DNA of 64,000 bases from Candidatus Eiseniibacteriota bacterium (GCA_052390515.1 JBQTGV010000011.1:9576-73575), one strand, 5' to 3'. Positions 1-64,000 are shown, counted from the first letter of the stretch. Numbers and translations are program-made. The notes: generated by a model from the letters alone, not told the origin.

Positions 1-1
1 C

Positions 2-358
2 GCGGAGCTCAAGAACCAGCTCGCGTGGTTCCTGCAGAAGTACGGCGGAGATCTCGACCTGGCACTGACACGAGCGAACGAGGCGGTGCAGTGGGCGCCG
101 CGCGATCCGTACTTCCGCGACACGCGCGCGATGGTACACCTTCGCCGCGGCGATCTGCGCGCCGCGATGGCCGACATCGACACGACGCTCTCGCTGCCGG
201 ACGGCGATCTCGCCGCGGTCCACTGGCACAGGGCCCTCGTGCTCGACGCCATGGGCCGACGCCGCGAGGCGGAGGACGCGGCGAACGAGGCGCTGGCGCG
301 GGAAGGGGTCGACGACGAGCTGATCAACGAGATCGGGGAGTGGTTCGGAGGGCGGTAG
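2..358 (+). CDS. TPR-repeat protein, 5'-truncated at the window edge (C-terminal fragment)
   Basis: Open frame from the window start. TPR-like helical repeats (e.g. 'AMVHLRRGDLRAAMADIDTTLSL', 'HRALVLDAMGRRREAEDAANEAL'). High-GC codon usage. Confidence 0.45.
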   Translation, partial: AELKNQLAWFLQKYGGDLDLALTRANEAVQWAPRDPYFRDTRAMVHLRRGDLRAAMADIDTTLSLPDGDLAAVHWHRALVLDAMGRRREAEDAANEALAREGVDDELINEIGEWFGGR

Positions 359-403
359 GGAAGCGCCCCGGCTCCTTGACGCGCTCGACGGGAGAGGACG
401 ATC

Positions 404-2857
404 ATGCCGGATCGTCCGCGCGCCTGGCGACGTGAAACGGGAGCGATGATCATGTCCGAGGTCGAGGCCCGCGGCCCTCTCGTCGTGCAGCTCGGCCGTC
501 GACTGATGCGGGACAGGCATCGCTGGGCGCCGCCGAACACCCTGCGCGACCGAGCCGTGCGGCTCGCGGGCCGCGCGTTCCGCGTCTGGCAGCGGGAAGG
601 CGCGCGAGGTGTCCTTCACCGGCTGAAAGTCCGGATCATCCCGACGCCCACCCCCGGTGGGAGCGACGTGAAGGTTCTGTTCCACGAGACGTACTATCTC
701 GCTCAGTGCGGGGACGTGGCCGACACGATCGGCGATCCGCTGCGGCACTATCTGAGCGTGGGGTGGCGGCAGGGTCTCAACCCGCATCCGCTCTTCGACA
801 CCCGGTACTACCTGGAGTCCAATCCCACGGTCGCGCGGGCGGATATCAACCCGCTCGTGCACTACGCCACGACCGGCTGGCGGGAGGGGCGCAGCCCATG
901 CGCGGACTTCACGCACTATCTCTGGCTGAATCCAGACATCCGGAACTGGGCGCGAAGTCCGCTCGCGCACTACGTGCTGCACGGATTCCGCGAGGGTCGG
1001 CCCTACCGCCTGCCGTCCGCCGTCGAAGTCGACCGCGGCAACGTCGAGCTGAGGCTGCCGACCGCCCGCGGTTCGCGGCGTGTGCCCGCGGATCGTGTCA
1101 CGCTGGCTCCGGCACCCCGGGTGCTGGTGCACGTGCACGCGTACTACGTCGAGCAGTGGGAGCTGGTGGCGGAGCGGTTGGCGGCGATCCCGGTGCCCTT
1201 CGACCTCGTCGTCACCAGCGACTCGCAGAGCAAGCTGGACGAAGTCGCGTCTTCACCCGGCCTGAAGAAGCTGGGATGCCCGGTGCGGTTCCTGGTGGGA
1301 CCCAACCGCGGCCGCGATCTCGCTCCGCTGCTCGTCTCGCTGGGCCGGACGGCGCTGCAGTACGACCTGGCCCTGCATCTCCACGTCAAGAAGTCCGTCG
1401 AGCGCGATCCGACGTTCGCGGACCGGTGGATGCGCCACAACCTGGATTGCCTGCTGTACGACCGCGAGTACGTGGCCGCCGTCCTGTCCCTCTTCCGGAA
1501 CGAGGCGCGTTGCGGAATCATTCAGCCGGTGCCCTTCGGACCGATCCGGCCCTACCTCGACTGGGGCGGAGACCTGCCCGTCGCGCGCGGCCTCCTGCAG
1601 CGGCTGGGGCTCCCCGACATCGCCCCCGAGGAAGGACCGCTCTCGTTTCCGGCGGGGAGCATGTTCTGGTTCAGGCCGGCCGCGATCGCGCGCATGCTCG
1701 ACGACGCGTTCGGTTTCGACGATTTCCCCGAGGAGCCGATCCCGGACGACGGGACCCTCGCGCACGCCATCGAGCGGTGCTTCGTGCCGGTTGCGGCACA
1801 CCACGGCTATCACGAGCGGAGTGTGGCGCCGCTCCCGCCGGATGAGGTTCCGAACGGCTCTCGCCATCCGGTCGTGTCCGTGGTGATTCCGGTGCGTGAC
1901 GGGGCCGAGTACCTGCACGCCGCCGTGCAGTCCGCCGTGCGGCAGCGGTACGGCACCGTGCCGCTCGAGATCCTGATCGTCGACAACGGATCGACCGACG
2001 CCTCTGCCGAGATCGCCGCGTTCTACGCGGAGAGCTTTCCCAACCTCAAGCTGCTGCGACGGTCCGGGGGCGGGGCCGGCGCCGCGCGCAACCTCGGCCT
2101 GGAGAACGCAACCGGCAAGTACGTCTTCTTCCTCGACGCCGACGATCTGCTGGCCGCGGACGGCATCGAGCAGCTGCATCGGACGGCGGTCCGGACCGAG
2201 GCGCAGGTCGTGGTGTCGCGACTGCGGATGTACGACGAGCGGCAGTCGCGGGCCCCTCTCCCGGCGACGTACGGCGCCTGGGGCGGCCGGCACGATCTGG
2301 TGGACCTGTGCTCCCGACCGGACCTCGCCGGCCTGCCCGCCGACGCGCTCGCCGAACTGAACGGCCTGTTCTCGGACTTCGGCCCGTGCGCCAAGCTCTA
2401 CGAGCGGGACTTTCTCCAAAGGCACGCCGTCCGGTTCCCGGAGTCTGGGAATTACGAGGACAACACGTTCGTCTACGACGCGTACCTGAAGGCGCAGCGG
2501 CTCCACCAGGTCCGGAGCGTCACCTACCTGTACCGGAAGCTCGGCGCGCGCGAGGGCCGTAGTCAGTCCACCGAGATGCGGCTTCGGGACGTGCAGGATC
2601 AGATCGCGCGGCTCGACGAGCTGACCGCCCGAGCGGAGCAGATCCGGAACGCGGATCTCGCGCGGCTCATCAAGAAGTGCCTGCTGGCGAAGCTCTCGTG
2701 GCTTCTGGACGCGGACCCCGCCGTGGCCGAGCACCTGCACGCGCTTCGCTCCGACACGGAGGCGCTGCTCCGGCGGCTCGACGCCGCGAAGAACGTCCCT
2801 CCGGGCGGAGCGCTGCAGGCATTCATGACGCGCAAGAAGGCGAGAGCCGCGGTCTAG
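404..2857 (+). CDS. Bifunctional glycosyltransferase: N-terminal tandem repeats, an RgpF-like rhamnan-synthesis domain and a GT2 (family 2) domain
   Basis: 817-aa ORF. The central region 'VLVHVHAYYVEQWELVAERLA...FLVGPNRGRDLAPLL' resembles rhamnan synthesis protein F. The C-terminal 'VSVVIPVRDGAEYL...LEILIVDNGSTD...FFLDADDLL' is a classic GT2 DxD-type motif. Three 'NPLxHY..GW.EGR.P...FD..YY' repeats sit at the N-terminus. Confidence 0.8.
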   Translation: MPDRPRAWRRETGAMIMSEVEARGPLVVQLGRRLMRDRHRWAPPNTLRDRAVRLAGRAFRVWQREGARGVLHRLKVRIIPTPTPGGSDVKVLFHETYYLAQCGDVADTIGDPLRHYLSVGWRQGLNPHPLFDTRYYLESNPTVARADINPLVHYATTGWREGRSPCADFTHYLWLNPDIRNWARSPLAHYVLHGFREGRPYRLPSAVEVDRGNVELRLPTARGSRRVPADRVTLAPAPRVLVHVHAYYVEQWELVAERLAAIPVPFDLVVTSDSQSKLDEVASSPGLKKLGCPVRFLVGPNRGRDLAPLLVSLGRTALQYDLALHLHVKKSVERDPTFADRWMRHNLDCLLYDREYVAAVLSLFRNEARCGIIQPVPFGPIRPYLDWGGDLPVARGLLQRLGLPDIAPEEGPLSFPAGSMFWFRPAAIARMLDDAFGFDDFPEEPIPDDGTLAHAIERCFVPVAAHHGYHERSVAPLPPDEVPNGSRHPVVSVVIPVRDGAEYLHAAVQSAVRQRYGTVPLEILIVDNGSTDASAEIAAFYAESFPNLKLLRRSGGGAGAARNLGLENATGKYVFFLDADDLLAADGIEQLHRTAVRTEAQVVVSRLRMYDERQSRAPLPATYGAWGGRHDLVDLCSRPDLAGLPADALAELNGLFSDFGPCAKLYERDFLQRHAVRFPESGNYEDNTFVYDAYLKAQRLHQVRSVTYLYRKLGAREGRSQSTEMRLRDVQDQIARLDELTARAEQIRNADLARLIKKCLLAKLSWLLDADPAVAEHLHALRSDTEALLRRLDAAKNVPPGGALQAFMTRKKARAAV

Positions 2858-2876
2858 CCGCGGCGGAGCGAAACGC

Positions 2877-3941
2877 ATGGGAAGCACGATCGTCTTCACG
2901 TCCGTCACCGGGTCGTACCTGCCGAATGCGCGCGTCCTCGCCCGGTCGGTGAAGCGGCACCATCCCGGCTGGACGATGGTCCTGCTGCTCAACGACCTGG
3001 AGCCGCCGGGCGTGCGGTGGGACGAAGAGCCGTTCGACTCGGTGTTCCTCGCCCACTGGCTGCCGGTGCCGGATTTCCGGCGCTGGGCGTTCGACCACAC
3101 CATCGTGGAGTTCTGCACGGCGACGAAGGGCGTGATGACGGAGGTTCTCTTCGACGACTTCGGCGCGGACCGCGTGATCTACCTGGATCCGGACGCGGTC
3201 GTGTTCTCGGCGCTCTCAGAGGTGGAGCGGCTGCTCGACGAGCATTCCGTGATCCTGACGCCGCACCTGACGGATCGGGAGTCGGTCGACGAGGCGATCG
3301 AGAGCCACGAGATCGCCGCGTTGAAGCACGGGACGCTCAACCTGGGGTTCTACGCCGTGGCGAACCGGCCGGCGGGGCGAGATTACTTGCGGTGGTGGAC
3401 CGACCGCTGCCTGCGCTTCAGCCGGATCGACTTCCAGGCCGGTCTGTTCACGGACCAGAAGTGGTGCAACCTCGCCCCGTACCTGTTCGACGACATCCAC
3501 GTGCTGACGGACCGCGCGTACAACGTCGCGACGTGGAACATGACCAACCGCACGATGACGCGGGATGGAGCGGCCTGGCAGATCAACGCCCGGCCGCTCC
3601 GCTTCTATCACTTCTCCGGCTTCGGCAACGACTTCTACTGGGCGGACCGGGAGCTCTCGATGTTCGCGGAGGCCGGTTCGCCGCTCGTCGACCTCTGGAC
3701 CTGGTACAAGGCCGAACTCGCCGCGAACCGGCTGCGAGAAGTCCCGCCGTGGAGGTGGGGGCACTTCGAGCACGGACCGCCGGTGGAGGCGGCGCATCGC
3801 AGGATCTACCGCGAGGACGAGCGGCTGCGCGAGGAGCACCCGGATCCGTACTCGGTGCCGTGCTACCTGGCGCTGGCCACGGCCAATCCGGCCGACTTCC
3901 GCCGACTGGGGGCGGACGGTCTCAGGATCGCCGACGCCTGA
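2877..3941 (+). CDS. Putative glycosyltransferase (nucleotide-diphospho-sugar transferase fold)
   Basis: 354-aa ORF immediately downstream of the GT fusion. The N-terminal 'IVFTSVTGSYLPNARVLARSVKRHHP' resembles GT8-like/GT-A transferases. Consistent high GC3. Confidence 0.5.
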   Translation: MGSTIVFTSVTGSYLPNARVLARSVKRHHPGWTMVLLLNDLEPPGVRWDEEPFDSVFLAHWLPVPDFRRWAFDHTIVEFCTATKGVMTEVLFDDFGADRVIYLDPDAVVFSALSEVERLLDEHSVILTPHLTDRESVDEAIESHEIAALKHGTLNLGFYAVANRPAGRDYLRWWTDRCLRFSRIDFQAGLFTDQKWCNLAPYLFDDIHVLTDRAYNVATWNMTNRTMTRDGAAWQINARPLRFYHFSGFGNDFYWADRELSMFAEAGSPLVDLWTWYKAELAANRLREVPPWRWGHFEHGPPVEAAHRRIYREDERLREEHPDPYSVPCYLALATANPADFRRLGADGLRIADA

Positions 3942-4527
3942 TCCGTCCGGCCAGCCCCTGCTTCTCCTCGAGGCCGAGTATGTCCTCCGGTGTGTTCACG
4001 CTTCGCCAGGCTCTCGCCAGCTCCGCGGGCGGCACGGGCGAAAGCACGCCCGCATGCCCGGCAAGCGCCGACGGCCCGAGCCGACCCTGGACGGCCAGCT
4101 CCTCCAGCAGCTCCCGCGCCGCGGGCTCGTAGACGGCGAGCAGCGGCTCGACGCCGCCCTCGCCCCGCGGCATCACCGCCCAGGCCTCCGGCCGGCGCTC
4201 CCCGAGCAGCCAATCCACCGCCGCCGCCGAGATCAGCGGCTGATCGCACGCGGCGATGATCCAGGCCGCGTCCGGCCGCCAGCGCATCGCCGCGAGGATC
4301 CCCGCCAGCGGCCCGGCCAGCCCCGGGGCGTCGGCCAGCCTCCGCAGCTCGGAGAGCGCCTCCGGCACCTCGCCCGACCCCAGCAGCACGATTTCGCCCG
4401 CCCGGGGCGAGAGCGCATCCACGGCGCGCTCCAGGAAGGAGTGGCCTCCCAACTCGAGAAGGTGCTTCGGCCGGCCCATGCGCCGGCTCGCCCCGCCGAT
4501 CAGGATGCCCGCCGGGAGCCGTTCCAT
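3922..4527 (-). CDS. mobA: Molybdenum cofactor guanylyltransferase MobA
   Basis: 201 aa. 'AGILIGGASRRMGRPKHLLELGG' is the MobA N-terminal nucleotide-binding motif. It carries 'AACDQPLIS' and overall MobA-like architecture. Confidence 0.85.
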   Translation of the reverse strand: MERLPAGILIGGASRRMGRPKHLLELGGHSFLERAVDALSPRAGEIVLLGSGEVPEALSELRRLADAPGLAGPLAGILAAMRWRPDAAWIIAACDQPLISAAAVDWLLGERRPEAWAVMPRGEGGVEPLLAVYEPAARELLEELAVQGRLGPSALAGHAGVLSPVPPAELARAWRSVNTPEDILGLEEKQGLAGRIRRRRS

Positions 4528-4579
4528 GACCGCAGCATACGCGGCTCAAGGGGGCCGCGCGAAGCGCCGATGCCGGGGG

Positions 4580-5101
4580 ATGAACCAGGAAAGGTCCGCG
4601 GTCACCCCCTTCTTCCAGCTCGACCGGCGACGCAAGGTCGTCATCGATCCCGCGCTGCAGCGCAAGATCGTGCTCTCCGTCTCGCTGCCCATGGTCGTGG
4701 TCCTGCTGATCGTGCTCGGCGCCCAGGTCGTCTTCGACTGGAACGTGCGTCACGGCACGCTCGACGTCGACGGCCGCGTCCTCGGTTTCCCCGAGCGGGC
4801 GCTCTCAGCGGCGCTGTTCTTCGTCTTCGCCACGCTGTGGCAGGTGATCCACGCGCTCAAGGTCTCGCAGCGCATCGCCGGTTCGGTGCACCGCATCCGC
4901 GAGGACCTGCGGGCCTACCGCAGCGGCGACCGCGACGTCCGCGTGCGGCTCCGCGCCAACGACCTGCACTCCGACCTGGCGGCGGAGATCAACGCCACGC
5001 TGGACTGGGTGGGCAACGAGGCCGGGCAGTTCCGCGGCGACCGGATCAGGCCGTCTTCGCCGCTCGCACCCGATCGCTCGCCTTCAGAAACCGCTTCCTG
5101 A
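4580..5101 (+). CDS. Small membrane protein with two TM helices and a HAMP-like domain but no output domain
   Basis: The internal ATG at 4580 matches the onset of hydrophobic TM1 'IVLSVSLPMVVVLLIVLGAQVV'. TM2 is 'ALFFVFATLWQVIHAL'. HAMP-like amphipathic helices follow ('LKVSQRIAGSVHRIREDLRAYRSGD...DLAAEINATLD'). The 5' extension to 4256 has no support. Confidence 0.55.
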   Translation: MNQERSAVTPFFQLDRRRKVVIDPALQRKIVLSVSLPMVVVLLIVLGAQVVFDWNVRHGTLDVDGRVLGFPERALSAALFFVFATLWQVIHALKVSQRIAGSVHRIREDLRAYRSGDRDVRVRLRANDLHSDLAAEINATLDWVGNEAGQFRGDRIRPSSPLAPDRSPSETAS

Positions 5102-6860
5102 GGCGAATCGACTTCGGCGTCACCTCGACGAGCTCATCGTCGTCGAGGAACTCCAGCGCTTCCTCCAGACTCGTGCGGATGGCCGGCGTCAGGATGACGG
5201 CCTCGTCGCGGCCGGCGGCGCGCATGTTGGTGAGCTTCTTGCCCTTCAGAGGATTCACCGTCAGGTCGTCGTCCCGGGTGTGGATGCCGACGATCTGCCC
5301 CTCGTAGACCTCGTCGCCGGGATCGATGAAGAGCCTGCCTCGTTCCTGCAGGTTGTACAGCGCGTAGGCCAGCGCCTTTCCCTGCGCCATGGAGACCAGC
5401 ACTCCGTTCGTGCGCCGCCCGATGCGCTCCGGCCGCGACGGCGCGTAGTGGTCGAAGACGTGGTGCATGAGCCCGGTGCCGTTGGTGAGCGTGCGGAACA
5501 TGGTCTGGAAGCCGATCAGTCCGCGCGTCGGAATCACGTAGTCGAGCCGCACCCGGCCGCGTCCGTCGGGCTGCATCTTCTCGAGGCGGCCGCCGCGGCT
5601 GCCCAGCGCCTCCATCATGGCGCCCTGGTGGCGCTCCTCGATGTCCACGGCGAGCGCCTCGTGCGGCTCGTGCTCCACGCCGTCCACCACCTTGCGGATC
5701 ACCCGCGGCCTGGACACGGCCAGCTCGTATCCCTCGCGGCGGAGGTTCTCCAGCAGGATGGAGAGGTGCAGCTCGCCACGCCCGGCCACGAGGAAGCGGT
5801 CCGGATCCACGGTCTCCTCGACCGTGAGCGCGACGTTGTGGATGGTTTCGCGGAAGAGACGCTCGCGGAGCTGGCGACTGGTGACGTACTTGCCCTCCGT
5901 CCCGGCGAAGGGTGACGTGTTCACCTCGAAGGTCATTCGGATCGTCGGCTCGTCGACGTGTAGGCGGGGCAGCGGCTCCACGTGCTCCGGATCGCAGATC
6001 GTGTCGGAGATGCGAGGGCTCTCGATGCCGGTGAAGGCGACGATGTCGCCGGCGTGCGCCTCCTCGCGCTCGACGCGGTTGAGCCCCTCGAAGCCGAACA
6101 CCTGCAGGATCTTGCCCTCGCGCGTCGCGCCCTCTCTGTCGACGACCACGACCGGACTGCCCCGCCGGAGCGTCCCGCGCGCGATCCGCCCGACGCCGAT
6201 GGCGCCGACGTAGGGCGAGTAGTCCAGCGAGCTGATCTGCAGCCGCAGCGGCCCATCGGGATCGACCGGGGGATGCGGGCAACGCGTACGGATCGTCTCG
6301 AAGAGCGGCGTCATGTCGTCCCCGGGACGGGCGAGGTCCAGCGTGGCCCAGCCTTCGAGGGCCGACGCGTACACGACGGGGAAGTCGAGCTGCTCCTCGG
6401 TGGCGCCGAGGCGGTCGAACAGCTCGAAGGTCTGGTCCACGACCCAGTCGGGGCGCGCCTCCGCTCGGTCCACCTTGTTCACCACGACGATGGGGCGAAG
6501 ACCGTGGGCGAAGGCCTTCTGCGTCACGAAGCGGGTCTGCGGCATGGGACCGTCCACGGCATCCACGAGCAGCAGTACGGAGTCCACCATGGAGAGGATG
6601 CGCTCCACCTCGCCGCCGAAGTCGGCGTGCCCTGGCGTGTCCACGATGTTGATGAAGTGGCCGTTCCACCGCAGCGCGGTGTTCTTCGCCAGGATGGTGA
6701 TACCGCGTTCCCGCTCCAGGTCGTTCGAGTCCATCAGCCGGTCGGGGACCGGCGCGCGTTCGCCGAGGATCCCGGACTGCTGCAGCAGGCGGTCCACGAG
6801 CGTCGTCTTGCCGTGGTCCACGTGCGCGATGATGGCGATGTTGCGGACGAATTCGATCAT
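5046..6860 (-). CDS. typA: Translational GTPase TypA/BipA
   Basis: 604 aa. '[22 protein letters not shown]', 'DTPGH', 'NKVD' are G-domain motifs. The full-length BipA domain organisation is present. Confidence 0.95.
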
Positions 6861-6927
6861 GGCGAACCCGGGGCTCCGTTCAGGAAGGCGCGGGAATATA
6901 CCGGAAGGGTCGCCGCCGCGGTAGCGG

Positions 6928-7566
6928 TCACGGGTGGCGAGGCGGCCGCGGCCGGGCGAAGTTCGCCAGGGCCCTTTCCGACGTGCCGCTCCGGTCGAGC
7001 GCGTGGATGATGCGAAGAGCCGCCTCGACCAACCGCTCGCGCGCCTCGTCCAGCAGGTCCGGCTGCGACCGGCGCAGCAGGGCGCGAAGGTCGGCGAACC
7101 GTGCCGCTTCCGGCGCGGGCAGGTCGAGGCCGGCCAGGGCGCTCTCGTGCGCCGGGATCACCGTGGCCTCGGGCAGGACCTCGCGCAGGTACGCGCGGGT
7201 GCGGGCGGCGTGGTACGGGTGGGTCACGGCGAGGAGCTTCGCGGCACCGGCCTCGGCGCACAGATCGCGGAGCGCGCGCACCTCGACGAACGTGCAGTGG
7301 GAGATCCGGCGGGTGACGAGCCGGTCGGGCGGGACTCCCCAGCGGTCCAGCAGGGCGGACCGGACTGCCGGGACGTCGTGCTCGGCCGCGTACAGGAGGA
7401 GAGGCTTGGGCTCGGGCGACGCGTGCCACAGCGCGGCCCCCAGCGCGAGCCGCGCCTCGAGCTGCCGATTGTGCGGCTTCGTGCCCTGGCTCTTTCCCAG
7501 CACGGCGACGGCGGCGGAGGCTTGCATGGCGCGAAGGAGGAAACCCGCTCGACGGCCGGCCGGCAA
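6928..7566 (-). CDS. DUF218 (YdcF/ElyC/SanA-like) domain protein
   Basis: 212 aa. The 'LLLYAAEHDVPAVRSALLDRWGVPPDRLV...VTHPYHAARTRAYL' pattern is typical of DUF218. It sits upstream of typA on the same strand. The start is uncertain; an alternative Met 13 codons downstream is possible. Confidence 0.6.
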   Translation of the reverse strand: MPAGRRAGFLLRAMQASAAVAVLGKSQGTKPHNRQLEARLALGAALWHASPEPKPLLLYAAEHDVPAVRSALLDRWGVPPDRLVTRRISHCTFVEVRALRDLCAEAGAAKLLAVTHPYHAARTRAYLREVLPEATVIPAHESALAGLDLPAPEAARFADLRALLRRSQPDLLDEARERLVEAALRIIHALDRSGTSERALANFARPRPPRHP

Positions 7567-7649
7567 TTGTCAAATCGTGCAACGGCGGCCGGGGTGGGCA
7601 AGGCGCCGGGGCGGTCCGCGGGCTATGGTCGCGGCGGCATGTTCCGGAG

Positions 7650-8426
7650 GTGACCATGAAGAGCTCCCGCAGGTACGCGCTGGCCGCCGGTGCCGCTGTG
7701 GTGGTCGCGCTTTCCGTCCAGCAGGTCCGCTCGCAGCCGCGGTGGCAGTGGCCCGAGAAGGCCACGAACCTCAAGGTGCTCGAGCCCGACACGTCCTCCG
7801 AGCGCCTTCGCGACATCATGCTCGGCTTCTGCAACGCGCTCGGTGTGCGGTGCAACCACTGCCACGTCGGCGAGCCGGGCGCGGACCTCTCCACCTACGA
7901 CTTCGCGTCCGACGAGAAACCGGCGAAGAACACCGCGCGGGCCATGTACACCATGCTCGGCGACATCAACGGGCACCTGGACAAGATAGAGCCGTCCGGG
8001 CCGCACCGGGTGAACATGTGGTGCCACACCTGCCATCGCGGGCAGGCGCGGCCGATGAACCTCTTCGAGGATCTCGGCGAAGCGCAGGCTGCCGCAGGGA
8101 CCGACTCGACGGTCGCGCGGTACCGGTACTTGCGGGAGCGGTTCTACGGCCGCGGCGGCTATGACTTCGGCGAGGAGGAGGTGCTCAACGCGCTCGGGTA
8201 CGAGCAGCTCGGCAAGGGGCTCGTCGAGGACGCTGTCACCCTCTTCGCCCTCAACACGGAGCACTTTCCCGGATCCGCGAACGCGTGGGACAGCCTGGCC
8301 GAGGCGCACCGCAAGGCGGGGCACCGGGATCTCGCCATCGAGTACTACCGCAAGTCCCTGGAGCTCGACCCGGAGAACCACAATGCAGCCGAGATGCTGA
8401 AGGAGATGGAGGCGGAGCAGAAGTAG
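7650..8426 (+). CDS. Secreted diheme c-type cytochrome with a C-terminal TPR-like region
   Basis: N-terminal signal peptide 'MTMKSSRRYALAAGAAVVVALSVQQ'. Two CxxCH heme motifs ('CNHCH', 'CHTCH'). C-terminal 'AEAHRKAGHRDLAIEYYRKSLELDPEN' is TPR-like. A GGAGG Shine-Dalgarno sequence lies upstream. Confidence 0.75.
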   Translation: MTMKSSRRYALAAGAAVVVALSVQQVRSQPRWQWPEKATNLKVLEPDTSSERLRDIMLGFCNALGVRCNHCHVGEPGADLSTYDFASDEKPAKNTARAMYTMLGDINGHLDKIEPSGPHRVNMWCHTCHRGQARPMNLFEDLGEAQAAAGTDSTVARYRYLRERFYGRGGYDFGEEEVLNALGYEQLGKGLVEDAVTLFALNTEHFPGSANAWDSLAEAHRKAGHRDLAIEYYRKSLELDPENHNAAEMLKEMEAEQK

Positions 8427-8520
8427 GGATCGGCAGGGATCGGCTACGAGACCGGGCGGAGCAGGCGATTCCACGGAGGAGATCGAGGCGGCTCCGTCGT
8501 AGAATCGGCGCGGTGCCCGA

Positions 8521-9570
8521 ATGCCGATCAATCCGTCGCCCGAGTACAAGGAAGCCGAGGCGCAGTATCGCAAGGCCCGCCAGCCGCACGAGCGGCTGCG
8601 CTGCCTGCAGGAAATGCTTCGCACCATCCCGAAGCACAAGGGGACCGAGCGGCTCCAGGCGGACCTCAAGACGAAGATCAAGCAGCTCACCGAGGAGCTG
8701 GCCGGTCCGCGAAAGGGCGGCGGCCGCTCCGGTCCGACGCACGCGGTCCGTCCGGAAGGCGCCGCGCAGGTGGCGCTCATCGGGCCGCCGAACGCCGGCA
8801 AGTCGAGCCTGATGAACCGGCTCACGGGCTCCGCGTCCGAGGTCGGGCCGTATCCCTTCACGACCAAGCAGCCCGTTCCCGGCATGCTGCCGTTCGAGGA
8901 CGTGCACATCCAGCTGGTGGACCTGCCGCCGGTGTCCGCGGAGTTCATCGAGCCCTGGTACACGAACGCCCTGCAAGCGGCCGACGCGGCGCTGCTGGTC
9001 GTCGACCTGGCCGACGCGGAGTGTCTGGATCACGTCGCGGCCATCCGGGACCGCCTCGACGAGCGGCGCGTCACGTTGGAAGAGCGCTGGCCGGGGTCCG
9101 AGGCAGAGGGCGAAGCGCCGGCGCCGCCGCGCGCCGCCGACGATGACGACGGCGAAGAGCCGGACCCGTTCCGGCTGCGCATTCCGGCGCTGCTCGTCGC
9201 CAACAAGAGCGACCTCGACCCGGACCCCGACGAGGTGAAGGTGCTCGAGGAGCTGCTGGGGGTCCGCTACCCGGCCCTCGCCGTGTCGGCGAAGACCGGT
9301 GCCGGCCTCGGGGAGATCGCGCCGTTCCTGTTCCGCAACCTCGGCATCGTGCGCGTGTACACGAAGGTTCCCGGCAAGCCGTCCGACCGCGAGCGCCCGT
9401 ACACGCTGCGCGCCGGCGCCACGGTGCACGACGTCGCCCGGCTCGTGCACAAGGACGTGGCGCAGCGCCTGCGCTTCGCGCGCGTCTGGGGAAGCGGCCT
9501 GTTCGAAGGGCAACAGGTGGGACCGGAGCACCGGGTGGCCGACCAGGACGTCGTCGAGCTGCACTCCTGA
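8521..9570 (+). CDS. Obg-like/DRG-family GTP-binding protein with a C-terminal TGS domain
   Basis: 349 aa. 'VALIGPPNAGKSSLMNRLTG' is G1, 'FTT' is G2, 'DLPP' is G3, 'ANKSD' is G4. The C-terminal 'IVRVYTKVPGKPSDRERPYTLRAGATVHDVARLVHKD' is a TGS-like fold. Confidence 0.85.
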   Translation: MPINPSPEYKEAEAQYRKARQPHERLRCLQEMLRTIPKHKGTERLQADLKTKIKQLTEELAGPRKGGGRSGPTHAVRPEGAAQVALIGPPNAGKSSLMNRLTGSASEVGPYPFTTKQPVPGMLPFEDVHIQLVDLPPVSAEFIEPWYTNALQAADAALLVVDLADAECLDHVAAIRDRLDERRVTLEERWPGSEAEGEAPAPPRAADDDDGEEPDPFRLRIPALLVANKSDLDPDPDEVKVLEELLGVRYPALAVSAKTGAGLGEIAPFLFRNLGIVRVYTKVPGKPSDRERPYTLRAGATVHDVARLVHKDVAQRLRFARVWGSGLFEGQQVGPEHRVADQDVVELHS

Positions 9571-9879
9571 AGCGGACGGCGGATCGGGGATGTTCCGGCC
9601 GCCGATCATGGGCGAAAAAGACGACGGGAGAGGGTCACTGGAGGAACGGGGCTCGTTCTTGCGTTCCCCGCGGTGACCACTCTCCCGCGTATTTCCCGGA
9701 ATTCTCCGGGTCGGGCCGGCAAGGGGGCGAACTCCTCGCCGCAGTCTTCCTCCCTGCCCCGAGGGATGAAGGAGGAGGCGCCACCTTGCCCGCGCCCTTT
9801 CAGACGCCCCAAAGTGTGGCGGCCGGCGAAACCCTGCCATGACATCGGTCAGTCTCGATGATGATTGTTGCGGGGGCGG

Positions 9880-11313
9880 TCAGATGCGGTGCTCGAGCCA
9901 GCTCCCCCGCCGCAGCAGGTGCACGGAGAGCAGCGCGCCGAGCGCCTGCCCGAGCGAGTGGCCGGCCAGCATGCCGGACGGACCGAGATGCAGCAGGTGG
10001 CCGAAGGCGAGCATGAACGGCACGACCAGTGCCCAGCCGATGAACACCTGCATCCAGAACGCCGGCACGTTGCGGCCCGCTCCCGCGTAGGCCTGCTCCG
10101 CCGCCATCGTCAGCCCGAAGAACGGAAGCCCGACGGCCAGGAGGCGAAGGTAACGGGCTCCCTCCGGCGCCAGCGCCGGATCGTCGAAGAAGAAGTGGAT
10201 GAGCCAGGGCGCGCCGAGGACCACGCCGACCGCGAAGGCCAGCATGGAGTACGCCGCGAGACGGGCGTTGATCACCCCGGCGAGCCACGCCTTGTCGAGC
10301 TCGCGGGATCCGAGGTACTGGCCGATGAGCGCGCTGGTGCCGAGCCCCAGGCCGCCGATCAGCATGCCGCCGAAGCGCACGATCTTCTGACCCGCGCCGA
10401 ACAGCGCGACCGTGGTCGTGCCGAACACCGCCACGAGCTTCACGATCACCGACGCGAGAATGGCGAAGGAGAGCGCGCTCAGCGCCGAGGGCAGGCTGAT
10501 TCGCATCATTCGCCATGTGTCACGCAGGTCGGGCCACGGGCGGCCGAACCAGCGGACCCGCACGGGCGAACGATGGCTGGCCAGCGCGATCATGCCCACG
10601 CCGGTCACGGTGGTGAAGCCCGCCATCGAGGCGATGGCCGCCCCGGCGATGCCCAGCTTCGGGAACGGCCCGATCCCGAAGATCAGCAGGGGATCGAGCA
10701 CCAGGTTGATGACGGCGCCGACGAGGCTCGTCCACATCCCGAAGCTCGGCCGGCCGATGCCGCGCAGGGCCGTGTACACCGAGAAGCTGGCCAGCGAGAT
10801 GCCGAGACCGGCGCACTGGATCCAGCCGTAGGAGACGCCGAGGTCACGGACCTCGGGCGTGGCACCCAGGAACGTCAGCGAGAAAGGCAGCAGGGGGATC
10901 GCGATTACCCCCATGACTCCGCCGAGGACGAACTTGCCGAGGAACGTGTTCTTGATGGCGACTTCGGTCCCGACGGCGTTTCCTTCGCCGAAGCGCCGGC
11001 TGATCACGGCCACGCTTCCCGTGCCGATCAGCTGGTTCGGGAAGGACATCACCGCGATGAACGCACTGAAGACGGTCACCGCCGCGACCGGCTCTTCGCC
11101 CAGGCGCGCCAGCCAGAACATGTTGGTCAGGTCATAGATGGTGAGCAGCAGGAAGCTGGCGACGGAAGGAAGTCCCATCGAGAGCACCCGGCCGAGGACG
11201 TGCTTCCGGGCGGCTCGATCCAGCGCGTCCTCCCCTCCGCGGCCCGCCCGGACGAGGATCTCGAGGACGCGGGCCGTGGGACGAGTCGGGACCATCGAGG
11301 CAGGATAATCCAT
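9880..11313 (-). CDS. MATE family efflux transporter
   Basis: 477 aa with 12 predicted TM helices. 'LGLPSVASFLLLTIYDLTNMFWLARLG' is a typical MATE N-terminus and the two-lobed repeat structure is present. Confidence 0.9.
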   Translation of the reverse strand: MDYPASMVPTRPTARVLEILVRAGRGGEDALDRAARKHVLGRVLSMGLPSVASFLLLTIYDLTNMFWLARLGEEPVAAVTVFSAFIAVMSFPNQLIGTGSVAVISRRFGEGNAVGTEVAIKNTFLGKFVLGGVMGVIAIPLLPFSLTFLGATPEVRDLGVSYGWIQCAGLGISLASFSVYTALRGIGRPSFGMWTSLVGAVINLVLDPLLIFGIGPFPKLGIAGAAIASMAGFTTVTGVGMIALASHRSPVRVRWFGRPWPDLRDTWRMMRISLPSALSALSFAILASVIVKLVAVFGTTTVALFGAGQKIVRFGGMLIGGLGLGTSALIGQYLGSRELDKAWLAGVINARLAAYSMLAFAVGVVLGAPWLIHFFFDDPALAPEGARYLRLLAVGLPFFGLTMAAEQAYAGAGRNVPAFWMQVFIGWALVVPFMLAFGHLLHLGPSGMLAGHSLGQALGALLSVHLLRRGSWLEHRI

Positions 11314-11344
11314 CCCTGGCGAGGTCGCAGGCGCTCACGCTACA

Positions 11345-12202
11345 ATGACCGCCGGCAGCAGCCGAAAAACCGGGAGTACCCCAGAGGAAGCCCGAGGACG
11401 CCCCCCGAATCCTGGAGCGCCGAACGCCTTGTCCACATCCGACACCTCGAGTCGCCCGACTCCGGTGGTCGACGTCATCATCCCGGTCTACAACGAAGAG
11501 AAGATCCTCCCGCAGAGCATCAAGACGCTCGTGGGGTTCCTCCGGGAAAACGTCGACGTCCCGTGGCGCGTGCTCATCACCGACAACGCCTCGATCGACC
11601 GGACGGAGGAGGTCTCGCGCGCGCTGACGAAGGAGTATCCGGAGGTCGACTACGTGCGCCTGCCGCGCAAGGGTCGTGGCGGCGCGCTGAAGCAGGTGTG
11701 GCTGGCCAGCCCGGCGCAGTACGTCACCTACATGGACGTGGACCTCTCCACGCACCTGCGGGCGTTCAACCAGATGCTGGACCTGCTGCGCAACGGCAGC
11801 GACGTCGTCATCGGGTCCCGGCTTCGCCCGGATGCGAACACGACACGCAGCCTGAAGCGCGAGATCCTCTCCCGCGGGTACAACGTGCTCGTGCGCATCT
11901 TCTTCCGCACGCGGTTCACCGACGCGCAGTGCGGCTTCAAGGGAATGCGCCGCGAGGCCTGCCAGCTCCTCGTCCCCCACGTCGAGGACATCAAGTGGTT
12001 CTGGGACACGGAGCTCCTGGTCATCGCCGAGAAGTCGGGTCACCACATCGGCGAAGTGGCCGTCGAATGGATCGAGGATCTCGATACGCGCGTGAAGCTG
12101 GTCCAGACGATCTACGACGACATGGTCGCGCTGTTCCGACTGAGCGGTACGCTGTCCGACGTGTTGAAGCGCATCGATGAATCGCGCCCGCGTGGCGGCT
12201 GA
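11345..12202 (+). CDS. GT2 polyprenol-phosphate glycosyltransferase (dolichol-P-mannose/glucose synthase-like)
   Basis: 'VVDVIIPVYNEEKIL', 'VLITDNASIDRT', 'YVTYMDVDLS' and 'QCGFKGMRREA' are motifs of Ppm1/ArnC-like GT2 enzymes. Confidence 0.85.
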   Translation: MTAGSSRKTGSTPEEARGRPPNPGAPNALSTSDTSSRPTPVVDVIIPVYNEEKILPQSIKTLVGFLRENVDVPWRVLITDNASIDRTEEVSRALTKEYPEVDYVRLPRKGRGGALKQVWLASPAQYVTYMDVDLSTHLRAFNQMLDLLRNGSDVVIGSRLRPDANTTRSLKREILSRGYNVLVRIFFRTRFTDAQCGFKGMRREACQLLVPHVEDIKWFWDTELLVIAEKSGHHIGEVAVEWIEDLDTRVKLVQTIYDDMVALFRLSGTLSDVLKRIDESRPRGG

Positions 12203-14213
12203 GGAGCTTACCCGGAGCACATCGGCCGCGGCGCACGGCGTGCTCGCCGCCGCGGGACTCGCCTACCTGCCGCTGATCGCCGCGGCAGCCCTGACCTTCG
12301 CGTGCGCTGCCGCCGACCGCGTCTCCTTCGACGACGTCGTGCTGCTTTCGCCGGTAGGTGCGGCCGCGGGGCGCTTCGCCGCGGCTCTCGCGGCCATGGC
12401 GGCCGGATACTTCGCCGTCTTCTTCGCTCCCGGGCTTCTCATCCTGCGTGCGCTGCGCTGGCGGGCAGCGACGCCGGTCGGCGGTGTCGTGGCTGCGTTC
12501 GCGCTCTCGCAGCTCGGCATGGCGCTGGCGTGGATTGCGGCGCAGGCGGTGACGGAGGGCGTGGCCGGGCGGACGTGCGTGTACCTGACGGCGGCATCGC
12601 TCGACGCGGCCGCGTTGCTCGCGGCGGTCTTCGTGCGGCGGCGGGAGGGCGAAGGTCCGGCAGCCGGCGGCGAAGTTCCGGTGAGCGAAGGTCCGACGCT
12701 TCGCAGCCGCGAGGTGCTGGCGCCGGCGGCGGCGGCCGTGCTCGTGATCGCGGCGGCCTGGCTTTTCATGCCGGGCAAGATCACGACCGAAGCTCTCGAG
12801 GGCGACGCCACCGAAGTGCACGGCTTCGCCACGAGCCTCGTGGAGCGGGCGCTTCCGGAGTGGGATCTGGAGTCGGGCGCGTGGGGCTTCTACCCGACGT
12901 TCATGTACGTCGGGTACCCGGTGTTCTGGTCGATCGCGCTGGGTGGGGACTCGGAGGCGGCGGTGCGGCTCCCGGCGCTGCTCTTCCTCGGCATGCTGCT
13001 CGTCATGCTGGCGGAGCTCGCGGGGAGGAAGAGCGTAGGGACGGCGGACGGCGACCTGCGTGGGACCGCCGCGCGGGGGGGCGGCGCGCTCGGGGTGCTG
13101 CTGCCGCTCGCCTTCGTGGCGTACCTCTCCGTGCAGGTCGGCGCGTACTACTGCGGCTACCATCCCGTGCACGGCGATCTCGGAAGCTCGCCGCTCGAGG
13201 AGTGGATGGTGACCGCGCTCGCGGTGTGCGCCATCGTGCTGCTCCGCGACGGGGCGCCGGCGCTGGCCGTGATCCCGGCGTTCCTCTCGGTGCTGACGTT
13301 TCCGAGCGGACTGATGTTCGTGGCGCTCGTGGGGGTGGCCGGTGTCATGTCGGCGAGGGGTGCACAGCGCCGCGAGGTCATCAGGTGGGGCCTGCTGCTC
13401 GCCGCGGTGCTCGCCGTCTACGCCGTCTCTCTCGTCGTGCAGACGAAGGCGAACGGCACGTTCGACGCGATGATCGGCGAATGGCACCGCAAGTACTTCG
13501 CGCGGCGCGCGAGCTTCGGCGCGGAGGAGCCGGCGCGCATGGCGGCGGCGGTCGGCTGGTACGCGCTGCTTGCCGGAGGTGTCCCCGTGCTCGGGTACCT
13601 GCTCGCGCCGCGCTGGGACCGCGTGGCGAAGTGGCTCGCGCTGCTGGGCGTTGCCTGGACGCTCTTCTTTGTGCTCTCGCCCGGCAAGAACGTGCACTAC
13701 TTCCTGCCGTCGGCGCTCCTGCCGGCGGCGGTGCTGCTACGCTGCACGTCGTCGCGGTGGGTGCCGGCGGCGGTGGCGGCGTCGGCGCTCACGTGTATCG
13801 CGCTGTGTCGGCCGTCTTCGCCCGAGATCTACACCGCCGACCGCCAGTTCGGCCGGCGCACGCTCTTCCTCACGAACAGCTACCAGGAGGCGGTGCGCTG
13901 GTCGCACGTGATCTACAACCTGGTGGAGTACGGCCCGCACTGGGATCCGGGGAAGTCGTGGTCCATCGGGCACCACACCTGGGTGCTGTACGCCGACCGT
14001 GGCTTCGACGTGGACGGCGACTACCAGTTCTTCGTCAGCGACGGCCCGGCGCCGCGGCCCGAACTCACCGAGATCACGCGGCTGCCGCTCGAGGGCGGGA
14101 AGTCGGCGGTTCTATGGTCTCGGGAAGGCCGCGCGACGCTTCGCCCATGGAAGGACCGCACGTTCGCGACGAAGCGCGAGTTGAGCCGGTTCGACTTCGA
14201 CATGGGGAAGTGA
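12177..14213 (+). CDS. Polytopic membrane protein, putative GT-C fold glycosyltransferase coupled to the upstream GT2
   Basis: 678 aa with more than 12 hydrophobic helices. The start overlaps the stop of the GT2 gene by 26 nt. GT2 plus GT-C pairing is typical of lipid-linked sugar donor/acceptor systems. Confidence 0.6.
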   Translation: MNRARVAAEELTRSTSAAAHGVLAAAGLAYLPLIAAAALTFACAAADRVSFDDVVLLSPVGAAAGRFAAALAAMAAGYFAVFFAPGLLILRALRWRAATPVGGVVAAFALSQLGMALAWIAAQAVTEGVAGRTCVYLTAASLDAAALLAAVFVRRREGEGPAAGGEVPVSEGPTLRSREVLAPAAAAVLVIAAAWLFMPGKITTEALEGDATEVHGFATSLVERALPEWDLESGAWGFYPTFMYVGYPVFWSIALGGDSEAAVRLPALLFLGMLLVMLAELAGRKSVGTADGDLRGTAARGGGALGVLLPLAFVAYLSVQVGAYYCGYHPVHGDLGSSPLEEWMVTALAVCAIVLLRDGAPALAVIPAFLSVLTFPSGLMFVALVGVAGVMSARGAQRREVIRWGLLLAAVLAVYAVSLVVQTKANGTFDAMIGEWHRKYFARRASFGAEEPARMAAAVGWYALLAGGVPVLGYLLAPRWDRVAKWLALLGVAWTLFFVLSPGKNVHYFLPSALLPAAVLLRCTSSRWVPAAVAASALTCIALCRPSSPEIYTADRQFGRRTLFLTNSYQEAVRWSHVIYNLVEYGPHWDPGKSWSIGHHTWVLYADRGFDVDGDYQFFVSDGPAPRPELTEITRLPLEGGKSAVLWSREGRATLRPWKDRTFATKRELSRFDFDMGK

Positions 14214-14219
14214 AGCGGG

Positions 14220-14738
14220 TCACGCCGGCTCGGCGGGTGCTGCGGTGTGCAGCTCGCCCGGAGCGACGGCGCCGACGCCGGCACCCTCGCCGGTGACGAC
14301 GCGGCGGTGATAGTCGACCTGCCCGAGATGGTAGGCCAGGTGCGCTTCGAGGTGGATCAGGAAGTCCAGCGTGCGCAGGCGGGAGCCGGCCACCTCCAGC
14401 GGATACATCGCGTCGAGCTGCGCCGGCGTGATTCGACGCAACGCGCGCTCCACGTCGGACGAAGCGCGGCGGATCAGGTCGATCAGGTCGGAACGCGGGA
14501 CGTCCCGGTCGGCGAACTCGGCCGGCCGGTTGCGGACGTAGCCGCTGCCGCCGAGCACGCCGCCGATGAAGTGGCGGAGGTTGCCGACCAGATGCAGGGC
14601 GAGCGTTCCCGCGGAGTTCGTGATCCCGGGCGGCGTGTGCCAGATGTCGCGCTCGTCGGCGTAGGCCTGGAGCTCGCGCTCGAGCGCGGCGAGCTCCCGC
14701 TGGATCATCCGGCTCAGGATCTCGACGACCGTCATCAT
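14220..14738 (-). CDS. DinB-family (DinB_2/DUF664-like) metal-dependent protein
   Basis: 172 aa. Four-helix-bundle His pattern ('LHLVGNLRHFIGG', 'HLEAHLAYHLGQV') typical of DinB/YfiT. Confidence 0.8.
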   Translation of the reverse strand: MMTVVEILSRMIQRELAALERELQAYADERDIWHTPPGITNSAGTLALHLVGNLRHFIGGVLGGSGYVRNRPAEFADRDVPRSDLIDLIRRASSDVERALRRITPAQLDAMYPLEVAGSRLRTLDFLIHLEAHLAYHLGQVDYHRRVVTGEGAGVGAVAPGELHTAAPAEPA

Positions 14739-14803
14739 CCGCTCCGGATCCGCTCCGGCCGGCAGTATACCGCGGTGGTATAGTCCGCGGCGGAGGGGAA
14801 GTC

Positions 14804-15646
14804 GTGAGGGATCCTCGTGGGGTCTGGATGGCTGCCGGCCCCGTTGCCGTCGTCATCGCCGCTGCCACCGCCGCCCTGCTCTTTTCCACGCAGGGCGCCC
14901 GGGCCGAGGAGGGCTGGCTCGGCGTCGTCTTCGCCGATCAGGCGGTGGAGCTGTCGGCCGAGGCGGCCGGGACCGTCGCCGCGTATCACGCCCGTCTCGG
15001 GGACCTTGTCCGCACGGGTCAGCCGGTCGTCGCTCTCGAGTCGGAGGAGCTGCGCTCCGCGCGGGCCGGGTCCCAGGCCGCGCTCGACGCGGCGCGAGCG
15101 CGGGCGGAGAAGGCCGACGCCGAGCTCGGCGACGCCACGCGGATGGTCGAGCGGCGTCGCGAAGCGCCGGATCTCTTTTCCAGCGAGGAGATCGCGAAGC
15201 TCGAGTCCCGGCACCGCGTGGCCGAGGCGGAGCTGGCCGCGGCGCGGTCCGCGGTGGCCGAGCGGGAGGCCGCGCTTCAGGAGATCGAGAGACAGCTCGG
15301 CGGGATGACGCTGCGCGCGCCGTTCGACGGATCCGTGGCGCTCGCCCTGCGCGAGGTCGGCGACCGCGTCGCCGCGGGCGAGGCGCTCGTCCGGCTCATC
15401 AGCCGCGGCGATCCGTGGATCCGCTTCGCCGTGCCGTCGAGCGAGGCGGCGGGCGTGGCGGCGGGTGGCGCCGTGCGCGTGACGCTTCCGGGCGGCGCGC
15501 AGAGCTGGAGCGCTCAGGTGCGGCGCGTGGCGCCCGAGATCGATCCCGCGACCGACATGATCTTCGCGGAGGCGGTGCTGACGCTCGCGGCGGGGGAGGC
15601 GGGGCCGAGGGCGGGGGAGGTGGTGCGGGTGAGGGCCGGAGGCTGA
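14804..15646 (+). CDS. HlyD-family periplasmic adaptor (membrane-fusion protein), short form
   Basis: N-terminal TM 'MAAGPVAVVIAAATAALLF'. A lipoyl-like 'GDLVRTGQPVVALES' hairpin. A long coiled coil. A C-terminal beta-barrel 'LRAPFDGSVALALREVGDRVAAGEALVRL'. Confidence 0.65.
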   Translation: MRDPRGVWMAAGPVAVVIAAATAALLFSTQGARAEEGWLGVVFADQAVELSAEAAGTVAAYHARLGDLVRTGQPVVALESEELRSARAGSQAALDAARARAEKADAELGDATRMVERRREAPDLFSSEEIAKLESRHRVAEAELAAARSAVAEREAALQEIERQLGGMTLRAPFDGSVALALREVGDRVAAGEALVRLISRGDPWIRFAVPSSEAAGVAAGGAVRVTLPGGAQSWSAQVRRVAPEIDPATDMIFAEAVLTLAAGEAGPRAGEVVRVRAGG

Positions 15647-15664
15647 CGGCGTCGGGTCACGCGC

Positions 15665-17872
15665 TCATATCGCCCGCGCGCCGACCAGCTCGGCGTAGTG
15701 CCCCCCCCGCGCCACGAGCTCGTCATGAGTCCCCCGCTCCACGAGCTGCCCGCGGTCCATCACCAGGATCACGTCGGAGTCCAGGATCGAGCTGAGCCGG
15801 TGCGCGATGACGATGCGCGTGCAGTCCAGCGCCCGCAGGTTCTGCTGGATCTTGCGCTCGGCCAGCGCGTCCAGGTGGCTGGTGGCCTCGTCCAGCACCA
15901 GGATCGGCGGTCGCCTGAGCAGCGCCCTCGCCAGCGCGATCCGCTGTCGCTGTCCGCCCGCCAAGCTCCCGCCGCCGGACGCCACCGGCGTCTCGTAGCG
16001 CAGCGGCATCTCCAGGATGTCGTCGTGGATGTGCGCCAGCTCCGCCGCCCGCTGGATGTCGGCCAGCGGCGTCGCGGCGTCCACCATGGCGATGTTCGTG
16101 CGGATGGTCCCTGCGAAGAGGAACGGATACTGCGGCACGAAGCCGACCTGCCGCCGGATCGAGCCGAACTCGTAGTGCGAGAGATCCCGGTCGTCGTACA
16201 GGATCTTGCCCTTGACCGGCTCGTACAGCCCGACCAGCAGCCGCGCCAGCGTCGACTTGCCCGACCCGCTGCGCCCGACGATGGCCACCTGCGCTCCGCG
16301 CGGGATCGTGAGGCTCACGCCGTCCACCGCCCAGGGCGCGGCCTCGCTGTAGCGGAACGAAACGTCGCGCAGCTCGATTCCCCCGGCGAGCGGCGGCGCC
16401 GCCGTCGTCGTCGTGCCCTGCTGCTCCGGCGCGTTCTCCAGCACGTCGTCGACGCGCTCCACGTAGCTCCCGAGGAGCTGGAACTGCAGCGCGGTCTGCA
16501 CCAGCGACGACAACGGCCCCAGGAACCCCGCGGCCAGCGCGTTCATGGCCAGCATGGTGCCCAGCGTGAGCTCACCCGCGAGCGTCAGGTGCGCGCCGTA
16601 GCCGAGCAGCACGAGCGGCGAGGCGGTCGCCAGCGCACTCAATGACGAATCCACCAGCGCCGCGAGCTTCGCCCTGCGGATGGAGATGTTCATCACGTCC
16701 ACGAGCAGGTTGGACGACTGCTCCAGCGCCCTTCGCTCCGCGCCCGTCGTCTTCAAGGTCTCGATGCCCTCGATCATCTGCACCTGGAAGTTGGACGACG
16801 CCGCCTGCGCCTGCAGGTTTTCGGTCATGAGCTCCCGGTAGCGGCGGCGCGTCCCCAGGTAGATGGCCACGCGCAGCGCTCCCAGCGCCAGCACGACGAG
16901 CCCGAGCCCGGCGTGGGTGAGCAGCAGCACGATCAGGTAGCCCGTCACGAGCAGTCCGTCGAGCACCGCCGACATCGCCCCGGAAGTGAGCATCTCGCGG
17001 ATGGCGGCGTTACTGTTGAGGCGCATCACCAGGTCGCCGGTCTGTCGGAGCTGGAAGTACGAGAACGGTAGGCGCAGGAGGTGCTCGAGGAAGTCCAGCG
17101 TCATCTGCACGTCGAGCGCCGTTCGCAAGTGCAGCAGGAGGTGCGCGCGCAGGAACGAGGCGAAGAAGCTGAACAACGTGATCCCGGCGATGCCCACGGC
17201 CAGCACCTGCAAGAGGTGCAGGTCGGCGCGCGGGACGACGCGGTCGACGACGGCACCGGTGAGCACCGGCAGCGCCAGTGCCAGCACCTGGGCGAAGAGC
17301 GAGACGACGACGATGCGGCTCAGGAGCCCGGAGTGCGCCAGTACCTTCGCCACGTAGCGGCGCACGCGAGACTCCCCGCGCGGCACCGCCTCGAAGCCGT
17401 GCGACGGCTCGAGCTGCAGCGCCACGCCGGTGAACGCCTTGCTGAAGTCGTCGTGCGGGATGAGGCGGCGGCCGGCCGCGGGATCCACGATCTCGACGCC
17501 CTTGCGGCCGATGCGGTCGAGCACCACGAAATGCTTCATCTGCCAGTGCAGGATGGAACCGGTCTTCAAGTAGTCGAGGTCCGAGACGTCCAGGCGCACC
17601 GCCTGCCCGCGCAGACCGAACTGGGCCGCGCACTCCACGATGGCGAGCGCGTTCACGCCGTCGCGGCCGGCGAACAGCTTGTCGCGCACTTCGTCCAGCG
17701 TCGTCTCCCGACCGTGGTAGCGCAGGACCATGGCCAGGCATGCCGCGCCGCAGTCGGTGACGTGGAGCTGCTGCACGTAGGGAACGTGCCGGCGCTTCGC
17801 GCGCGCTTCACCGATGCGCTTGACCGCGGGGAATCGATCCGCGAGCGAGCCCTTCGCCGGGCCGTCGGTCAC
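15665..17872 (-). CDS. Peptidase-C39-domain ABC transporter (bacteriocin/double-glycine peptide processing exporter)
   Basis: 735 aa. The N-terminal C39 domain has catalytic Cys and His ('VTDCGAACLAMVLRYHG', 'HFVVLD'). Six TM helices follow, then an ABC ATPase (Walker A 'GRSGSGKST', signature 'LAGGQRQR', Walker B 'ILVLDEATS'). Confidence 0.9.
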   Translation of the reverse strand: MTDGPAKGSLADRFPAVKRIGEARAKRRHVPYVQQLHVTDCGAACLAMVLRYHGRETTLDEVRDKLFAGRDGVNALAIVECAAQFGLRGQAVRLDVSDLDYLKTGSILHWQMKHFVVLDRIGRKGVEIVDPAAGRRLIPHDDFSKAFTGVALQLEPSHGFEAVPRGESRVRRYVAKVLAHSGLLSRIVVVSLFAQVLALALPVLTGAVVDRVVPRADLHLLQVLAVGIAGITLFSFFASFLRAHLLLHLRTALDVQMTLDFLEHLLRLPFSYFQLRQTGDLVMRLNSNAAIREMLTSGAMSAVLDGLLVTGYLIVLLLTHAGLGLVVLALGALRVAIYLGTRRRYRELMTENLQAQAASSNFQVQMIEGIETLKTTGAERRALEQSSNLLVDVMNISIRRAKLAALVDSSLSALATASPLVLLGYGAHLTLAGELTLGTMLAMNALAAGFLGPLSSLVQTALQFQLLGSYVERVDDVLENAPEQQGTTTTAAPPLAGGIELRDVSFRYSEAAPWAVDGVSLTIPRGAQVAIVGRSGSGKSTLARLLVGLYEPVKGKILYDDRDLSHYEFGSIRRQVGFVPQYPFLFAGTIRTNIAMVDAATPLADIQRAAELAHIHDDILEMPLRYETPVASGGGSLAGGQRQRIALARALLRRPPILVLDEATSHLDALAERKIQQNLRALDCTRIVIAHRLSSILDSDVILVMDRGQLVERGTHDELVARGGHYAELVGARAI

Positions 17873-18810
17873 GAGCCGCGCTCCAGCAGCTCACGCAGTC
17901 CTGGCACGAGCGCGACGAGCAGCTTCTCGCGGCGCACCGCGACTTCCGCCTCCGCGGCCATGCCGGGAAAGAAGCGATGCTCCCGCCCTCCGGCGCGGAA
18001 GGTGGGGTCGACCAGCGGCGCGTGCGCGAAGACCACCGGTCCGGAGATCGACACGGCGTCCCCGAGCTCGGTGCCGAGGTAGCGCTGCACCGCGCCCGGA
18101 CCGACCACCTCCTCGCCGACGGTGGCGATCTCCGCGTCGACGTACGCGTGCGAGTAGCCCGGTACTTCCAGCCGCATGACGAGACCGGGGCGAAGCAGCG
18201 GGCGGTAGCTTCCCGGCAGGAACGCGACGACCGCGAGCCCGCCCTCTTCCGTGGAGAGCGTGAGCACGCGGTCGCCGGCGGAGAGGAGCTGGCCCGGACG
18301 GATGCGAAGGTCCTGGACGCGGCCGTCGTGCGGTGCCGCGACAATGCGCTCCTCGAGCCGTGCGAGCGCTTCCACCATCGCGGGGCGGGCGGCGGCGGCG
18401 GCGGCTCGCGCGGCCTGATCCCCCGGATCCCGTAGCACGCGCACGAGCTGCATCTCGAAGTCGGACCGCGCCGCGTCGGCCGCGCTGCGCTCCGCGCCGG
18501 CGTAGAACCGCACCAGCTCCTGTCCGGCGGTGACGGCGTCCCCCGGCGCGACGAGCACCTCGTCCACCGTCCCGGCGACGCGCGCGGTCAGGTCGATCTG
18601 TCCCTCGGTGCGCACCACCGCCGGACCGGACGCGTACTCGTCCACGCTGCCGAAGAAGCCGTAACCGAGCGCCGCCACGAACGCGACGACCAGGACGTGG
18701 TACGTCCACCGCGTCCAGCGGTCTGAGTTCCGCAGAACGGCGCCTTCGCCTTCCCGGCCGCGCGCCGCTTCGCGCAGCGCTTCCTCGCGGAAGAGGTCGC
18801 TCGGAGTCAC
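17869..18810 (-). CDS. HlyD/CvaA-family secretion adaptor for the C39-ABC exporter
   Basis: 313 aa. N-terminal 'LFREEAL' followed by TM 'YHVLVVAFVAALGYGFF', a coiled coil, and C-terminal 'GYSHAYVDAEIATVGEEVV'. A 4-nt ATGA overlap with the ABC gene. Confidence 0.8.
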   Translation of the reverse strand: MTPSDLFREEALREAARGREGEGAVLRNSDRWTRWTYHVLVVAFVAALGYGFFGSVDEYASGPAVVRTEGQIDLTARVAGTVDEVLVAPGDAVTAGQELVRFYAGAERSAADAARSDFEMQLVRVLRDPGDQAARAAAAAARPAMVEALARLEERIVAAPHDGRVQDLRIRPGQLLSAGDRVLTLSTEEGGLAVVAFLPGSYRPLLRPGLVMRLEVPGYSHAYVDAEIATVGEEVVGPGAVQRYLGTELGDAVSISGPVVFAHAPLVDPTFRAGGREHRFFPGMAAEAEVAVRREKLLVALVPGLRELLERGS

Positions 18811-18881
18811 AGCTCCGGGATTCTAAGGACTCCCGGTCGGCCTTGCGAGCCCTGCTTCGCGGCGGCGGTCTCGATCGGCCG

Positions 18882-19355
18882 TCAGCCCTGCGAGCCCTGC
18901 TTCGCCATCTCCGCCATACGCCGGTCCAGCTCCTCCGGGCTGACGTCCTCGACGTGCGTGGCCAGCGTCCAGCGGTGGCCGAAGGGGTCGGTGAACGTGC
19001 CGGAGCGGTCGCCGTAGAACTGATCCTGCACCGGGCGCTCCTCCTTCGCTCCGGCGCGGACGGCGCGGGCGAAGGCCTCGTCCACCTTCTCCACGTAGAT
19101 CATCAAGTGCACGGGCGTCCCGCCGAGGGTCTTCGCGCTGCGAACGTTCATCGCGGGATGCTCGTCGGCCAGCATGATGCGCGCGTCCCGGATGAGCAGC
19201 TCGGCGTGGCCGACCTTCCCTCCCGGCGAAGGGATCCGCATGAGCTCCGTCGCTCCGAGGGCCTTTCCGTAGAACTCGATCGCGGCGTTGGCGTCGTGAA
19301 CGATGAGATACGGCGTGACGGTCTGGTACTCGTCGGGAATCGGCTTGACTGTCAT
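18882..19355 (-). CDS. VOC-family protein (glyoxalase / bleomycin-resistance / PhnB-like)
   Basis: 157 aa. 'VTPYLIVHDANAAIEFYGKALGATE...GKVGHAELLIRDARIMLADEHP' is typical of PhnB/VOC proteins. Confidence 0.85.
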   Translation of the reverse strand: MTVKPIPDEYQTVTPYLIVHDANAAIEFYGKALGATELMRIPSPGGKVGHAELLIRDARIMLADEHPAMNVRSAKTLGGTPVHLMIYVEKVDEAFARAVRAGAKEERPVQDQFYGDRSGTFTDPFGHRWTLATHVEDVSPEELDRRMAEMAKQGSQG

Positions 19356-19367
19356 GGATGACCTCCT

Positions 19368-19730
19368 TCAGCGCCCTGCGGCGGGCGCGTGTCCGTACTT
19401 CTGCGTGGCGAAACCGACGATCAGCCCGAGCACGGTGCCCGGCAGCATGATCTCCAGGTAGTAGTGGTTGCCGCTCGCGTCGGGCATCGCGGCGACGAGC
19501 CAGGATAGCAGGAGCCCGACCACGAGTCCCGCGCCGAGCCCCACGGCGAGCGACTTCACGCGGCGGGAGACCGCGCCGACGACGAGACCGGTGATCAGCC
19601 CCTTCGCCGTCGAGCCGATGACGATTCCGGTGAGCATCGGCTTGACTTCCGGTGCCGAGAGCAGCGCGGAGAATCCGTCGATGATCCCGAGAATGCCGCC
19701 GAGCACGAGGCCGAGGACGGGCTTGCTCAT
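19368..19730 (-). CDS. Small glycine-zipper membrane protein, paralog B (120 aa)
   Basis: The internal ATG overlaps the stop of paralog A (ATGA). Paralogous over its full length to the upstream gene: 'LGLVLGGILGIIDGFSALLSAPEV...GIVIGSTAKGLITGLVVG' versus 'LGILLGTALGALDGSTAFVSAPEL...GIVLGSTAKGLVVGLVTG'. Confidence 0.6.
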   Translation of the reverse strand: MSKPVLGLVLGGILGIIDGFSALLSAPEVKPMLTGIVIGSTAKGLITGLVVGAVSRRVKSLAVGLGAGLVVGLLLSWLVAAMPDASGNHYYLEIMLPGTVLGLIVGFATQKYGHAPAAGR

Positions 19731-20098
19731 CGGGACACCGCGGGGCGGCCCCAGCGAACGGCCGCGTAACCGGTCAAGAGGCCCGTCAGGCATCCCGGCA
19801 AAATGATCTTCCAGTAGTACGACGCGTTCTCGTAGTACGTCGCGTTCATGTGCGCGATCGGAGCCGCCAACGCGAGCGCCACGACGAGTCCGACGAGCGC
19901 GCCGGTCGGGAACGAGCCCGTCTTGCGCACGAGGAATCCGGTGACGAGTCCCACGACGAGCCCCTTCGCCGTCGAGCCCAGCACGATGCCGAGCAGCTCG
20001 GCGCGCAGCTCCGGCGCAGAGACGAACGCGGTGCTGCCGTCGAGCGCCCCGAGCGCCGTACCGAGCAGGATTCCGAGGAGCGGTCGATTCATCCCCAC
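19727..20098 (-). CDS. Small glycine-zipper membrane protein, paralog A (123 aa)
   Basis: A strong GGAGGTGGGGA Shine-Dalgarno sequence lies 7 nt upstream. Three predicted TM helices rich in GxxxG/AxxxG. Tandem paralog of the next gene. Confidence 0.6.
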   Translation of the reverse strand: MGMNRPLLGILLGTALGALDGSTAFVSAPELRAELLGIVLGSTAKGLVVGLVTGFLVRKTGSFPTGALVGLVVALALAAPIAHMNATYYENASYYWKIILPGCLTGLLTGYAAVRWGRPAVSR

Positions 20099-20137
20099 CT
20101 CCTTCCGAGCTTCCTTTCCACGACGCGCCGGATTCGT

Positions 20138-21052
20138 TTACGTCCCGGCGAACAAAAAGACGAGAGCGCGCACGACGACGTAGGCGAGCACGAGCAGGAT
20201 GGCCGTCCGGTACCTTCGCGCCCAGCGCCCGAGGCGGTCCAGCACTCCCTCGCGGTAGGCGCTGACCGGGTCCCCGTCGATGAAGCGGGTGACGTCCCTG
20301 GCCAGCTCGTCGACGCTCTCGTAGCGCCGTGCCGGATCGTCGGCTCCGGCACGCTCGCGGATGGCCCGCGCCGCCCTGGGGGCCGGGCCTGCCCCGTCCA
20401 GCAAGTGCCCGAGAATGGCGCCCAGGGCGAAGATGTCGCTCTTGGCGTCGGCCAGGTCGGAGCGCCCGCGGGCCTGCTCCGGCGCCATGTACCCGGGCGT
20501 GCCCAGCACGGTGCCGGGCTCCTCGCCGTCGCGCGCGCCCAGCACCCTCGCGACGCCCCAGTCCATGATCAGCACTTCCCCGAACCGCCCGACCATCACG
20601 TTCGCGGGCTTCAAGTCCCGGTGCACGACGCCGTGCGCGTGCGCGAACGCGACCGGCTCGCAGATGCGCAGGAAGAGCCGGAGCCGCTCCGGAAGGCTGT
20701 CGATCCCGCGCACGTGCTCGTCGAGCCGGCTCCCGCGAACGAGCTTCATCGAGTACCACGCGCGCCCGTCCCCGAGGCGCCCGAAGTCATGCACCGGAAC
20801 GATGCCGGGATGTTCGAGCCGCGCCAGGATTCTCGCCTCGTGCAGCAGTGGCGGATGTCCGGCGTTGCCGCGAGGATCGTTCAGCACCTTGATCGCCACG
20901 TCCCGGTCGAGCTGCCGGTCGGTGGCGCGGTAGACGGCGCCCATGCCCCCACGCCCGATCGGCTCGCGGATCTCGTAACGCGGATCCTCGAGCTCCGGCC
21001 AATCGAGGGCGGCGCGGAGGTGCCGGACCGTGTCGTCGGAGAGCCAGGTCAC
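20138..21052 (-). CDS. Tail-anchored Ser/Thr protein kinase (Hanks-type), no sensor domain
   Basis: The GTG start overlaps the sigma-factor stop (GTGA). It carries 'IGRGGMGAVYRA', 'VAIKVL', 'HRDLKPANV', 'DWG', 'GTPGYMAPE' and a C-terminal TM 'TAILLVLAYVVVRALVFLFAGT'. The long upstream extension of the ORF (to 21985) lies in the sigma gene's alternate frame and is rejected. Confidence 0.85.
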   Translation of the reverse strand: MTWLSDDTVRHLRAALDWPELEDPRYEIREPIGRGGMGAVYRATDRQLDRDVAIKVLNDPRGNAGHPPLLHEARILARLEHPGIVPVHDFGRLGDGRAWYSMKLVRGSRLDEHVRGIDSLPERLRLFLRICEPVAFAHAHGVVHRDLKPANVMVGRFGEVLIMDWGVARVLGARDGEEPGTVLGTPGYMAPEQARGRSDLADAKSDIFALGAILGHLLDGAGPAPRAARAIRERAGADDPARRYESVDELARDVTRFIDGDPVSAYREGVLDRLGRWARRYRTAILLVLAYVVVRALVFLFAGT

Positions 21053-21804
21053 GGGTTCTCGCTCCCGAGGAGGTCGCGCGCTTCCTCCCGGAACTCCGCG
21101 TCGCTCGCGCACAGCTCCCGCAGGCGGTCCAGGACGATGCCGCGGAAGCGCTTGCGCACGGCGTGCAGCCGGTTCGTCACTGTGGTCACGTCCAGCCCGT
21201 GCTCGCGTGCGAGGTCGCCGTACGATACGCGCTCCGAGGCACCCGGCCCCTCCAGATCGTAGCGGCGGAACATGGCGAAGGCCGACTGCCTGCCTTCGGC
21301 CTCGCAGCGCGCGCGGAGCTCGTCCACCGCCAGCGCGAGGAGGCTGCGGACCCACTCGCGGTGGAAGAGCGTCTCCGGATCGGCGAAGTCCGGGACGGCG
21401 TGCGCGGCCAGCTCGCCTTCCGCCGTCTCGAAGTCGAGCGGCACGTGGCGAACGTCGCCGCCGCGCTTCAAGCGCCGCAGGGCCTTGCGCTCGTTGGAGA
21501 CGTAGCCGTCGAGACAGGTGCGCAGCCAGGTGCGGAACTTCGCCTTGCCCGGGTCGTACCGGGCGAGGATCTCGCGATCGATGGCCGAGGCGAAGAAGCC
21601 CTGCGTCAGGTCCTTCGCCTCCTCGTTGTCGGCCTTCCAGCAGAGGCGAAGGTACTTGTAGACCGGCTTCCAGTAGCTCGCCACCAGCACGTCGAGCGCG
21701 CGCCGGCGCTCGTCCGAATCGGGGCTGCCGGTGGCGCGGACGACGGAAAGCCGGGTCTCCGGAAAGCGGTCCCGGGCGCCGCCCATGTCGGTGTCGCGCT
21801 CCAT
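21049..21804 (-). CDS. ECF-type RNA polymerase sigma-70 factor, translationally coupled to the Ser/Thr kinase
   Basis: Sigma2 region 'DLTQGFFASAI...FRTWLRTCL' and sigma4 HTH 'SYGDLAREHGLDVTTVTNRLHAVRKRF'. No anti-sigma gene is adjacent. The STK gene follows immediately. Confidence 0.85.
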   Translation of the reverse strand: MERDTDMGGARDRFPETRLSVVRATGSPDSDERRRALDVLVASYWKPVYKYLRLCWKADNEEAKDLTQGFFASAIDREILARYDPGKAKFRTWLRTCLDGYVSNERKALRRLKRGGDVRHVPLDFETAEGELAAHAVPDFADPETLFHREWVRSLLALAVDELRARCEAEGRQSAFAMFRRYDLEGPGASERVSYGDLAREHGLDVTTVTNRLHAVRKRFRGIVLDRLRELCASDAEFREEARDLLGSENP

Positions 21805-21893
21805 GAGTCCTCAGGGTAGCACGCTCCGGGGGCGCGTCACGGCATCCGGTGATATCCTGCCGCGGGCGATTGGCCGGAGGGACTCCCGTGAGC

Positions 21894-22760
21894 ATGATCC
21901 AGACCGCGCCTCGCCTGGCCGCGCTCTTCACCGATCCGCGCAGCCGCCCGATCGGCGTCTTCGATTCCGGCGTCGGCGGGCTCACCGTGCTGTCCGCGCT
22001 CCGTGACGCGCTTCCCGGAGAGTCGCTGATCTACCTCGGCGACACGGCGCGGCTGCCCTACGGCACGAAGAGCTTCTCCACGGTCACGCGCTACGCGATC
22101 CAGGCCGCGCGCGTGCTCGTGGATCAGGGGATCAAGCTGCTGGTGGTGGCGTGCAACACCGCGTCGGCGCTGGCGCTCGACGATCTGGCCATCGAGTTCT
22201 ACGACGTTCCGGTGATCGGCGTGCTGCGTCCCGGGGCGGACGCCGCCTGTCTCGGCTCGCCGACCGGGCGAATCGCGGTCATCGCCACGGAGAGCACGAC
22301 GTCCCACGGCGCCTACGAGCGCGAGATCCGCCGCATCCGCCCCGAGGCGCGCGTCGTGTCCCGCGCGTGCTCGCTCTTCGTGGCACTGGTGGAGGAGGGC
22401 TGGACCAAGGGGCCGATCGTGAAGGCCGTCGCGCACGAGTACCTGGATCCGATCTTTGCCGGGGTGGGCGGCGGGGTGGGCGCGCCCGACTGTCTCGTGC
22501 TGGGCTGCACGCACTTCCCGGTGCTCGCCGAGCTGCTGCAGGAAGTGACCGGCCCGGACGTCATCATCGTGGACTCCGCGCGGACCACCGCGGAGGCGGT
22601 GCGCGAGGAGCTGCGCAAGCGCAACCTCGGGCGCACCGACGAGGCCCCGGCCACGATCCGGCTGATGGCGACCGATTCGCCGGCGCGCTTCGCGCGCGTC
22701 GCCGCCAACCTCATCCCGCGGGAGATCCTCCCGGACACGATCGAGCTCGTCGATCTCTGA
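21894..22760 (+). CDS. murI: Glutamate racemase
   Basis: 'PIGVFDSGVGGLTV', 'LVVACNTAS', 'LGCTHFP' catalytic motifs. A GGAGGG Shine-Dalgarno sequence lies upstream of the ATG at 21894. The ORF start at 21849 is possible but less supported. Confidence 0.9.
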   Translation: MIQTAPRLAALFTDPRSRPIGVFDSGVGGLTVLSALRDALPGESLIYLGDTARLPYGTKSFSTVTRYAIQAARVLVDQGIKLLVVACNTASALALDDLAIEFYDVPVIGVLRPGADAACLGSPTGRIAVIATESTTSHGAYEREIRRIRPEARVVSRACSLFVALVEEGWTKGPIVKAVAHEYLDPIFAGVGGGVGAPDCLVLGCTHFPVLAELLQEVTGPDVIIVDSARTTAEAVREELRKRNLGRTDEAPATIRLMATDSPARFARVAANLIPREILPDTIELVDL

Positions 22761-23335
22761 TGAACCACCTCGCGCACGCGCTGATCGCGGTCCGCTCGCG
22801 CGGGTCGATTCCCGGCCATCTGCTCGGCGACTTCGTGAAGGGAGCACCGGAAGGCCGCTACCGGGGCGAGCTGCTCGAGGGGGTCCGCATCCACCGCCGG
22901 GTCGACGCGTTCACCGACGCCCATCCGCGCATCGCCCTGAGCCTGCGGCGCTTCGACCCGCCGTACCGCCGCTTCGCGGGGATCCTCGTGGACCTCTTCT
23001 TCGACCACTTGCTGGCACGCTCGTGGGAGGAGTGGTCGGGCGAGCCGCTGCGGGCCTTCGCCGACCGCGTGTACGCGGAGCTCGGCGCCGCCCGCGGGGA
23101 GCTGCCCGCGGAGATGCAGCACTTCGCCGACTACATGACGGCGAGCGACCTGCTCGTGTCCTACCGGGAGCCCGCGGGACTGGCGCGGGCGCTCGTCGGA
23201 ATGTCCCGGCGAATGCACCGCCCGAACCCGTTGGCCACCGCCGCCGGGGCGATGGAGCGCAGCCGCGGTGGCCTGGAGACCGACTTTCGCGTCTTCTTCC
23301 CGGAGCTGCTCCGGGAGTTCGCGCCTGATGCGTGA
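22760..23335 (+). CDS. acpH: Acyl carrier protein phosphodiesterase (AcpH-family)
   Basis: 'MNHLAHALIAVRS...HLLGDFVKG...RIHRRVDAFTDAHP' is the N-terminal HD-like motif characteristic of ACP phosphodiesterase. The ATG overlaps the murI stop (TGATG). The long upstream ORF extension is rejected. Confidence 0.8.
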   Translation: MNHLAHALIAVRSRGSIPGHLLGDFVKGAPEGRYRGELLEGVRIHRRVDAFTDAHPRIALSLRRFDPPYRRFAGILVDLFFDHLLARSWEEWSGEPLRAFADRVYAELGAARGELPAEMQHFADYMTASDLLVSYREPAGLARALVGMSRRMHRPNPLATAAGAMERSRGGLETDFRVFFPELLREFAPDA

Positions 23336-23379
23336 GCGGACCACTTGCGTTTCCGGTTTCGCACGGCTATGAGGATGGC

Positions 23380-24036
23380 ATGGCCACCGACTCACGTCTG
23401 ATCGAGTACTACGCGCGCCGGGCGGGCGAGTACGACCGCATCTACGAGAGGCCCGAGCGGCAGGCGGACCTTGCCGAGCTGACTGAGCTGGTCTGCGGCT
23501 GGGCTCGGGGGGAGCGGATCCTGGAGCTGGCCTGCGGGACCGGCTGGTGGACGGAGAGGCTGGCCGGAGTCGCCGAGTTCGTGGTGGCCACGGATGCTTC
23601 GCCCGAGGTCCTGGCGGTGGCGGCCGCGAGAACGTACGCGCCCGCCCCGGTCGAGCTGCGCCGCGGGGACGCTCTTCGCCCCGGGTCCATCGAGGGGAGC
23701 TTCTCCGCGGTCGTGGCGGGGTTCTTCCTCTCGCACCTGCCGAGGGCGGACGTGGCGGCGTACCTCGAAGCGCTCGCGCGGCGCGTGGGGCCCGCGGGCA
23801 GCGTGATCCTCTTCGACAACCGCTTCGCCGAGGGGAGCAGCACGCCGCTGTCACGTCGGGACGAAGCGGGGGACACGTGGCAGATGCGCCGGCTCGAGGA
23901 CGGCAGCGAGTTCGAGGTGCGCAAGAACTTCTTCGACGCGGACGAGTTGCGCGGCCTCGTGCCGGGCGATGCCGTGGCGGTCGAGATCCGGGAGCTGGGC
24001 CACTACTGGGCCTTGCGCTGGCGTGTCGGGCGATGA
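23380..24036 (+). CDS. Class I SAM-dependent methyltransferase
   Basis: 'RILELACGTGWWTERLA' is motif I (GxGxG) and 'VILFDN' is a post-I-like motif. Start chosen at Met 17 'MATDSRLIEYY'. Confidence 0.75.
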   Translation: MATDSRLIEYYARRAGEYDRIYERPERQADLAELTELVCGWARGERILELACGTGWWTERLAGVAEFVVATDASPEVLAVAAARTYAPAPVELRRGDALRPGSIEGSFSAVVAGFFLSHLPRADVAAYLEALARRVGPAGSVILFDNRFAEGSSTPLSRRDEAGDTWQMRRLEDGSEFEVRKNFFDADELRGLVPGDAVAVEIRELGHYWALRWRVGR

Positions 24037-24074
24037 GGGCGATGCTATGAGGGCCGAGCGATGAGGGCCGAGCG

Positions 24075-24575
24075 ATGAAGATCCGCATCCTCACGACCGG
24101 CGGCACCATCGACAAGGACTACTTCGACGAGCAGAGCGCCTACGAGGTCGGGGAATCGCACGTGCCGGACATCCTTCGCGACTCCAACGTGACGTTCGAC
24201 TACGACGTGGTCAACCTGATGCGCAAGGACAGCCTGCACATGACCGACGCCGACCGCCGGATCATCCGCGAGGCCATTGCCGCCAGCGACGTCCCTCGCA
24301 TCGTGGTGACCCACGGCACCGACACCATGGTGGAGACCGCGAAGGCGCTGATCGGCGTCCCGGGGCGGGTCGTCGTGCTGACGGGATCGCTGAATCCGGC
24401 GCGCTTCAAGACGTCCGACGCGGTGTTCAACGTCGCGGCGGCGGTGACGGCCGCGCAGACGCTGGCGGAAGGCGTCTACATCGCGATGAACGGGCGTATC
24501 TTCGAACCGCACGAGGTGCGCAAGAACCGGGAGCGAAACCGATTCGAGAAGATCGAGGGCGAGGGTTCCGCGTGA
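24075..24575 (+). CDS. Asparaginase N-terminal-domain-only protein (166 aa)
   Basis: 'ILTTGGTIDK' matches the asparaginase/glutaminase 'TGGTIAG' threonine motif, with 'VVTHGTDTM' as the second motif. The protein ends after the N-domain. Confidence 0.6.
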   Translation: MKIRILTTGGTIDKDYFDEQSAYEVGESHVPDILRDSNVTFDYDVVNLMRKDSLHMTDADRRIIREAIAASDVPRIVVTHGTDTMVETAKALIGVPGRVVVLTGSLNPARFKTSDAVFNVAAAVTAAQTLAEGVYIAMNGRIFEPHEVRKNRERNRFEKIEGEGSA

Positions 24576-24609
24576 AGACCTTCGAGGAGACCGCCGGCGA
24601 GGGGCGCGC

Positions 24610-25080
24610 GTGAAGAACTTCGAGAGAGCGCTGCGCTACGAGAGCTGGGCGAATCGCCGGGTGCTGGCCTGCCTGCGCGAGCACCCCGGCGAAGCGCGCG
24701 GCTGGCGCATCTTCGCGCACGTCCTGGCTGCGCAGGAGCTGTGGCTGGCGCGGCTTCGGGGAGATGACTCCGACGGGATGGAGGTCTGGCCGGAGTGGGG
24801 GGCGGACCGGTGCGAGGAGGCGCTGGACCGCGCGGAGGCGGGCCTCGCGGAGTTCGAGCGTGGCATCGGTCCGGAGCTCCTCGAGCAGCGGGTGCTCTAC
24901 CGGAACACCCGGGGTACGCCGTACACGACGCGCGTGCACGACATACTCCGGCACCTGAACCGGCACGGCGTCTATCACCGCGGGCAGGTCGCGCTGGCGG
25001 TCCGACTCGGCGGAGGGTCGCCCGTGAACACGGACTACATCGCGTGGGTCCGGGAGCTCGAAGGGCAGCCGCTGCGATGA
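24610..25080 (+). CDS. DinB-family protein
   Basis: 'YESWANRRVLACL', 'FAHVLAAQELWLARL', 'HLNRHGVYHRGQVALAVR' are the DinB superfamily His-triad pattern. Confidence 0.8.
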   Translation: MKNFERALRYESWANRRVLACLREHPGEARGWRIFAHVLAAQELWLARLRGDDSDGMEVWPEWGADRCEEALDRAEAGLAEFERGIGPELLEQRVLYRNTRGTPYTTRVHDILRHLNRHGVYHRGQVALAVRLGGGSPVNTDYIAWVRELEGQPLR

Positions 25081-25448
25081 GCCGCTTCTCCCGCGACGAC
25101 ATGATCCGCGAGTTCGGCGAGCCGGGCGTTCAGAATCCGCGCGTGGTGGACCTCATCCGCCCGGACCGCGGGCGTGTCCACCTGGTGATGGTCGAGCATC
25201 GCCCCTGGACGTCGGAGGAGCAGCTCCGCCAGCTCGAGGAGAAGATCAACCGCTACCTCGGCTACGTGCTGGACGGGTACTTCCTCGACCACTACTCCGA
25301 GTATCGCGGCGTGCCGGTCGTCCTGGAGCTCGAGTGCGTCCAGACTCCCCACGGCGAAGTCGTCGAGTTCCTCGAAGAGGCGACCCGGGCGGTCGAGGAA
25401 GTCGGCCTCCGCTTCCAGGTCCGCGTCCTGGACGCGCCCGCGGCCTGA
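25077..25448 (+). CDS. Hypothetical protein (123 aa), translationally coupled to the upstream DinB gene
   Basis: An ATGA overlap. High GC3. An acidic protein ('RPWTSEEQLRQLEEKINRYLGYVLDGYFLDHY'). Confidence 0.5.
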   Translation: MSRFSRDDMIREFGEPGVQNPRVVDLIRPDRGRVHLVMVEHRPWTSEEQLRQLEEKINRYLGYVLDGYFLDHYSEYRGVPVVLELECVQTPHGEVVEFLEEATRAVEEVGLRFQVRVLDAPAA

Positions 25449-25571
25449 CGGCGGCGCGCCGCCCCGCTCGAACGGCCACGCCGGCCCGACCACGGTCTCC
25501 GACCCGCCCCGGCCCTCGAACCTGATTTTCGATTCGCCTACAGGACAGTTCATTCACAGTCGATTCACCTG

Positions 25572-25600
25572 TTGACATGGCCGATTCGTAGTTCTATCGT
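25572..25600 (+). promoter_or_regulatory. Sigma-70-like promoter upstream of the Lrp-family regulator (TTGACA, 17 nt spacer, TATCGT)
   Basis: An exact -35 hexamer and a 17-nt spacer. The -10 hexamer matches TATAAT at 4 of 6 positions. It lies in a locally AT-richer stretch 25 nt upstream of the ATG at 25625. Flanked by three GATTCG/GATTCA direct repeats. Confidence 0.4.
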
Positions 25601-25624
25601 CACTCAATCCACGGGGCTCGTTGA

Positions 25625-26158
25625 ATGATCGACGCAACCGACCGCGAGATCCTCTCGCTCCTGCGCACGAACTCCTGCACGCCGAAGGCGGAGATCGCCC
25701 GGCGGGTCGGGCTCACCCCCACGGCGGTCTTCGAGCGGATCCGCAAGCTGGAGGACAAGGGCGTCATCGCCGGCTACCACGCGCACCTGGATCCCAAGGC
25801 GTTCGGCCGGAGCCTCCTCGCGTTCGTGTTCGTGACCGACGAGCGTCCCGCGCAGGGCCCCGAGCTCGGCCGTACGCTCGCCGCGATTCCCGGAGTCGAG
25901 GAGACGCACGTGATCGCCGGCGAGGACTGCTTCCTGCTGAAGGTGCGCGCCGCGGATACCGAGGCCCTGTACCGGCTGCTCCGCGAGCGCATCGGCTCCA
26001 TCCCCTCGGTCCGCGGCATCCGCACCACGATCGTGCTCGAGACCGTGAGCGAGGGCGGCGGTGTTTCCCTGAACGAGACGGACGAGGAGGAGGTGGGCGC
26101 AGTGCCGCGTCCCACACTGCTGAGCCTCGTCGAGAAGAGGTGCCGGGAGGCGGACTGA
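25625..26158 (+). CDS. Lrp/AsnC-family transcriptional regulator
   Basis: N-terminal HTH 'REILSLLRTNSCTPKAEIARRVGLTPTAVFERIRKLE'. C-terminal RAM domain 'FVFVTDE...THVIAGEDCFLLKV'. Confidence 0.9.
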   Translation: MIDATDREILSLLRTNSCTPKAEIARRVGLTPTAVFERIRKLEDKGVIAGYHAHLDPKAFGRSLLAFVFVTDERPAQGPELGRTLAAIPGVEETHVIAGEDCFLLKVRAADTEALYRLLRERIGSIPSVRGIRTTIVLETVSEGGGVSLNETDEEEVGAVPRPTLLSLVEKRCREAD

Positions 26159-26170
26159 GGCGAGGACGCG

Positions 26171-26701
26171 ATGAGCGCGAATCCCGTTCCGTGGCTCGAG
26201 AGGACGTTCGAGGTCGATCCGTCGGCCGACCGGGAGGGCCTGCTGCGGCGGCTCCGCGGCGCGCCGGATCGGCTGATGACGCTCGTCGCCGGGCTCTCCC
26301 GTGAGCAGCTCATCCACCGCCCCGGCGAGGCCTGGTCGATCCAGGAACACGCCGGGCACCTGCTCGACCTCGAGGACCTTCATCTCGGCAGGCTCCGCGA
26401 CCTCGCCCGAGGAGCGAAGGAGCTTCGCCCGGCGGATCTGTCGAACCGCCGCACCTACGAAGCGCACCACAACGACGACACGATCGGCTCGATCCTCGCC
26501 GACTTCCGCTTCACGCGCGAGGTTCTCGCCGAGCGGTTCGAGGAGGCGGATCCGGTGTTCCGTGCCGTCCACCCCCGGCTCGGCACGTCGATGGGCGCGG
26601 TGGATCTGCTGCGTTTCGTGGTCGAACACGACGACCATCACCTGCAGGTCGCCGAGCGGTTGGCGGAACGCTGGACCGCGGGAGACCCCGATGGCGACTG
26701 A
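26171..26701 (+). CDS. DinB-family protein (third paralog in the window)
   Basis: 'EHAGHLLDLEDLHLGRL', 'VVEHDDHHLQVAERL' are DinB-type His motifs. Confidence 0.8.
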   Translation: MSANPVPWLERTFEVDPSADREGLLRRLRGAPDRLMTLVAGLSREQLIHRPGEAWSIQEHAGHLLDLEDLHLGRLRDLARGAKELRPADLSNRRTYEAHHNDDTIGSILADFRFTREVLAERFEEADPVFRAVHPRLGTSMGAVDLLRFVVEHDDHHLQVAERLAERWTAGDPDGD

Positions 26702-27203
26702 GCGGTTCGTGGCGTCCGAGCGCTCGCTGGAGATCCGGGGCAAGACCTACGTGGACGCTGCGCCGACTCGTGTCTGGGAAGCGTTTGCCACCGCCGAGGG
26801 TCTCGACGGCTGGTTCACGCGCGGCGCGAGCGCGAACGTTCGCCCGATGGGCCACATCCACTTCCGCTGGCGGGCGTGGGGTCCGGACCGCGTGAACCTG
26901 GACGCGTACTGCCCGGTGCTCGACGCGCAGCCGCCGTCACGCCTCGTGTTCCAGTGGGCGCCGCTGCCGGGAGCACCGGACCGGCCCACGACGATCGAGA
27001 TCGACTTCGAGCGGCGCGGCAGCGGCACCATCGTGCACCTCAAGGAGCACGGCTACCCGCTCACCGCGGAAGGGCTGCGCGCGCACCGCGAGTGCGCGGT
27101 GGGCTGGGGCGAAGCGCTGACGCTGCTCAAGTTCTGGGTCGAACACGGCTTGCGCTACGAGAGCCCCCCGATCGTCCGGCCGAGGCGTCGCGCGCACCGC
27201 TGA
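26691..27203 (+). CDS. SRPBCC-superfamily protein (AHSA1 / activator-of-Hsp90-ATPase-like)
   Basis: 'RVWEAFATAEGLDGWFT...HIHFRWRAWGP...RLVFQW' resembles the AHSA1/START-like fold. A 10-nt out-of-frame overlap with the preceding DinB gene. Confidence 0.75.
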   Translation: MATERFVASERSLEIRGKTYVDAAPTRVWEAFATAEGLDGWFTRGASANVRPMGHIHFRWRAWGPDRVNLDAYCPVLDAQPPSRLVFQWAPLPGAPDRPTTIEIDFERRGSGTIVHLKEHGYPLTAEGLRAHRECAVGWGEALTLLKFWVEHGLRYESPPIVRPRRRAHR

Positions 27204-27264
27204 CGCCGTTCGACGTCGTCGCCGCGGCAGGGTGCCCATCCGACCTTCGTCGATCCGCCCCTCG

Positions 27265-29265
27265 TCAATTCGACGACGCCGGCTCCGATGCCTCCGACTT
27301 CTCGGCGCGGTCGCCGTCGTCGAGCAGATACGTCTCCCAGAACAGGGCCTGCGCCCAGAGCATCCAGTCCGAGTTCGACTTCTTCGCGAACCCGTGACCC
27401 TCGTCCTTGGCGAGCATGTACCAGGCGGGGTTGCCGTTGCGGCGGACGGCCGCGACGATCTGCTCCGCCTCCGACGCCGGCACGCGCGGATCGTTCGCGC
27501 CCTGGACCACGAAGAGCGGCACGTCGATCCGGTCCACGTTGTTCGTGGGCGAGATGCGCTGCAGGAACTCGTTCATCGCCGGGTCACGCTCGTCGCCGTA
27601 CTCCACGCGCCGCAGATCGCGCCGGTACTCGGCGGTGTTGGTCAGGAACGTCACGAAGTTGGAGATGCCCACCTGGTCGATGCCCGCGCGGATGCGGCTG
27701 CCGTAGTGCATCAGCACGGCCAGGGCCATGTAGCCGCCGTAGGATCCGCCGGTCACGCCGACGCGGGTGGCGTCCAGATCCGGCTGCGTCTCGATCCAGT
27801 CGAGCAGCGCTCCGATGTCCTTGACCGAGTCTTCGCGAAGGAATCCGTCGTCCAGCTTGAGGAACGTCTTGCCGTAGCCGGAGGAGCCGCGCACGTTCGG
27901 GTAGATGACCGCGCAACCGAGCTCGGCGACCTCGTACTGGCTGGTGTACGAGAACCAGGCGCCGGCCTGGCTCTCCGGCCCGCCGTGAATGCGGATCACC
28001 ACGGGGAACGGCCCGTCGCCTCGCGGCTTGTACACGAACGCCGGGATCGTGCGACGCTCGCCGTCGGCGTCGGTGTCGAACGTCGGGACGTGGACGAGCT
28101 GCGACGGCACGAACTCGGAGGGATCGAGCCCGCCGACCTCCGCGGTCGTCCACCGCGTCGTCTCGCCGCGCTCGAGATCGACGGTGTACACGTCCTTCGG
28201 GCTGAGCGGGGACTCGAGCGAGAGAGCGAGCTGCCGTCCGTCCGGGCTGAAAGCGAGGTTGGTCACGATGCCTTCGGGAAGATCGATCCGCTCGGGGTCA
28301 CGGCCGCGCGTCTTCATGACGTACGCTCCGTACCGCCCGCCCTCGTTGACCGTGAACGCTATGCGCGACCGGTCCCGCGACGCCGCCAGCGAGTGCACGT
28401 CCCAGGGAATGTCCGCCGTGATCGGCACCTGCTCGGTCGAGCCGATCTTCGTCCAGCGCAACGTGCGGTTCTCGGAGCGTTCATCCGACACGAAGTACAC
28501 GCCGGTGCCCTTGGCGTCGAACACGGCGCTCTCGTAGTAGATCGGTGCCCCGTCCACGACCGCGTGACTCGCGACCGGTGTCCGTGCTCCGGACTCCACG
28601 TCGACGACCCACACGTAGGTCTCCGTGGCGGACACCGAGTGCATCACCAGCACGCGGCGATCGTCCGGCGACCAGTCCAGCGCCGTCCAGTATCCCTCCG
28701 CCTCGACCAGCAGGCGCTTCTCCTCGGCGCGGAGCGGATCCATCATCCATACGTCGTGGTCCTTTCCGTTGCGCGCCGTGCTCCGCCAGGCCACGCGGTC
28801 CCTGCGGTTGGACCAGGTCGGCGTCCCGTTCTGGCTCTTTCCGTCGGTGAGCAGCGTCTCGCGGCCGCGGCGAAGATCGAAGCGGAAGATCTGCGCGTAC
28901 TCGTTGCCGCCGGAGTCGCGGTTGAACAGCAACCAGTCCGAGGATCGGCCGAACGAACCGCCGTCGACCGGATCGGAGAAGAACGTCAACTGACGGCGGG
29001 CGCCGCCGGGTACGGCGACGTGGTGCAGCTGGTCGGACTCGGCGAACCGCGTGCGGATCAGGACACCGCCGTCGGGTGCCCAGTCGGCGAAGGTGGCGCC
29101 GCGCACGTTCTGGTACTGGTTCGTACGTTCGACGATCCGCTGCGGGATCTCCGGGATCCCGTCCAGCACGAGCTGTCCGACCTCTCGGACGTCCGGCCGC
29201 GCTTCCGTCGTGACACCCATCAGGATGGCGACGGCGAGACGGACCGTTCCGGGCACGTTTCTCAT
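27265..29265 (-). CDS. Secreted S9-family serine peptidase (prolyl oligopeptidase / acylaminoacyl-peptidase-like, beta-propeller plus alpha/beta hydrolase)
   Basis: Signal peptide 'MRNVPGTVRLAVAILMGV' with a GAGGAG Shine-Dalgarno sequence upstream. Nucleophile 'GGSYGGYM' (GxSxGG). C-terminal Asp/His ('GANDPRV', 'EGHGF'). Confidence 0.85.
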   Translation of the reverse strand: MRNVPGTVRLAVAILMGVTTEARPDVREVGQLVLDGIPEIPQRIVERTNQYQNVRGATFADWAPDGGVLIRTRFAESDQLHHVAVPGGARRQLTFFSDPVDGGSFGRSSDWLLFNRDSGGNEYAQIFRFDLRRGRETLLTDGKSQNGTPTWSNRRDRVAWRSTARNGKDHDVWMMDPLRAEEKRLLVEAEGYWTALDWSPDDRRVLVMHSVSATETYVWVVDVESGARTPVASHAVVDGAPIYYESAVFDAKGTGVYFVSDERSENRTLRWTKIGSTEQVPITADIPWDVHSLAASRDRSRIAFTVNEGGRYGAYVMKTRGRDPERIDLPEGIVTNLAFSPDGRQLALSLESPLSPKDVYTVDLERGETTRWTTAEVGGLDPSEFVPSQLVHVPTFDTDADGERRTIPAFVYKPRGDGPFPVVIRIHGGPESQAGAWFSYTSQYEVAELGCAVIYPNVRGSSGYGKTFLKLDDGFLREDSVKDIGALLDWIETQPDLDATRVGVTGGSYGGYMALAVLMHYGSRIRAGIDQVGISNFVTFLTNTAEYRRDLRRVEYGDERDPAMNEFLQRISPTNNVDRIDVPLFVVQGANDPRVPASEAEQIVAAVRRNGNPAWYMLAKDEGHGFAKKSNSDWMLWAQALFWETYLLDDGDRAEKSEASEPASSN

Positions 29266-29370
29266 GACTCCGCTCCTCGAAAAGTACGCGGCAAGGGATC
29301 GATCCTGAACGGAACTTGACACTCCTCCGTCCGAACATCAAGCGGCCCATCGGCCGGACGGGACGTGGTA

Positions 29371-29396
29371 GAACTTCCTCACGGGTGAGGAGTTTC
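29371..29396 (+). promoter_or_regulatory. 26-nt near-perfect palindrome (GAACTTCCTCAC-GG-GTGAGGAGTTTC) upstream of the RND operon; candidate operator
   Basis: Inverted repeat 45 nt upstream of the adaptor gene start. A similar GAACTTGACAC half-site lies 55 nt further upstream (29312-29322). No regulator gene is adjacent. Confidence 0.35.
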
Positions 29397-29440
29397 CAGC
29401 GCGCGGACCTTCACCCGTTCCTCGAACAGCGGTAAGGACC

Positions 29441-30613
29441 ATGCCCCTGCATCGTTCCGCTCTCCTCCCACGCTGGAAGGCTCCCGCGGGTTTGCTCTTC
29501 GCCGTGGTGCTTGCCGGCGGATGCGGCCGTTCCGAAGACCAGGCCCCGGCCGGCCACGGCGCCCCCGGAGCGGCCGCGGCAGGCGAGAGCGGACCCCCCG
29601 GCGAGGGCGATCGCCCCGCGGTCCCGGTCGCCGTGGAGCGCGCCAAGGTCGGTCAGGCCGCCTCCTACTACAGCGCCACCGCCACCCTCGAAGCCGCGAG
29701 CCACGCCGAGATCCTCTCCCGTACCACCGGTGTCGTCCGCGAGATCCAGCGGGAGGAAGGGGACCTGGTTCGCGAAGGTGACACTCTTTTACTTCTGGAA
29801 GACGACGAGGCGAGGCTCCGTGTTCAGCAGGCGGAGGCGAACCATCGGCTGGCGAAGGCGGACTTCGACCGCCGCAGCGCGATGCTGGAGGGCGGGCTCC
29901 TCTCCGCGGGAGAGTTCGAGACGACGCAGGGAACGCTCGAGGTCCGCGAGGCGGAGCTCGGGCTGGCCCGCGTGGCCCTGGCGCACACGCGCATCGTCGC
30001 GCCGTTCACCGGCCGCGTCGTCCGCCGGCACGCCGAGCTCGGCGCGAACGTGAGCGCCGGCGCGCCGCTGTTCGAGATGATGGACGTGACCCCGTTGCTC
30101 GCGCGCATCCACATCCCGGCGAAGCGGATGGGGTACGTCGTCGTCGGACAGCCCATCGAGATCCGCGTGGATTCGATCGACGACACGCTCGACGGGGTCG
30201 TGAGCCTGGTCAGTCCGATCGTCGACGCCGCCACCGGAACCGTGAAGGTCACCGCCGAGATCGCCCGCTATCCGGAGGACACTCGCCCCGGAGACTTCGC
30301 CGAGGTTCGCATCGTCACGGCGAGGCACGACAACGCCGTTCTCGTTCCCAGCACGTCTCTCTTCGAGGAGCAGGGCGAGAGCGTCCTGTTCGTCGTCCAG
30401 GACGGCAAGGCGGCGCGGCGCGTGGTCGAGCAGGGCTTCATCGACGGCGACTTCACCGAAATCGCCCAGGGCGTGAGCGAAGGCGACCTCGTGGTGACCA
30501 AGGGGCAGCGCCAGATCCAGGACGGGGCCGCGGTCAGCATTCTGGAAGGGCCGCCGGACGTGATCGCGAAGTCGGCGGAACCGGAGGCAGGCGCGAAGCG
30601 GGACGCGTCGTGA
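29441..30613 (+). CDS. Efflux RND periplasmic adaptor subunit (lipoprotein), MdtA/AcrA-like
   Basis: Lipobox 'LAGGCG'. Biotinyl/lipoyl hairpin. Coiled coil 'EARLRVQQAEANHRLAKADFDR'. 'RIVAPFTGRV' beta-barrel motif. Confidence 0.9.
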   Translation: MPLHRSALLPRWKAPAGLLFAVVLAGGCGRSEDQAPAGHGAPGAAAAGESGPPGEGDRPAVPVAVERAKVGQAASYYSATATLEAASHAEILSRTTGVVREIQREEGDLVREGDTLLLLEDDEARLRVQQAEANHRLAKADFDRRSAMLEGGLLSAGEFETTQGTLEVREAELGLARVALAHTRIVAPFTGRVVRRHAELGANVSAGAPLFEMMDVTPLLARIHIPAKRMGYVVVGQPIEIRVDSIDDTLDGVVSLVSPIVDAATGTVKVTAEIARYPEDTRPGDFAEVRIVTARHDNAVLVPSTSLFEEQGESVLFVVQDGKAARRVVEQGFIDGDFTEIAQGVSEGDLVVTKGQRQIQDGAAVSILEGPPDVIAKSAEPEAGAKRDAS

Positions 30614-33600
30614 TCTCGGCGGTCGTCGCCTTCGCGGTCCGAAGGCGCGTGACCGTCCTCATGGTGGCGCTGGCGGTCATCGCCTTCGGCGGCGTCGGTT
30701 TCTCTCGCCTGCCCCTCGACCTGCTTCCGGACATCAGCTACCCGTCGATCACCATCCAGACGGAGTTCCCGGACACCGCGCCCGGCGAGGTGGAGACACT
30801 CGTCACTCGCCCCGTCGAAGAGGCGGTCGGCGTCCTCCGCGGATTGCAGGAGATCCACTCCGTCACGCGGGCCGAGCGGTCCGAGGTGACCCTCCAGTTC
30901 GACTGGGGCGCGGACATGGACGACCTCTCGCTGGAAGTGCGCGAGAAGCTGGACCGCCTGGAGTTCCCCGAGGAGGTGCAGGCTCCGGTCGTGCTTCGCT
31001 ACGACCCGGCGCTCGATCCCATCATCCGGCTCGCGTTGACCGGGCCGGACGATCTGCGCCTGCTCCGGCGCGTGGCCGAGAAGGAAGTGAAGGAGGATCT
31101 GGAAACGCGCGAGGGTGTCGCCGCCGCCGTCGTGAAGGGCGGCGAGGAGGAGGAGATCCAGATCGAAGTCGATCAGGGGAAACTCTCCGCCATCGGCATC
31201 ACTCCGGAAACGCTCGGCGAGATCCTCGCGACGTCCAACATCAACCGCCCCGGCGGCTCGCTGGAGTCGGTCGAGAACCGGTACCTCGTCCGCACGCTGA
31301 ACGAGTTCGATTCGCTCGACGAGATCCGGGAGCTGCCGGTCAACCCGCCGGGCACGCCCCCGGTGCGGCTCGCGGACGTGGCCACGGTCACCTGGGGAGT
31401 GAAGGAGCGCGAGGAGATCACCCGGGTCGACGGCCGCGAGTCGGTGGAGATCGCCGTCTACAAGGAGGGCGACGCGAACACCGTCGCCGTGGCGGACGCG
31501 GTGGCGGAGGCGCTGGAGTGGCTCGGCGAGGAGCTGCCCAAGGGCATGGAGCTGACCGTGCTCTTCGACCAGTCGCGCTTCATCCGCCAGTCCATCGACG
31601 AGGTGCAGAGCGCGCTGTGGATCGGCGGCGGCCTCGCCATCCTGGTGCTGTATCTCTTCCTTCGCAGCATCCGGCCCACGCTGATCATCGCCACGTCCAT
31701 CCCGCTCTCGATCCTGTTCACGTTCATGCTGATGTACCGGCTCGACGTTTCGCTCAACATCATGTCGCTCGGCGGTCTGACGCTCGGGATCGGCATGCTG
31801 GTGGATGCGTCCATCGTGGTGCTGGAGTCGATCCACCGGCGTCGCCAGGAGGGGTTGCCGCTGGCGAAGGCCGCCATCGAAGGAACCGCGGAGGTCGGGG
31901 GCGCGGTCGCCGCCACCGTCCTCACGACCGTCGCGGTCTTCTTCCCCATCGTGTTCGTCGAGGGCATCGCCGGACAGCTCTTCCGGGACCAGGCGCTCAC
32001 GGTGACGTTCAGCCTGCTCGCTTCGATGGTGGTGGCGGTGACGATCATCCCCATGTTCTCGTCGATCGGGGACGCGAACGTGGGGACGGAGCCGTCGCGT
32101 CGCAAGAGCCGCCCGGCCAAGTCCGAGAAAGCTACGCTCGGCCGACTGTCGCAGCGTTACGAGCGCGTCATCCGGGGAGCGCTGGCGCGGCCGGGGCTCA
32201 CGCTGACCATCGCAGGCGTGCTGTTCCTCGCTTCCCTCGCGGTGATCCCGACCCTCGGCACCGAGCTCATCCCGGTGCTGACCGAGGGCGAGTTCTACTT
32301 CGAGGCGGTCCTTCCCGAGGGCACGCCGCTGGCCGCCACCGATCGTGTGATCGCGCGCATGGACGAGGCCGCGCGCGCGGAGCCGGCCGTCGAGCAGACC
32401 TTCGCGACGATCGGCAGCCGGCTGGTCTCGGGTGGGCTCGCGCTGAAGACGAGGGACGAGAACCTCGGCCAGCTCAACCTCGTCGTCGGCGACCGCTCGG
32501 ACGAGACCCAGGAGCTGGCCATCGCGGACCGCCTGCGCGAGCAGTTCTCCCGCATCCCCAATCTGGTCACCAAGTTGGGCCGGCCGTCGTTCTTCAGCTT
32601 GAAGACCCCGGTGGAGCTCGTCTTCTACGGAGAGAACCTGGAGGAGCTACGCGACTACACGCTCGGACTCCTCCCCGCGGTCCGCGAGGTACCCGGGCTG
32701 GTCGACGTGCGAGCCTCGCTCGAGTCGGGTAACCCCGAGCTGACCGTGCAGTTCGACCGCGACCGGCTCGCCGCGCTCGGTCTGTCCATCGCCGACGTCT
32801 CCTCCGGACTCCACGACCGCGTGAACGGTACGGTGGTTTCGCGGTTCCGCGAGGAGGATCGCGACATCGACATCCGGCTGCGCAACCGCGAGCAGGACCG
32901 GGACACGGTCGGCGACATCGAGAACCTGGTCGTCGCCGAGCGCGACGGAGTCCCGGTCACGCTGGCCGCCGTCGCCGACATCACGCCGGCGCGCGGTCCT
33001 GCGGAGATCCACCGCATCCAGCAGAGCCGCGCGGCGATCGTGACCGGGGAAGTCGCCGGGCGAAGCGTCGGCGCGGTGAACGAGGATCTGGAAGCGCTGG
33101 TCCTCGCCAATCGGCCGCCGGCATCCATCACCTGGGAGCTCGCCGGGCAGAACCGCGAGATGGAGCGCTCCTTCGCGAGCCTGCGCTTCGCACTCCTGCT
33201 GGCGATCTTCCTCGTCTACCTGGTCATGGCCGCGACGTTCGAGAACCTGGTGCATCCGTTCATCATCCTGTTCACCATTCCGCTGGCGCTCGTCGGCGTG
33301 GTGCTGGGACTCGTGGTGGGCGGTTTCACGCTCAGCGTGATCGCCATGCTCGGCGCGATCCTGCTGGCCGGCGTCGTCGTGGACAACGCGATCATCCTGG
33401 TGGATGCGATCAACCGCTTCCGCAGGGACGGCGTGGACAAGCGCGAGGCGATCGTCGCCGCGTGCCACGTCCGGCTGCGCCCGATCTTGATGACGACGCT
33501 CACCACCATTCTCGGCCTCGTCCCCATGGCAATAGGCTTCGGGGAGGGCGCGGAGCTGCGCCAGCCGCTCGCCGTGGTGGTCATCTTCGGACTGGCCGTC

Positions 33601-33747
33601 GGAACGGCGCTCACGCTGCTCGTCATCCCCGCCGCGTACCTCGTGGTCCCGACGTCCGTCGCCGTGGAACACGAGGAGGATGCGCCGGAGCCGGGGCGAA
33701 TCCCGCGCGTCACCGGAGGCGAGCCTCTCCCGGAGCGTGCCACATGA
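30610..33747 (+). CDS. RND efflux permease (HAE1 family), first of two tandem paralogs (MdtB-like)
   Basis: 1045 aa with 12 TM helices and two large periplasmic loops. 'MISAVVAFAVRRRVTVLMV' is a typical AcrB-family N-terminus. An ATGA overlap with the adaptor gene. Confidence 0.95.
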   Translation: MISAVVAFAVRRRVTVLMVALAVIAFGGVGFSRLPLDLLPDISYPSITIQTEFPDTAPGEVETLVTRPVEEAVGVLRGLQEIHSVTRAERSEVTLQFDWGADMDDLSLEVREKLDRLEFPEEVQAPVVLRYDPALDPIIRLALTGPDDLRLLRRVAEKEVKEDLETREGVAAAVVKGGEEEEIQIEVDQGKLSAIGITPETLGEILATSNINRPGGSLESVENRYLVRTLNEFDSLDEIRELPVNPPGTPPVRLADVATVTWGVKEREEITRVDGRESVEIAVYKEGDANTVAVADAVAEALEWLGEELPKGMELTVLFDQSRFIRQSIDEVQSALWIGGGLAILVLYLFLRSIRPTLIIATSIPLSILFTFMLMYRLDVSLNIMSLGGLTLGIGMLVDASIVVLESIHRRRQEGLPLAKAAIEGTAEVGGAVAATVLTTVAVFFPIVFVEGIAGQLFRDQALTVTFSLLASMVVAVTIIPMFSSIGDANVGTEPSRRKSRPAKSEKATLGRLSQRYERVIRGALARPGLTLTIAGVLFLASLAVIPTLGTELIPVLTEGEFYFEAVLPEGTPLAATDRVIARMDEAARAEPAVEQTFATIGSRLVSGGLALKTRDENLGQLNLVVGDRSDETQELAIADRLREQFSRIPNLVTKLGRPSFFSLKTPVELVFYGENLEELRDYTLGLLPAVREVPGLVDVRASLESGNPELTVQFDRDRLAALGLSIADVSSGLHDRVNGTVVSRFREEDRDIDIRLRNREQDRDTVGDIENLVVAERDGVPVTLAAVADITPARGPAEIHRIQQSRAAIVTGEVAGRSVGAVNEDLEALVLANRPPASITWELAGQNREMERSFASLRFALLLAIFLVYLVMAATFENLVHPFIILFTIPLALVGVVLGLVVGGFTLSVIAMLGAILLAGVVVDNAIILVDAINRFRRDGVDKREAIVAACHVRLRPILMTTLTTILGLVPMAIGFGEGAELRQPLAVVVIFGLAVGTALTLLVIPAAYLVVPTSVAVEHEEDAPEPGRIPRVTGGEPLPERAT

Positions 33748-36700
33748 CGCTTCCCGAACTGGCCATCCGGCGCCCGATCACCGTCCTGATGCTGCTCGTC
33801 TCGCTCGTGGTGATCGGTTCGATCGCGCTGAACCGCCTGCCGCTCGCGTTCCTCCCGGAAGGCGAAGAGCCGCAGATCTGGGTCGTCGTCCCCTACCCGA
33901 ACGCTTCGCCGAAGACCATGGAGCGGTCCATCCTGCGGCCGATCGAGGACGCGCTCGGTTCCATCGGCGGGCTGCAGCACATGTGGTCCACCTGCGACGG
34001 GAACGAGGCGAGGGTCAGCCTCTTCTTCCGGTGGGACGAGGACATGGCCACCAAGCGGGTCGAAGTCCGCGAGCGTCTCGACCGCGTACGCCCAGACCTG
34101 CCCGAGGACGTCGACCAGATCCACATCTCCCGCAACTGGGACGTGGGCCGCACCGGGGAGACCATCCTGGAAGCGCGCATCGCTTCGGGACGGGACCTCA
34201 GCCACGGTTACGAGCTGCTGCACACGCGCATCGTGAAGCCGCTGGAGCGCATCCCCGGCGTCGCGTCGGTGAACCTGGACGGGGTCAACCCGCGCGAGGT
34301 CCGCGTGAATCTGAAGCTCGCCGAGCTGGCCCGCTACAACGTGGACGTCCGCGACGTCATGACCGCCCTGCGCGAGAACAACGAGGACCGCTCGATCGGC
34401 GAGCTGCGCGGGAGCGACCGCGTGCTGATGGTCCGTGTGGACGGTTCGTTCGGGAAGCTTTCGGACATCTCCGACCTCGTCGTCGGAGAGGGCGGGATCC
34501 GGCTCTGCGACGTCGCCGACGTCTCCTACGAGGAACCGCCACTGGAGTACGGGCGGCACCTGGACGGGCAGTTCGCGCTGGGGATCGACGTCGCCCGCGA
34601 GGCCGGCGCGAACACCGTGGAGATCTCCCAGGCGATCAAGGAACGCGTCGCGCAGATGGCCGAGGACCCGGAGCTGGAGGGCGTCAACTTCCTGATCTGG
34701 GAGGATCAGGGCGCGGAGATCCTCAAGACCATGCGCGACCTGCGCAACACCGGGATCATCGGCGCGCTGCTGGCTTCGGTCGTCCTGTACGTGTTCCTTC
34801 GCCGGTTCTCGTCGACGGTCTTCGCCGTGCTGTCCATTCCCTTCTCGCTCATCGTGGCGTGCGGCATCGTCTGGGCGAAGGGTGGCACGCTCAACACGCT
34901 GACGCTGCTGGGCCTGATCGTCGGCGTCGGCATGCTGGTGGACAACGCCATCGTGGTGATGGAGAACATCAATCGCCACCGGGAGAACGGTCTGCCGCCA
35001 CGCCAGGCCGCTCTGATCGGCGCGCGGGAGGTCTCGGTGGCGGTGGTGTGCGGGACGGCCACGTCGGTGATCGTCTTCCTGCCGATCATCTTCAACCGGC
35101 CGGATGAGATGAACCGCTACCTGCGGGAGCTCGGCCTCACCGTCACCTTCACCCTGATCGCCTCGTTGTTCGTGAGCCAGACGCTCATTCCGCTGGCCAT
35201 GAGCCGCTTCGTGCGGGTCAAGAACATGCCCCCCACGCGGTGGATGGTGGCGCTGCAGGACGGCTACAGCAACCTCCTCGCTCTGACCTTGCGGCATCGC
35301 TGGATCGCGCCGGTGGTCGGATTGGCGGTGATCGGTTCCGGCTGGTACCCGTACGGCAAGGTGGACAAGAACTTCGAGGCCAGCGAGGCCGAGATGTTCG
35401 TCAGCATGAACTACCGGATCGACCAGCCGATGTCGCTCGAGCGGAAGGAAGAGCTCGTCACTCGGGTCGAGAGCCTGCTGGAGCCGTATCGGAAGGAGCT
35501 GCACGTCGACTCGATCTACAGTTTCTGGAGCGAGAACTGGGCGATGACCCGCTGCTACATGGAGGACGGGCACACCAACGAGGAGGAGATGAACCGCGTC
35601 CGCCAGAAGCTGCGCGAGGTGGCGCCGGAGATCCCGGGCGTGCGCCTGGAGGTGCAGGACTCCGGCCGGTTCTGGGAACGCAACAGCGGAAAGAGGCTGG
35701 GTTTCCGCCTCTCCGGTCCGGACAGCGAGGTGCTCACGGAGCTGGCGCTGGACGCGCGCCGGCGCCTGGAGACGCTCGACGGGCTCTTCGACTTCTACAC
35801 CACGGCGGAGGGCGGTCGGTACGAGGTGCAGACGCGCATCGACCGGGACCTGGCGCGGGAGTACGGCGTGGGCGTGACGCAGGCCGCCGACGTCGTCGAC
35901 TACACGTTCCGGGGCCGGCGGCTGCCGCGGTACCGGGGGCACGAAGCGGTGGAGGAAGTGGAGATGAGCCTGACGCTCGACGAGCGCGAGGACGAGAGCA
36001 TCGAGCAGCTCAAGAACCTGCCGCTCGTGCAGGGCGGCGCGGAGGATCGCCGCGCGATCCCGCTGGCCACGGTGGCGGACTTCGCCGTGGTGCAGGGCCC
36101 CGAGGACATCCAGCGCGACAATCGCGTGACCGGCGTGTGGATCGGCGCGCGGTTCGAGGAGGACACCGAGGAGGAGCACATGGCTCGGTCGGAAGCCGTC
36201 CTCGACGACATCATCCTCCCGTACGGATACGAGTGGGACCATCACCAGTTCATTCGGCACGAGGAGGAAAGCCAGACGGAGTTCCTGATCACGCTGCTGC
36301 TCGCGCTCGGACTCATCTTCGCGGTGATGGCGGCGCTGTTCGAGTCGATGCGGCAAGCGCTGTCCCTGATGGTGTCGCTGCCCTTCGCCGTGGCCGGCGC
36401 GGCGTGGACGCTGTGGCTCACCGGGACGGACTTCGACCAGCCGGCGTCGGTGGGCCTGCTGCTTCTCCTCGGCATCGTGGTGAACAACGGCATCGTGATG
36501 ATCTCGCACATCAACCACTATCGCCGGGAAGGCATGCCGCGCGAGGCAGCCATGGTGCGCGGCGGCCGCGAGCGCCTGCGGCCCGTGATCATGACCGCCT
36601 TGACCACGCTGCTGGGACTCCTGCCCATGGTCGTGCAGCGGCCGAGCCTCGCCGGCGTCTACTACTACTCGATGGCGCTCGTCATCATGGGCGGTCTCAT

Positions 36701-36845
36701 CATCTCGACGATCCTCACGACGATCCTGCTGCCCACCACAGTCTGCCTGACCGAGGACGCACTCGGTGCGATCAGCCGGTTCAGCCGGTGGCTCGCGCGC
36801 TCGTTCCGAGGAGTCGTGCTGCGCGCGCCGGCGCGGGCGAGCTGA
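33744..36845 (+). CDS. RND efflux permease (HAE1 family), second tandem paralog (MdtC-like)
   Basis: 'MTLPELAIRRPITVLMLLVSLVVIGSIALNRLPLAFLP' and full AcrB-like topology. An ATGA overlap with the preceding RND gene. Confidence 0.95.
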   Translation: MTLPELAIRRPITVLMLLVSLVVIGSIALNRLPLAFLPEGEEPQIWVVVPYPNASPKTMERSILRPIEDALGSIGGLQHMWSTCDGNEARVSLFFRWDEDMATKRVEVRERLDRVRPDLPEDVDQIHISRNWDVGRTGETILEARIASGRDLSHGYELLHTRIVKPLERIPGVASVNLDGVNPREVRVNLKLAELARYNVDVRDVMTALRENNEDRSIGELRGSDRVLMVRVDGSFGKLSDISDLVVGEGGIRLCDVADVSYEEPPLEYGRHLDGQFALGIDVAREAGANTVEISQAIKERVAQMAEDPELEGVNFLIWEDQGAEILKTMRDLRNTGIIGALLASVVLYVFLRRFSSTVFAVLSIPFSLIVACGIVWAKGGTLNTLTLLGLIVGVGMLVDNAIVVMENINRHRENGLPPRQAALIGAREVSVAVVCGTATSVIVFLPIIFNRPDEMNRYLRELGLTVTFTLIASLFVSQTLIPLAMSRFVRVKNMPPTRWMVALQDGYSNLLALTLRHRWIAPVVGLAVIGSGWYPYGKVDKNFEASEAEMFVSMNYRIDQPMSLERKEELVTRVESLLEPYRKELHVDSIYSFWSENWAMTRCYMEDGHTNEEEMNRVRQKLREVAPEIPGVRLEVQDSGRFWERNSGKRLGFRLSGPDSEVLTELALDARRRLETLDGLFDFYTTAEGGRYEVQTRIDRDLAREYGVGVTQAADVVDYTFRGRRLPRYRGHEAVEEVEMSLTLDEREDESIEQLKNLPLVQGGAEDRRAIPLATVADFAVVQGPEDIQRDNRVTGVWIGARFEEDTEEEHMARSEAVLDDIILPYGYEWDHHQFIRHEEESQTEFLITLLLALGLIFAVMAALFESMRQALSLMVSLPFAVAGAAWTLWLTGTDFDQPASVGLLLLLGIVVNNGIVMISHINHYRREGMPREAAMVRGGRERLRPVIMTALTTLLGLLPMVVQRPSLAGVYYYSMALVIMGGLIISTILTTILLPTTVCLTEDALGAISRFSRWLARSFRGVVLRAPARAS

Positions 36846-36983
36846 CGGGGCGGCACCGCTCGCTTCGTGGCGGCTCCGCTCCGCCGTCCGTGGCTCCTGG
36901 GCCGCGACGACGCTCGTGCGAACGAAGCGGAACCTGCCGCCCCCGAGCGAGGCGAGCGGAGCGAGTTCCGCGGTCCGGAAGCT

Positions 36984-37973
36984 CTAGCCGCCGATCGCCG
37001 GCGCGGCCGATCGGCCAGGCGGCACCTGACCGTACGCGCGCCACTCGTCGATCGCCGAGGCGCGGCGAACGCAGCCGATCGTGCAGCGCGCCTCGCAGCC
37101 CTTGCGCTCGAAGAACGCCCGGCGCAGGTCGTCCCTGGTGTAGTCCATGAGACGGATCCCCGGTTCCCCGCGCCGCTGGCTGCAGTAGTTCACGAAGCCG
37201 TCCTCGTCGATGTACAGATAGCGGCTTCCGGCCCGGCACTTCCACGATGACTCACCCTCGAGCAGCATCCGCCGCTCCCACCCTTCGCCGAACTGGTGGA
37301 AGAAACTCTTGCGCAGGCCCTTGCGGATCTCCTGCCAGAACCCGGCGAGGTCCGATCCGATCAGGCCCGGATCGAGCTGGCCGTTCCCGTCGTGCAGCAT
37401 CTGCACGGTCATGTAGAAGCCCATGGACTGGATCTCGGTGACCAGCAGACGCGTCTGTTCCTTGGTGCACGAACCGAGCACCGCGTTCACGTTCGTCGGG
37501 AACTTCGCGTGCTCGGCGAGCAGCGCCAGCTTCGGTTTCAACACGGACCAGGACTTCTGCGACGTCTCGTTCGGCTCGAGGTTGTCGATCGAGATCTGCA
37601 GCAGCGTGAGCCGGGCGTCGTTGAGCAGCTCGATGCGCTTCTTCGTCAGGCAGTAGCCGTTGGTGATCGACGTGCAGATCATGCCTCGCCCGACCGCATG
37701 AGCGATGATCTCGTGCACCTTCGGATGCATCAGCGGCTCGCCGCCGGTGAGCGTGAGCACCAGCGTGCCCAAGTCGGCGAGCCGGTCGAGGCGCGCCTTC
37801 AGCTCGTCCAGGGGAACGGGCGCCGAGACGTGGTCGTACTCGTTGCAGTACCCGCAGGACAGGTTGCAGCGCCGCGTGACCACGAACTGCACGTGCGACG
37901 GCGTGACGTACGGGCGAAGGATGACGCGTGCCGCGCGGGCCAGCGCTCCGGGAAGTGGTTTGGGAACGAGCAT
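36984..37973 (-). CDS. Radical SAM enzyme with a C-terminal SPASM/twitch-like Cys cluster
   Basis: 'VTRRCNLSCGYCNE' is the CxxxCxxC radical-SAM cluster and 'LTGGEPLMHP' is the SAM-binding GGE motif. The C-terminal 'CRAGSRYLYIDEDGFVNYC...GCEARCTIGC' is an auxiliary Fe-S cluster Cys pattern. Start at internal Met 'MLVPKPL'; the 190-aa upstream extension is low complexity and rejected. Coordinates are accurate to about 1 nt. Confidence 0.8.
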   Translation of the reverse strand: MLVPKPLPGALARAARVILRPYVTPSHVQFVVTRRCNLSCGYCNEYDHVSAPVPLDELKARLDRLADLGTLVLTLTGGEPLMHPKVHEIIAHAVGRGMICTSITNGYCLTKKRIELLNDARLTLLQISIDNLEPNETSQKSWSVLKPKLALLAEHAKFPTNVNAVLGSCTKEQTRLLVTEIQSMGFYMTVQMLHDGNGQLDPGLIGSDLAGFWQEIRKGLRKSFFHQFGEGWERRMLLEGESSWKCRAGSRYLYIDEDGFVNYCSQRRGEPGIRLMDYTRDDLRRAFFERKGCEARCTIGCVRRASAIDEWRAYGQVPPGRSAAPAIGG

Positions 37974-38011
37974 CGGCGGATTGTGCTTCGGATCCGTCGA
38001 AGGGGCAAGCG

Positions 38012-39016
38012 CTACCGGAGCGAAAGTTCGAGGCGCCCGCGCGCGGCGAGCGCCTGGGTGGCGATACAGCGCCAGGAGAGAGCGGCGGAACGCGTAGCCG
38101 AGCGGCTGCGCGCGCGGGACAACGCGAGGGCCGGAACGGCCAGGCGAAGCACGTCCGCCGGAGTTCCGCACTCCGTGAGACAGTCCTCCAGAAAGCCGAG
38201 GACCAGCGTGCGAAGCGGTCCGTCGTCGAGGAAGGCGCGGCGGAATCCGCCGGCCGCGTCGTCGCCGCGGAGCTGGCCGAGGCGGACTGCGATGTCGAGC
38301 GCGAACGCGACCGGATCGATCCACGAGAACTGGTGCAGCCGCCCGTGCTCCCAGTCGACAGCGCCGAGCTCGCCCGAGTCCCCGAGGAGATTCCCGGCGC
38401 CGAGGTCCCCGTGCGAAACGGCGGCGAGGCACGTCGTCCCGGCGCGCGCTTCGATGGCGGCGATGAGCGTCTCGATGTCGCGGGTCTTCGCGCCGCCGCC
38501 CTCGCTCTCCAGCGCCGCCAGCGCGGCGCGCAGCACCGGTTCCCACATCGCGGCCTCGCCGGCCTCGAAGAGGCCCGTCGCGCGCCAGATCTGTCCGAGC
38601 CAGTCCCTCGCGTCGTCGAACAGACGGCGGGCGTCGTCGACGTCGGCGAAGGCGCGAAGTTGGTCGGCGAGCGGCTCGCCCGGGATCACGGACTGCACCG
38701 TGAAGAGCCGGTCCCCGTCGTCTTCGAGCAGGAGCGCCCGCGGGAAGCGCCGCCCGGCCAGCCGCGGCGCGGCCTCCTCGAGCTCGCGGAGGAGCCGGTG
38801 CTCCCTCTCCGCGCGGGCACGCGCGGCTCCGCTGCGCGGGAACTTGGCGATCAGCGCCGGATGCGAATCACCGGAGGGAAAGACGCGGACCAGGGCGCGG
38901 CCGGCCCGCCCCATTCCGTCGTCGCAGAGGTGGAAGGAGAGATCTCGCGGCGCCGCTCCGGGGATTCCGAGCTCCCGCCAGCGGCCGAGAACGGCGCCAC
39001 GCAAGCGGTCGATCAT
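38012..39016 (-). CDS. Phosphotransferase-enzyme-family (APH/choline-kinase-like) small-molecule kinase
   Basis: 'VSHGDLGAGNLL' is the Brenner HxDxxxxN catalytic motif and 'VDWEH' is a DxE/D-like motif. Start chosen at 'MIDRLRGAV', giving an ATGA overlap with the upstream methyltransferase. Confidence 0.65.
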   Translation of the reverse strand: MIDRLRGAVLGRWRELGIPGAAPRDLSFHLCDDGMGRAGRALVRVFPSGDSHPALIAKFPRSGAARARAEREHRLLRELEEAAPRLAGRRFPRALLLEDDGDRLFTVQSVIPGEPLADQLRAFADVDDARRLFDDARDWLGQIWRATGLFEAGEAAMWEPVLRAALAALESEGGGAKTRDIETLIAAIEARAGTTCLAAVSHGDLGAGNLLGDSGELGAVDWEHGRLHQFSWIDPVAFALDIAVRLGQLRGDDAAGGFRRAFLDDGPLRTLVLGFLEDCLTECGTPADVLRLAVPALALSRARSRSATRSAALSWRCIATQALAARGRLELSLR

Positions 39017-39876
39017 GCGCCCTTCCCCGAGCGCGCGACGACCGCGAAGTGAGGCACGAGCCGCGCGGCGATTCCACCGCGCAAGCGGTGTCCGAGACGC
39101 GAGCGTTTCGCCAGCCACCAGTCCAGCGCCTCCGGGCCGTCGAGCGGCAGCAGCTCACGCGGCTGATGCGCATCCGGAAACGCGGCGTGGAAGCGGAGCG
39201 CCTCGAATCCGGCCGTGCGGAAGATCTTCGCCCATCCGTCGAGTCCATGAGGGGCGTGACGCGGGGCGGCGTGCTCCCGGCGGCCGGGGAAGAGCGCGCC
39301 GAACCGGTTCGCGACCGGGGCGAAGAGCGCGCCCCCGGGCAGGAGCTTCCGGCGGATGCGGCGGAGCCGCGCGATCTGCTCGCCGTTCGTGCCGCCGAGG
39401 AGGTCTCCGCCGAGCACCGCAAGGTCGAACTTCCCGTCGCGGAAGGGGATCGCTTCGGCGCGGGAGACGACCGCCACGATGTTCGCGCCGCCGATCGACC
39501 GCGCCCGCTGGAGACTGCGCTCCACCACCCCGACCTGCTCGGCTTCGCCGGCGATGACGCGCGTCACGCCTCCCGCGACCGACCCGATGACCAGGACGCG
39601 CACTGCATCGGCGGGAAGCAGGAAGCGCCAATCCGCGTGCGCGTCGTCGTCCTCTTCGGCTGCGTCTCCGCCGGCGGCGTTTGCTGCGGCGTCGGCCGCT
39701 GCTGCGGGCGGTTCCTCCGACGGCACGGCGAAGAGGGGCACTCCGTCCCGGCACTCCCACTCGTCGCCGCAACGCAGGCAAGCGATGCCGGCCTCGTCAC
39801 GGTGGAGCAGGGTGCCGTCGTCGGGGCAGACGAGGTCGGTGGCGCGAGGCAGGGCGGCGAGCTCGGCGAGGGCCAT
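39013..39876 (-). CDS. Methyltransferase with an N-terminal Trm112-like zinc ribbon
   Basis: 'LVCPDDGTLLHRDEAGIACLRCGDEWECRDGVPLF' is a Trm112/DUF343 ribbon. It is followed by an acidic linker and an MT-like core 'VRVLVIGSVAGG'. A GGAGG Shine-Dalgarno sequence lies upstream of the ATG at 39876. Confidence 0.6.
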   Translation of the reverse strand: MALAELAALPRATDLVCPDDGTLLHRDEAGIACLRCGDEWECRDGVPLFAVPSEEPPAAAADAAANAAGGDAAEEDDDAHADWRFLLPADAVRVLVIGSVAGGVTRVIAGEAEQVGVVERSLQRARSIGGANIVAVVSRAEAIPFRDGKFDLAVLGGDLLGGTNGEQIARLRRIRRKLLPGGALFAPVANRFGALFPGRREHAAPRHAPHGLDGWAKIFRTAGFEALRFHAAFPDAHQPRELLPLDGPEALDWWLAKRSRLGHRLRGGIAARLVPHFAVVARSGKGA

Positions 39877-39972
39877 GATTCCTCCGGGTCGACGCTCTTG
39901 CTTCGGCAAACGGGGCGGGCGACTTTCGTCAGGACTTGCGGGGTTTCAGCGGGATCGGCAAGCCCTGGCGGC

Positions 39973-42867
39973 TCAAGGAGTTGAGGCGACCTTCCGCCGC
40001 ACCCGGGCCAGGTCCTCGGCGGCCTGTCGCAGGATCTGGGAATCCGGGTGCCGCGCCCGGCCGGCCGCGAAGATCGAGTCCGCGCGGTCGTGCTCGGAGA
40101 GCTTCACGAGGACGTCGCCGAGCGCGAGGAATCCGTCGTGGCACGACGGATCGAGGCGAAGCGACTCGAGCGCGTCCTCGTGTGCGGGCTCGAGGTCCCG
40201 CGCCCGCGTCCGCACGCGCGCGCGCAACGCGTGGAATTCGGCGCGGCGCGGTTCGCGACGGAGCGCCTCGGAGATCGCGACCTCCGCGGCCTCGAGATCG
40301 CCGGCCTCGAGGTACAGCCGCGCGACGTTCGCCGGCGGATCGCCGTACTCGGGATCCACTTCGGCCGCGCGCCGGTACAGCGCGAGGGCCTCGGCCACGC
40401 CGCCGTGCCGCGCGCGTGCTTCTCCCCTCCCGTTGAGCGCCTGGGAGAGCACGTCGGCGACGGCGGGGTCTCCGCTTCGGAGCCGCCACGCTTCCTCGGC
40501 GGCGGCGAGGCCCGCCTCGCCCTCGCCCGCGCGGAAGGCCAGGCGCGCCTGCGACTCGAGCTCCCGCACGCGCCGTGCCGCCGGAAGCTGCGCAAGCAGA
40601 CCCTCCGGCGCGGCCGCCACGAGCTGCTCGACCCCTCCGGCCGCCGCGTGCAGCCCCGTGTACAGCTCGGGAAGCGTGTCGCGGTAAAGCAGCTTCGGCG
40701 CCTGGAACTCGAGCAGCAGGTTGTCGTCGGTGTTCGCCGCGGCTCCGCCGACGTAACGGTCCAGCGCCTCTCCGGCGAGCAAGCATCGGGATGCGAACGT
40801 CACGAGATCCGGCGTGCCGCTCTCTCGAAGCAGTCGGCGGATGTCCTCGTGCTGCGCAGCTTTCGCCAGGACGCGCTGTGCATCGATGGAGAGAGTCTCG
40901 TCGCCGGCCAGGATGACGAGGTCGCCCCAGCCGGCGCTCCACAGCGTCACCCGGGCGAAGTGCAGGCGGGCGGCGGCGAGCACGCCGCGGAGCGCCTCCG
41001 GGGAGAGTGAGTAACCTTGGAGCCAGGACGCGAAGAGCCCGCCCGGCGAAAGGCCCTCACGACACGCGGCGAAGAACTCCGCGGTGAGCAGCGACGACGC
41101 TCCCGAGACCCATACGTTCGACGGATGCGAGATCACCGCGTCGAAGGTCCGGCCGGACAGCGCGAGGTGGTTGCGTCCGTCTCCCACCACGATGCGCGCG
41201 CGCGGATCGTGCAGCAAGCCGCGATTCGACTCCTCGAACCACGCGGCACCACGCACGACCGACTCGGAGATCTCCACGCACTCCAGCGTCTCCACGCCGG
41301 GATGGCCGCCCGCGGCGGCCGCGGTGATGCCGCTGCCCAGCCCGATGACGAGGATGTCGCGGGGGGCGGGATGCAGGATGACCGGCAGCGCGCCGAGGAA
41401 CACCTGCGTGGCGTAGTCGCCGGTGTTGCTGGCCTCGGTCACGCCGTTCATCTGCATGGTGAGCTCGTGGCCGGAGCGGCGCACCGAGACCGTCGTGGTG
41501 ACGCCCTCCTCGAAGAAGACGAGCTCGGCGCGGTCCGGAGACAGCTCGTCGACGGCGAGACGGCGCATCTCCGACGCCACGGCGAAGCCGCCGCGAGTGA
41601 GCGCGGCCGGGTTCCATTCGGGCAGGAGGAGCGCGCCGGCCGCAGCCGCCGCGGCGATCCCGAGCGCGAAACGCGGCGCACCCCGTCGAACGAGCAGCAG
41701 CACGCTCGTGGCGGCAAGCAGCAGCGAGACGCAGACGATTCCGCCGCGCAGGCCGAGGAGACGGATGAGCACGAATCCGGCGCCCCAGGAACCGAGGATG
41801 GCGCCGAGGGTGTTGGCCGCGTAGAGGTCGCCGACGGTGCGCCCCGTACCCCGGGTTGCACGGTCGATGCCGATGGCGAGAGGAAGCGCCGCGCCGGACA
41901 CCAGCGTCGGCAGCAGCATGGGCAGCGCGGCGATGGCGAAGTTCACGGCGAGCCCGTCGAGCCAGGTGCCACCCGCGCGCGCCGCGAGGCGAAGGAAGAG
42001 CGCCGGCAGCCGGTCGAAGAGCGGCACCGCGGCGAGCGCCAGCAACCCGACCGCGGCGGGAGCCAGCACGAAGAGCCGTGCGGCCGAGGCCGGGCGGCGC
42101 AGGATGCGGGCGGCGAGCGCGCTGCCCCCGGCGATGCCGGCGAGGAAGGTGCTCAGCACGACGGCGAACGCGTACACGGTGGCGCCCAGCGCGAGCGACA
42201 GCGTCCGGGTCCAGAGGACCTCGAGCGCGAGCGCGGCGAAGCCGAGCACGCCGGCGGTCGCGAGGAGAGCGGGGCGCGGTACGTCGGGTCCCGGAGCGTG
42301 CACGGCGGCACCGTCCTCGTCCGGGACGGGACGCGCGGCACGGGAGAGCAGTACCGCGACGAGGCCGACGCCGAGGTTGACGCCCATGGCGAGCCGCAGC
42401 GTCCCGGAGAGGCCGAACGCCGGGAGGAGGGCGAAGCTCGCCGCGACGGTTCCGCACACGGCCCCGAGCGTGTTCGCCGCGTAGAGATGCGCGACGCGCC
42501 GCCGGCCGGTGGACGGTCCCACGTGACTGGCCAGCAGCGGGAGCGTCGCGCCGAGGAGGAACGTGGGCGGCAGCAGCACGAGGACGCCCACGGCGAAACG
42601 CACGCCGGACAGCGCCCAGAACGAGTCGGCGAGCTTCGGGTAGAGCGCGGCGTAGAGCGACTGCGCGCTGCCGAGGAGCGCGGGGACGCACGCGGCGAGG
42701 GCGGCCAGCACGATCTCGGCGATGCCGTAGGCGAGGAGCGGGTTTCGGACGCGGTGCACGACCCGTCCCGCCGCGAACCCTCCCAGGGCGAGGCCGCCCA
42801 TGAAAGCCGAGAGGACCGTGGACACGGCGAGCACGGTCGCGCCGAGCTCGTGCACGAACCAGCGCAC
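39973..42867 (-). CDS. Fused MFS-like polytopic membrane domain, spermidine-synthase-like aminopropyltransferase domain, and C-terminal TPR
   Basis: 964 aa. The N-terminal ~430 aa has about 12 TM helices (MFS-like). The centre 'ILVIGLGSGITAAAA...VETLECVEISESVV...ARIVVGDGRNHL...FDAVISH' is a SpeE-type SAM fold. The C-terminal 'EALALYRRAAEVDPEYGDPPANVARLYLEAGDLEAA' is TPR. Confidence 0.8.
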   Translation of the reverse strand: MRWFVHELGATVLAVSTVLSAFMGGLALGGFAAGRVVHRVRNPLLAYGIAEIVLAALAACVPALLGSAQSLYAALYPKLADSFWALSGVRFAVGVLVLLPPTFLLGATLPLLASHVGPSTGRRRVAHLYAANTLGAVCGTVAASFALLPAFGLSGTLRLAMGVNLGVGLVAVLLSRAARPVPDEDGAAVHAPGPDVPRPALLATAGVLGFAALALEVLWTRTLSLALGATVYAFAVVLSTFLAGIAGGSALAARILRRPASAARLFVLAPAAVGLLALAAVPLFDRLPALFLRLAARAGGTWLDGLAVNFAIAALPMLLPTLVSGAALPLAIGIDRATRGTGRTVGDLYAANTLGAILGSWGAGFVLIRLLGLRGGIVCVSLLLAATSVLLLVRRGAPRFALGIAAAAAAGALLLPEWNPAALTRGGFAVASEMRRLAVDELSPDRAELVFFEEGVTTTVSVRRSGHELTMQMNGVTEASNTGDYATQVFLGALPVILHPAPRDILVIGLGSGITAAAAGGHPGVETLECVEISESVVRGAAWFEESNRGLLHDPRARIVVGDGRNHLALSGRTFDAVISHPSNVWVSGASSLLTAEFFAACREGLSPGGLFASWLQGYSLSPEALRGVLAAARLHFARVTLWSAGWGDLVILAGDETLSIDAQRVLAKAAQHEDIRRLLRESGTPDLVTFASRCLLAGEALDRYVGGAAANTDDNLLLEFQAPKLLYRDTLPELYTGLHAAAGGVEQLVAAAPEGLLAQLPAARRVRELESQARLAFRAGEGEAGLAAAEEAWRLRSGDPAVADVLSQALNGRGEARARHGGVAEALALYRRAAEVDPEYGDPPANVARLYLEAGDLEAAEVAISEALRREPRRAEFHALRARVRTRARDLEPAHEDALESLRLDPSCHDGFLALGDVLVKLSEHDRADSIFAAGRARHPDSQILRQAAEDLARVRRKVASTP

Positions 42868-43003
42868 CCAGACGACCTGGTAGACGAGGCCGGTGGCGCC
42901 GGAGAGGAAGAACAGCAGCAGGATGACGGCCAGCGGACCACCCCCGGCGAACGGACCGGGGGATTATGCGGCTTGCCGCGTGGGGATCAACAGGTCCGGA
43001 CCG

Positions 43004-44422
43004 TCAGGGGCCTCGAAACGTGACCTCGGCGCTTCGCCGTTCCCCGGAAGCGGAGTCGGCGACCGTGATCGTCAGCGGGAACGTGCCCGCGTAGCTGCCG
43101 CGGGGCAGCCGCGCGATCATTGAAGTCGTGACGTCGGCGAGGCTCTCCACCGCGAGCCGCGGCGTGGCCAGTACCAGCTCCGGGCGCGCGTCCCCCGTGC
43201 TCTCGGCTTCGACGAAGTAGACCGCGGAGCTTTCGCCCTTGTTCTGGATGCGGAAGTTGTAGACGTTGCGGATCTCGTCCTCTTCGAGCACGTAGGGCAT
43301 GCCGCGAACCCGGAGGACGTGCACCTCGAACGAGCTGCGCTTCGCCAGCGTGAACCCGAACGCGGCCAGCCCGGCGAGCGCGGCCGCGACATAGGCGATC
43401 GTCCGCGGCCGGATCAGCTTGCGTCGGCCCTCGGAATCGAAGCCGCCTTTCGAGTCGTAACGGATGAGTCCTTTGGGCAATCCCACCTTGTCCATGATCT
43501 CGTCGCAGGCGTCGACGCAGTTCGCGCAGCCGACGCACTCCATCTGCAGGCCGTTGCGGATGTCGATCCCGGTGGGGCACACCGCCACGCAGCGGAAGCA
43601 GTCGATGCAGTCGCCGCCCTCCTCGGCCCTGCGCGAGCGCGGTTCTCCGCGGCCGGAGTCGTACCCGATGATCATCGTGTCGGCGTCGACCAGCGCGGAC
43701 TGCGCGCGGCCGTAGGGGCAGACGATCAGGCAGACCTGCTCGCGGAACCACGCGTAGTCGAAGTACAGGATTGCAGTCCAGATGACGACCCAGAGGAACG
43801 TGGTCCAGTGCTCCGCCGGGCTGCCGCCGAGCCACGCCAGCAGTTCCTTCGGCGGAACGAAGTACGCGACGAAGATGTGCGCGTTGGCGAACGCGAGCGC
43901 CACGAAGACGGCGTGCTTGACCCCCTTCCGCCAGCTCTTGTCCCAGGTCCAGGGTCCCAGGTTGCGCTTGATCCTCGTGTCCCGCGGCCCCTCGATCCGT
44001 CGTTCGATCTTCCGGTACACGCCCTCCAGGAAGACGGTCTGAGGGCACGCGTAGCCGCACCAGATTCGCCCCCAGAGGCTGGTGACGACGAACAGCGCGA
44101 AGCCCAGGCCCGACACGAGGAAGAACAGCAGGTGGAAGTCGTTGTTCGTGAAGGTGTGGCCGGCGAGGTAGGCCGCACGTCCGGGAAGGTCGATGCTCAC
44201 GAGCGGGTGACCGCCGACCTGGATCCAGGGAACGACGGCGTAGATGACGAGCAGCGCGGCGAAGACCAGGTTCTTGCGGCGCTGGAACCGGCCGCGTACG
44301 TCCGCGGGATGGAGGAAGTTCCTGCTTCCGTCCGGGTTGATCGTGTAGACCGTGTCGAGGTCGGGCAGACGCCGCTCGAGCTTGCGGGGCCTGGAGTGCC
44401 GTGGCGGCGACGTCGTACTCAT
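43004..44422 (-). CDS. ccoG: cbb3 oxidase accessory ferredoxin CcoG/FixG
   Basis: 'CGYACPQ', 'CLIVCPYGR', 'CIDCFRCVAVCPTGIDIRNG...CVGCANCVDAC' are multiple 4Fe-4S Cys motifs. Five TM helices. Start at an internal Met overlapping the ccoP stop (ATGA). The upstream 172-aa extension lies in ccoP's alternate frame and is rejected. Confidence 0.85.
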   Translation of the reverse strand: MSTTSPPRHSRPRKLERRLPDLDTVYTINPDGSRNFLHPADVRGRFQRRKNLVFAALLVIYAVVPWIQVGGHPLVSIDLPGRAAYLAGHTFTNNDFHLLFFLVSGLGFALFVVTSLWGRIWCGYACPQTVFLEGVYRKIERRIEGPRDTRIKRNLGPWTWDKSWRKGVKHAVFVALAFANAHIFVAYFVPPKELLAWLGGSPAEHWTTFLWVVIWTAILYFDYAWFREQVCLIVCPYGRAQSALVDADTMIIGYDSGRGEPRSRRAEEGGDCIDCFRCVAVCPTGIDIRNGLQMECVGCANCVDACDEIMDKVGLPKGLIRYDSKGGFDSEGRRKLIRPRTIAYVAAALAGLAAFGFTLAKRSSFEVHVLRVRGMPYVLEEDEIRNVYNFRIQNKGESSAVYFVEAESTGDARPELVLATPRLAVESLADVTTSMIARLPRGSYAGTFPLTITVADSASGERRSAEVTFRGP

Positions 44423-45012
44423 CCGGTTCCTTGCTGCGTCCATCCCGGCGCTGCGTTCCCCGCGGCGTCCATTCCCTGCGGTGCTTTCCCGGAGAGGTTC
44501 TTGTCGCGGAGCGTCAGCAGGTACGCGACGACGTCCTGGATGCGCTGCGGCCCGAGCTGGTTCATCCACGCCACCATTCCCTTGTCGGGCACGCCGTTCG
44601 TCACGGTTCGATGGATCTGCAGCGGTGAGCCGCCGTGGATCCAGTACTCGTCCGTCAGATTCGGACCGATGTCGCCGGAGGCGTCGGGCCGGTGGCAGGT
44701 CGCGCAGATCTGGCCGAACACGGCGCCACCTGCGGCGACCCTCTCCGGCACCTGCGACACGAGCAGCAGCGTCTCGTCGGAAAGCTCCTGCCCGGACATC
44801 CTGGCGAGCTGGAGCTCGGCGGCGGCTGCCATCTCCGCGGCGTACGCGTCCCGGGGGAGGTGGCCCAGGCGCCAGGTGTGGAAGAACAGCCAGTACCCGA
44901 CGGCGAAGACGATCGCGCCGTACAGCGTCCACAGCCACCAGTTGGGGAGACGGTTGTCGAACTCGTGGATCCCGTCGTACTCGTGCTCGCGGAGCTTGTC
45001 CTGATCCGCCAT
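44419..45012 (-). CDS. ccoP: cbb3 oxidase subunit III CcoP, monoheme variant
   Basis: 'EYDGIHEFDNRLPNWWLWT' is the CcoP/FixP N-terminal signature plus TM. There is a single 'CATCH' heme motif (typical CcoP is diheme). Confidence 0.8.
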   Translation of the reverse strand: MADQDKLREHEYDGIHEFDNRLPNWWLWTLYGAIVFAVGYWLFFHTWRLGHLPRDAYAAEMAAAAELQLARMSGQELSDETLLLVSQVPERVAAGGAVFGQICATCHRPDASGDIGPNLTDEYWIHGGSPLQIHRTVTNGVPDKGMVAWMNQLGPQRIQDVVAYLLTLRDKNLSGKAPQGMDAAGNAAPGWTQQGTG

Positions 45013-45013
45013 G

Positions 45014-45196
45014 TCAGACCTCCTCCCGCCCGTCCGCTTCGAGAGGCAGACGCGCCACGTGGTCCATACGCTCGTGCCGGCGGAGACCTCGGATCTCGCG
45101 GACCAGCACCACGGTGAACGCGACGAGGAAGATCGCGAGCGCGACGAGCGGCCACGCCAGCAGATCGCTCTTCGCGAACCAGCTCTCGAACATCAT
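45014..45196 (-). CDS. ccoQ: cbb3 oxidase small subunit CcoQ/FixQ-like (60 aa)
   Basis: 'MMFESWFAKSDLLAWPLVALAIFLVAFTVVLV' is a single-TM peptide in CcoQ position. The ATGA overlap with the ccoNO stop. Confidence 0.6.
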   Translation of the reverse strand: MMFESWFAKSDLLAWPLVALAIFLVAFTVVLVREIRGLRRHERMDHVARLPLEADGREEV

Positions 45197-47742
45197 CGAC
45201 CCTCCGGGAGCTGGATCGCGGCTGCGGACGCGAGCGGTTCGCCGGCGTCCGGCGGGGCGGCCTGCGCGGAGGCCGCGGACGGTGCCGCAGCCGGTACCGG
45301 CTCGGCGCCCGTCGGCTGGGGTCCCCGCCCGAGGCGCTGCAGGTACGCGATCAGAGCCACGAGCCGGCTGCGCTCGGAGACCGTGACCGCGTTGGCCTCC
45401 AAGTCCCGGCGGATCAGCGCCGCCTGCGAGAGCGCGGTTCGTTCCGCCGCCATGATCTCCTCGGCCGAATAGGGGACGCCGAGCCGCCGCATCGCGTCGA
45501 GCTTGCCGGCCGTCTTCGAGTAGTCCACCTCGGTGTCGTCGAGCCACGAGTACGCCGGCATCAGCGATCCAGGAGACGTGGAGCGCGGATCCAGCAGGTG
45601 CTGGTAGTGCCACAGGTTCGGCAGCTTCCCGCCAACCCGATGCAGGTCCGGACCGGTGCGTTTCGATCCCCACTGGAACGGATGATCGTAGACGTACTCC
45701 TCGGCGCGGGAGAAGTCGCCGTAGCGCAGCGTTTCGTGGCGGAACGGCCGGATCATCTGGCTGTGGCAGACGTAGCAGCCCTCGCTCACGTAGACGTCGC
45801 GGCCCTCGAGCTCCAGCGGGCTGTACGGCAGCTGCACGCGCTTGGGATCCGGGGTCGACTCGAATCCGGCCGGGCCGCGCATTCCTTCGGTGGATCCGCC
45901 TCGCGTGACCGCGTCGCGGAGCATCGAGCCGCCGGACTCGCTCGCCTCGGGCGCGGTCGCGGGGGCGGCCTCGACGGCGGGAGTGAGCGGGATCCGCTGC
46001 TTCAGCACCACGGAGGGGATCAGCTCCGCCACGCCGCCCGCCAGGACGGCGAAGAGCACCAGTACGGTGAAGGCCAGCGGCCTGCCCTCCAAGAGCGCGT
46101 GCCACGTTCGCCCTTCACGACGCCAGATCCCGCCGCTCACGATCGCCGCGACGACCACCATGGTCGCGAGCGTCAGGACGACCGGGCTCATCACCGGCGA
46201 GGAGATGCCCAGGATCACCGCCACCGCGACGACCAGCGCCGACAGGACGGCGGGTCCGCCCGCGAGGACTCTCCAACCGGAGACCGCCGGCCGGGCGGCG
46301 CGCGCCTTCACCGGCACGGTGACCCGTCCGTCGACGGGATGACCCTGACGCACCGTGGCGAAGATGTTGACGGCGAAGAGCACGAACCCGACGAGGTACG
46401 CCGACCCGCCCACCAGTCGCATCATGTACATGGCCCGCTGCGCGAGCAGACCCTCGACGAAGTCCGGGTATTTGAGGAAACCGTCCGCGTCGAGCGCGCG
46501 CCAGTAGAGTCCCTGGCCGATTCCCGAGACCCACATCGACGTGATGTATAGCAGGATGCCGAACGTCCCGATCCAGAAGTGCGCGTCCGCCAAGCGCAAC
46601 GACCACAGCTTCGTGCCCCAGAGTCGCGGGACGAGCCAGTACAGCATTCCGGCGGCCATGAAGCCGTTCCAGCCCAGGGCACCGCCGTGCACGTGCCCGA
46701 TGATCCAGTCCGTGTAGTGGGCCAGTGCGCTCACGCCCTTGATCGAGAGCAGAGGTCCCTCGAAGGTCGACATGCCGTAGAACGTCACCGCCATGATGAA
46801 GAACTTGATCACCGGATCGGTGCGCAGCTTGTCCCACGCGCCACGAAGCGTGAGCAGGCCGTTGAGCATGCCGCCCCAGGACGGCGCCCAGAGCATCAGG
46901 CTGAAGACCATGCCGAGCGTCTGCGCCCAGTCCGGCAGCGCGGTGTAGAGCAGGTGATGAGGTCCGGCCCAGATGTACACGAACACCAGGCCCCAGAAGT
47001 GCACCACGGAGAGCCGGTACGAGTACACGGGGCGGTCGGCGGCCTTGGGCAGGAAGTAGTACATGATGCCCAGGATCGGCGTGGTCAGGAAGAACCCGAC
47101 CGCGTTGTGTCCGTACCACCACTGCACGATCGCGTCCTGCACGCCGGCGAACAGGGGATAGCTGTGGGTCAGCGACGTCGGCAGGTGCAGGCTGTTCACG
47201 ATGTGCAGCACCGCGATCGTCACGATCGTGGCGATGTAGAACCACAGCGCTACGTAGAGGTTCTTCTCGTTGCGGACTGCCAGCGTCCAGAAGAAGTTCA
47301 CGCCGAACGCGACCCACACCACGGCCACGGCGATGTCGATCGGCCAGATGAGCTCCGCGTACTCCTTCCCCTGCGTGAGGCCGAGCGGCAGGGTGAGCGC
47401 GGCAGAGACGATGATGGCCTGCCAGCCCCAGAAGTTGAAGCGGCTCAGGAAGTCCGAGGCCATGCGGGTCTTCGCCAGCCGCTGCGTCGAGTAGTAGATC
47501 CCGGCGAACATCATGTTGCCGACGAAGGCGAAGATCGCCGCGTTGGTGTGCAGCGGGCGAAGGCGGCTGAAGGTCAGCCACGGCGTGCCCAGGTTCGCCT
47601 GCCACCACACGAGCTGGGAGGCGATGACGGCGCCCAGCAGCAGCGCGACGAGCGCCCAGATGACCGTGGCGAGCGAGAACGCTCGTACGATCCAGTCGTC
47701 GTAGGTGATCTGCCGCGTGGGAGCGGTGCGGCTATCGGTCAT
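45193..47742 (-). CDS. ccoNO: Fused cbb3-type cytochrome c oxidase subunits I+II (CcoN-CcoO fusion)
   Basis: The N-terminal ~470 aa is heme-copper oxidase subunit I ('WWYGHNAVGFF', 'HHLLYT', 'HYTDWIIGHVHGGALGW'). The C-terminal ~220 aa is CcoO ('CYVCHSQMIRPFRHETLRYGDFSRAEEYVYDHPFQWGSKRTGPDL') after a TM and a Pro/Ala-rich linker. Confidence 0.9.
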   Translation of the reverse strand: MTDSRTAPTRQITYDDWIVRAFSLATVIWALVALLLGAVIASQLVWWQANLGTPWLTFSRLRPLHTNAAIFAFVGNMMFAGIYYSTQRLAKTRMASDFLSRFNFWGWQAIIVSAALTLPLGLTQGKEYAELIWPIDIAVAVVWVAFGVNFFWTLAVRNEKNLYVALWFYIATIVTIAVLHIVNSLHLPTSLTHSYPLFAGVQDAIVQWWYGHNAVGFFLTTPILGIMYYFLPKAADRPVYSYRLSVVHFWGLVFVYIWAGPHHLLYTALPDWAQTLGMVFSLMLWAPSWGGMLNGLLTLRGAWDKLRTDPVIKFFIMAVTFYGMSTFEGPLLSIKGVSALAHYTDWIIGHVHGGALGWNGFMAAGMLYWLVPRLWGTKLWSLRLADAHFWIGTFGILLYITSMWVSGIGQGLYWRALDADGFLKYPDFVEGLLAQRAMYMMRLVGGSAYLVGFVLFAVNIFATVRQGHPVDGRVTVPVKARAARPAVSGWRVLAGGPAVLSALVVAVAVILGISSPVMSPVVLTLATMVVVAAIVSGGIWRREGRTWHALLEGRPLAFTVLVLFAVLAGGVAELIPSVVLKQRIPLTPAVEAAPATAPEASESGGSMLRDAVTRGGSTEGMRGPAGFESTPDPKRVQLPYSPLELEGRDVYVSEGCYVCHSQMIRPFRHETLRYGDFSRAEEYVYDHPFQWGSKRTGPDLHRVGGKLPNLWHYQHLLDPRSTSPGSLMPAYSWLDDTEVDYSKTAGKLDAMRRLGVPYSAEEIMAAERTALSQAALIRRDLEANAVTVSERSRLVALIAYLQRLGRGPQPTGAEPVPAAAPSAASAQAAPPDAGEPLASAAAIQLPEGR

Positions 47743-47908
47743 CGGTCGTGCCTCCTTGCGGCAGCGGGGATTCGTCGGCCTCGAGCGGCAGGAGAGACAG
47801 GCGGTCGCCGTGCTCGAAGTCCCCGCCGTGGATGCGGGAGAAGAGCAGGATCAGCGCCGCGCCCACGAGCCCCAGGCTGATGAAGACGAGCACCACGATC
47901 ACTTCCAT
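47732..47908 (-). CDS. ccoS: cbb3 oxidase maturation protein CcoS/FixS (58 aa)
   Basis: 'MEVIVVLVFISLGLVGAALILLFSRIHGGDFEHGD' is a typical CcoS single-TM peptide. It overlaps the ccoI stop (10 nt) and the ccoNO start (11 nt). Confidence 0.7.
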   Translation of the reverse strand: MEVIVVLVFISLGLVGAALILLFSRIHGGDFEHGDRLSLLPLEADESPLPQGGTTDDR

Positions 47909-50358
47909 GAGAGACGCCTCTCGGAGAGCCGCCAGGCGGTGACGGAGACGATTGCGGCGGAGGAGAGCGGCATCAGCACGGCAGCGTGCACGGGCGTGAC
48001 CAGCCCGGCGAAACACAGCGCGAGCGCGGCGACGTTGTAGGCGACGGCCACGACCAGGTTGTCGCGAACGACGGACCTGAGCACCCGCGGCAGCTCGATC
48101 GCGGCGCGGACGGCTCCGAGCCCGCCGCCGAGGAAGTAGAAGTCGGCGCGCGCGGGCAGCGAGGCGTGGTCCACGGCCGGCGTGCCCGAAGTCCAGGCTG
48201 CGGACAGGCTCGGCGCGTCGTTCAGCCCGTCGCCGATCATCAGCGTGTCGCGGCGGTCGAGCGAAGCCACGAGCGCGGCCTTGTCTTCGGGGGAGAGCCG
48301 TGCCCTGGCGCGGTCCGCGGGGATTCCCAGCTCGCGCGCGGCTGCTTCGACGCGATCGGGTGCGTCGCCGCTCAACAGGTGCACTTCGAGGCCGCGGCCC
48401 GCGAGCGCGGCGAGCTCCTCGGCGGCATCGTCGCGCAGGTCTTCGCCCCAGGGAATCGCCGCGAGCAGCCGGCCGTCGGCGGAGAGGACCGCCTCGGACC
48501 GCCAGCCGAGCGGCGAACCGTTCGCCGCACTGCCGCTGCCGAGGGCGAAGTCCCGCCGGCCGAGGCGCCACATCCGTTCGCCGTCGGACCACTCGAGGCC
48601 GAGCCCGGCCACCTCGCGGACCGCGGCGCCGCGGAGCACGTCGGGAGCGTCGTCCTCGGCCAAGGCGGCAGCCAGGGCCACGCTCACCGGATGGTTGCTG
48701 CGGACGGCGAGATTGTAGAGCGCACCGCGGGCTTCGCCCGTCAGCGAACCGATGACGCGACGGCCTTCGCTGGTGACGCGCAAGCCGCTGCGGGTCAGCG
48801 TCCCGGTCTTGTCGAACAGCACCTTGCGGATGCCGAGGGCGCGATCGGTGAACGTGGCGCTGCGCACGAACACGCCGCGACGGCGCAGCGCCGCGTGGAT
48901 CATCTCGTGCGCCAGCGGCGTCGCTAGGCCGAGCGCGCAGGGGCACGTCACTACCAGGATGGAGACGGTGACCTGGAACGCGCGTTCCACGCCGGCCGGC
49001 GACCAGGAGAGGAACCCGACCACCGCCAGCGCCAGAACCGCGGCGACGTACCCGGTGCTCACCCGGTGCCACCACGCGCCCGATCGCCGCGCGTCGTCCG
49101 CTTCGGGCATCGCGGCCAGCAGATCCACGAGCCGCGACTCGCCGAAGCCCTGCAGCGCGAGGAGGCGGATCGCCGCATCGCCGGCGTTGAACGAACCCGC
49201 GCGCACCGTGCCGCCGGCCTCGACCGACCCGACCCGGGATTCGCCGTCGATCCAGTCGAGGGAGACGAGCGCCGGTCCCTCGAGGAGACGACCGTCGAGC
49301 GGCACGAGGTCGCCGGGGACGACCCACACCTCGTCGCCTTTGCGGAGCTCGGATGCCGGAACGGACCCGAGGCGGCCGTCGCGCAGCCGCCTCGCGGAGA
49401 GGCCGTCCACACCTTCGGCGGCGAGCAGCGCGCGGCGGTTGCGCTCCAGCACTCGCTCCTGCAGCCAGCGACCGAGCAGCATCAGAGTCACGAACGCGGC
49501 GAGCGAGTCGAAGTACGCGGCCTGCGGGCCGCGCGCGAAGTGCTCCCACACCGAGCCGCCCCACGCCAGCAGGATGCCGAGCGAAATGGGCAGGTCGAGG
49601 TGGACGAGCCGGCGGCGCACGCCGAGCCACGCGCCGCGGAAGAAGACCGGTCCTGCTGCGGCCACCGCCACGGTCCCCAGCGCGAGGTTCAGCCACCCGA
49701 AGTACGGATAGACGACGCCGTCTTGCGGCGAGAGCCCGAAGTAGTAGCTCAGGCTGAACATCATCACGTTCATCGCTGCGGCGGTGGAGATGCCGAGGCG
49801 GAGGAGCAGACCGCGGCTCCTCGTCGTCGCCTGCTTGCGCGCCGGCCCGAATCGGTAGCCGAAGCGAAGGGCCTCGGCCAGGAACACGCGCAGATCGCCG
49901 CCCGCCGGCGACCACGACACGTCCGCCGTGCCGGCCGCCGGGTTGACCCGAAGGTGTACCGCGCCCGGCGTGCGCGCGAACAGCTCCTGCAGCAGCCAGA
50001 CGCACGCCGCGCAGTGCACACCCTGGACGTCGAGCGCGAGGCGCCGGACTCCGGGCGCTTCGCCCTCCGTGAGGCGGTCGAGCCATGCGAATGAATCCGC
50101 TCGGTCGCGGGCCGGCGGGGCGATCGCCCCACGACGCAAGTCATAGAAACGAGCGAGCCCGGACTCCCCAATGAGGTCGTGAACGCTCCGGCAGCCGGAG
50201 CAGCAGAAAGGGTCCGCGCGGCGCCGGCGCTCCCGGGGGACAGGGAGGCCGCAGTGCCGGCATTCGGAGGGGGTGGCCGCCGCGCCCGGGAGGACGGCCA
50301 GCGCCGGGAGAGGGGCGATATCGGCCGTGCGAGCCACCGGAGCGGGAATCGAGCCCAT
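47899..50358 (-). CDS. ccoI: Copper-translocating P1B-type ATPase CcoI/FixI
   Basis: N-terminal CxxC metal-binding motifs. 'TCPCALGLATP' is the CPC motif, 'DKTGTLT' the phosphorylation site, 'MIGDGLNDAP' the hinge. Eight TM helices. Confidence 0.9.
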   Translation of the reverse strand: MGSIPAPVARTADIAPLPALAVLPGAAATPSECRHCGLPVPRERRRRADPFCCSGCRSVHDLIGESGLARFYDLRRGAIAPPARDRADSFAWLDRLTEGEAPGVRRLALDVQGVHCAACVWLLQELFARTPGAVHLRVNPAAGTADVSWSPAGGDLRVFLAEALRFGYRFGPARKQATTRSRGLLLRLGISTAAAMNVMMFSLSYYFGLSPQDGVVYPYFGWLNLALGTVAVAAAGPVFFRGAWLGVRRRLVHLDLPISLGILLAWGGSVWEHFARGPQAAYFDSLAAFVTLMLLGRWLQERVLERNRRALLAAEGVDGLSARRLRDGRLGSVPASELRKGDEVWVVPGDLVPLDGRLLEGPALVSLDWIDGESRVGSVEAGGTVRAGSFNAGDAAIRLLALQGFGESRLVDLLAAMPEADDARRSGAWWHRVSTGYVAAVLALAVVGFLSWSPAGVERAFQVTVSILVVTCPCALGLATPLAHEMIHAALRRRGVFVRSATFTDRALGIRKVLFDKTGTLTRSGLRVTSEGRRVIGSLTGEARGALYNLAVRSNHPVSVALAAALAEDDAPDVLRGAAVREVAGLGLEWSDGERMWRLGRRDFALGSGSAANGSPLGWRSEAVLSADGRLLAAIPWGEDLRDDAAEELAALAGRGLEVHLLSGDAPDRVEAAARELGIPADRARARLSPEDKAALVASLDRRDTLMIGDGLNDAPSLSAAWTSGTPAVDHASLPARADFYFLGGGLGAVRAAIELPRVLRSVVRDNLVVAVAYNVAALALCFAGLVTPVHAAVLMPLSSAAIVSVTAWRLSERRLSWK

Positions 50359-50428
50359 TCAGGACCCCCGAAACAGGGTTCCGGCACGCTACCGGTATCG
50401 GATCAGTCGGTCAAGTTAGCCGCCGGAA

Positions 50429-51166
50429 TTACCACAGGGTCACCTTGAATAGCTCAAAGTGAGGCAGGATCGACAAGGCGGCGAGCCCTCTGAGAGCCAG
50501 CTGGACGGCGAGCCCCAGGACCAGGATTGACGCGAGGCGATTCAGCCGGCGCCGGCCGGCCGGGCTCAGAAGAGACCCGCCGAGGCCCAGGACGACCAGC
50601 GCCGGTACCGTTCCGAGGCCATAGAGCAGCAGGGCGGCGCCTCCGCGAAGCGGGTCGGGTGCGGCTGCAGCAGACAGCGTCACCACCGCCACGGGGCCGC
50701 ACGGCAGGAGCCCGTTGGCGAGCCCCAGAGCGAAGTGACTGCCGGGTCGGTTCGCCCCGAGGAGGGCCTGGATCCGCCGCAACACGGGCCGCGCGAGAGA
50801 GGACTGCTCGATCCAGGACCGTGTCGGCAGGATCCCGAGCAGACCCAGCCCGAGCAGCGTCATCAGGAGGCCGACCGAAAGGGAGACGGCGCCCTGAGCG
50901 GCCGCCACCGCGACCGTGGCGCCGGCGAGCGAGAGCACGGTTCCGAGCAGCGCGTAGCTCAGGATGCGGCCGGAGTGGTAGAGAGTCGTCGCCCGCGCCA
51001 GCGCCGCTGCGGTAGCGCCCCGGGACCGTTGCGCCGCTGCGAATCCCATGACGAGCGGCCCGCACATCCCCGCGCAGTGCCCGAGGCTCACCGCGAGTCC
51101 GGTGCCGAACAGCATGACGCCGTGCAACGGCTCCGCCGGATCGAGTCCGGCGCAGCAGGGCTCCAT
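50429..51166 (-). CDS. DsbD_2/TauE-like membrane protein with paired-Cys motifs, commonly linked to cbb3 assembly clusters
   Basis: 245 aa with six or more TM helices. 'GHCAGMCGPLV' and 'LLPCGPVAV' are conserved Cys motifs in TM1/TM4. Located directly upstream of ccoI on the same strand. Confidence 0.6.
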   Translation of the reverse strand: MEPCCAGLDPAEPLHGVMLFGTGLAVSLGHCAGMCGPLVMGFAAAQRSRGATAAALARATTLYHSGRILSYALLGTVLSLAGATVAVAAAQGAVSLSVGLLMTLLGLGLLGILPTRSWIEQSSLARPVLRRIQALLGANRPGSHFALGLANGLLPCGPVAVVTLSAAAAPDPLRGGAALLLYGLGTVPALVVLGLGGSLLSPAGRRRLNRLASILVLGLAVQLALRGLAALSILPHFELFKVTLW

Positions 51167-51279
51167 GCGCGCAGGATACGCCCCGCGGCGGGGAGGCGCC
51201 AGGACGCGCCCGTCCCGCGCGCGAGGCAGTTTCGCGGTATGTTGGCCGTCGCTCCTCGCCCCGAAACCCCGGAGACCTC

Positions 51280-51825
51280 ATGTCCCGCTCGCGCTTCTTC
51301 GCCTCATCGTTGCTTCCCTGGATCGCCCTCGCCGTCCTCGCGGTCCGCCCGACCGCCGCCACGGAGCTTCCGACCGGCAGCTTCACGTTCGAGAAGCAGA
51401 TCGTCGTGCCGGGCGCGCCCGCGGTCATCTACGACGCGATGACCGGCGACGTCTCCGGCTGGTGGGACCATCACTTCTCGGAGCATCCCAAAGCGCTGTA
51501 CATCGAGGCGAAGCCGGGGGGCGGCTTCTACGAGATCTTCGACGACTCCGGGGACGGGGCGAAGCACGCCGAAGTCATCTTCGCGAAGCGCGGCGAGATC
51601 CTCAAGATGCGCGGGCCGCTGGGCTTCTCCGGCAACGCGATCGACCTCGTGCACACGTTCCGCTTCGCGGCGGAGGACGACTCGACGCGCGTGACCCTCA
51701 CGCTCAACGCCGTCGGCCAGCTCGAGGAGGGCTGGCAGCAGGCCGCCGAGCAGGTCTGGGATCACTTCCTCGTCGAGCAGTTCAAGACCTGGGTCGAGGC
51801 CGGCCGACACCTCGCCGAAGAGTGA
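51280..51825 (+). CDS. Secreted SRPBCC (START/polyketide-cyclase-like) protein
   Basis: Signal peptide 'MSRSRFFASSLLPWIALAVLAVRPTAA'. The 'GWWDHHFSEHPKALYIEAKPGGGFYEIFDD' pattern resembles AHSA1/SRPBCC. Confidence 0.65.
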   Translation: MSRSRFFASSLLPWIALAVLAVRPTAATELPTGSFTFEKQIVVPGAPAVIYDAMTGDVSGWWDHHFSEHPKALYIEAKPGGGFYEIFDDSGDGAKHAEVIFAKRGEILKMRGPLGFSGNAIDLVHTFRFAAEDDSTRVTLTLNAVGQLEEGWQQAAEQVWDHFLVEQFKTWVEAGRHLAEE

Positions 51826-51837
51826 CGGCCGCGCCTT

Positions 51838-52293
51838 CTACGGCCAGCGCTTGGCCAGCTGCTCGATCGCCGCGTCCAGCGCGGCCGCGGACTCCAGGCT
51901 GGAACCCTGCTTCGTCTTCATGGCCGCGCGCATCACCTGATGGTGATCCGCCAGCGCGGCCAGGTAGTCGGCGTGCCCCTCGGCTCCCGCGGCGACGTCC
52001 TTCAGCTTCTGCGTCAGGAAGTACACGGACACGACCTCGATGATGTGCGAAGCGTGCTCTTCCTTCGTCATGATCCAGCGCGTGGCCTGATTCACCGACT
52101 CGGCGTCACGCTTGCCGGCCAGATCGTTGATGTTGGTGATGGCCTTGGAGATGGTCGCTGCGTCCTCGCGGAGCTGGACGAGGCGCGCGGCGTCGTCGTA
52201 GATGCCGCAGGGGACCTGGCAGTGGGCATGTACGCCGGCGGCGGCGAGCACCGGTAGCGCGAACGCGACGAGCCAGGCTGTGGCCTTCTTCAT
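51838..52293 (-). CDS. sodN: Nickel-containing superoxide dismutase (Ni-SOD) with a Sec-type signal peptide
   Basis: 'HCQVPCGIYDD' matches the Ni-hook (His1-Cys2-x-x-Pro-Cys6-Gly-x-Tyr9). It is preceded by 'MKKATAWLVAFALPVLAAAGVHA', with a GGAGG Shine-Dalgarno sequence upstream. The four-helix-bundle remainder is about 125 aa. The long upstream ORF extension is rejected. Confidence 0.8.
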   Translation of the reverse strand: MKKATAWLVAFALPVLAAAGVHAHCQVPCGIYDDAARLVQLREDAATISKAITNINDLAGKRDAESVNQATRWIMTKEEHASHIIEVVSVYFLTQKLKDVAAGAEGHADYLAALADHHQVMRAAMKTKQGSSLESAAALDAAIEQLAKRWP

Positions 52294-52539
52294 GATCGGC
52301 TCCTCCATCGAGAGTCGGGTGCAACGTCTTTGAGGCGGCATTCTTTCCGGCCGCGGTGGGGCTGTCAACACGGCGAAGTTTTCGCTGTTCCGCCGAGGGT
52401 GGGATGTGCTTATCATTCGCTCGGGCCCGCGGTGATCCACGAGTACGGAGGCCGCGGCGGCCGGCGCAGGCGGGGCGACCTGCGCGGCCGGGCGGGTTGG
52501 GTCCCGCCGTGATGGGCGCGCCCGGAAGGAGGTGATCCA

Positions 52540-52584
52540 GTGGGTTGTACCAAATACGGCTCGGCAGAGGTGACGTCCCCTTAG
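52540..52584 (+). other. 14-codon ORF (MGCTKYGSAEVTSP, GTG start) preceded by a perfect AAGGAGGTGATCC Shine-Dalgarno sequence; candidate small peptide or leader inside a structured intergenic region
   Basis: A 13-nt exact complement of the 16S 3' end, 7 nt upstream of GTG. It lies in a 430-nt non-coding gap with reduced GC and is followed by stable hairpins. Confidence 0.25.
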
Positions 52585-52668
52585 GGGGCCCTTCCTGAGC
52601 GTAGGCGGCTCCACGGATGGACACCCCTCTTCGGGGGGTACCCAACGTCGCGGATGCCCAGACCGAAC

Positions 52669-52706
52669 GGCCCCGGCGCGATTCGTCGCGCCGGGGCCTC
52701 TTCCTC
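52669..52706 (+). terminator. Putative intrinsic terminator: 12-bp GC stem (GGCCCCGGCGCG/CGCGCCGGGGCC), 6-nt loop, then TCTTCCTC
   Basis: A perfect inverted repeat read directly from the sequence. The pyrimidine/T-rich tail is on the plus strand only. A C(UUCG)G-type hairpin lies 30 nt upstream (52625-52638). Confidence 0.3.
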
Positions 52707-52724
52707 GGAGGCGGTTCACGGAAC

Positions 52725-55034
52725 TCAGAGCCGACGCTTCACTCCGAGGTGCAGCGTGACGTCATCCTCGCCGCGCTCGGGGACGCGAAGGAACGCGCCC
52801 GATTCCACCTTCCAGTCCGCGCTGATCGGCGCGCGCACGACGAGCCCCGCGGAACGGGACCGAACTCTGCCGGGCTCGAGTGCAGCGCCGGTGAAGTAGC
52901 TCTCGCCACCGGTCAGCGCGAGGAAGCGCATCTCCGTTCCACGGAACGGGGCGGAGAGGATCAGGCTCGCGCCGCCGAGCGAGTCATCTCCGCCGGCGTC
53001 GAAGCTCGTGCGCACGACGTGGCCGCGGAGCCCCATCCAGGCATCGGCCGGCAGGTACACGATGGCGCCGGTAACGAGCTCGAGCACCGACGCGTCGGTG
53101 AAGCGGGACGTGCGCGCGATCCAGGTGACCGACACCGGTGAGACCGCGGCGGCCTCTCCCTCGAGCGAAGCCGACCACCGCGCCGACGCGTCCGCTCCGG
53201 GTGCGGCGCGGAGCTCGAGCCCCGCCCCGGCGGTCGACCACAGAGCGGTCTCCGTCCCGAGGACGAAGCCGGCGTCGCGCTCGTCGTTCCGCTCCAGCGT
53301 GTAGGCGCCGGCGGTCACGCCGAGGAGCCGACGACCCCCGCTTCGCTCCCATCCCCAACGGTGCCGGCCCTCGAACCAGGTGGCGTGCAGTCCCCCCTCG
53401 CGGTGCTCGGTCGCGGCGAAGAGCGCGGCCTCCCGGGAAACCGGCGACCCTTCCGCCGGCCCGGCACCGAGCAGAGCGAGGGCGAACGTGGCGATCCTCG
53501 CCGTGGACGATGCCGCGGTGCGGAATCCGCGACGCTCCATGTCGCCCCAGGCGTGGATTCCGCGCAGGTACTCCCACGTGCCCTGCAGCCGCCACCACAC
53601 CGTGGCCTGGCGGTAGCCGAGCTCGCCGAGCGCACACGCGGCGACGAGACGCAGCCGATCACGCCACGAGTCCATGCCGAGCAGCGAACGCATGTGCGTG
53701 CGTGCCGGCACCACGGGTTCGAGCCAGGTGGCGCAGAGCACTGAGACCAGCGAGTGCAGCATGCCGAACCCCAGCGCGACCGCCGCCAGTAGAACGGCGC
53801 GCTCCACGTCGAGCGCGCCGAGCAGCACCACGAAGGGCAGCAACAGGTAGCCGAGCGCCTCGACGTACGGCCCGCAGAACTCGAACGCGACGACATAGGG
53901 GAACGCCAGCAGACCGACGCGCCCGTAGGCCGGGTTCAGCAGCATCGTCCGGTGGTAGCGCACGATCTCGAGCAGGCCGCGATGCCACCGCCGCCGCTGC
54001 CGGGCGAGCACGCGAACACTCGAAGGCACTTCGGTCCAGCAGACCGGAAGCGGCGTGTGCACGATCTTCGCCGGGCGTCCGGTCTCGCGACCATAGCGGT
54101 GCAGGCGCACGATGAGCTCCATGTCCTCGCCCACCGTTCCGCGTCCCGCACCCGAGTACTCCGCCAGCAGCCGCGAACGCACGCGTCCCGTGAGGAAGCC
54201 GCCGACCGCGAGCGCCGTCTCGCGCCGCGTCACCAGGAACGCACCCGACAGGATCAGCAGGCACCCGAGGCGGCTCCACCCGGTCCGCGCGGTCGTGAAC
54301 GAGCGCACGTACTCGAGCGCCTGGCAGAGCGGAAGGTAACGGCGCGGCACGCGCACCTGCGTGACGCGTCCGCCTTCCAGCACCGAGTCGTTCACGATCC
54401 CGATCTGCCCGCCCACCGCGTCGACCGAGGGATCGTCCTGGAACACTCTCGTCACCAGCTTGAGCGACGACGGATCGAGGATCGAATCGGCGTCCACGGT
54501 CACGAAGTACGGTGACCGGCAGGTGTTGAGCGCGCAGTTCAGGGCGTCGGCGCGACCGCCGTTCTCCTTGTCGACGACGATGAGACGCTCCACGTTCGCC
54601 GGAAGAGGCACGCCGCACTCGTACACGCCCCGCACCGCGGCGGTGTGCAGCCGGCCCTGCTCGCTGGAATCGTGCAGGCGCAGGCGGAACGCGCTACGCA
54701 AAGCCGCGAGCGTCCCGTCCTTCGAGCCGTCGTTGACGACGATGACCTCGAGCCGCGGGTAGTCGAGCTGCAGGAACGTGCGGACGGAGTCGACGATCCC
54801 GCGCTCCTCGTTGTAGGCCGGCACGAGCACGGCGATCGGCGCGCAGCCCGGGTCGTCGTCCATCATGTCCAGGTCGTGGTAGGCGAGCGCCCGCACGTGC
54901 TCCCGCGCGGGGCGGAAGCCCAGCAGGACGAGTGCGCTGTTTACGACCGCGTAGACGACGGTGAAGCCGAGGGCGAAGTACTCGGCGACGAGGAGGACGG
55001 CCAGGACGGGCGAGAGTTCGCCGAGGGAAGTCAC
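52725..55034 (-). CDS. PgaC/HAS-like processive GT2 polysaccharide synthase with a ~300-aa C-terminal extension
   Basis: The GTG start overlaps the HEAT-gene stop (GTGA). It has N-terminal TMs. The GT2 core is 'IAVLVPAYNEERG...VIVVNDGSKDGT...VDADSIL...QRRRWHRG' (a QxxRW-like processive motif). Several C-terminal TM helices follow, then a beta-rich 270-aa tail. The frame upstream of 55034 overlaps the HEAT gene and is rejected. Confidence 0.8.
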   Translation of the reverse strand: MTSLGELSPVLAVLLVAEYFALGFTVVYAVVNSALVLLGFRPAREHVRALAYHDLDMMDDDPGCAPIAVLVPAYNEERGIVDSVRTFLQLDYPRLEVIVVNDGSKDGTLAALRSAFRLRLHDSSEQGRLHTAAVRGVYECGVPLPANVERLIVVDKENGGRADALNCALNTCRSPYFVTVDADSILDPSSLKLVTRVFQDDPSVDAVGGQIGIVNDSVLEGGRVTQVRVPRRYLPLCQALEYVRSFTTARTGWSRLGCLLILSGAFLVTRRETALAVGGFLTGRVRSRLLAEYSGAGRGTVGEDMELIVRLHRYGRETGRPAKIVHTPLPVCWTEVPSSVRVLARQRRRWHRGLLEIVRYHRTMLLNPAYGRVGLLAFPYVVAFEFCGPYVEALGYLLLPFVVLLGALDVERAVLLAAVALGFGMLHSLVSVLCATWLEPVVPARTHMRSLLGMDSWRDRLRLVAACALGELGYRQATVWWRLQGTWEYLRGIHAWGDMERRGFRTAASSTARIATFALALLGAGPAEGSPVSREAALFAATEHREGGLHATWFEGRHRWGWERSGGRRLLGVTAGAYTLERNDERDAGFVLGTETALWSTAGAGLELRAAPGADASARWSASLEGEAAAVSPVSVTWIARTSRFTDASVLELVTGAIVYLPADAWMGLRGHVVRTSFDAGGDDSLGGASLILSAPFRGTEMRFLALTGGESYFTGAALEPGRVRSRSAGLVVRAPISADWKVESGAFLRVPERGEDDVTLHLGVKRRL

Positions 55035-58000
55035 GCAGTCTCGCCCTTTCCGGCCGGCGCTCCGGCGTCGATCCGCGCGAGGGCCTTGGCGGCGGCGGCG
55101 GACACGCGCGACGAGGGATCGCGGCGCGCCTGCACCAGCGCCTGTCGCCGATCGCCCTCCCGCTCCCCGAGGTCCGTGCGCGGACTCCCCAGCAGCCGGA
55201 CGGACGCGTGGCGAACCGCGGGCGACGGATCGGCCAGGGCGTCGAGCAAGGTGCCGGCGCCCGCCGCTCCGAGCCGCGGTAGGACGTGTGCGCAGGCTGC
55301 GGCGCGCACGGAGGCCCAGCGGTGCTCCAGCAGCAGGCGGACCACCTCGGGCGGCGGCACCGCGCTCGTGCGGGCAATGATCCGGGCGAGCGCGCAGAGC
55401 GTACGTTCGCTCTCGGGCCGGGCGGCGACGGCGCGGAGGATCGTGTCGAGGTGCTCTTCGGCGCGCCGACCGAGCGCGTCGGTCACGGCGATGTGGAAGC
55501 GTCGCCGTCCCGTCTCGAGATGCCGCAGAAGGAGCGGGATCGCCTCTTCCGGCAGCAGCTCGTCGGACTTGCGCGCGGCACGGACCGCCACCGACTCGTC
55601 GGGGTCCCGCAGCGCGTGCTCGAGGATGCCCACCTTCTGGGGCAGACGGCTCCGAGTCACCAGGAACTCCAGCGCGGCCGACCGCACCGGCGGCGCGGGG
55701 TCCATCAGGCAGACACCGAGCAGCACGACCTCGGCGCGCCGCGAGTCGAGCGAGCGCAGACCCTGCACGCAGCGGAGCCGCGTGGCCGCGTCGGGAGAGC
55801 GCTCCAGCTCGTGAAGCAGCATGAGCTCGGCGTAGTAGGGTGAGTCGGCTCCGAGCAGTCGGGCGAGGAACGGCGCCCCCGGCCGCTCCGCGTTCGAGCG
55901 CAGCGCCGCGAGCAACGGGTGTCCCTCGTCGCGCCAGTGGTGCAGGATGCGCAGGCGCTCCTCGTCGCGGAGCGCGGCGAGCCACTCCGGGAGCGCCTCC
56001 TCGTGCCCCTGATAGAGGCACGCCGCAGTCACCGCGAGCCGCACTTCCGGCTGCGGCCCGGAGCGAGCCTCGAGGCGTTCGCACAGCTCCCTCGGGAGCG
56101 CGCCGCGCAGCCCCAGGGCGAAGGCCACGTCGACCGCGACGCGCACGTCGCCGGACGACAGTGCGGCGACGATCTGCCGCCCGATGCGTTCGCCGGGAAC
56201 GAGCGCCACGGCGCGAACCGCCGCGGATGCGACGAGCGGGGACGGGTCCGTCGTGCACGCCGCCACGATCGGGGTCAGCTCGTCGGCGGCTGCTCCCGAG
56301 TGGACGGCAGCGGGGAAGGCGGTGGTCCGTACGCGGTCGTCGGCATCGGTCAGCAGTCGCGCGAGACCGAGGCGTTCCGCGCGGCCCGGCAGGACGAGCG
56401 CCGCAGCGGCCCGAGCCCAGCGCGCCGCCGCATCGTCCCGGGCTTCGAGGTGGAGAAGCACGTCGTCCGCAAGCGAGCTCGCCACGTCCCGGACCACCGC
56501 GGCCAGTCGATCGAGATCGCGGTCCGCGGTGCGGGGAAGGAGGGCCATGGCGAGATCCACCGACGGCAGCCCGACGCCCGCACCGAGGCCGTGCACCAGC
56601 GCGTCGAGATCGGCACCGTTCCACTCCGCGACGCCGTTCGCGAGCAAGAGGTCGTGGCGTCCGAGCGCCGCCAGCGCGCGGGCGCCTGCGCCGCGCACCA
56701 GGGCATCGGAATCGGAGAGCGAGGGCAGCACGGCCTCGACCGGGAGTCGCGGCGTCCGCATGGTCTCGACGAGGCGAAGCGCCGCCCGACGCACGCCGGG
56801 ATTCGCGTCGGCGAGCAGGGCGGTCACGTCGGGCACGCGAGCCGGGCTCCCGAGGGCCTCGTAGTACTCGAGGCACGCGAGGCGAACCCACTCGTCCGCG
56901 GAGGCGAGATACGGTGCGACCTCCGCGTCGAACCCGCCGGCGCGCACGCCGCGGAGCGCCTCCAGGACTCGCGCTTCGAGGGCGGGGTCGTCGGTCCGGG
57001 CGAGCAGGTCGACGAGTGCCGGTCCGGCGCGCCGATCACCCACGCGCCCGAGCACGCGGATGAGCTGCGTGACGAGCGCCGAATCGGGGTCGCGCAGGCC
57101 GTCGAGCAGCGCGTCCAGGCTGCCTGCCTTGCCGAGATCGTGCAGCAGCTCCGCCACTTCCGGCGTGTACCCCTCGCGGCGCAGCGACTCGATCGCCTCG
57201 GTCACGACGCCGATTCGGTCCAGGCCGCGCGCCGCCTCGCGGGCCACGTGCGGGTCGCGGTCGTGCAACGCACCGAGCAGCGAGTCGCGGGCCGGCGATC
57301 CGAGGTTCGCCAGCGACTCGACGGCTCGCAAGCGCACCCACCACTCGGGATCGGAGAGAGCGCGCGCCAGGAACTCGACGGTCTCGCGCGCGGGCAGCGA
57401 GCCGAGCGCGCGCGCCACCGCGGTGCGCACGAACGAGCTCGGGTCGGTGAGCAGGCGATCGAGGAGCGGCCCGACCGAAGAGGAGTCACGCAGGCGGCCG
57501 AGGGCTTTCGCGGAGCGAGCGCGCAGCTCCGGATCGACGTCGGCCAGCGCGTCGTGCAGCGGGCGAACCGCGCGGCGATCCCCGATCTCCCCGAGGATGG
57601 CCGCCGCCCAGCGCCGGCTCGCGGCGGGCCGCGCAGGATCGGCCAGCTCGCGCACCAGCGGCTCGACGGCACCGGACCCGATTCGCCCGAGCGCGGCGGC
57701 GGCGCGCGGAGGGAACCACGTCTCCGCGGAGCTGAGCGCCTCGATCAGCACCGGTGCCGCGTCCGGATGGCGGACGCGCTCCAGGGACCGCAGCGCGACG
57801 GCGCGCACCGGCGGCGGCTCGCCGACCGCGTCGAGCGCCACCTCGAGGAGCGCGGGGACGACGCGGGGGCTTCCCGTCCAGCCCAGCATCTCCGCCGCCG
57901 CCGCCCGACGTACCCAGCGCTTCTCCGTGCGAAGAGCGCGCAGGTAGCGGTCGACGATTCCGGAGGCTTCGTACTCGCCGGGAGAGAGGTTCGCGGGATC

Positions 58001-58267
58001 TTCGCCCCGCTTCACGACGAGGTCGAGCCACTGGTCCAGCGTGCGCAGGTCCGCGAGCAGCGAGTTCCGCGCCAGCTCCCCTTGGAGCAGGGCGCTTCCG
58101 CCGGCGCCCATGTCATCGAACATGTGCCCGAGCAGCGGCGAACGCGCGCGCAGCCGCCGCAAGCGCCACGCCACCCACGCGTTGCGCGCGACAAGCACGG
58201 CGACGATCGCCACCTGGGTGGCTGCGATCGTCAAGACCGACCAGAAGAGCCAGGTTCTGGAAATCAA
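55031..58267 (-). CDS. Membrane-anchored giant HEAT-repeat (PBS-lyase HEAT-like) protein
   Basis: 1078 aa. N-terminal TM 'WLFWSVLTIAATQVAIVAVLVA', then more than 25 'xxVRxxAxxALGxLGxxxAxxxLxxxLxDxDxxVR' HEAT-like repeats. Translationally coupled to the GT2 synthase. Confidence 0.8.
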   Translation of the reverse strand: MISRTWLFWSVLTIAATQVAIVAVLVARNAWVAWRLRRLRARSPLLGHMFDDMGAGGSALLQGELARNSLLADLRTLDQWLDLVVKRGEDPANLSPGEYEASGIVDRYLRALRTEKRWVRRAAAAEMLGWTGSPRVVPALLEVALDAVGEPPPVRAVALRSLERVRHPDAAPVLIEALSSAETWFPPRAAAALGRIGSGAVEPLVRELADPARPAASRRWAAAILGEIGDRRAVRPLHDALADVDPELRARSAKALGRLRDSSSVGPLLDRLLTDPSSFVRTAVARALGSLPARETVEFLARALSDPEWWVRLRAVESLANLGSPARDSLLGALHDRDPHVAREAARGLDRIGVVTEAIESLRREGYTPEVAELLHDLGKAGSLDALLDGLRDPDSALVTQLIRVLGRVGDRRAGPALVDLLARTDDPALEARVLEALRGVRAGGFDAEVAPYLASADEWVRLACLEYYEALGSPARVPDVTALLADANPGVRRAALRLVETMRTPRLPVEAVLPSLSDSDALVRGAGARALAALGRHDLLLANGVAEWNGADLDALVHGLGAGVGLPSVDLAMALLPRTADRDLDRLAAVVRDVASSLADDVLLHLEARDDAAARWARAAAALVLPGRAERLGLARLLTDADDRVRTTAFPAAVHSGAAADELTPIVAACTTDPSPLVASAAVRAVALVPGERIGRQIVAALSSGDVRVAVDVAFALGLRGALPRELCERLEARSGPQPEVRLAVTAACLYQGHEEALPEWLAALRDEERLRILHHWRDEGHPLLAALRSNAERPGAPFLARLLGADSPYYAELMLLHELERSPDAATRLRCVQGLRSLDSRRAEVVLLGVCLMDPAPPVRSAALEFLVTRSRLPQKVGILEHALRDPDESVAVRAARKSDELLPEEAIPLLLRHLETGRRRFHIAVTDALGRRAEEHLDTILRAVAARPESERTLCALARIIARTSAVPPPEVVRLLLEHRWASVRAAACAHVLPRLGAAGAGTLLDALADPSPAVRHASVRLLGSPRTDLGEREGDRRQALVQARRDPSSRVSAAAAKALARIDAGAPAGKGETA

Positions 58268-58466
58268 AGGCCAGGAGCGGCAGGTCCGGGGCCGGGGTGC
58301 GCTCTCTTGGGAAGGTTCGGCAAAGAATGACTTCGGTCTTAGCTTCCCCCCCTCGGCCCCCCGACGGTTCCAACTTCAGGTCCCGGCGACCTCCGCACGC
58401 CGATTCGGACTTCGGCCCGGTGACCCTCTCGGCGCCAGTCGTGTACCTTTCGCCGAGGGAGGAACC

Positions 58467-59168
58467 ATGGAGCTCTGCGTCGGGACGAGCGGCTACGCCT
58501 ATAAGGAGTGGAAGGGGAAGTTCTATCCCGAGAAGCACCCCGACAAGGAGATGCTGTCGTACTACGCGGGCAAGCTCGGCGCGGTGGAGATCAACAACAC
58601 GTTCTACCGGATGCCGACCGAGAGCCTCCTCGCCGGGTGGGCGGGCCAGGTGCCGCCCGGGTTCCGCTTCGCGTTGAAGGCGCCGCAGCGCATCACGCAC
58701 ATCCGGCGGCTCAAGGACGTCGGGCAGGAGACAGCGCATCTCGCGACGATGGCGCGCACGCTCGGCGAACGACTCGGCGTGATTCTCTTCCAGCTGCCGC
58801 CCAACTTCCGCAAGGACGTCGCGCGGCTCGATGAGTTCTTCGAGGGCGCACTGCCGGCGGACGTGCCCGCGGCCATCGAGTTTCGCCACGAGGGTTGGTT
58901 CGACGACGAGGTCTTCGCCAGGCTGCGCGCTCGGGGCGTAGCGCTGTGCGTCGCCGACACCGACGAGGGAGACACGCCGCTCGTCGGGACCGCCGGGATC
59001 GGGTACCTGCGGCTCCGGCGCGCGAACTACACGGACGACGACCTCGTCGCCTGGGCGAAGAAGATCGCGGCGCAGGATTGGGCGAAGGCCTTCGTGTTCT
59101 TCAAGCACGAGGACGCGGCCGCGGGTCCGCTCATGGCCATGCGGTTCCGGGAGATCGCCGGGCGGTAG
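58467..59168 (+). CDS. DUF72 (UPF0759) family protein
   Basis: 'CVGTSGYAYKEWKGKFYP...YYAGKLGAVEINNTFYRMP...FRFALKAPQRITH' is the canonical DUF72 pattern. A GAGGGAGG Shine-Dalgarno sequence lies upstream of the ATG at 58467. Confidence 0.8.
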   Translation: MELCVGTSGYAYKEWKGKFYPEKHPDKEMLSYYAGKLGAVEINNTFYRMPTESLLAGWAGQVPPGFRFALKAPQRITHIRRLKDVGQETAHLATMARTLGERLGVILFQLPPNFRKDVARLDEFFEGALPADVPAAIEFRHEGWFDDEVFARLRARGVALCVADTDEGDTPLVGTAGIGYLRLRRANYTDDDLVAWAKKIAAQDWAKAFVFFKHEDAAAGPLMAMRFREIAGR

Positions 59169-59171
59169 GCG

Positions 59172-59942
59172 TCAGGCGCGGGCCAGCAGATCCGGCAAGT
59201 CACGCACGGACTCGAGCACGTGGTGCGGCCGATGCTCCGCCGGCAAGCCGGCCAGCTGCCGCGCGTCGGTCTTCCCGGTGAGAACCAGGTACGTCGTCAT
59301 CCCCGCGGCGCGCCCGCCGGCGATGTCCGCCTCCAAGTCGTCCCCGGCGATGGACATCTCCTCGATGCGCTCTCCGAGCATCGCCGCGGCCATGCCAAAG
59401 AAGCCGGGCGACGGCTTACCGATGACCTCGGCCGCGACTCCGGCCGCGTACTCGAGTGCCGCGACGAAGGCGCCGGCGTCGAGCGTCCACTCGCCGTCGT
59501 CGTTCTTCCAGAAGCGGTTCGTGTGCGTGGCCACGAGGCGAGCGCCGCCGCGCAGGTTGCGGAATGCGGCGTTCAGCACGTCGAAGGTGACTTCGCGCCC
59601 CATGTCGCCCAGCACCACCGCCTCTGGCGCGTCTCCGGTCACGTCGAAGTCCGTCCAGTCGGCGCGCGACGACGCGGTCAACAGCAGCTGCACGCGGCGG
59701 ATGCGGAGCTCGCGGAGCCGGGCCGCGGCGGCCCAGCTCGCGGAGAGGATCTCCTCGTCGGCCGCCTCGATCCCCGCGCGGCGAATGGACGCTGCCACCT
59801 CGGCGCGGGACCTGCGGCTCGTGTTCGTGGCGAAGAGCAGGCGGACTCCGCGCCGGCGAAGCTCGGCGACGGCCTCGGGAGCGCCGTCGATGGCCCGGCC
59901 GGCGTCGAGCAGCGTTCCGTCGATGTCGAGGAGCACGCCCAT
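59172..59942 (-). CDS. HAD-IIA family hydrolase (NagD/PGP-like)
   Basis: 'LLDIDGTL' is motif I (DxD), 'LFATNTS' is motif II, and 'GKPSPGFF...IAGDDLEADIAGGRAAGM' is motif III/IV. Confidence 0.8.
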   Translation of the reverse strand: MGVLLDIDGTLLDAGRAIDGAPEAVAELRRRGVRLLFATNTSRRSRAEVAASIRRAGIEAADEEILSASWAAAARLRELRIRRVQLLLTASSRADWTDFDVTGDAPEAVVLGDMGREVTFDVLNAAFRNLRGGARLVATHTNRFWKNDDGEWTLDAGAFVAALEYAAGVAAEVIGKPSPGFFGMAAAMLGERIEEMSIAGDDLEADIAGGRAAGMTTYLVLTGKTDARQLAGLPAEHRPHHVLESVRDLPDLLARA

Positions 59943-59953
59943 CCCGGCAGCGT

Positions 59954-60310
59954 GTGGAGCCGCGGCGGGGCTGTCAAGCGGGCGGCTTGAATCCTGGCGG
60001 CGTTCTCGCGTTCAGCGGGCCGCCCGGAGTGGCATACATCCCCGGAACCAGGCTCGTCTTCCCGGGATGTCCCACGGCGCCGGTGGTGCTGGGTCACTTC
60101 CTGATACTGAGCCTCCCGGGACAGTTCTGTCTGGTTCCGACGACGAGCAGCGAGGTCGTGACGCTCGACTGTCAGGCCACGCCGCAGGCTCTCGCGACTT
60201 CCTGGGTCGGATTCTCGAACTCCGCCGGCGCACCGTGCATGGATGGAACCCCCTGTCCCCTGTCCGTCGATCCGACGCCGTGGGGGTCGGTGAAGGGTCT
60301 GTACCGCTAG
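59954..60310 (+). CDS. Hypothetical small Cys/Pro/Gly-rich protein (118 aa, GTG start); doubtful
   Basis: It fills a 390-nt reduced-GC gap. GC3 is lower than in neighbouring genes. Six Cys. No signal peptide and no recognisable motif. Confidence 0.3.
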   Translation: MEPRRGCQAGGLNPGGVLAFSGPPGVAYIPGTRLVFPGCPTAPVVLGHFLILSLPGQFCLVPTTSSEVVTLDCQATPQALATSWVGFSNSAGAPCMDGTPCPLSVDPTPWGSVKGLYR

Positions 60311-60334
60311 CGCCGCGTCGCGCAGAATCGGCGC

Positions 60335-61360
60335 ATGGAGCGACGTCATCCGCGCGCCTTCCCGCGCGACGACCAGCGGGTCTACGACGCCTACATCGCC
60401 GGGCGGCAGAGCGCGGCCGTCGCGGCAGCGGTGCGCATCGGGCTCTTCGAGCTGATCGCCCGCGAGGGACCGCTGAGCGAGGCGGCGGTCGGCGAACGGC
60501 TCCGCTTCCACGCGCGGCCGCTGCGCGCACTGCTCGCGGCGCTCTTCGCCATGGGACTGCTCGAGCGGAAGGGCGAACGCTTCGCTCTGTCCGCGGACGC
60601 AGCCGACTACCTCGTCCGCGGAAGGCCCGGATGGCTCGGCGGTCTGATCGACATGGAAGTGGAGCAGTTCCTCTCGCCGGCGTCGATGATCGAGGCGCTG
60701 GAAAAGGGGCGTCCCACGATCTACGGCGACGTCGATCCGTGGGAGGTCCACCGAGCCGATCACGCGCGCGCGCGCGCCTTCACCGCCGCCATGCACAGCA
60801 TCAGCGAGCGGCCGGCGGCGGGCTTCGCCGAGGTCGTGGACTTCTCCCGCGTGCGCAGGCTGCTCGACGTCGGCGGCGGATCGGGCGCGCTCTCGCTCGC
60901 CGTCGCCCGCGCGTGGCCGCAGGTGTGCTGCGTCATCTTCGATCTCGCCGTCGTCTGCGACATCGCCCGGGAGTATGCCGCGGCGGCGAGTCTGGCGGAG
61001 CGTGTCACCGCGGAGCCCGGAGACATGTTCGCCGACGAGCTCCCGTCGGGCTTCGACGCCGTCCTCTACTCGCAGATCCTGCACGACTGGCCGCCGGAAA
61101 AGGACGCCTTCCTCCTGGCGAAGGCGCACGCCGCGCTTCCGCCCGGCGGCATCGTTCTCGTGCATGAGAAGCTGGTCGAGGACGACGGGCGCGGTCCCCT
61201 GGCGAACGCGCTCGTGAACCTGGACATGGCGCTGTGGACCGAAGGCCAGCAGTTCTCCGAGGCCGAGCTTCGCGAGTTGCTCGGGGCGGCCGGCTTCGTC
61301 GACGTGGAGCGACGGCCCACGGCCGGCTACTGGAGCGTCGTCATCGGGCGAAAGGCCTGA
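60335..61360 (+). CDS. Class I SAM-dependent O-methyltransferase (Methyltransf_2 / COMT-like, with N-terminal dimerisation domain)
   Basis: 'RLLDVGGGSGALSLAVARAWP' (motif I), 'VIFDL', 'GDMFADELPSGFDAVLYSQILHDW', 'GGIVLVHEKL' are plant/bacterial OMT family motifs. Confidence 0.85.
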   Translation: MERRHPRAFPRDDQRVYDAYIAGRQSAAVAAAVRIGLFELIAREGPLSEAAVGERLRFHARPLRALLAALFAMGLLERKGERFALSADAADYLVRGRPGWLGGLIDMEVEQFLSPASMIEALEKGRPTIYGDVDPWEVHRADHARARAFTAAMHSISERPAAGFAEVVDFSRVRRLLDVGGGSGALSLAVARAWPQVCCVIFDLAVVCDIAREYAAAASLAERVTAEPGDMFADELPSGFDAVLYSQILHDWPPEKDAFLLAKAHAALPPGGIVLVHEKLVEDDGRGPLANALVNLDMALWTEGQQFSEAELRELLGAAGFVDVERRPTAGYWSVVIGRKA

Positions 61361-61433
61361 TTCGTTCCGCCGGGCCGTCCCGATCCGCTACAATCGGGGG
61401 AGGCCCGCGCCGGGCCACCTGGGAGAAAGCCCC

Positions 61434-64000
61434 ATGCGATTCCGATACCACCGGCCCGCACGGCTCTGCGTCGTGCTGGCACTCGCCGCGGGTCCCGCGT
61501 TCGCGTTCGTTCCGCACGCCGAGAATCACGGCCTCGAGTTCCCGCTCCTGTACGATGCCGTACCGCAGGCCTACCCCACGGCTCGCGCCGCGGACGTCGG
61601 ACTCGTCCGGTCCTCGAGCCTGGATCCGACCTGGATGATCCAGGCGAACCCGCGGACGGGGACGATCCAATCGGCGTACGGCGGCAGGGCGCAGCTGGCC
61701 GCGGCTGTAACCAGCGAGGCCCAGGCGGAGACCCTCGCCCGGGGCTTCCTCCTCGGCCACACGGATCTGCTGGGCGTGCGCAACGAGAACATGCAGCTGC
61801 GCAGCGTTCGCCACTGGAACGGCAAGTACGCGGTGCACTACCGGCAGGTGCTCTTCGGCCTTCCGGTCCACACCGCGACGGCATGGGTGCTGATGCGCGC
61901 CGACGGTCGCGTGGCCGGGTTCGGCTCGGACTTCATTCCCGAAACCGGTGACATTCCCGCGCACGCCACGCTGTCCGAGGCGCAGGCTGTGGAGCGCGCC
62001 GCGGCGGCTCTCGGGACGACGCCACGCACCGATGCGCCCGTGGAGGTCTCGCAGCTCTACGTGCCTGCACCGGCTGGCGAGCTGCTCGAGCTGACCATCG
62101 CCTATCGCGTGGTCTTCGAGTCCGAGGAGCCGTTCGGCAAGTGGGAGAGCACCGTCCACGGAATCACCGGCGAGGTCCTCGCGCGGCGGAACCTCTACTT
62201 CCCGATCAACGTGATCGGGAACGTGGACGGCGACGTGCAGAACCAGCTGCCGACGCTGGCGTACTGCGATGGACCCGGCACGGAGCCGCTATCGAATCTC
62301 ACGGTCAGCGTCTCCGGCGGCAACAGCGACGCCACGGACGCGTCCGGTACGTTCAACGTCAATCACGGCGGTGCTTCCGCCGTCAACGTGACCGCCACGC
62401 TGAGCGGTCCGTACATCAATGTCAACCGCGTCTCCGGGATCGGCTCCGACGCGAGCATCACCCAGAGTGTCACCCCGGGTACGCCGGCCACCTTCTCGTT
62501 CACCACCGGCAACGCCCGCCGCGACGAGATGGACACGTTCTTCCACGGCAACCGTATCCGCGACTTCATGATCGGGCTGGACCCGACGTTCACGAACCTG
62601 GACGTGCCCGTGGTCAGCAATGTCGGCAACGCTCCCGGCGTCGGCTTCTGCCCCGGCAACGCTTGGTGGAACATCGGCGGCGCGAACATGAACTTCTGCA
62701 TCGCGGACGCCACCTATGGCAACACCGGCGAGATGGGGAACGTGATCTACCACGAGTACGGCCACGGAATCACCGAGATGGTGTACTCGCGGAACGGCCA
62801 GAGCCAGCCGGTCGGGGACCTGCACGAGGGGAACTCGGACGTCGTCGCGAACTTCCTGGATCGCAACCCCCACATCGGGCTGGGATTCTTCCTGGGCAAC
62901 TGCACGTCGGGCATTCGCAACGCCAGCAACACGCTGCAGTGGCCCGCGGACAACAACGGCGGGCACTTCGGCGGCCAGATCATCGCCGGGTTCCACTGGG
63001 ATGCCTGGCAGTCGATGCTCGGCTCGATGCCGCAAGCGCAGGCCGACTCCATCGCGTTCCACACCTGGCACTACGCACGGGACATGGGGACGCCGACGAA
63101 TCAGGCGGCGCAGGTGTTGTGGACCTTCATGATGGACGACGACGACGCGGACGTGACCAACGGGACGCCGAACCATGATCACTTCTGCCTCGCGGCGGCG
63201 AATCACGGGTTCTCGTGCACCGAGATCCTCGCGGTGGGGATCACGCACACGCCGCTCCCGACCACGACCGACGACTCGATCGGCTACACCGTCGTGGCTC
63301 AGTGCACGTCCTCCGTCGCGGCGATCGATCCTGCGGAGGTCAAGCTGACCTACCAGGTGGACGGCGGCCCGGACACCGAGCTGCTGATGACCGCCACCGG
63401 GAACCCCGACGAGTACAGCGCAACGATTCCCGCGCAGGATCAGCACAGCGAGATCGAGTACTTCATCTCGGCGATGGACCTGGCCGCGAACGGGAACGAG
63501 GAGCCGTTCCTCACCGAGCTGACCGGCAAGCGGTTCGCGTTCGACGTGGTCATGACTCTCGAGTCGATGGAGACGGGTGCCGCCGGCTGGACGACGATCG
63601 ACGCGGCGAGCAGCGGCGAGTGGGGTCTCTTCAATCCGGTCGGCACGGCCGCGCAGCCCGAGGACGACTCGACTCCCGCCCCGGGCACTCTGTGCTTCAT
63701 CACCGGACAATGCGGGGCAGGTCACGGAACGTGCACCGCCGCCTGCGGCTCGGGCGATCTGGGCTGCAACGACGTCGACGCCGGGACCGTGACGCTGCTG
63801 TCGCCGGTCTACGACCTCAGCGCATTCGACCAGGTCACGGTCAAGTACGACCGTTGGTACTCGAACAACACCGGCGCGGATCCCAACAACGACTTCTGGT
63901 TGGTGGAGATTTCCAACGACGCTGGGGCGAGCTGGACGACCGTGGAGAACACGTCGGTGTCGGCGGCGTCCTGGACGAGCGTCGGGTTCGACGTGGACGC
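61434..64000 (+). CDS. Secreted zinc metalloprotease (HEXXH; M4/M36 fungalysin-thermolysin-like) with a C-terminal accessory domain, 3'-truncated by the window
   Basis: Signal peptide 'MRFRYHRPARLCVVLALAAGPAFAF'. An FTP/PepSY-like propeptide region. 'VIYHEYGHGITE' is HExxH and 'HEGNSD' is the downstream Glu motif. The continuous open frame to the window end was translated manually. Confidence 0.7.
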   Translation, partial: MRFRYHRPARLCVVLALAAGPAFAFVPHAENHGLEFPLLYDAVPQAYPTARAADVGLVRSSSLDPTWMIQANPRTGTIQSAYGGRAQLAAAVTSEAQAETLARGFLLGHTDLLGVRNENMQLRSVRHWNGKYAVHYRQVLFGLPVHTATAWVLMRADGRVAGFGSDFIPETGDIPAHATLSEAQAVERAAAALGTTPRTDAPVEVSQLYVPAPAGELLELTIAYRVVFESEEPFGKWESTVHGITGEVLARRNLYFPINVIGNVDGDVQNQLPTLAYCDGPGTEPLSNLTVSVSGGNSDATDASGTFNVNHGGASAVNVTATLSGPYINVNRVSGIGSDASITQSVTPGTPATFSFTTGNARRDEMDTFFHGNRIRDFMIGLDPTFTNLDVPVVSNVGNAPGVGFCPGNAWWNIGGANMNFCIADATYGNTGEMGNVIYHEYGHGITEMVYSRNGQSQPVGDLHEGNSDVVANFLDRNPHIGLGFFLGNCTSGIRNASNTLQWPADNNGGHFGGQIIAGFHWDAWQSMLGSMPQAQADSIAFHTWHYARDMGTPTNQAAQVLWTFMMDDDDADVTNGTPNHDHFCLAAANHGFSCTEILAVGITHTPLPTTTDDSIGYTVVAQCTSSVAAIDPAEVKLTYQVDGGPDTELLMTATGNPDEYSATIPAQDQHSEIEYFISAMDLAANGNEEPFLTELTGKRFAFDVVMTLESMETGAAGWTTIDAASSGEWGLFNPVGTAAQPEDDSTPAPGTLCFITGQCGAGHGTCTAACGSGDLGCNDVDAGTVTLLSPVYDLSAFDQVTVKYDRWYSNNTGADPNNDFWLVEISNDAGASWTTVENTSVSAASWTSVGFDVD

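What the first reader, a model, noticed from the sequence alone, without database searches (positions are those of the whole stretch)
52725..58267. GTGA-coupled pair of a giant membrane-anchored HEAT-repeat protein and a PgaC-like GT2 synthase with a 300-aa C-terminal extension
The 1078-aa protein has one N-terminal TM helix and then nothing but HEAT-like repeats. It is translated immediately ahead of a 769-aa processive-type GT2 (DxD, QxxRW-like 'QRRRWHRG') whose catalytic domain is flanked by TM helices. The GT2 ends in a beta-rich ~270-aa domain absent from PgaC, IcaA or hyaluronan synthases.

The likeliest role is a scaffold plus synthase for a secreted or envelope homopolysaccharide. The HEAT array and the C-terminal domain would act as regulatory or polymer-handling modules. 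No partner deacetylase, porin or PilZ gene is adjacent. I cannot assign it to Pga, Pel, Bcs or Alg.
Basis: partly seen in the sequence, partly recalled or inferred. Interest (0 to 1): 0.6.

Follow-up and report, generated by a model that had tools for sequence, protein, structure and literature searches.

The report
Sugar-polymer synthase fused to its outer-membrane pore
The unexplained tail of this membrane sugar-polymer synthase is an outer-membrane export pore, joined through an internal secretion signal, and the giant HEAT-repeat gene ahead of it is the enlarged form of a partner that accompanies this synthase family across bacteria and archaea, a system I found no paper about.

Summary
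Two minus-strand genes overlap in GTGA: a 1078-aa HEAT-repeat protein with one N-terminal membrane helix, and a 769-aa GT2 synthase with a beta-rich C-terminus.

HEAT+GT2 is a widespread module. In 85 related loci, 75 have a same-strand ORF ending at the GT2 start, and 70 of those are Pfam HEAT_2. A response-regulator gene usually lies alongside. A YaiO porin gene appears only in double-membrane (diderm) taxa. The module also occurs in Firmicutes, Actinobacteria and a haloarchaeon.

This window carries a rare variant: a fused porin, a HEAT partner enlarged by about 730 aa, and no response regulator.

It is not Pga, Bcs, Pel or Alg. I rate it a new variant of synthase-dependent polysaccharide secretion. 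The polymer, the cleavage and the HEAT function are inferred, not shown.

The parts
55031..58267 (-). HEAT-repeat partner gene (1078 aa, TTG start)
   Evidence: ORF and translation. Pfam HEAT_2 E 4e-71. GC3 frame plot supports the frame. Orthologues lie directly upstream of the GT2 in all related loci examined.
58178..58255 (-). N-terminal membrane anchor of the HEAT protein (residues 5-30), followed by an R-rich stretch (RNAWVAWRLRRLRAR)
   Evidence: Hydropathy scan. The same helix followed by basic residues occurs in five giant homologues and in the small Mesorhizobium and Haloarcula partners. By the positive-inside rule the repeats lie in the cytoplasm; this is an inference.
57227..58252 (-). 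Conserved core of the HEAT partner (residues 6-347), equivalent to the whole ~370-aa partner of other phyla
   Evidence: An HMM built from 54 small partners matches residues 6-347 end to end (model positions 19-351 of 369, 168 bits, E 8e-53).
55034..57226 (-). Lineage-specific extension of about 730 aa made of further HEAT repeats
   Evidence: Only repeat-level matches to the small-partner HMM. Pfam finds HEAT-type families throughout. Giant partners of 1108-1198 aa occur in L001-L003, L005 and L007 (L004 and L006 repeat L003 and L005); longest upstream ORFs of 987-1240 aa occur in L009-L012.
55031..55034 (-). GTGA stop/start overlap (translational coupling)
   Evidence: Sequence. A 4-nt overlap is also seen in L001, L003, L005, L007, L088, L092 and L093.
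52725..55034 (-). GT2 synthase::YaiO barrel fusion gene (769 aa)
   Evidence: ORF. 16 full-length homologues of 751-789 aa at 43-88% identity come from independent samples.
54906..55010 (-). GT2 N-terminal transmembrane helix (about residues 9-43), with invariant E18 and Y28
   Evidence: Hydropathy, AF2 helix 9-50, invariant columns.
53976..54839 (-). GT-A catalytic domain (residues 66-353), containing VNDGS, DAD 181-183 (54486-54494), GED 302-304 and QRRRW 346-350 (53985-53999)
   Evidence: Pfam PF13641, PF00535 and PF13632. The motifs are invariant in alignment A1. Foldseek top hits are hyaluronan synthase, BcsA, Chs2 and CesA8.
53721..53918 (-). Two C-terminal transmembrane helices of the synthase (about residues 373-404 and 412-438)
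   Evidence: Hydropathy and AF2 helices 368-404 and 410-435.
53565..53666 (-). Amphipathic helix (residues 457-490). With the W496..R501..G503 tail it forms the cytoplasmic end of the synthase, which is where unfused homologues stop.
   Evidence: AF2 helix 457-490. The segment is below the hydropathy threshold. Unfused relatives match the query only up to residues 503-514.
53442..53540 (-). Internal signal-peptide-like segment (residues 499-531): n-region MERRGFR..AR (+4), h-core IATFALALL (9 aa), c-region GAGPA|EG
   Evidence: Sequence. The same n-h-c layout, with AxA-type sites, is present in all 17 fused homologues. AF2 pLDDT is below 50 here, consistent with a flexible linker. Cleavage near A527/E528 is inferred from the -3/-1 rule and was not tested.
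52728..53438 (-). 14-stranded outer-membrane beta-barrel of the YaiO family (residues 533-769)
58268..58466 (.). Divergent intergenic region between the HEAT gene and the DUF72 gene (ATG at 58467); presumed promoter region of the two-gene operon
   Evidence: Sequence. DUF72 Pfam hit. The scan found no sigma-70 consensus here.
52264..52724 (.). 461-bp spacer after the GT2 stop. It holds the promoter-like site of the next gene (sodN) at 52340-52368, and so marks the end of the operon.

Best explanation
This is a two-gene operon for a synthase-dependent polysaccharide secretion system of an undescribed but widespread type.

(1) Synthase. The first ~505 residues of the GT2 form a membrane-integrated processive glycosyltransferase. 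It polymerises a nucleotide sugar in the cytoplasm and pushes the chain through its own membrane channel. The sugar is possibly UDP-GlcNAc, but this is not established.

(2) Internal signal peptide. The cytoplasmic C-terminal tail of the synthase runs straight into a Sec-type signal peptide. This carries the remaining ~235 residues across the inner membrane.

(3) Porin release. Signal peptidase I most likely cuts near A527/E528. The freed domain is then inserted by BAM into the outer membrane as a 14-stranded YaiO-family barrel, the export pore for the polymer. In other diderm lineages the same barrel is a separate gene, often with TPR repeats, in the same operon. In this lineage the GT2-then-YaiO gene order has collapsed into one reading frame, which gives 1:1 production.

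(4) HEAT partner. The HEAT protein is the obligatory, translationally coupled partner of this synthase family. It has one N-terminal membrane helix and a cytoplasmic alpha-solenoid. In most relatives a CheY-like response regulator is encoded immediately upstream. The solenoid is therefore most likely the docking or regulatory subunit through which phosphorylation switches the synthase, in the role c-di-GMP receptors play in Bcs, Pga, Pel and Alg. In this window the partner carries ~730 extra residues of repeats and no response regulator is nearby.

Shown here: domain identities, the barrel fold, the signal-peptide-like layout, and the gene linkage across taxa.
Inferred: cleavage, outer-membrane location, polymer export, polymer identity, and the regulatory role of the HEAT protein.
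For: Barrel:
- NCBIfam TIGR04390 (YaiO) is the only family hit for the C-terminus (E 4.6e-5 full length; 3.4e-6 for the domain alone). It matches 16 of 17 fused homologues, best 1e-11.
- A profile of the domain searched against 1.84 billion representatives returns 32 proteins. All 10 more distant hits that I scanned match TIGR04390 at E <= 1e-6, 9 of them above the 32-bit cut-off. They are standalone or carry N-terminal TPR repeats.
- AF2 gives 14 strands at pLDDT 90 and pTM 0.83.

Signal peptide:
- All 17 fused proteins have a basic n-region (+3 or +4), an 8-17 aa hydrophobic core, then P/G and small-x-small motifs. 15 of 17 end in F or W.
- Counting helices puts the synthase tail in the cytoplasm, so the segment would insert N-in/C-out.

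System membership:
- Mesorhizobium pMESCI01 carries RR-RR-YaiO OMP-HEAT-GT2-Hpt.
- Emticicia pEMTOL05 carries RR-hypothetical protein (not tested for HEAT)-GT2-x-YaiO OMP-LtaS-like.
- A Haloarcula plasmid carries RR-HEAT-GT2-HK without YaiO.
- Among the GT2-anchored loci, YaiO-like ORFs occur in 34 (fused forms included), none of them in a locus from Firmicutes, Actinobacteria or archaea. In L029, L036 and L052 the YaiO ORF starts right at the GT2 end.

HEAT linkage:
- 75 of 85 loci have a same-strand ORF ending at the GT2 start, and 70 of those are Pfam HEAT_2.
- Reverse look-ups of two ~400-aa HEAT proteins land in REC-(TPR)-HEAT-GT2.

Synthase class:
- Catalytic motifs are invariant.
- Foldseek top hits are HAS, BcsA, Chs2 and CesA8.

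Precedent:
- AcsAB cellulose synthase is made as one polypeptide and processed into AcsA and AcsB (PMC4877109).
Against: - The window's own barrel scores 27.2 bits, below the TIGR04390 cut-off of 32. Pfam YaiO is not hit by it. hhalign against the single E. coli YaiO sequence is not significant.
- The window protein ends in L, not F or W.
- The proposed cleavage site has P at position -2. It was judged only by the -3/-1 rule, and no signal-peptide predictor was available.
- AF2 confidence is below 50 across the linker.
- An in-frame ATG (M499, 53540) sits exactly at the start of the signal-peptide-like segment, so separate internal initiation cannot be excluded in this sequence.
- No response regulator, kinase, TPR protein, deacetylase or glycoside hydrolase lies anywhere near the pair, and the window holds no REC gene at all. 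The regulatory model is therefore borrowed from relatives.
- No experiment on any member of this system was found.
Confidence: 0.65

Rival explanations
1. The fusion is not cleaved. The beta domain stays tethered to the synthase by the hydrophobic segment and acts at the inner membrane or in the periplasm, as a polymer-guiding or polymer-binding module like BcsB. It is not an outer-membrane pore.
For: Cleavage is only inferred. P sits at -2 of the candidate site, and the window protein ends in L rather than an aromatic residue. Only about 5-10 residues lie between the candidate site and the first strand.
Against: The h-core is 8-17 aa (9 aa here), which is short for a stable membrane anchor and typical of cleavable signal peptides. 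AxA-type motifs are conserved in the 17 homologues. The fold matches only outer-membrane barrels. The same domain family is a separate, secreted outer-membrane protein in sister operons. A linker this short could not span the periplasm, so an uncleaved barrel would have no membrane to sit in.
Confidence: 0.12
2. The barrel is made mainly as a separate pre-protein from an internal start codon (M499, ATG at 53540-53538). The long ORF then functions as two overlapping, in-frame genes.
For: M499 begins a textbook signal peptide (MERRGFRTAASSTARIATFALALLGAGPA). A G-rich stretch (TGGGGCGAC) lies just upstream. 10 of the 17 homologues have M at this column.
Against: Seven homologues have F at that column, and W496..R501..G503 are conserved as the C-terminal tail of the unfused synthases. 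The residues are therefore constrained as synthase sequence, not as a start site. The G-rich stretch is forced by the conserved W-G-D codons. No stop codon separates the parts in any of the 17 sequences.
Confidence: 0.1
3. The GT2 does not make a long exported polymer. It makes short oligosaccharides or a membrane glycolipid (NodC-like or glycosyl-diacylglycerol-synthase-like). The barrel would then serve another purpose, such as uptake.
For: Only three synthase helices are predicted besides the interface helices, fewer than in BcsA. No polymer-modifying or polymer-degrading genes are adjacent in the window. NodC and other GT2 families give weak hits.
Against: QRRRW, GED, DAD and VNDGS are invariant. 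The best structural matches are processive synthases with a channel. The GT2 is linked to a porin gene only in diderms, and in Bacteroidota to an LtaS/BcsG-like modifying domain. This pattern is expected for an exported polymer.
Confidence: 0.1
4. The HEAT array is a periplasmic scaffold bridging the synthase and the porin. It would be the functional equivalent of the TPR domains of PgaA, BcsC, PelB and AlgK, which the fused barrel lacks.
For: The fused barrel has no TPR region. The giant HEAT extension occurs in the same phylum. A 1000-aa solenoid could span the periplasm.
Against: A cluster of six or more R/K residues directly follows the single N-terminal helix in all partners, placing the repeats inside. 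The partner is equally present in Firmicutes, Actinobacteria and a haloarchaeon, which have no periplasm to bridge. Giant partners also occur with unfused synthases. The neighbouring response regulator is cytoplasmic.
Confidence: 0.05

Closest known systems
PgaABCD / IcaADBC poly-beta-1,6-GlcNAc system
   Different: The GT2 scores 102 bits against a cut-off of 422. There is no PgaD, no PgaB deacetylase and no TPR domain. The barrel has 14 strands; PgaA has 16 by my own knowledge. The barrel is fused to the synthase instead of being a separate TPR-porin. The partner is a HEAT protein, and relatives carry a response regulator where Pga has a c-di-GMP-binding PgaCD interface (own knowledge).
Bacterial cellulose synthase BcsA-BcsB-BcsC, including the AcsAB fusion of Gluconacetobacter
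   Same: Both are processive GT2 enzymes with their own channel (Foldseek E about 1e-13). AcsAB shows that a synthase and its secreted partner can be one polypeptide that is processed into two proteins (PMC4877109).
   Different: There is no PilZ domain and no BcsB. The CelA model scores 34 bits against 699. The fused partner here is the outer-membrane pore itself, not a periplasmic subunit.
Hyaluronan synthase, chitin synthase and NodC class
   Same: Chlorella-virus and Xenopus HAS are the closest solved folds. The QRRRW form of the motif is the one I recall from chitin synthases (own knowledge). A weak Pfam Chitin_synth_2 hit is present.
   Different: Sequence similarity is marginal (E about 1e-4). 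Those enzymes work alone, without a HEAT partner or a porin.
E. coli YaiO outer-membrane protein and the yaiO-yaiX-yaiP-yaiS locus
   Same: The barrel belongs to the same family (TIGR04390/PF19413). In E. coli the barrel gene also sits beside a GT2 gene (yaiP) and a putative deacetylase (yaiS). YaiO is listed in the E. coli outer-membrane proteome (PMC7383365).
   Different: YaiP is not of this GT2 subfamily; only the generic N-terminal nucleotide-binding region aligns, at 27% over 147 aa. E. coli has no HEAT partner there. The function of YaiO is unknown, and the papers that mention it mostly use it as a PCR marker.
REC-HEAT-GT2(-YaiO) operons annotated only generically (for example Mesorhizobium ciceri pMESCI01 MESCI_RS32000-32015, Haloarcula halophila P0204_RS16150-16165)
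   Same: Same GT2 subfamily (38-45% identity over about 440-490 aa), same HEAT partner core, same overlap of the two genes, and the same barrel family.
   Different: In those operons the porin is a separate gene or absent, the HEAT partner is 345-382 aa, and a response regulator is adjacent. In this window the porin is fused, the partner is 1078 aa, and no response regulator is present.
Bradyrhizobium FbcH cytochrome b-c1 polyprotein (own knowledge, not checked here)
   Same: A polytopic inner-membrane protein is fused to a secreted partner through an internal signal peptide that is cleaved.
   Different: It belongs to an unrelated protein family, and the released part stays at the inner membrane rather than going to the outer membrane.

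Membership tests
Processive membrane-integrated GT2 synthases (BcsA/HAS/chitin synthase/PgaC class) | GT-A domain with nucleotide-binding D, DxD, (T/G)ED and Q(R/Q)xRW motifs | tested here: met
   VNDGS, DAD181-183, GED302-304 and QRRRW346-350 are all invariant in 17 homologues. Pfam GT2 families match.
Processive membrane-integrated GT2 synthases (BcsA/HAS/chitin synthase/PgaC class) | Catalytic domain embedded between transmembrane helices, with overall fold like solved synthases | tested here: met
   AF2 helices 9-50, 368-404 and 410-435 plus interface helices. Foldseek top hits are HAS, BcsA, Chs2 and CesA8 (E 1e-13 to 1e-9).
Processive membrane-integrated GT2 synthases (BcsA/HAS/chitin synthase/PgaC class) | Processive synthesis and translocation of a polymer | not testable with these tools
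   Needs biochemistry.
PgaC/IcaA PNAG synthase (TIGR03937) | Score above the curated equivalog cut-off | tested here: not met
   102.1 bits against a cut-off of 422.3.
PgaC/IcaA PNAG synthase (TIGR03937) | Operon partners PgaD, PgaB deacetylase and PgaA TPR-porin | tested here: not met
   Neighbouring genes are sodN, DsbD_2, DUF72, HAD and others. No such partners appear in related loci.
BcsA cellulose synthase | CelA/BcsA model score, C-terminal PilZ domain and a BcsB partner | tested here: not met
   TIGR03030 scores 34 bits against 699. There is no PilZ hit and no BcsB gene.
YaiO family outer-membrane beta-barrel (TIGR04390 / PF19413) | Match to the family model above the curated cut-off | tested here: inconclusive
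   The window domain scores 27.2 bits (E 3.4e-6) against a cut-off of 32. Sixteen of 17 fused homologues match, best 1e-11. Pfam YaiO matches one homologue at 0.037 and the divergent fused L020 at 1.6e-4.
YaiO family outer-membrane beta-barrel (TIGR04390 / PF19413) | Profile-level homology to accepted members | tested here: met
   The domain profile retrieves proteins that match TIGR04390 on their own, 9 of the 10 scanned above the cut-off (up to 89 bits). A local HMM seeded with these finds the window domain at 3e-65.
YaiO family outer-membrane beta-barrel (TIGR04390 / PF19413) | Closed antiparallel beta-barrel of outer-membrane type with a secretion signal and a C-terminal hydrophobic/aromatic end | tested here: met
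YaiO family outer-membrane beta-barrel (TIGR04390 / PF19413) | Actual outer-membrane location | not testable with these tools
   Needs fractionation.
TPR-porins of synthase-dependent systems (PgaA, BcsC, PelB, NfrA) | N-terminal periplasmic TPR array joined to the barrel | tested here: not met
   The first strand starts about 5-10 residues after the signal-peptide-like segment and there is no TPR hit. Many standalone YaiO relatives do carry TPR.
REC-HEAT-GT2(-YaiO) module (unnamed; defined here from 85 loci) | HEAT-repeat gene with an N-terminal membrane helix immediately upstream of, and overlapping or abutting, a GT2 of this subfamily | tested here: met
   GTGA overlap, membrane helix, core equivalence at 168 bits. 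In related loci, 70 of 75 upstream neighbours are HEAT_2.
REC-HEAT-GT2(-YaiO) module (unnamed; defined here from 85 loci) | Adjacent response-regulator receiver gene | tested here: not met
   No receiver-domain ORF anywhere in the 64-kb window. It is also absent in the closest full context, L001, but present in most other loci.
REC-HEAT-GT2(-YaiO) module (unnamed; defined here from 85 loci) | YaiO-type barrel encoded with the module in diderm organisms | tested here: met
   Present here as the C-terminal domain of the GT2. It is a separate gene in about 30 diderm loci.

The most novel reading that the evidence does not exclude
REC-HEAT-GT2(-YaiO) is a previously unrecognised, pan-prokaryotic class of synthase-dependent polysaccharide systems. 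It would be switched by a phosphorelay acting through a membrane-anchored HEAT solenoid, instead of by c-di-GMP. The Gemmatimonadota/Krumholzibacteria variant in this window would be the first case in which an inner-membrane glycan synthase and its outer-membrane export pore are made as one precursor and separated by signal peptidase at an internal signal peptide.
Probability: 0.4. Interest if true: 0.75.

Novelty: new variant of a known kind. Interest (0 to 1): 0.6.

Why it matters
Synthase-dependent exopolysaccharide systems (cellulose, PNAG, alginate, Pel) are central to biofilms. They are all understood as a GT2/GT4 synthase, a c-di-GMP receptor and a TPR-porin. The module found here has the same logic but different parts:
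- a HEAT solenoid partner;
- usually a CheY-like response regulator;
- a small 14-stranded YaiO barrel.

It occurs in many phyla, including Gram-positives and haloarchaea, and I found no published study of it.

If confirmed, three things follow:
- It would give a function to the YaiO family. E. coli YaiO has no known function and is used mostly as a PCR marker in the papers found.
- It would add a phosphorylation-controlled branch to polysaccharide secretion.
- Through the fusion, it would provide natural evidence that this barrel is the synthase's dedicated pore.

The fusion is also a rare kind of polyprotein, an inner-membrane enzyme plus an outer-membrane protein. It could be used to study how internal signal peptides are handled.

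Tried and rejected
1. The word-indexed homologue search with the C-terminal domain alone returned a single fragment, although full-length relatives at 88% identity exist. I replaced it with an exhaustive profile search.
2. A sequence search of PDB with the barrel profile found nothing meaningful. The fold search was needed.
3. Pfam on the barrel was almost silent, with YaiO in 1 of 17 at E 0.037. NCBIfam was informative.
4. I tested whether the E. coli yaiO-yaiP locus is the same system. YaiP shares only the generic GT2 N-terminus. hhalign of the barrel profile against the single YaiO sequence was not significant. It is the same barrel family but a different synthase.
6. Sequencing or assembly artefact for the fusion is rejected. 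Seventeen independent sequences keep one frame, and GC3 is continuous.
7. The literature search for a described HEAT+GT2 or YaiO-linked polysaccharide system found nothing. Xanthomonas xagABCD came up as a possible relative, but the papers give no domain data and I had no Xanthomonas sequence. This lead is untested.
8. The homologue search with the HEAT core was dominated by generic repeat proteins. Its top hit, P0153, is not next to a GT2. Only hits of about 400 aa covering 71% of the 350-aa query (a longer, end-to-end match rather than a few repeats) behaved as partners.
9. The afdb50 fold library was not available.

Full report
**1. What is in the sequence**

The window has about 70% G+C. 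On the minus strand, ORF 55031..58267 (TTG start, 1078 aa) and ORF 52725..55034 (GTG start, 769 aa) overlap by four bases, GTGA. A third-position GC plot keeps one coding phase through each gene, including the last 700 nt of the second gene. The long frames are therefore genuine.

The pair is bounded upstream by a divergent DUF72 gene (ATG at 58467) after a 199-bp gap. Downstream there is a 461-bp spacer and then a Ni-superoxide-dismutase gene that has the only sigma-70-like promoter match in the region. The unit is therefore a two-gene operon. The closest relatives of its proteins are metagenomic sequences, some annotated as Gemmatimonadota.

**2. The GT2 synthase part**

Pfam places GT2 families on residues 66-402. 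In an alignment of the window protein with 16 full-length homologues (43-88% identity), VNDGS, DAD181-183, GED302-304 and QRRRW346-350 are invariant.

AlphaFold2 (17-sequence alignment, mean pLDDT 77) predicts these elements:
- a long N-terminal helix (9-50);
- the GT-A domain;
- an interface helix carrying QRRRW;
- two hydrophobic helices (368-404 and 410-435);
- an amphipathic helix (457-490).

Hydropathy analysis agrees. Foldseek against PDB gives hyaluronan synthases, BcsA, chitin synthase 2 and plant CesA8 as the best matches (E 1e-13 to 1e-9).

None of the named families accepts the protein. PgaC_IcaA scores 102 bits against a cut-off of 422, CelA 34 against 699, and NodC 27 against 550. 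There is no PilZ domain. It is therefore a processive-type membrane synthase of an unnamed subfamily.

**3. The C-terminal domain is an outer-membrane barrel**

NCBIfam gives one hit on residues 577-766: TIGR04390, 'YaiO family outer membrane beta-barrel' (E 4.6e-5, below cut-off). The follow-up evidence is as follows.
- Taken alone, the domain scores 27.2 bits. Sixteen of 17 homologous domains match the model, best 1e-11.
- A profile of the 17 domains searched against 1.84 billion cluster representatives found only 32 proteins. The close hits are fused proteins or fragments of them. All ten more distant hits that I scanned match TIGR04390 on their own at E <= 1e-6, nine of them above the 32-bit cut-off. 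They are either standalone or carry N-terminal TPR repeats.
- AF2 on the domain alone gives pLDDT 90, pTM 0.83 and 14 strands.
- Fifteen of the 17 sequences end in F or W, the usual end of outer-membrane barrels by my own knowledge. The window protein ends in L.

**4. An internal signal peptide joins the two parts**

Unfused relatives of the synthase stop right after the conserved W496..R501..G503 tail. In all 17 fused proteins this tail is followed by three elements:
- 3-4 net basic residues;
- a hydrophobic core of only 8-17 residues (IATFALALL here);
- a P/G-containing stretch with small-x-small motifs (AIA|D, AGA|V, AHA|Q, ARA|G; GPA|E in the window).

This is the n-h-c layout of a Sec signal peptide.

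Counting helices gives a consistent topology: helix 1 runs out-to-in with basic residues after it, the GT domain lies inside, and helices 2 and 3 run out and back. The tail is therefore cytoplasmic, the segment would insert N-in/C-out, and the barrel would be delivered to the periplasm.

The first strand begins only about 5-10 residues after the candidate site. An uncleaved protein therefore could not reach the outer membrane, which is why I think signal-peptidase cleavage is the likeliest route. A synthase fused to a secreted partner and then processed has a precedent in AcsAB (PMC4877109).

Cleavage itself is inferred. An in-frame ATG at M499 leaves room for internal initiation in this sequence. 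However, seven homologues have F at that position.

**5. The HEAT protein is the conserved partner of this synthase family**

*Closest contexts.* In the seven look-up loci (five distinct gene contexts) holding fused or unfused close relatives, a HEAT gene of 1108-1198 aa directly precedes the GT2, usually with the same 4-nt overlap.

*Wider scan.* A scan of one genome per species gave 80 more loci with this GT2 subfamily, at 32-45% identity over about 440-510 residues. The taxa include Gemmatimonadota, Myxococcota, Proteobacteria, Bacteroidota, Verrucomicrobiota, Acidobacteriota, Nitrospirota, Firmicutes and Actinobacteria. In 75 of 85 distinct loci a same-strand ORF of at least 250 aa ends within 250 nt of the GT2 start. 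Seventy of these are Pfam HEAT_2. Most of the remaining loci are cut by contig ends.

*Core and extension.* The usual partner is about 350-400 aa. An HMM built from 54 such partners matches residues 6-347 of the window protein end to end (168 bits). The remaining ~730 residues give only repeat-level matches. The 'giant' protein is therefore the ordinary partner plus a lineage-specific extension of repeats.

*Topology.* Seven of the eight other partners inspected (five giant ones, plus Mesorhizobium and Haloarcula) begin, like the window protein, with one hydrophobic helix followed by an R/K cluster. The annotated Emticicia neighbour does not; it lacks an N-terminal hydrophobic helix. This pattern places the repeats in the cytoplasm (inference by the positive-inside rule).

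*Reverse check.* Two ~400-aa HEAT proteins found by similarity sit in REC-HEAT-GT2 and REC-TPR-HEAT-GT2 contexts. A generic HEAT protein that scored higher through its repeats does not.

**6. The wider system**

Three annotated plasmid records show the operon in plain form:
- Mesorhizobium ciceri pMESCI01: response regulator, response regulator, 'YaiO family outer membrane beta-barrel protein', HEAT protein, GT2, Hpt protein.
- Emticicia pEMTOL05: response regulator, hypothetical protein (not tested for HEAT), GT2, hypothetical protein, YaiO protein, LTA-synthase-family protein.
- A Haloarcula plasmid: response regulator, HEAT protein, GT2, histidine kinase, with no barrel.

Local HMM scans of the GT2-anchored loci gave three results:
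- YaiO-type ORFs occur within 10 kb in 34 loci (fused forms included), none of them from Firmicutes, Actinobacteria or archaea.
- In several loci (L029, L036, L052) the YaiO ORF starts right at the end of the GT2. This is the gene order from which a fusion can arise by loss of a stop codon.
- Receiver-domain ORFs lie directly upstream of the HEAT gene in most loci.

The fused form is rare. There are about 18 clusters at 90% identity among the best 120 GT2 relatives and four 50%-identity representatives. They come from Gemmatimonadota- and Krumholzibacteria-labelled assemblies. A more divergent fused example is L020.

In two Bacteroidota loci the same C-terminus of the GT2 is instead fused to an LtaS/sulfatase-type domain. 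The synthase C-terminus is therefore a recurrent fusion point for periplasm-facing partners.

The window itself has no receiver-domain gene and no second HEAT-partner or YaiO gene.

**7. How it most likely works**

Shown here:
- a processive-type GT2;
- a conserved, translationally coupled, membrane-anchored HEAT partner;
- a YaiO-family 14-stranded barrel behind a signal-peptide-like segment;
- system-level linkage of these parts, with the barrel restricted to diderms.

Inferred:
- The synthase makes and translocates a polysaccharide. A GlcNAc-containing polymer is a weak guess, based on the PgaC, chitin-synthase and HAS affinities.
- The barrel is released by signal peptidase, assembled in the outer membrane, and exports the polymer.
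- The HEAT solenoid is the cytoplasmic regulatory or docking subunit. In most relatives it would be addressed by a single-domain response regulator. Here that link is lost or replaced, perhaps in connection with the extra repeats.

Rival readings are listed with their tests in the Rival explanations section: a tethered uncleaved domain, internal initiation, a non-polymer product, and a periplasmic HEAT scaffold.

**8. Comparison with known systems, and novelty**

The logic is that of synthase-dependent secretion, as in Pga, Bcs, Alg, Pel and Nfr. Membership of each of those families was tested and not met (section 2; the membership table gives details).

The barrel belongs to the YaiO family at profile and fold level, although the window sequence is under the curated cut-off. 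E. coli YaiO is listed among outer-membrane proteins (PMC7383365) and has no known function. Its neighbour YaiP is a different GT2.

I found no paper describing a HEAT partner of a bacterial GT2 synthase, a YaiO-linked polysaccharide system, or a synthase-porin fusion. The library lacks most subscription journals, and the Xanthomonas xagABCD lead could not be tested.

I therefore rate this a new variant of a known kind. The verdict is well supported at the level of parts and linkage, and untested at the level of biochemistry.

Noticed in passing
window 45193-47850 (-): A single 885-aa ORF carries both COX1 (CcoN, residues 54-483) and FixO (CcoO, residues 673-842). This is a fused CcoN-CcoO subunit of cbb3 oxidase. 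It is followed by ccoP (44419-45192) and preceded by a CcoI-like P-type ATPase (47899-50358).
   Followed up: no
window 51838-52263 (-): The Ni-superoxide-dismutase gene has an N-terminus that looks like a Sec signal peptide (MKKATAWLVAFALPVLAAAGVHA|HCQVPCGIY). Cleavage there would expose the His1 of the Ni-hook, suggesting a periplasmic NiSOD matured by signal peptidase rather than by a SodX-type protease. The gene has its own promoter-like site at 52368-52340.
   Followed up: partly
window 51118-51825 (+): A 235-aa ORF with very strong coding signal (GC3 up to 0.98) has no Pfam match. It is convergent with sodN.
   Followed up: no
L039:2669-6211 and L062:9944-13375: In Pedobacter and Chryseobacterium the same GT2 subfamily is fused at its C-terminus to an LtaS/sulfatase-type domain (PF00884, E about 3e-33). 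This is reminiscent of the pEtN transferase BcsG of cellulose systems. In the Emticicia plasmid (L090:7673-9640) an 'LTA synthase family protein' is a separate gene after YaiO.
   Followed up: partly
L089:3448-7576 (Haloarcula halophila plasmid): The response regulator - HEAT - GT2 - histidine kinase module also occurs in haloarchaea, at 38% identity over 493 aa of the GT2.
   Followed up: partly
L007:5352-12599; also L009 and L011: In Gemmatimonadales with unfused synthases, the giant-HEAT-GT2 pair is flanked by a REC-HD-GYP-type protein upstream and a REC-HisKA protein downstream that overlaps the GT2 stop. No barrel gene lies within 10 kb. Where the porin of these systems is encoded is unexplained. 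L002 has a TPR protein with a PgaA_barrel domain upstream instead.
   Followed up: no
L061:11498-11941: The reading frame after the GT2 in a Rhodospirillales MAG contains a bactofilin domain (PF04519, E 1e-11). I did not resolve whether it is fused or a separate gene.
   Followed up: no
window 61341-63998 (+): A large ORF with strong coding signal runs off the window end. It has only a weak fungalysin/thermolysin propeptide match.
   Followed up: no
tool behaviour: The word-indexed homologue search missed 88%-identical full-length relatives when queried with the C-terminal domain alone. With the HEAT core it missed the giant orthologues. Negative results from that tool on sub-domains should not be read as absence.
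   Followed up: yes
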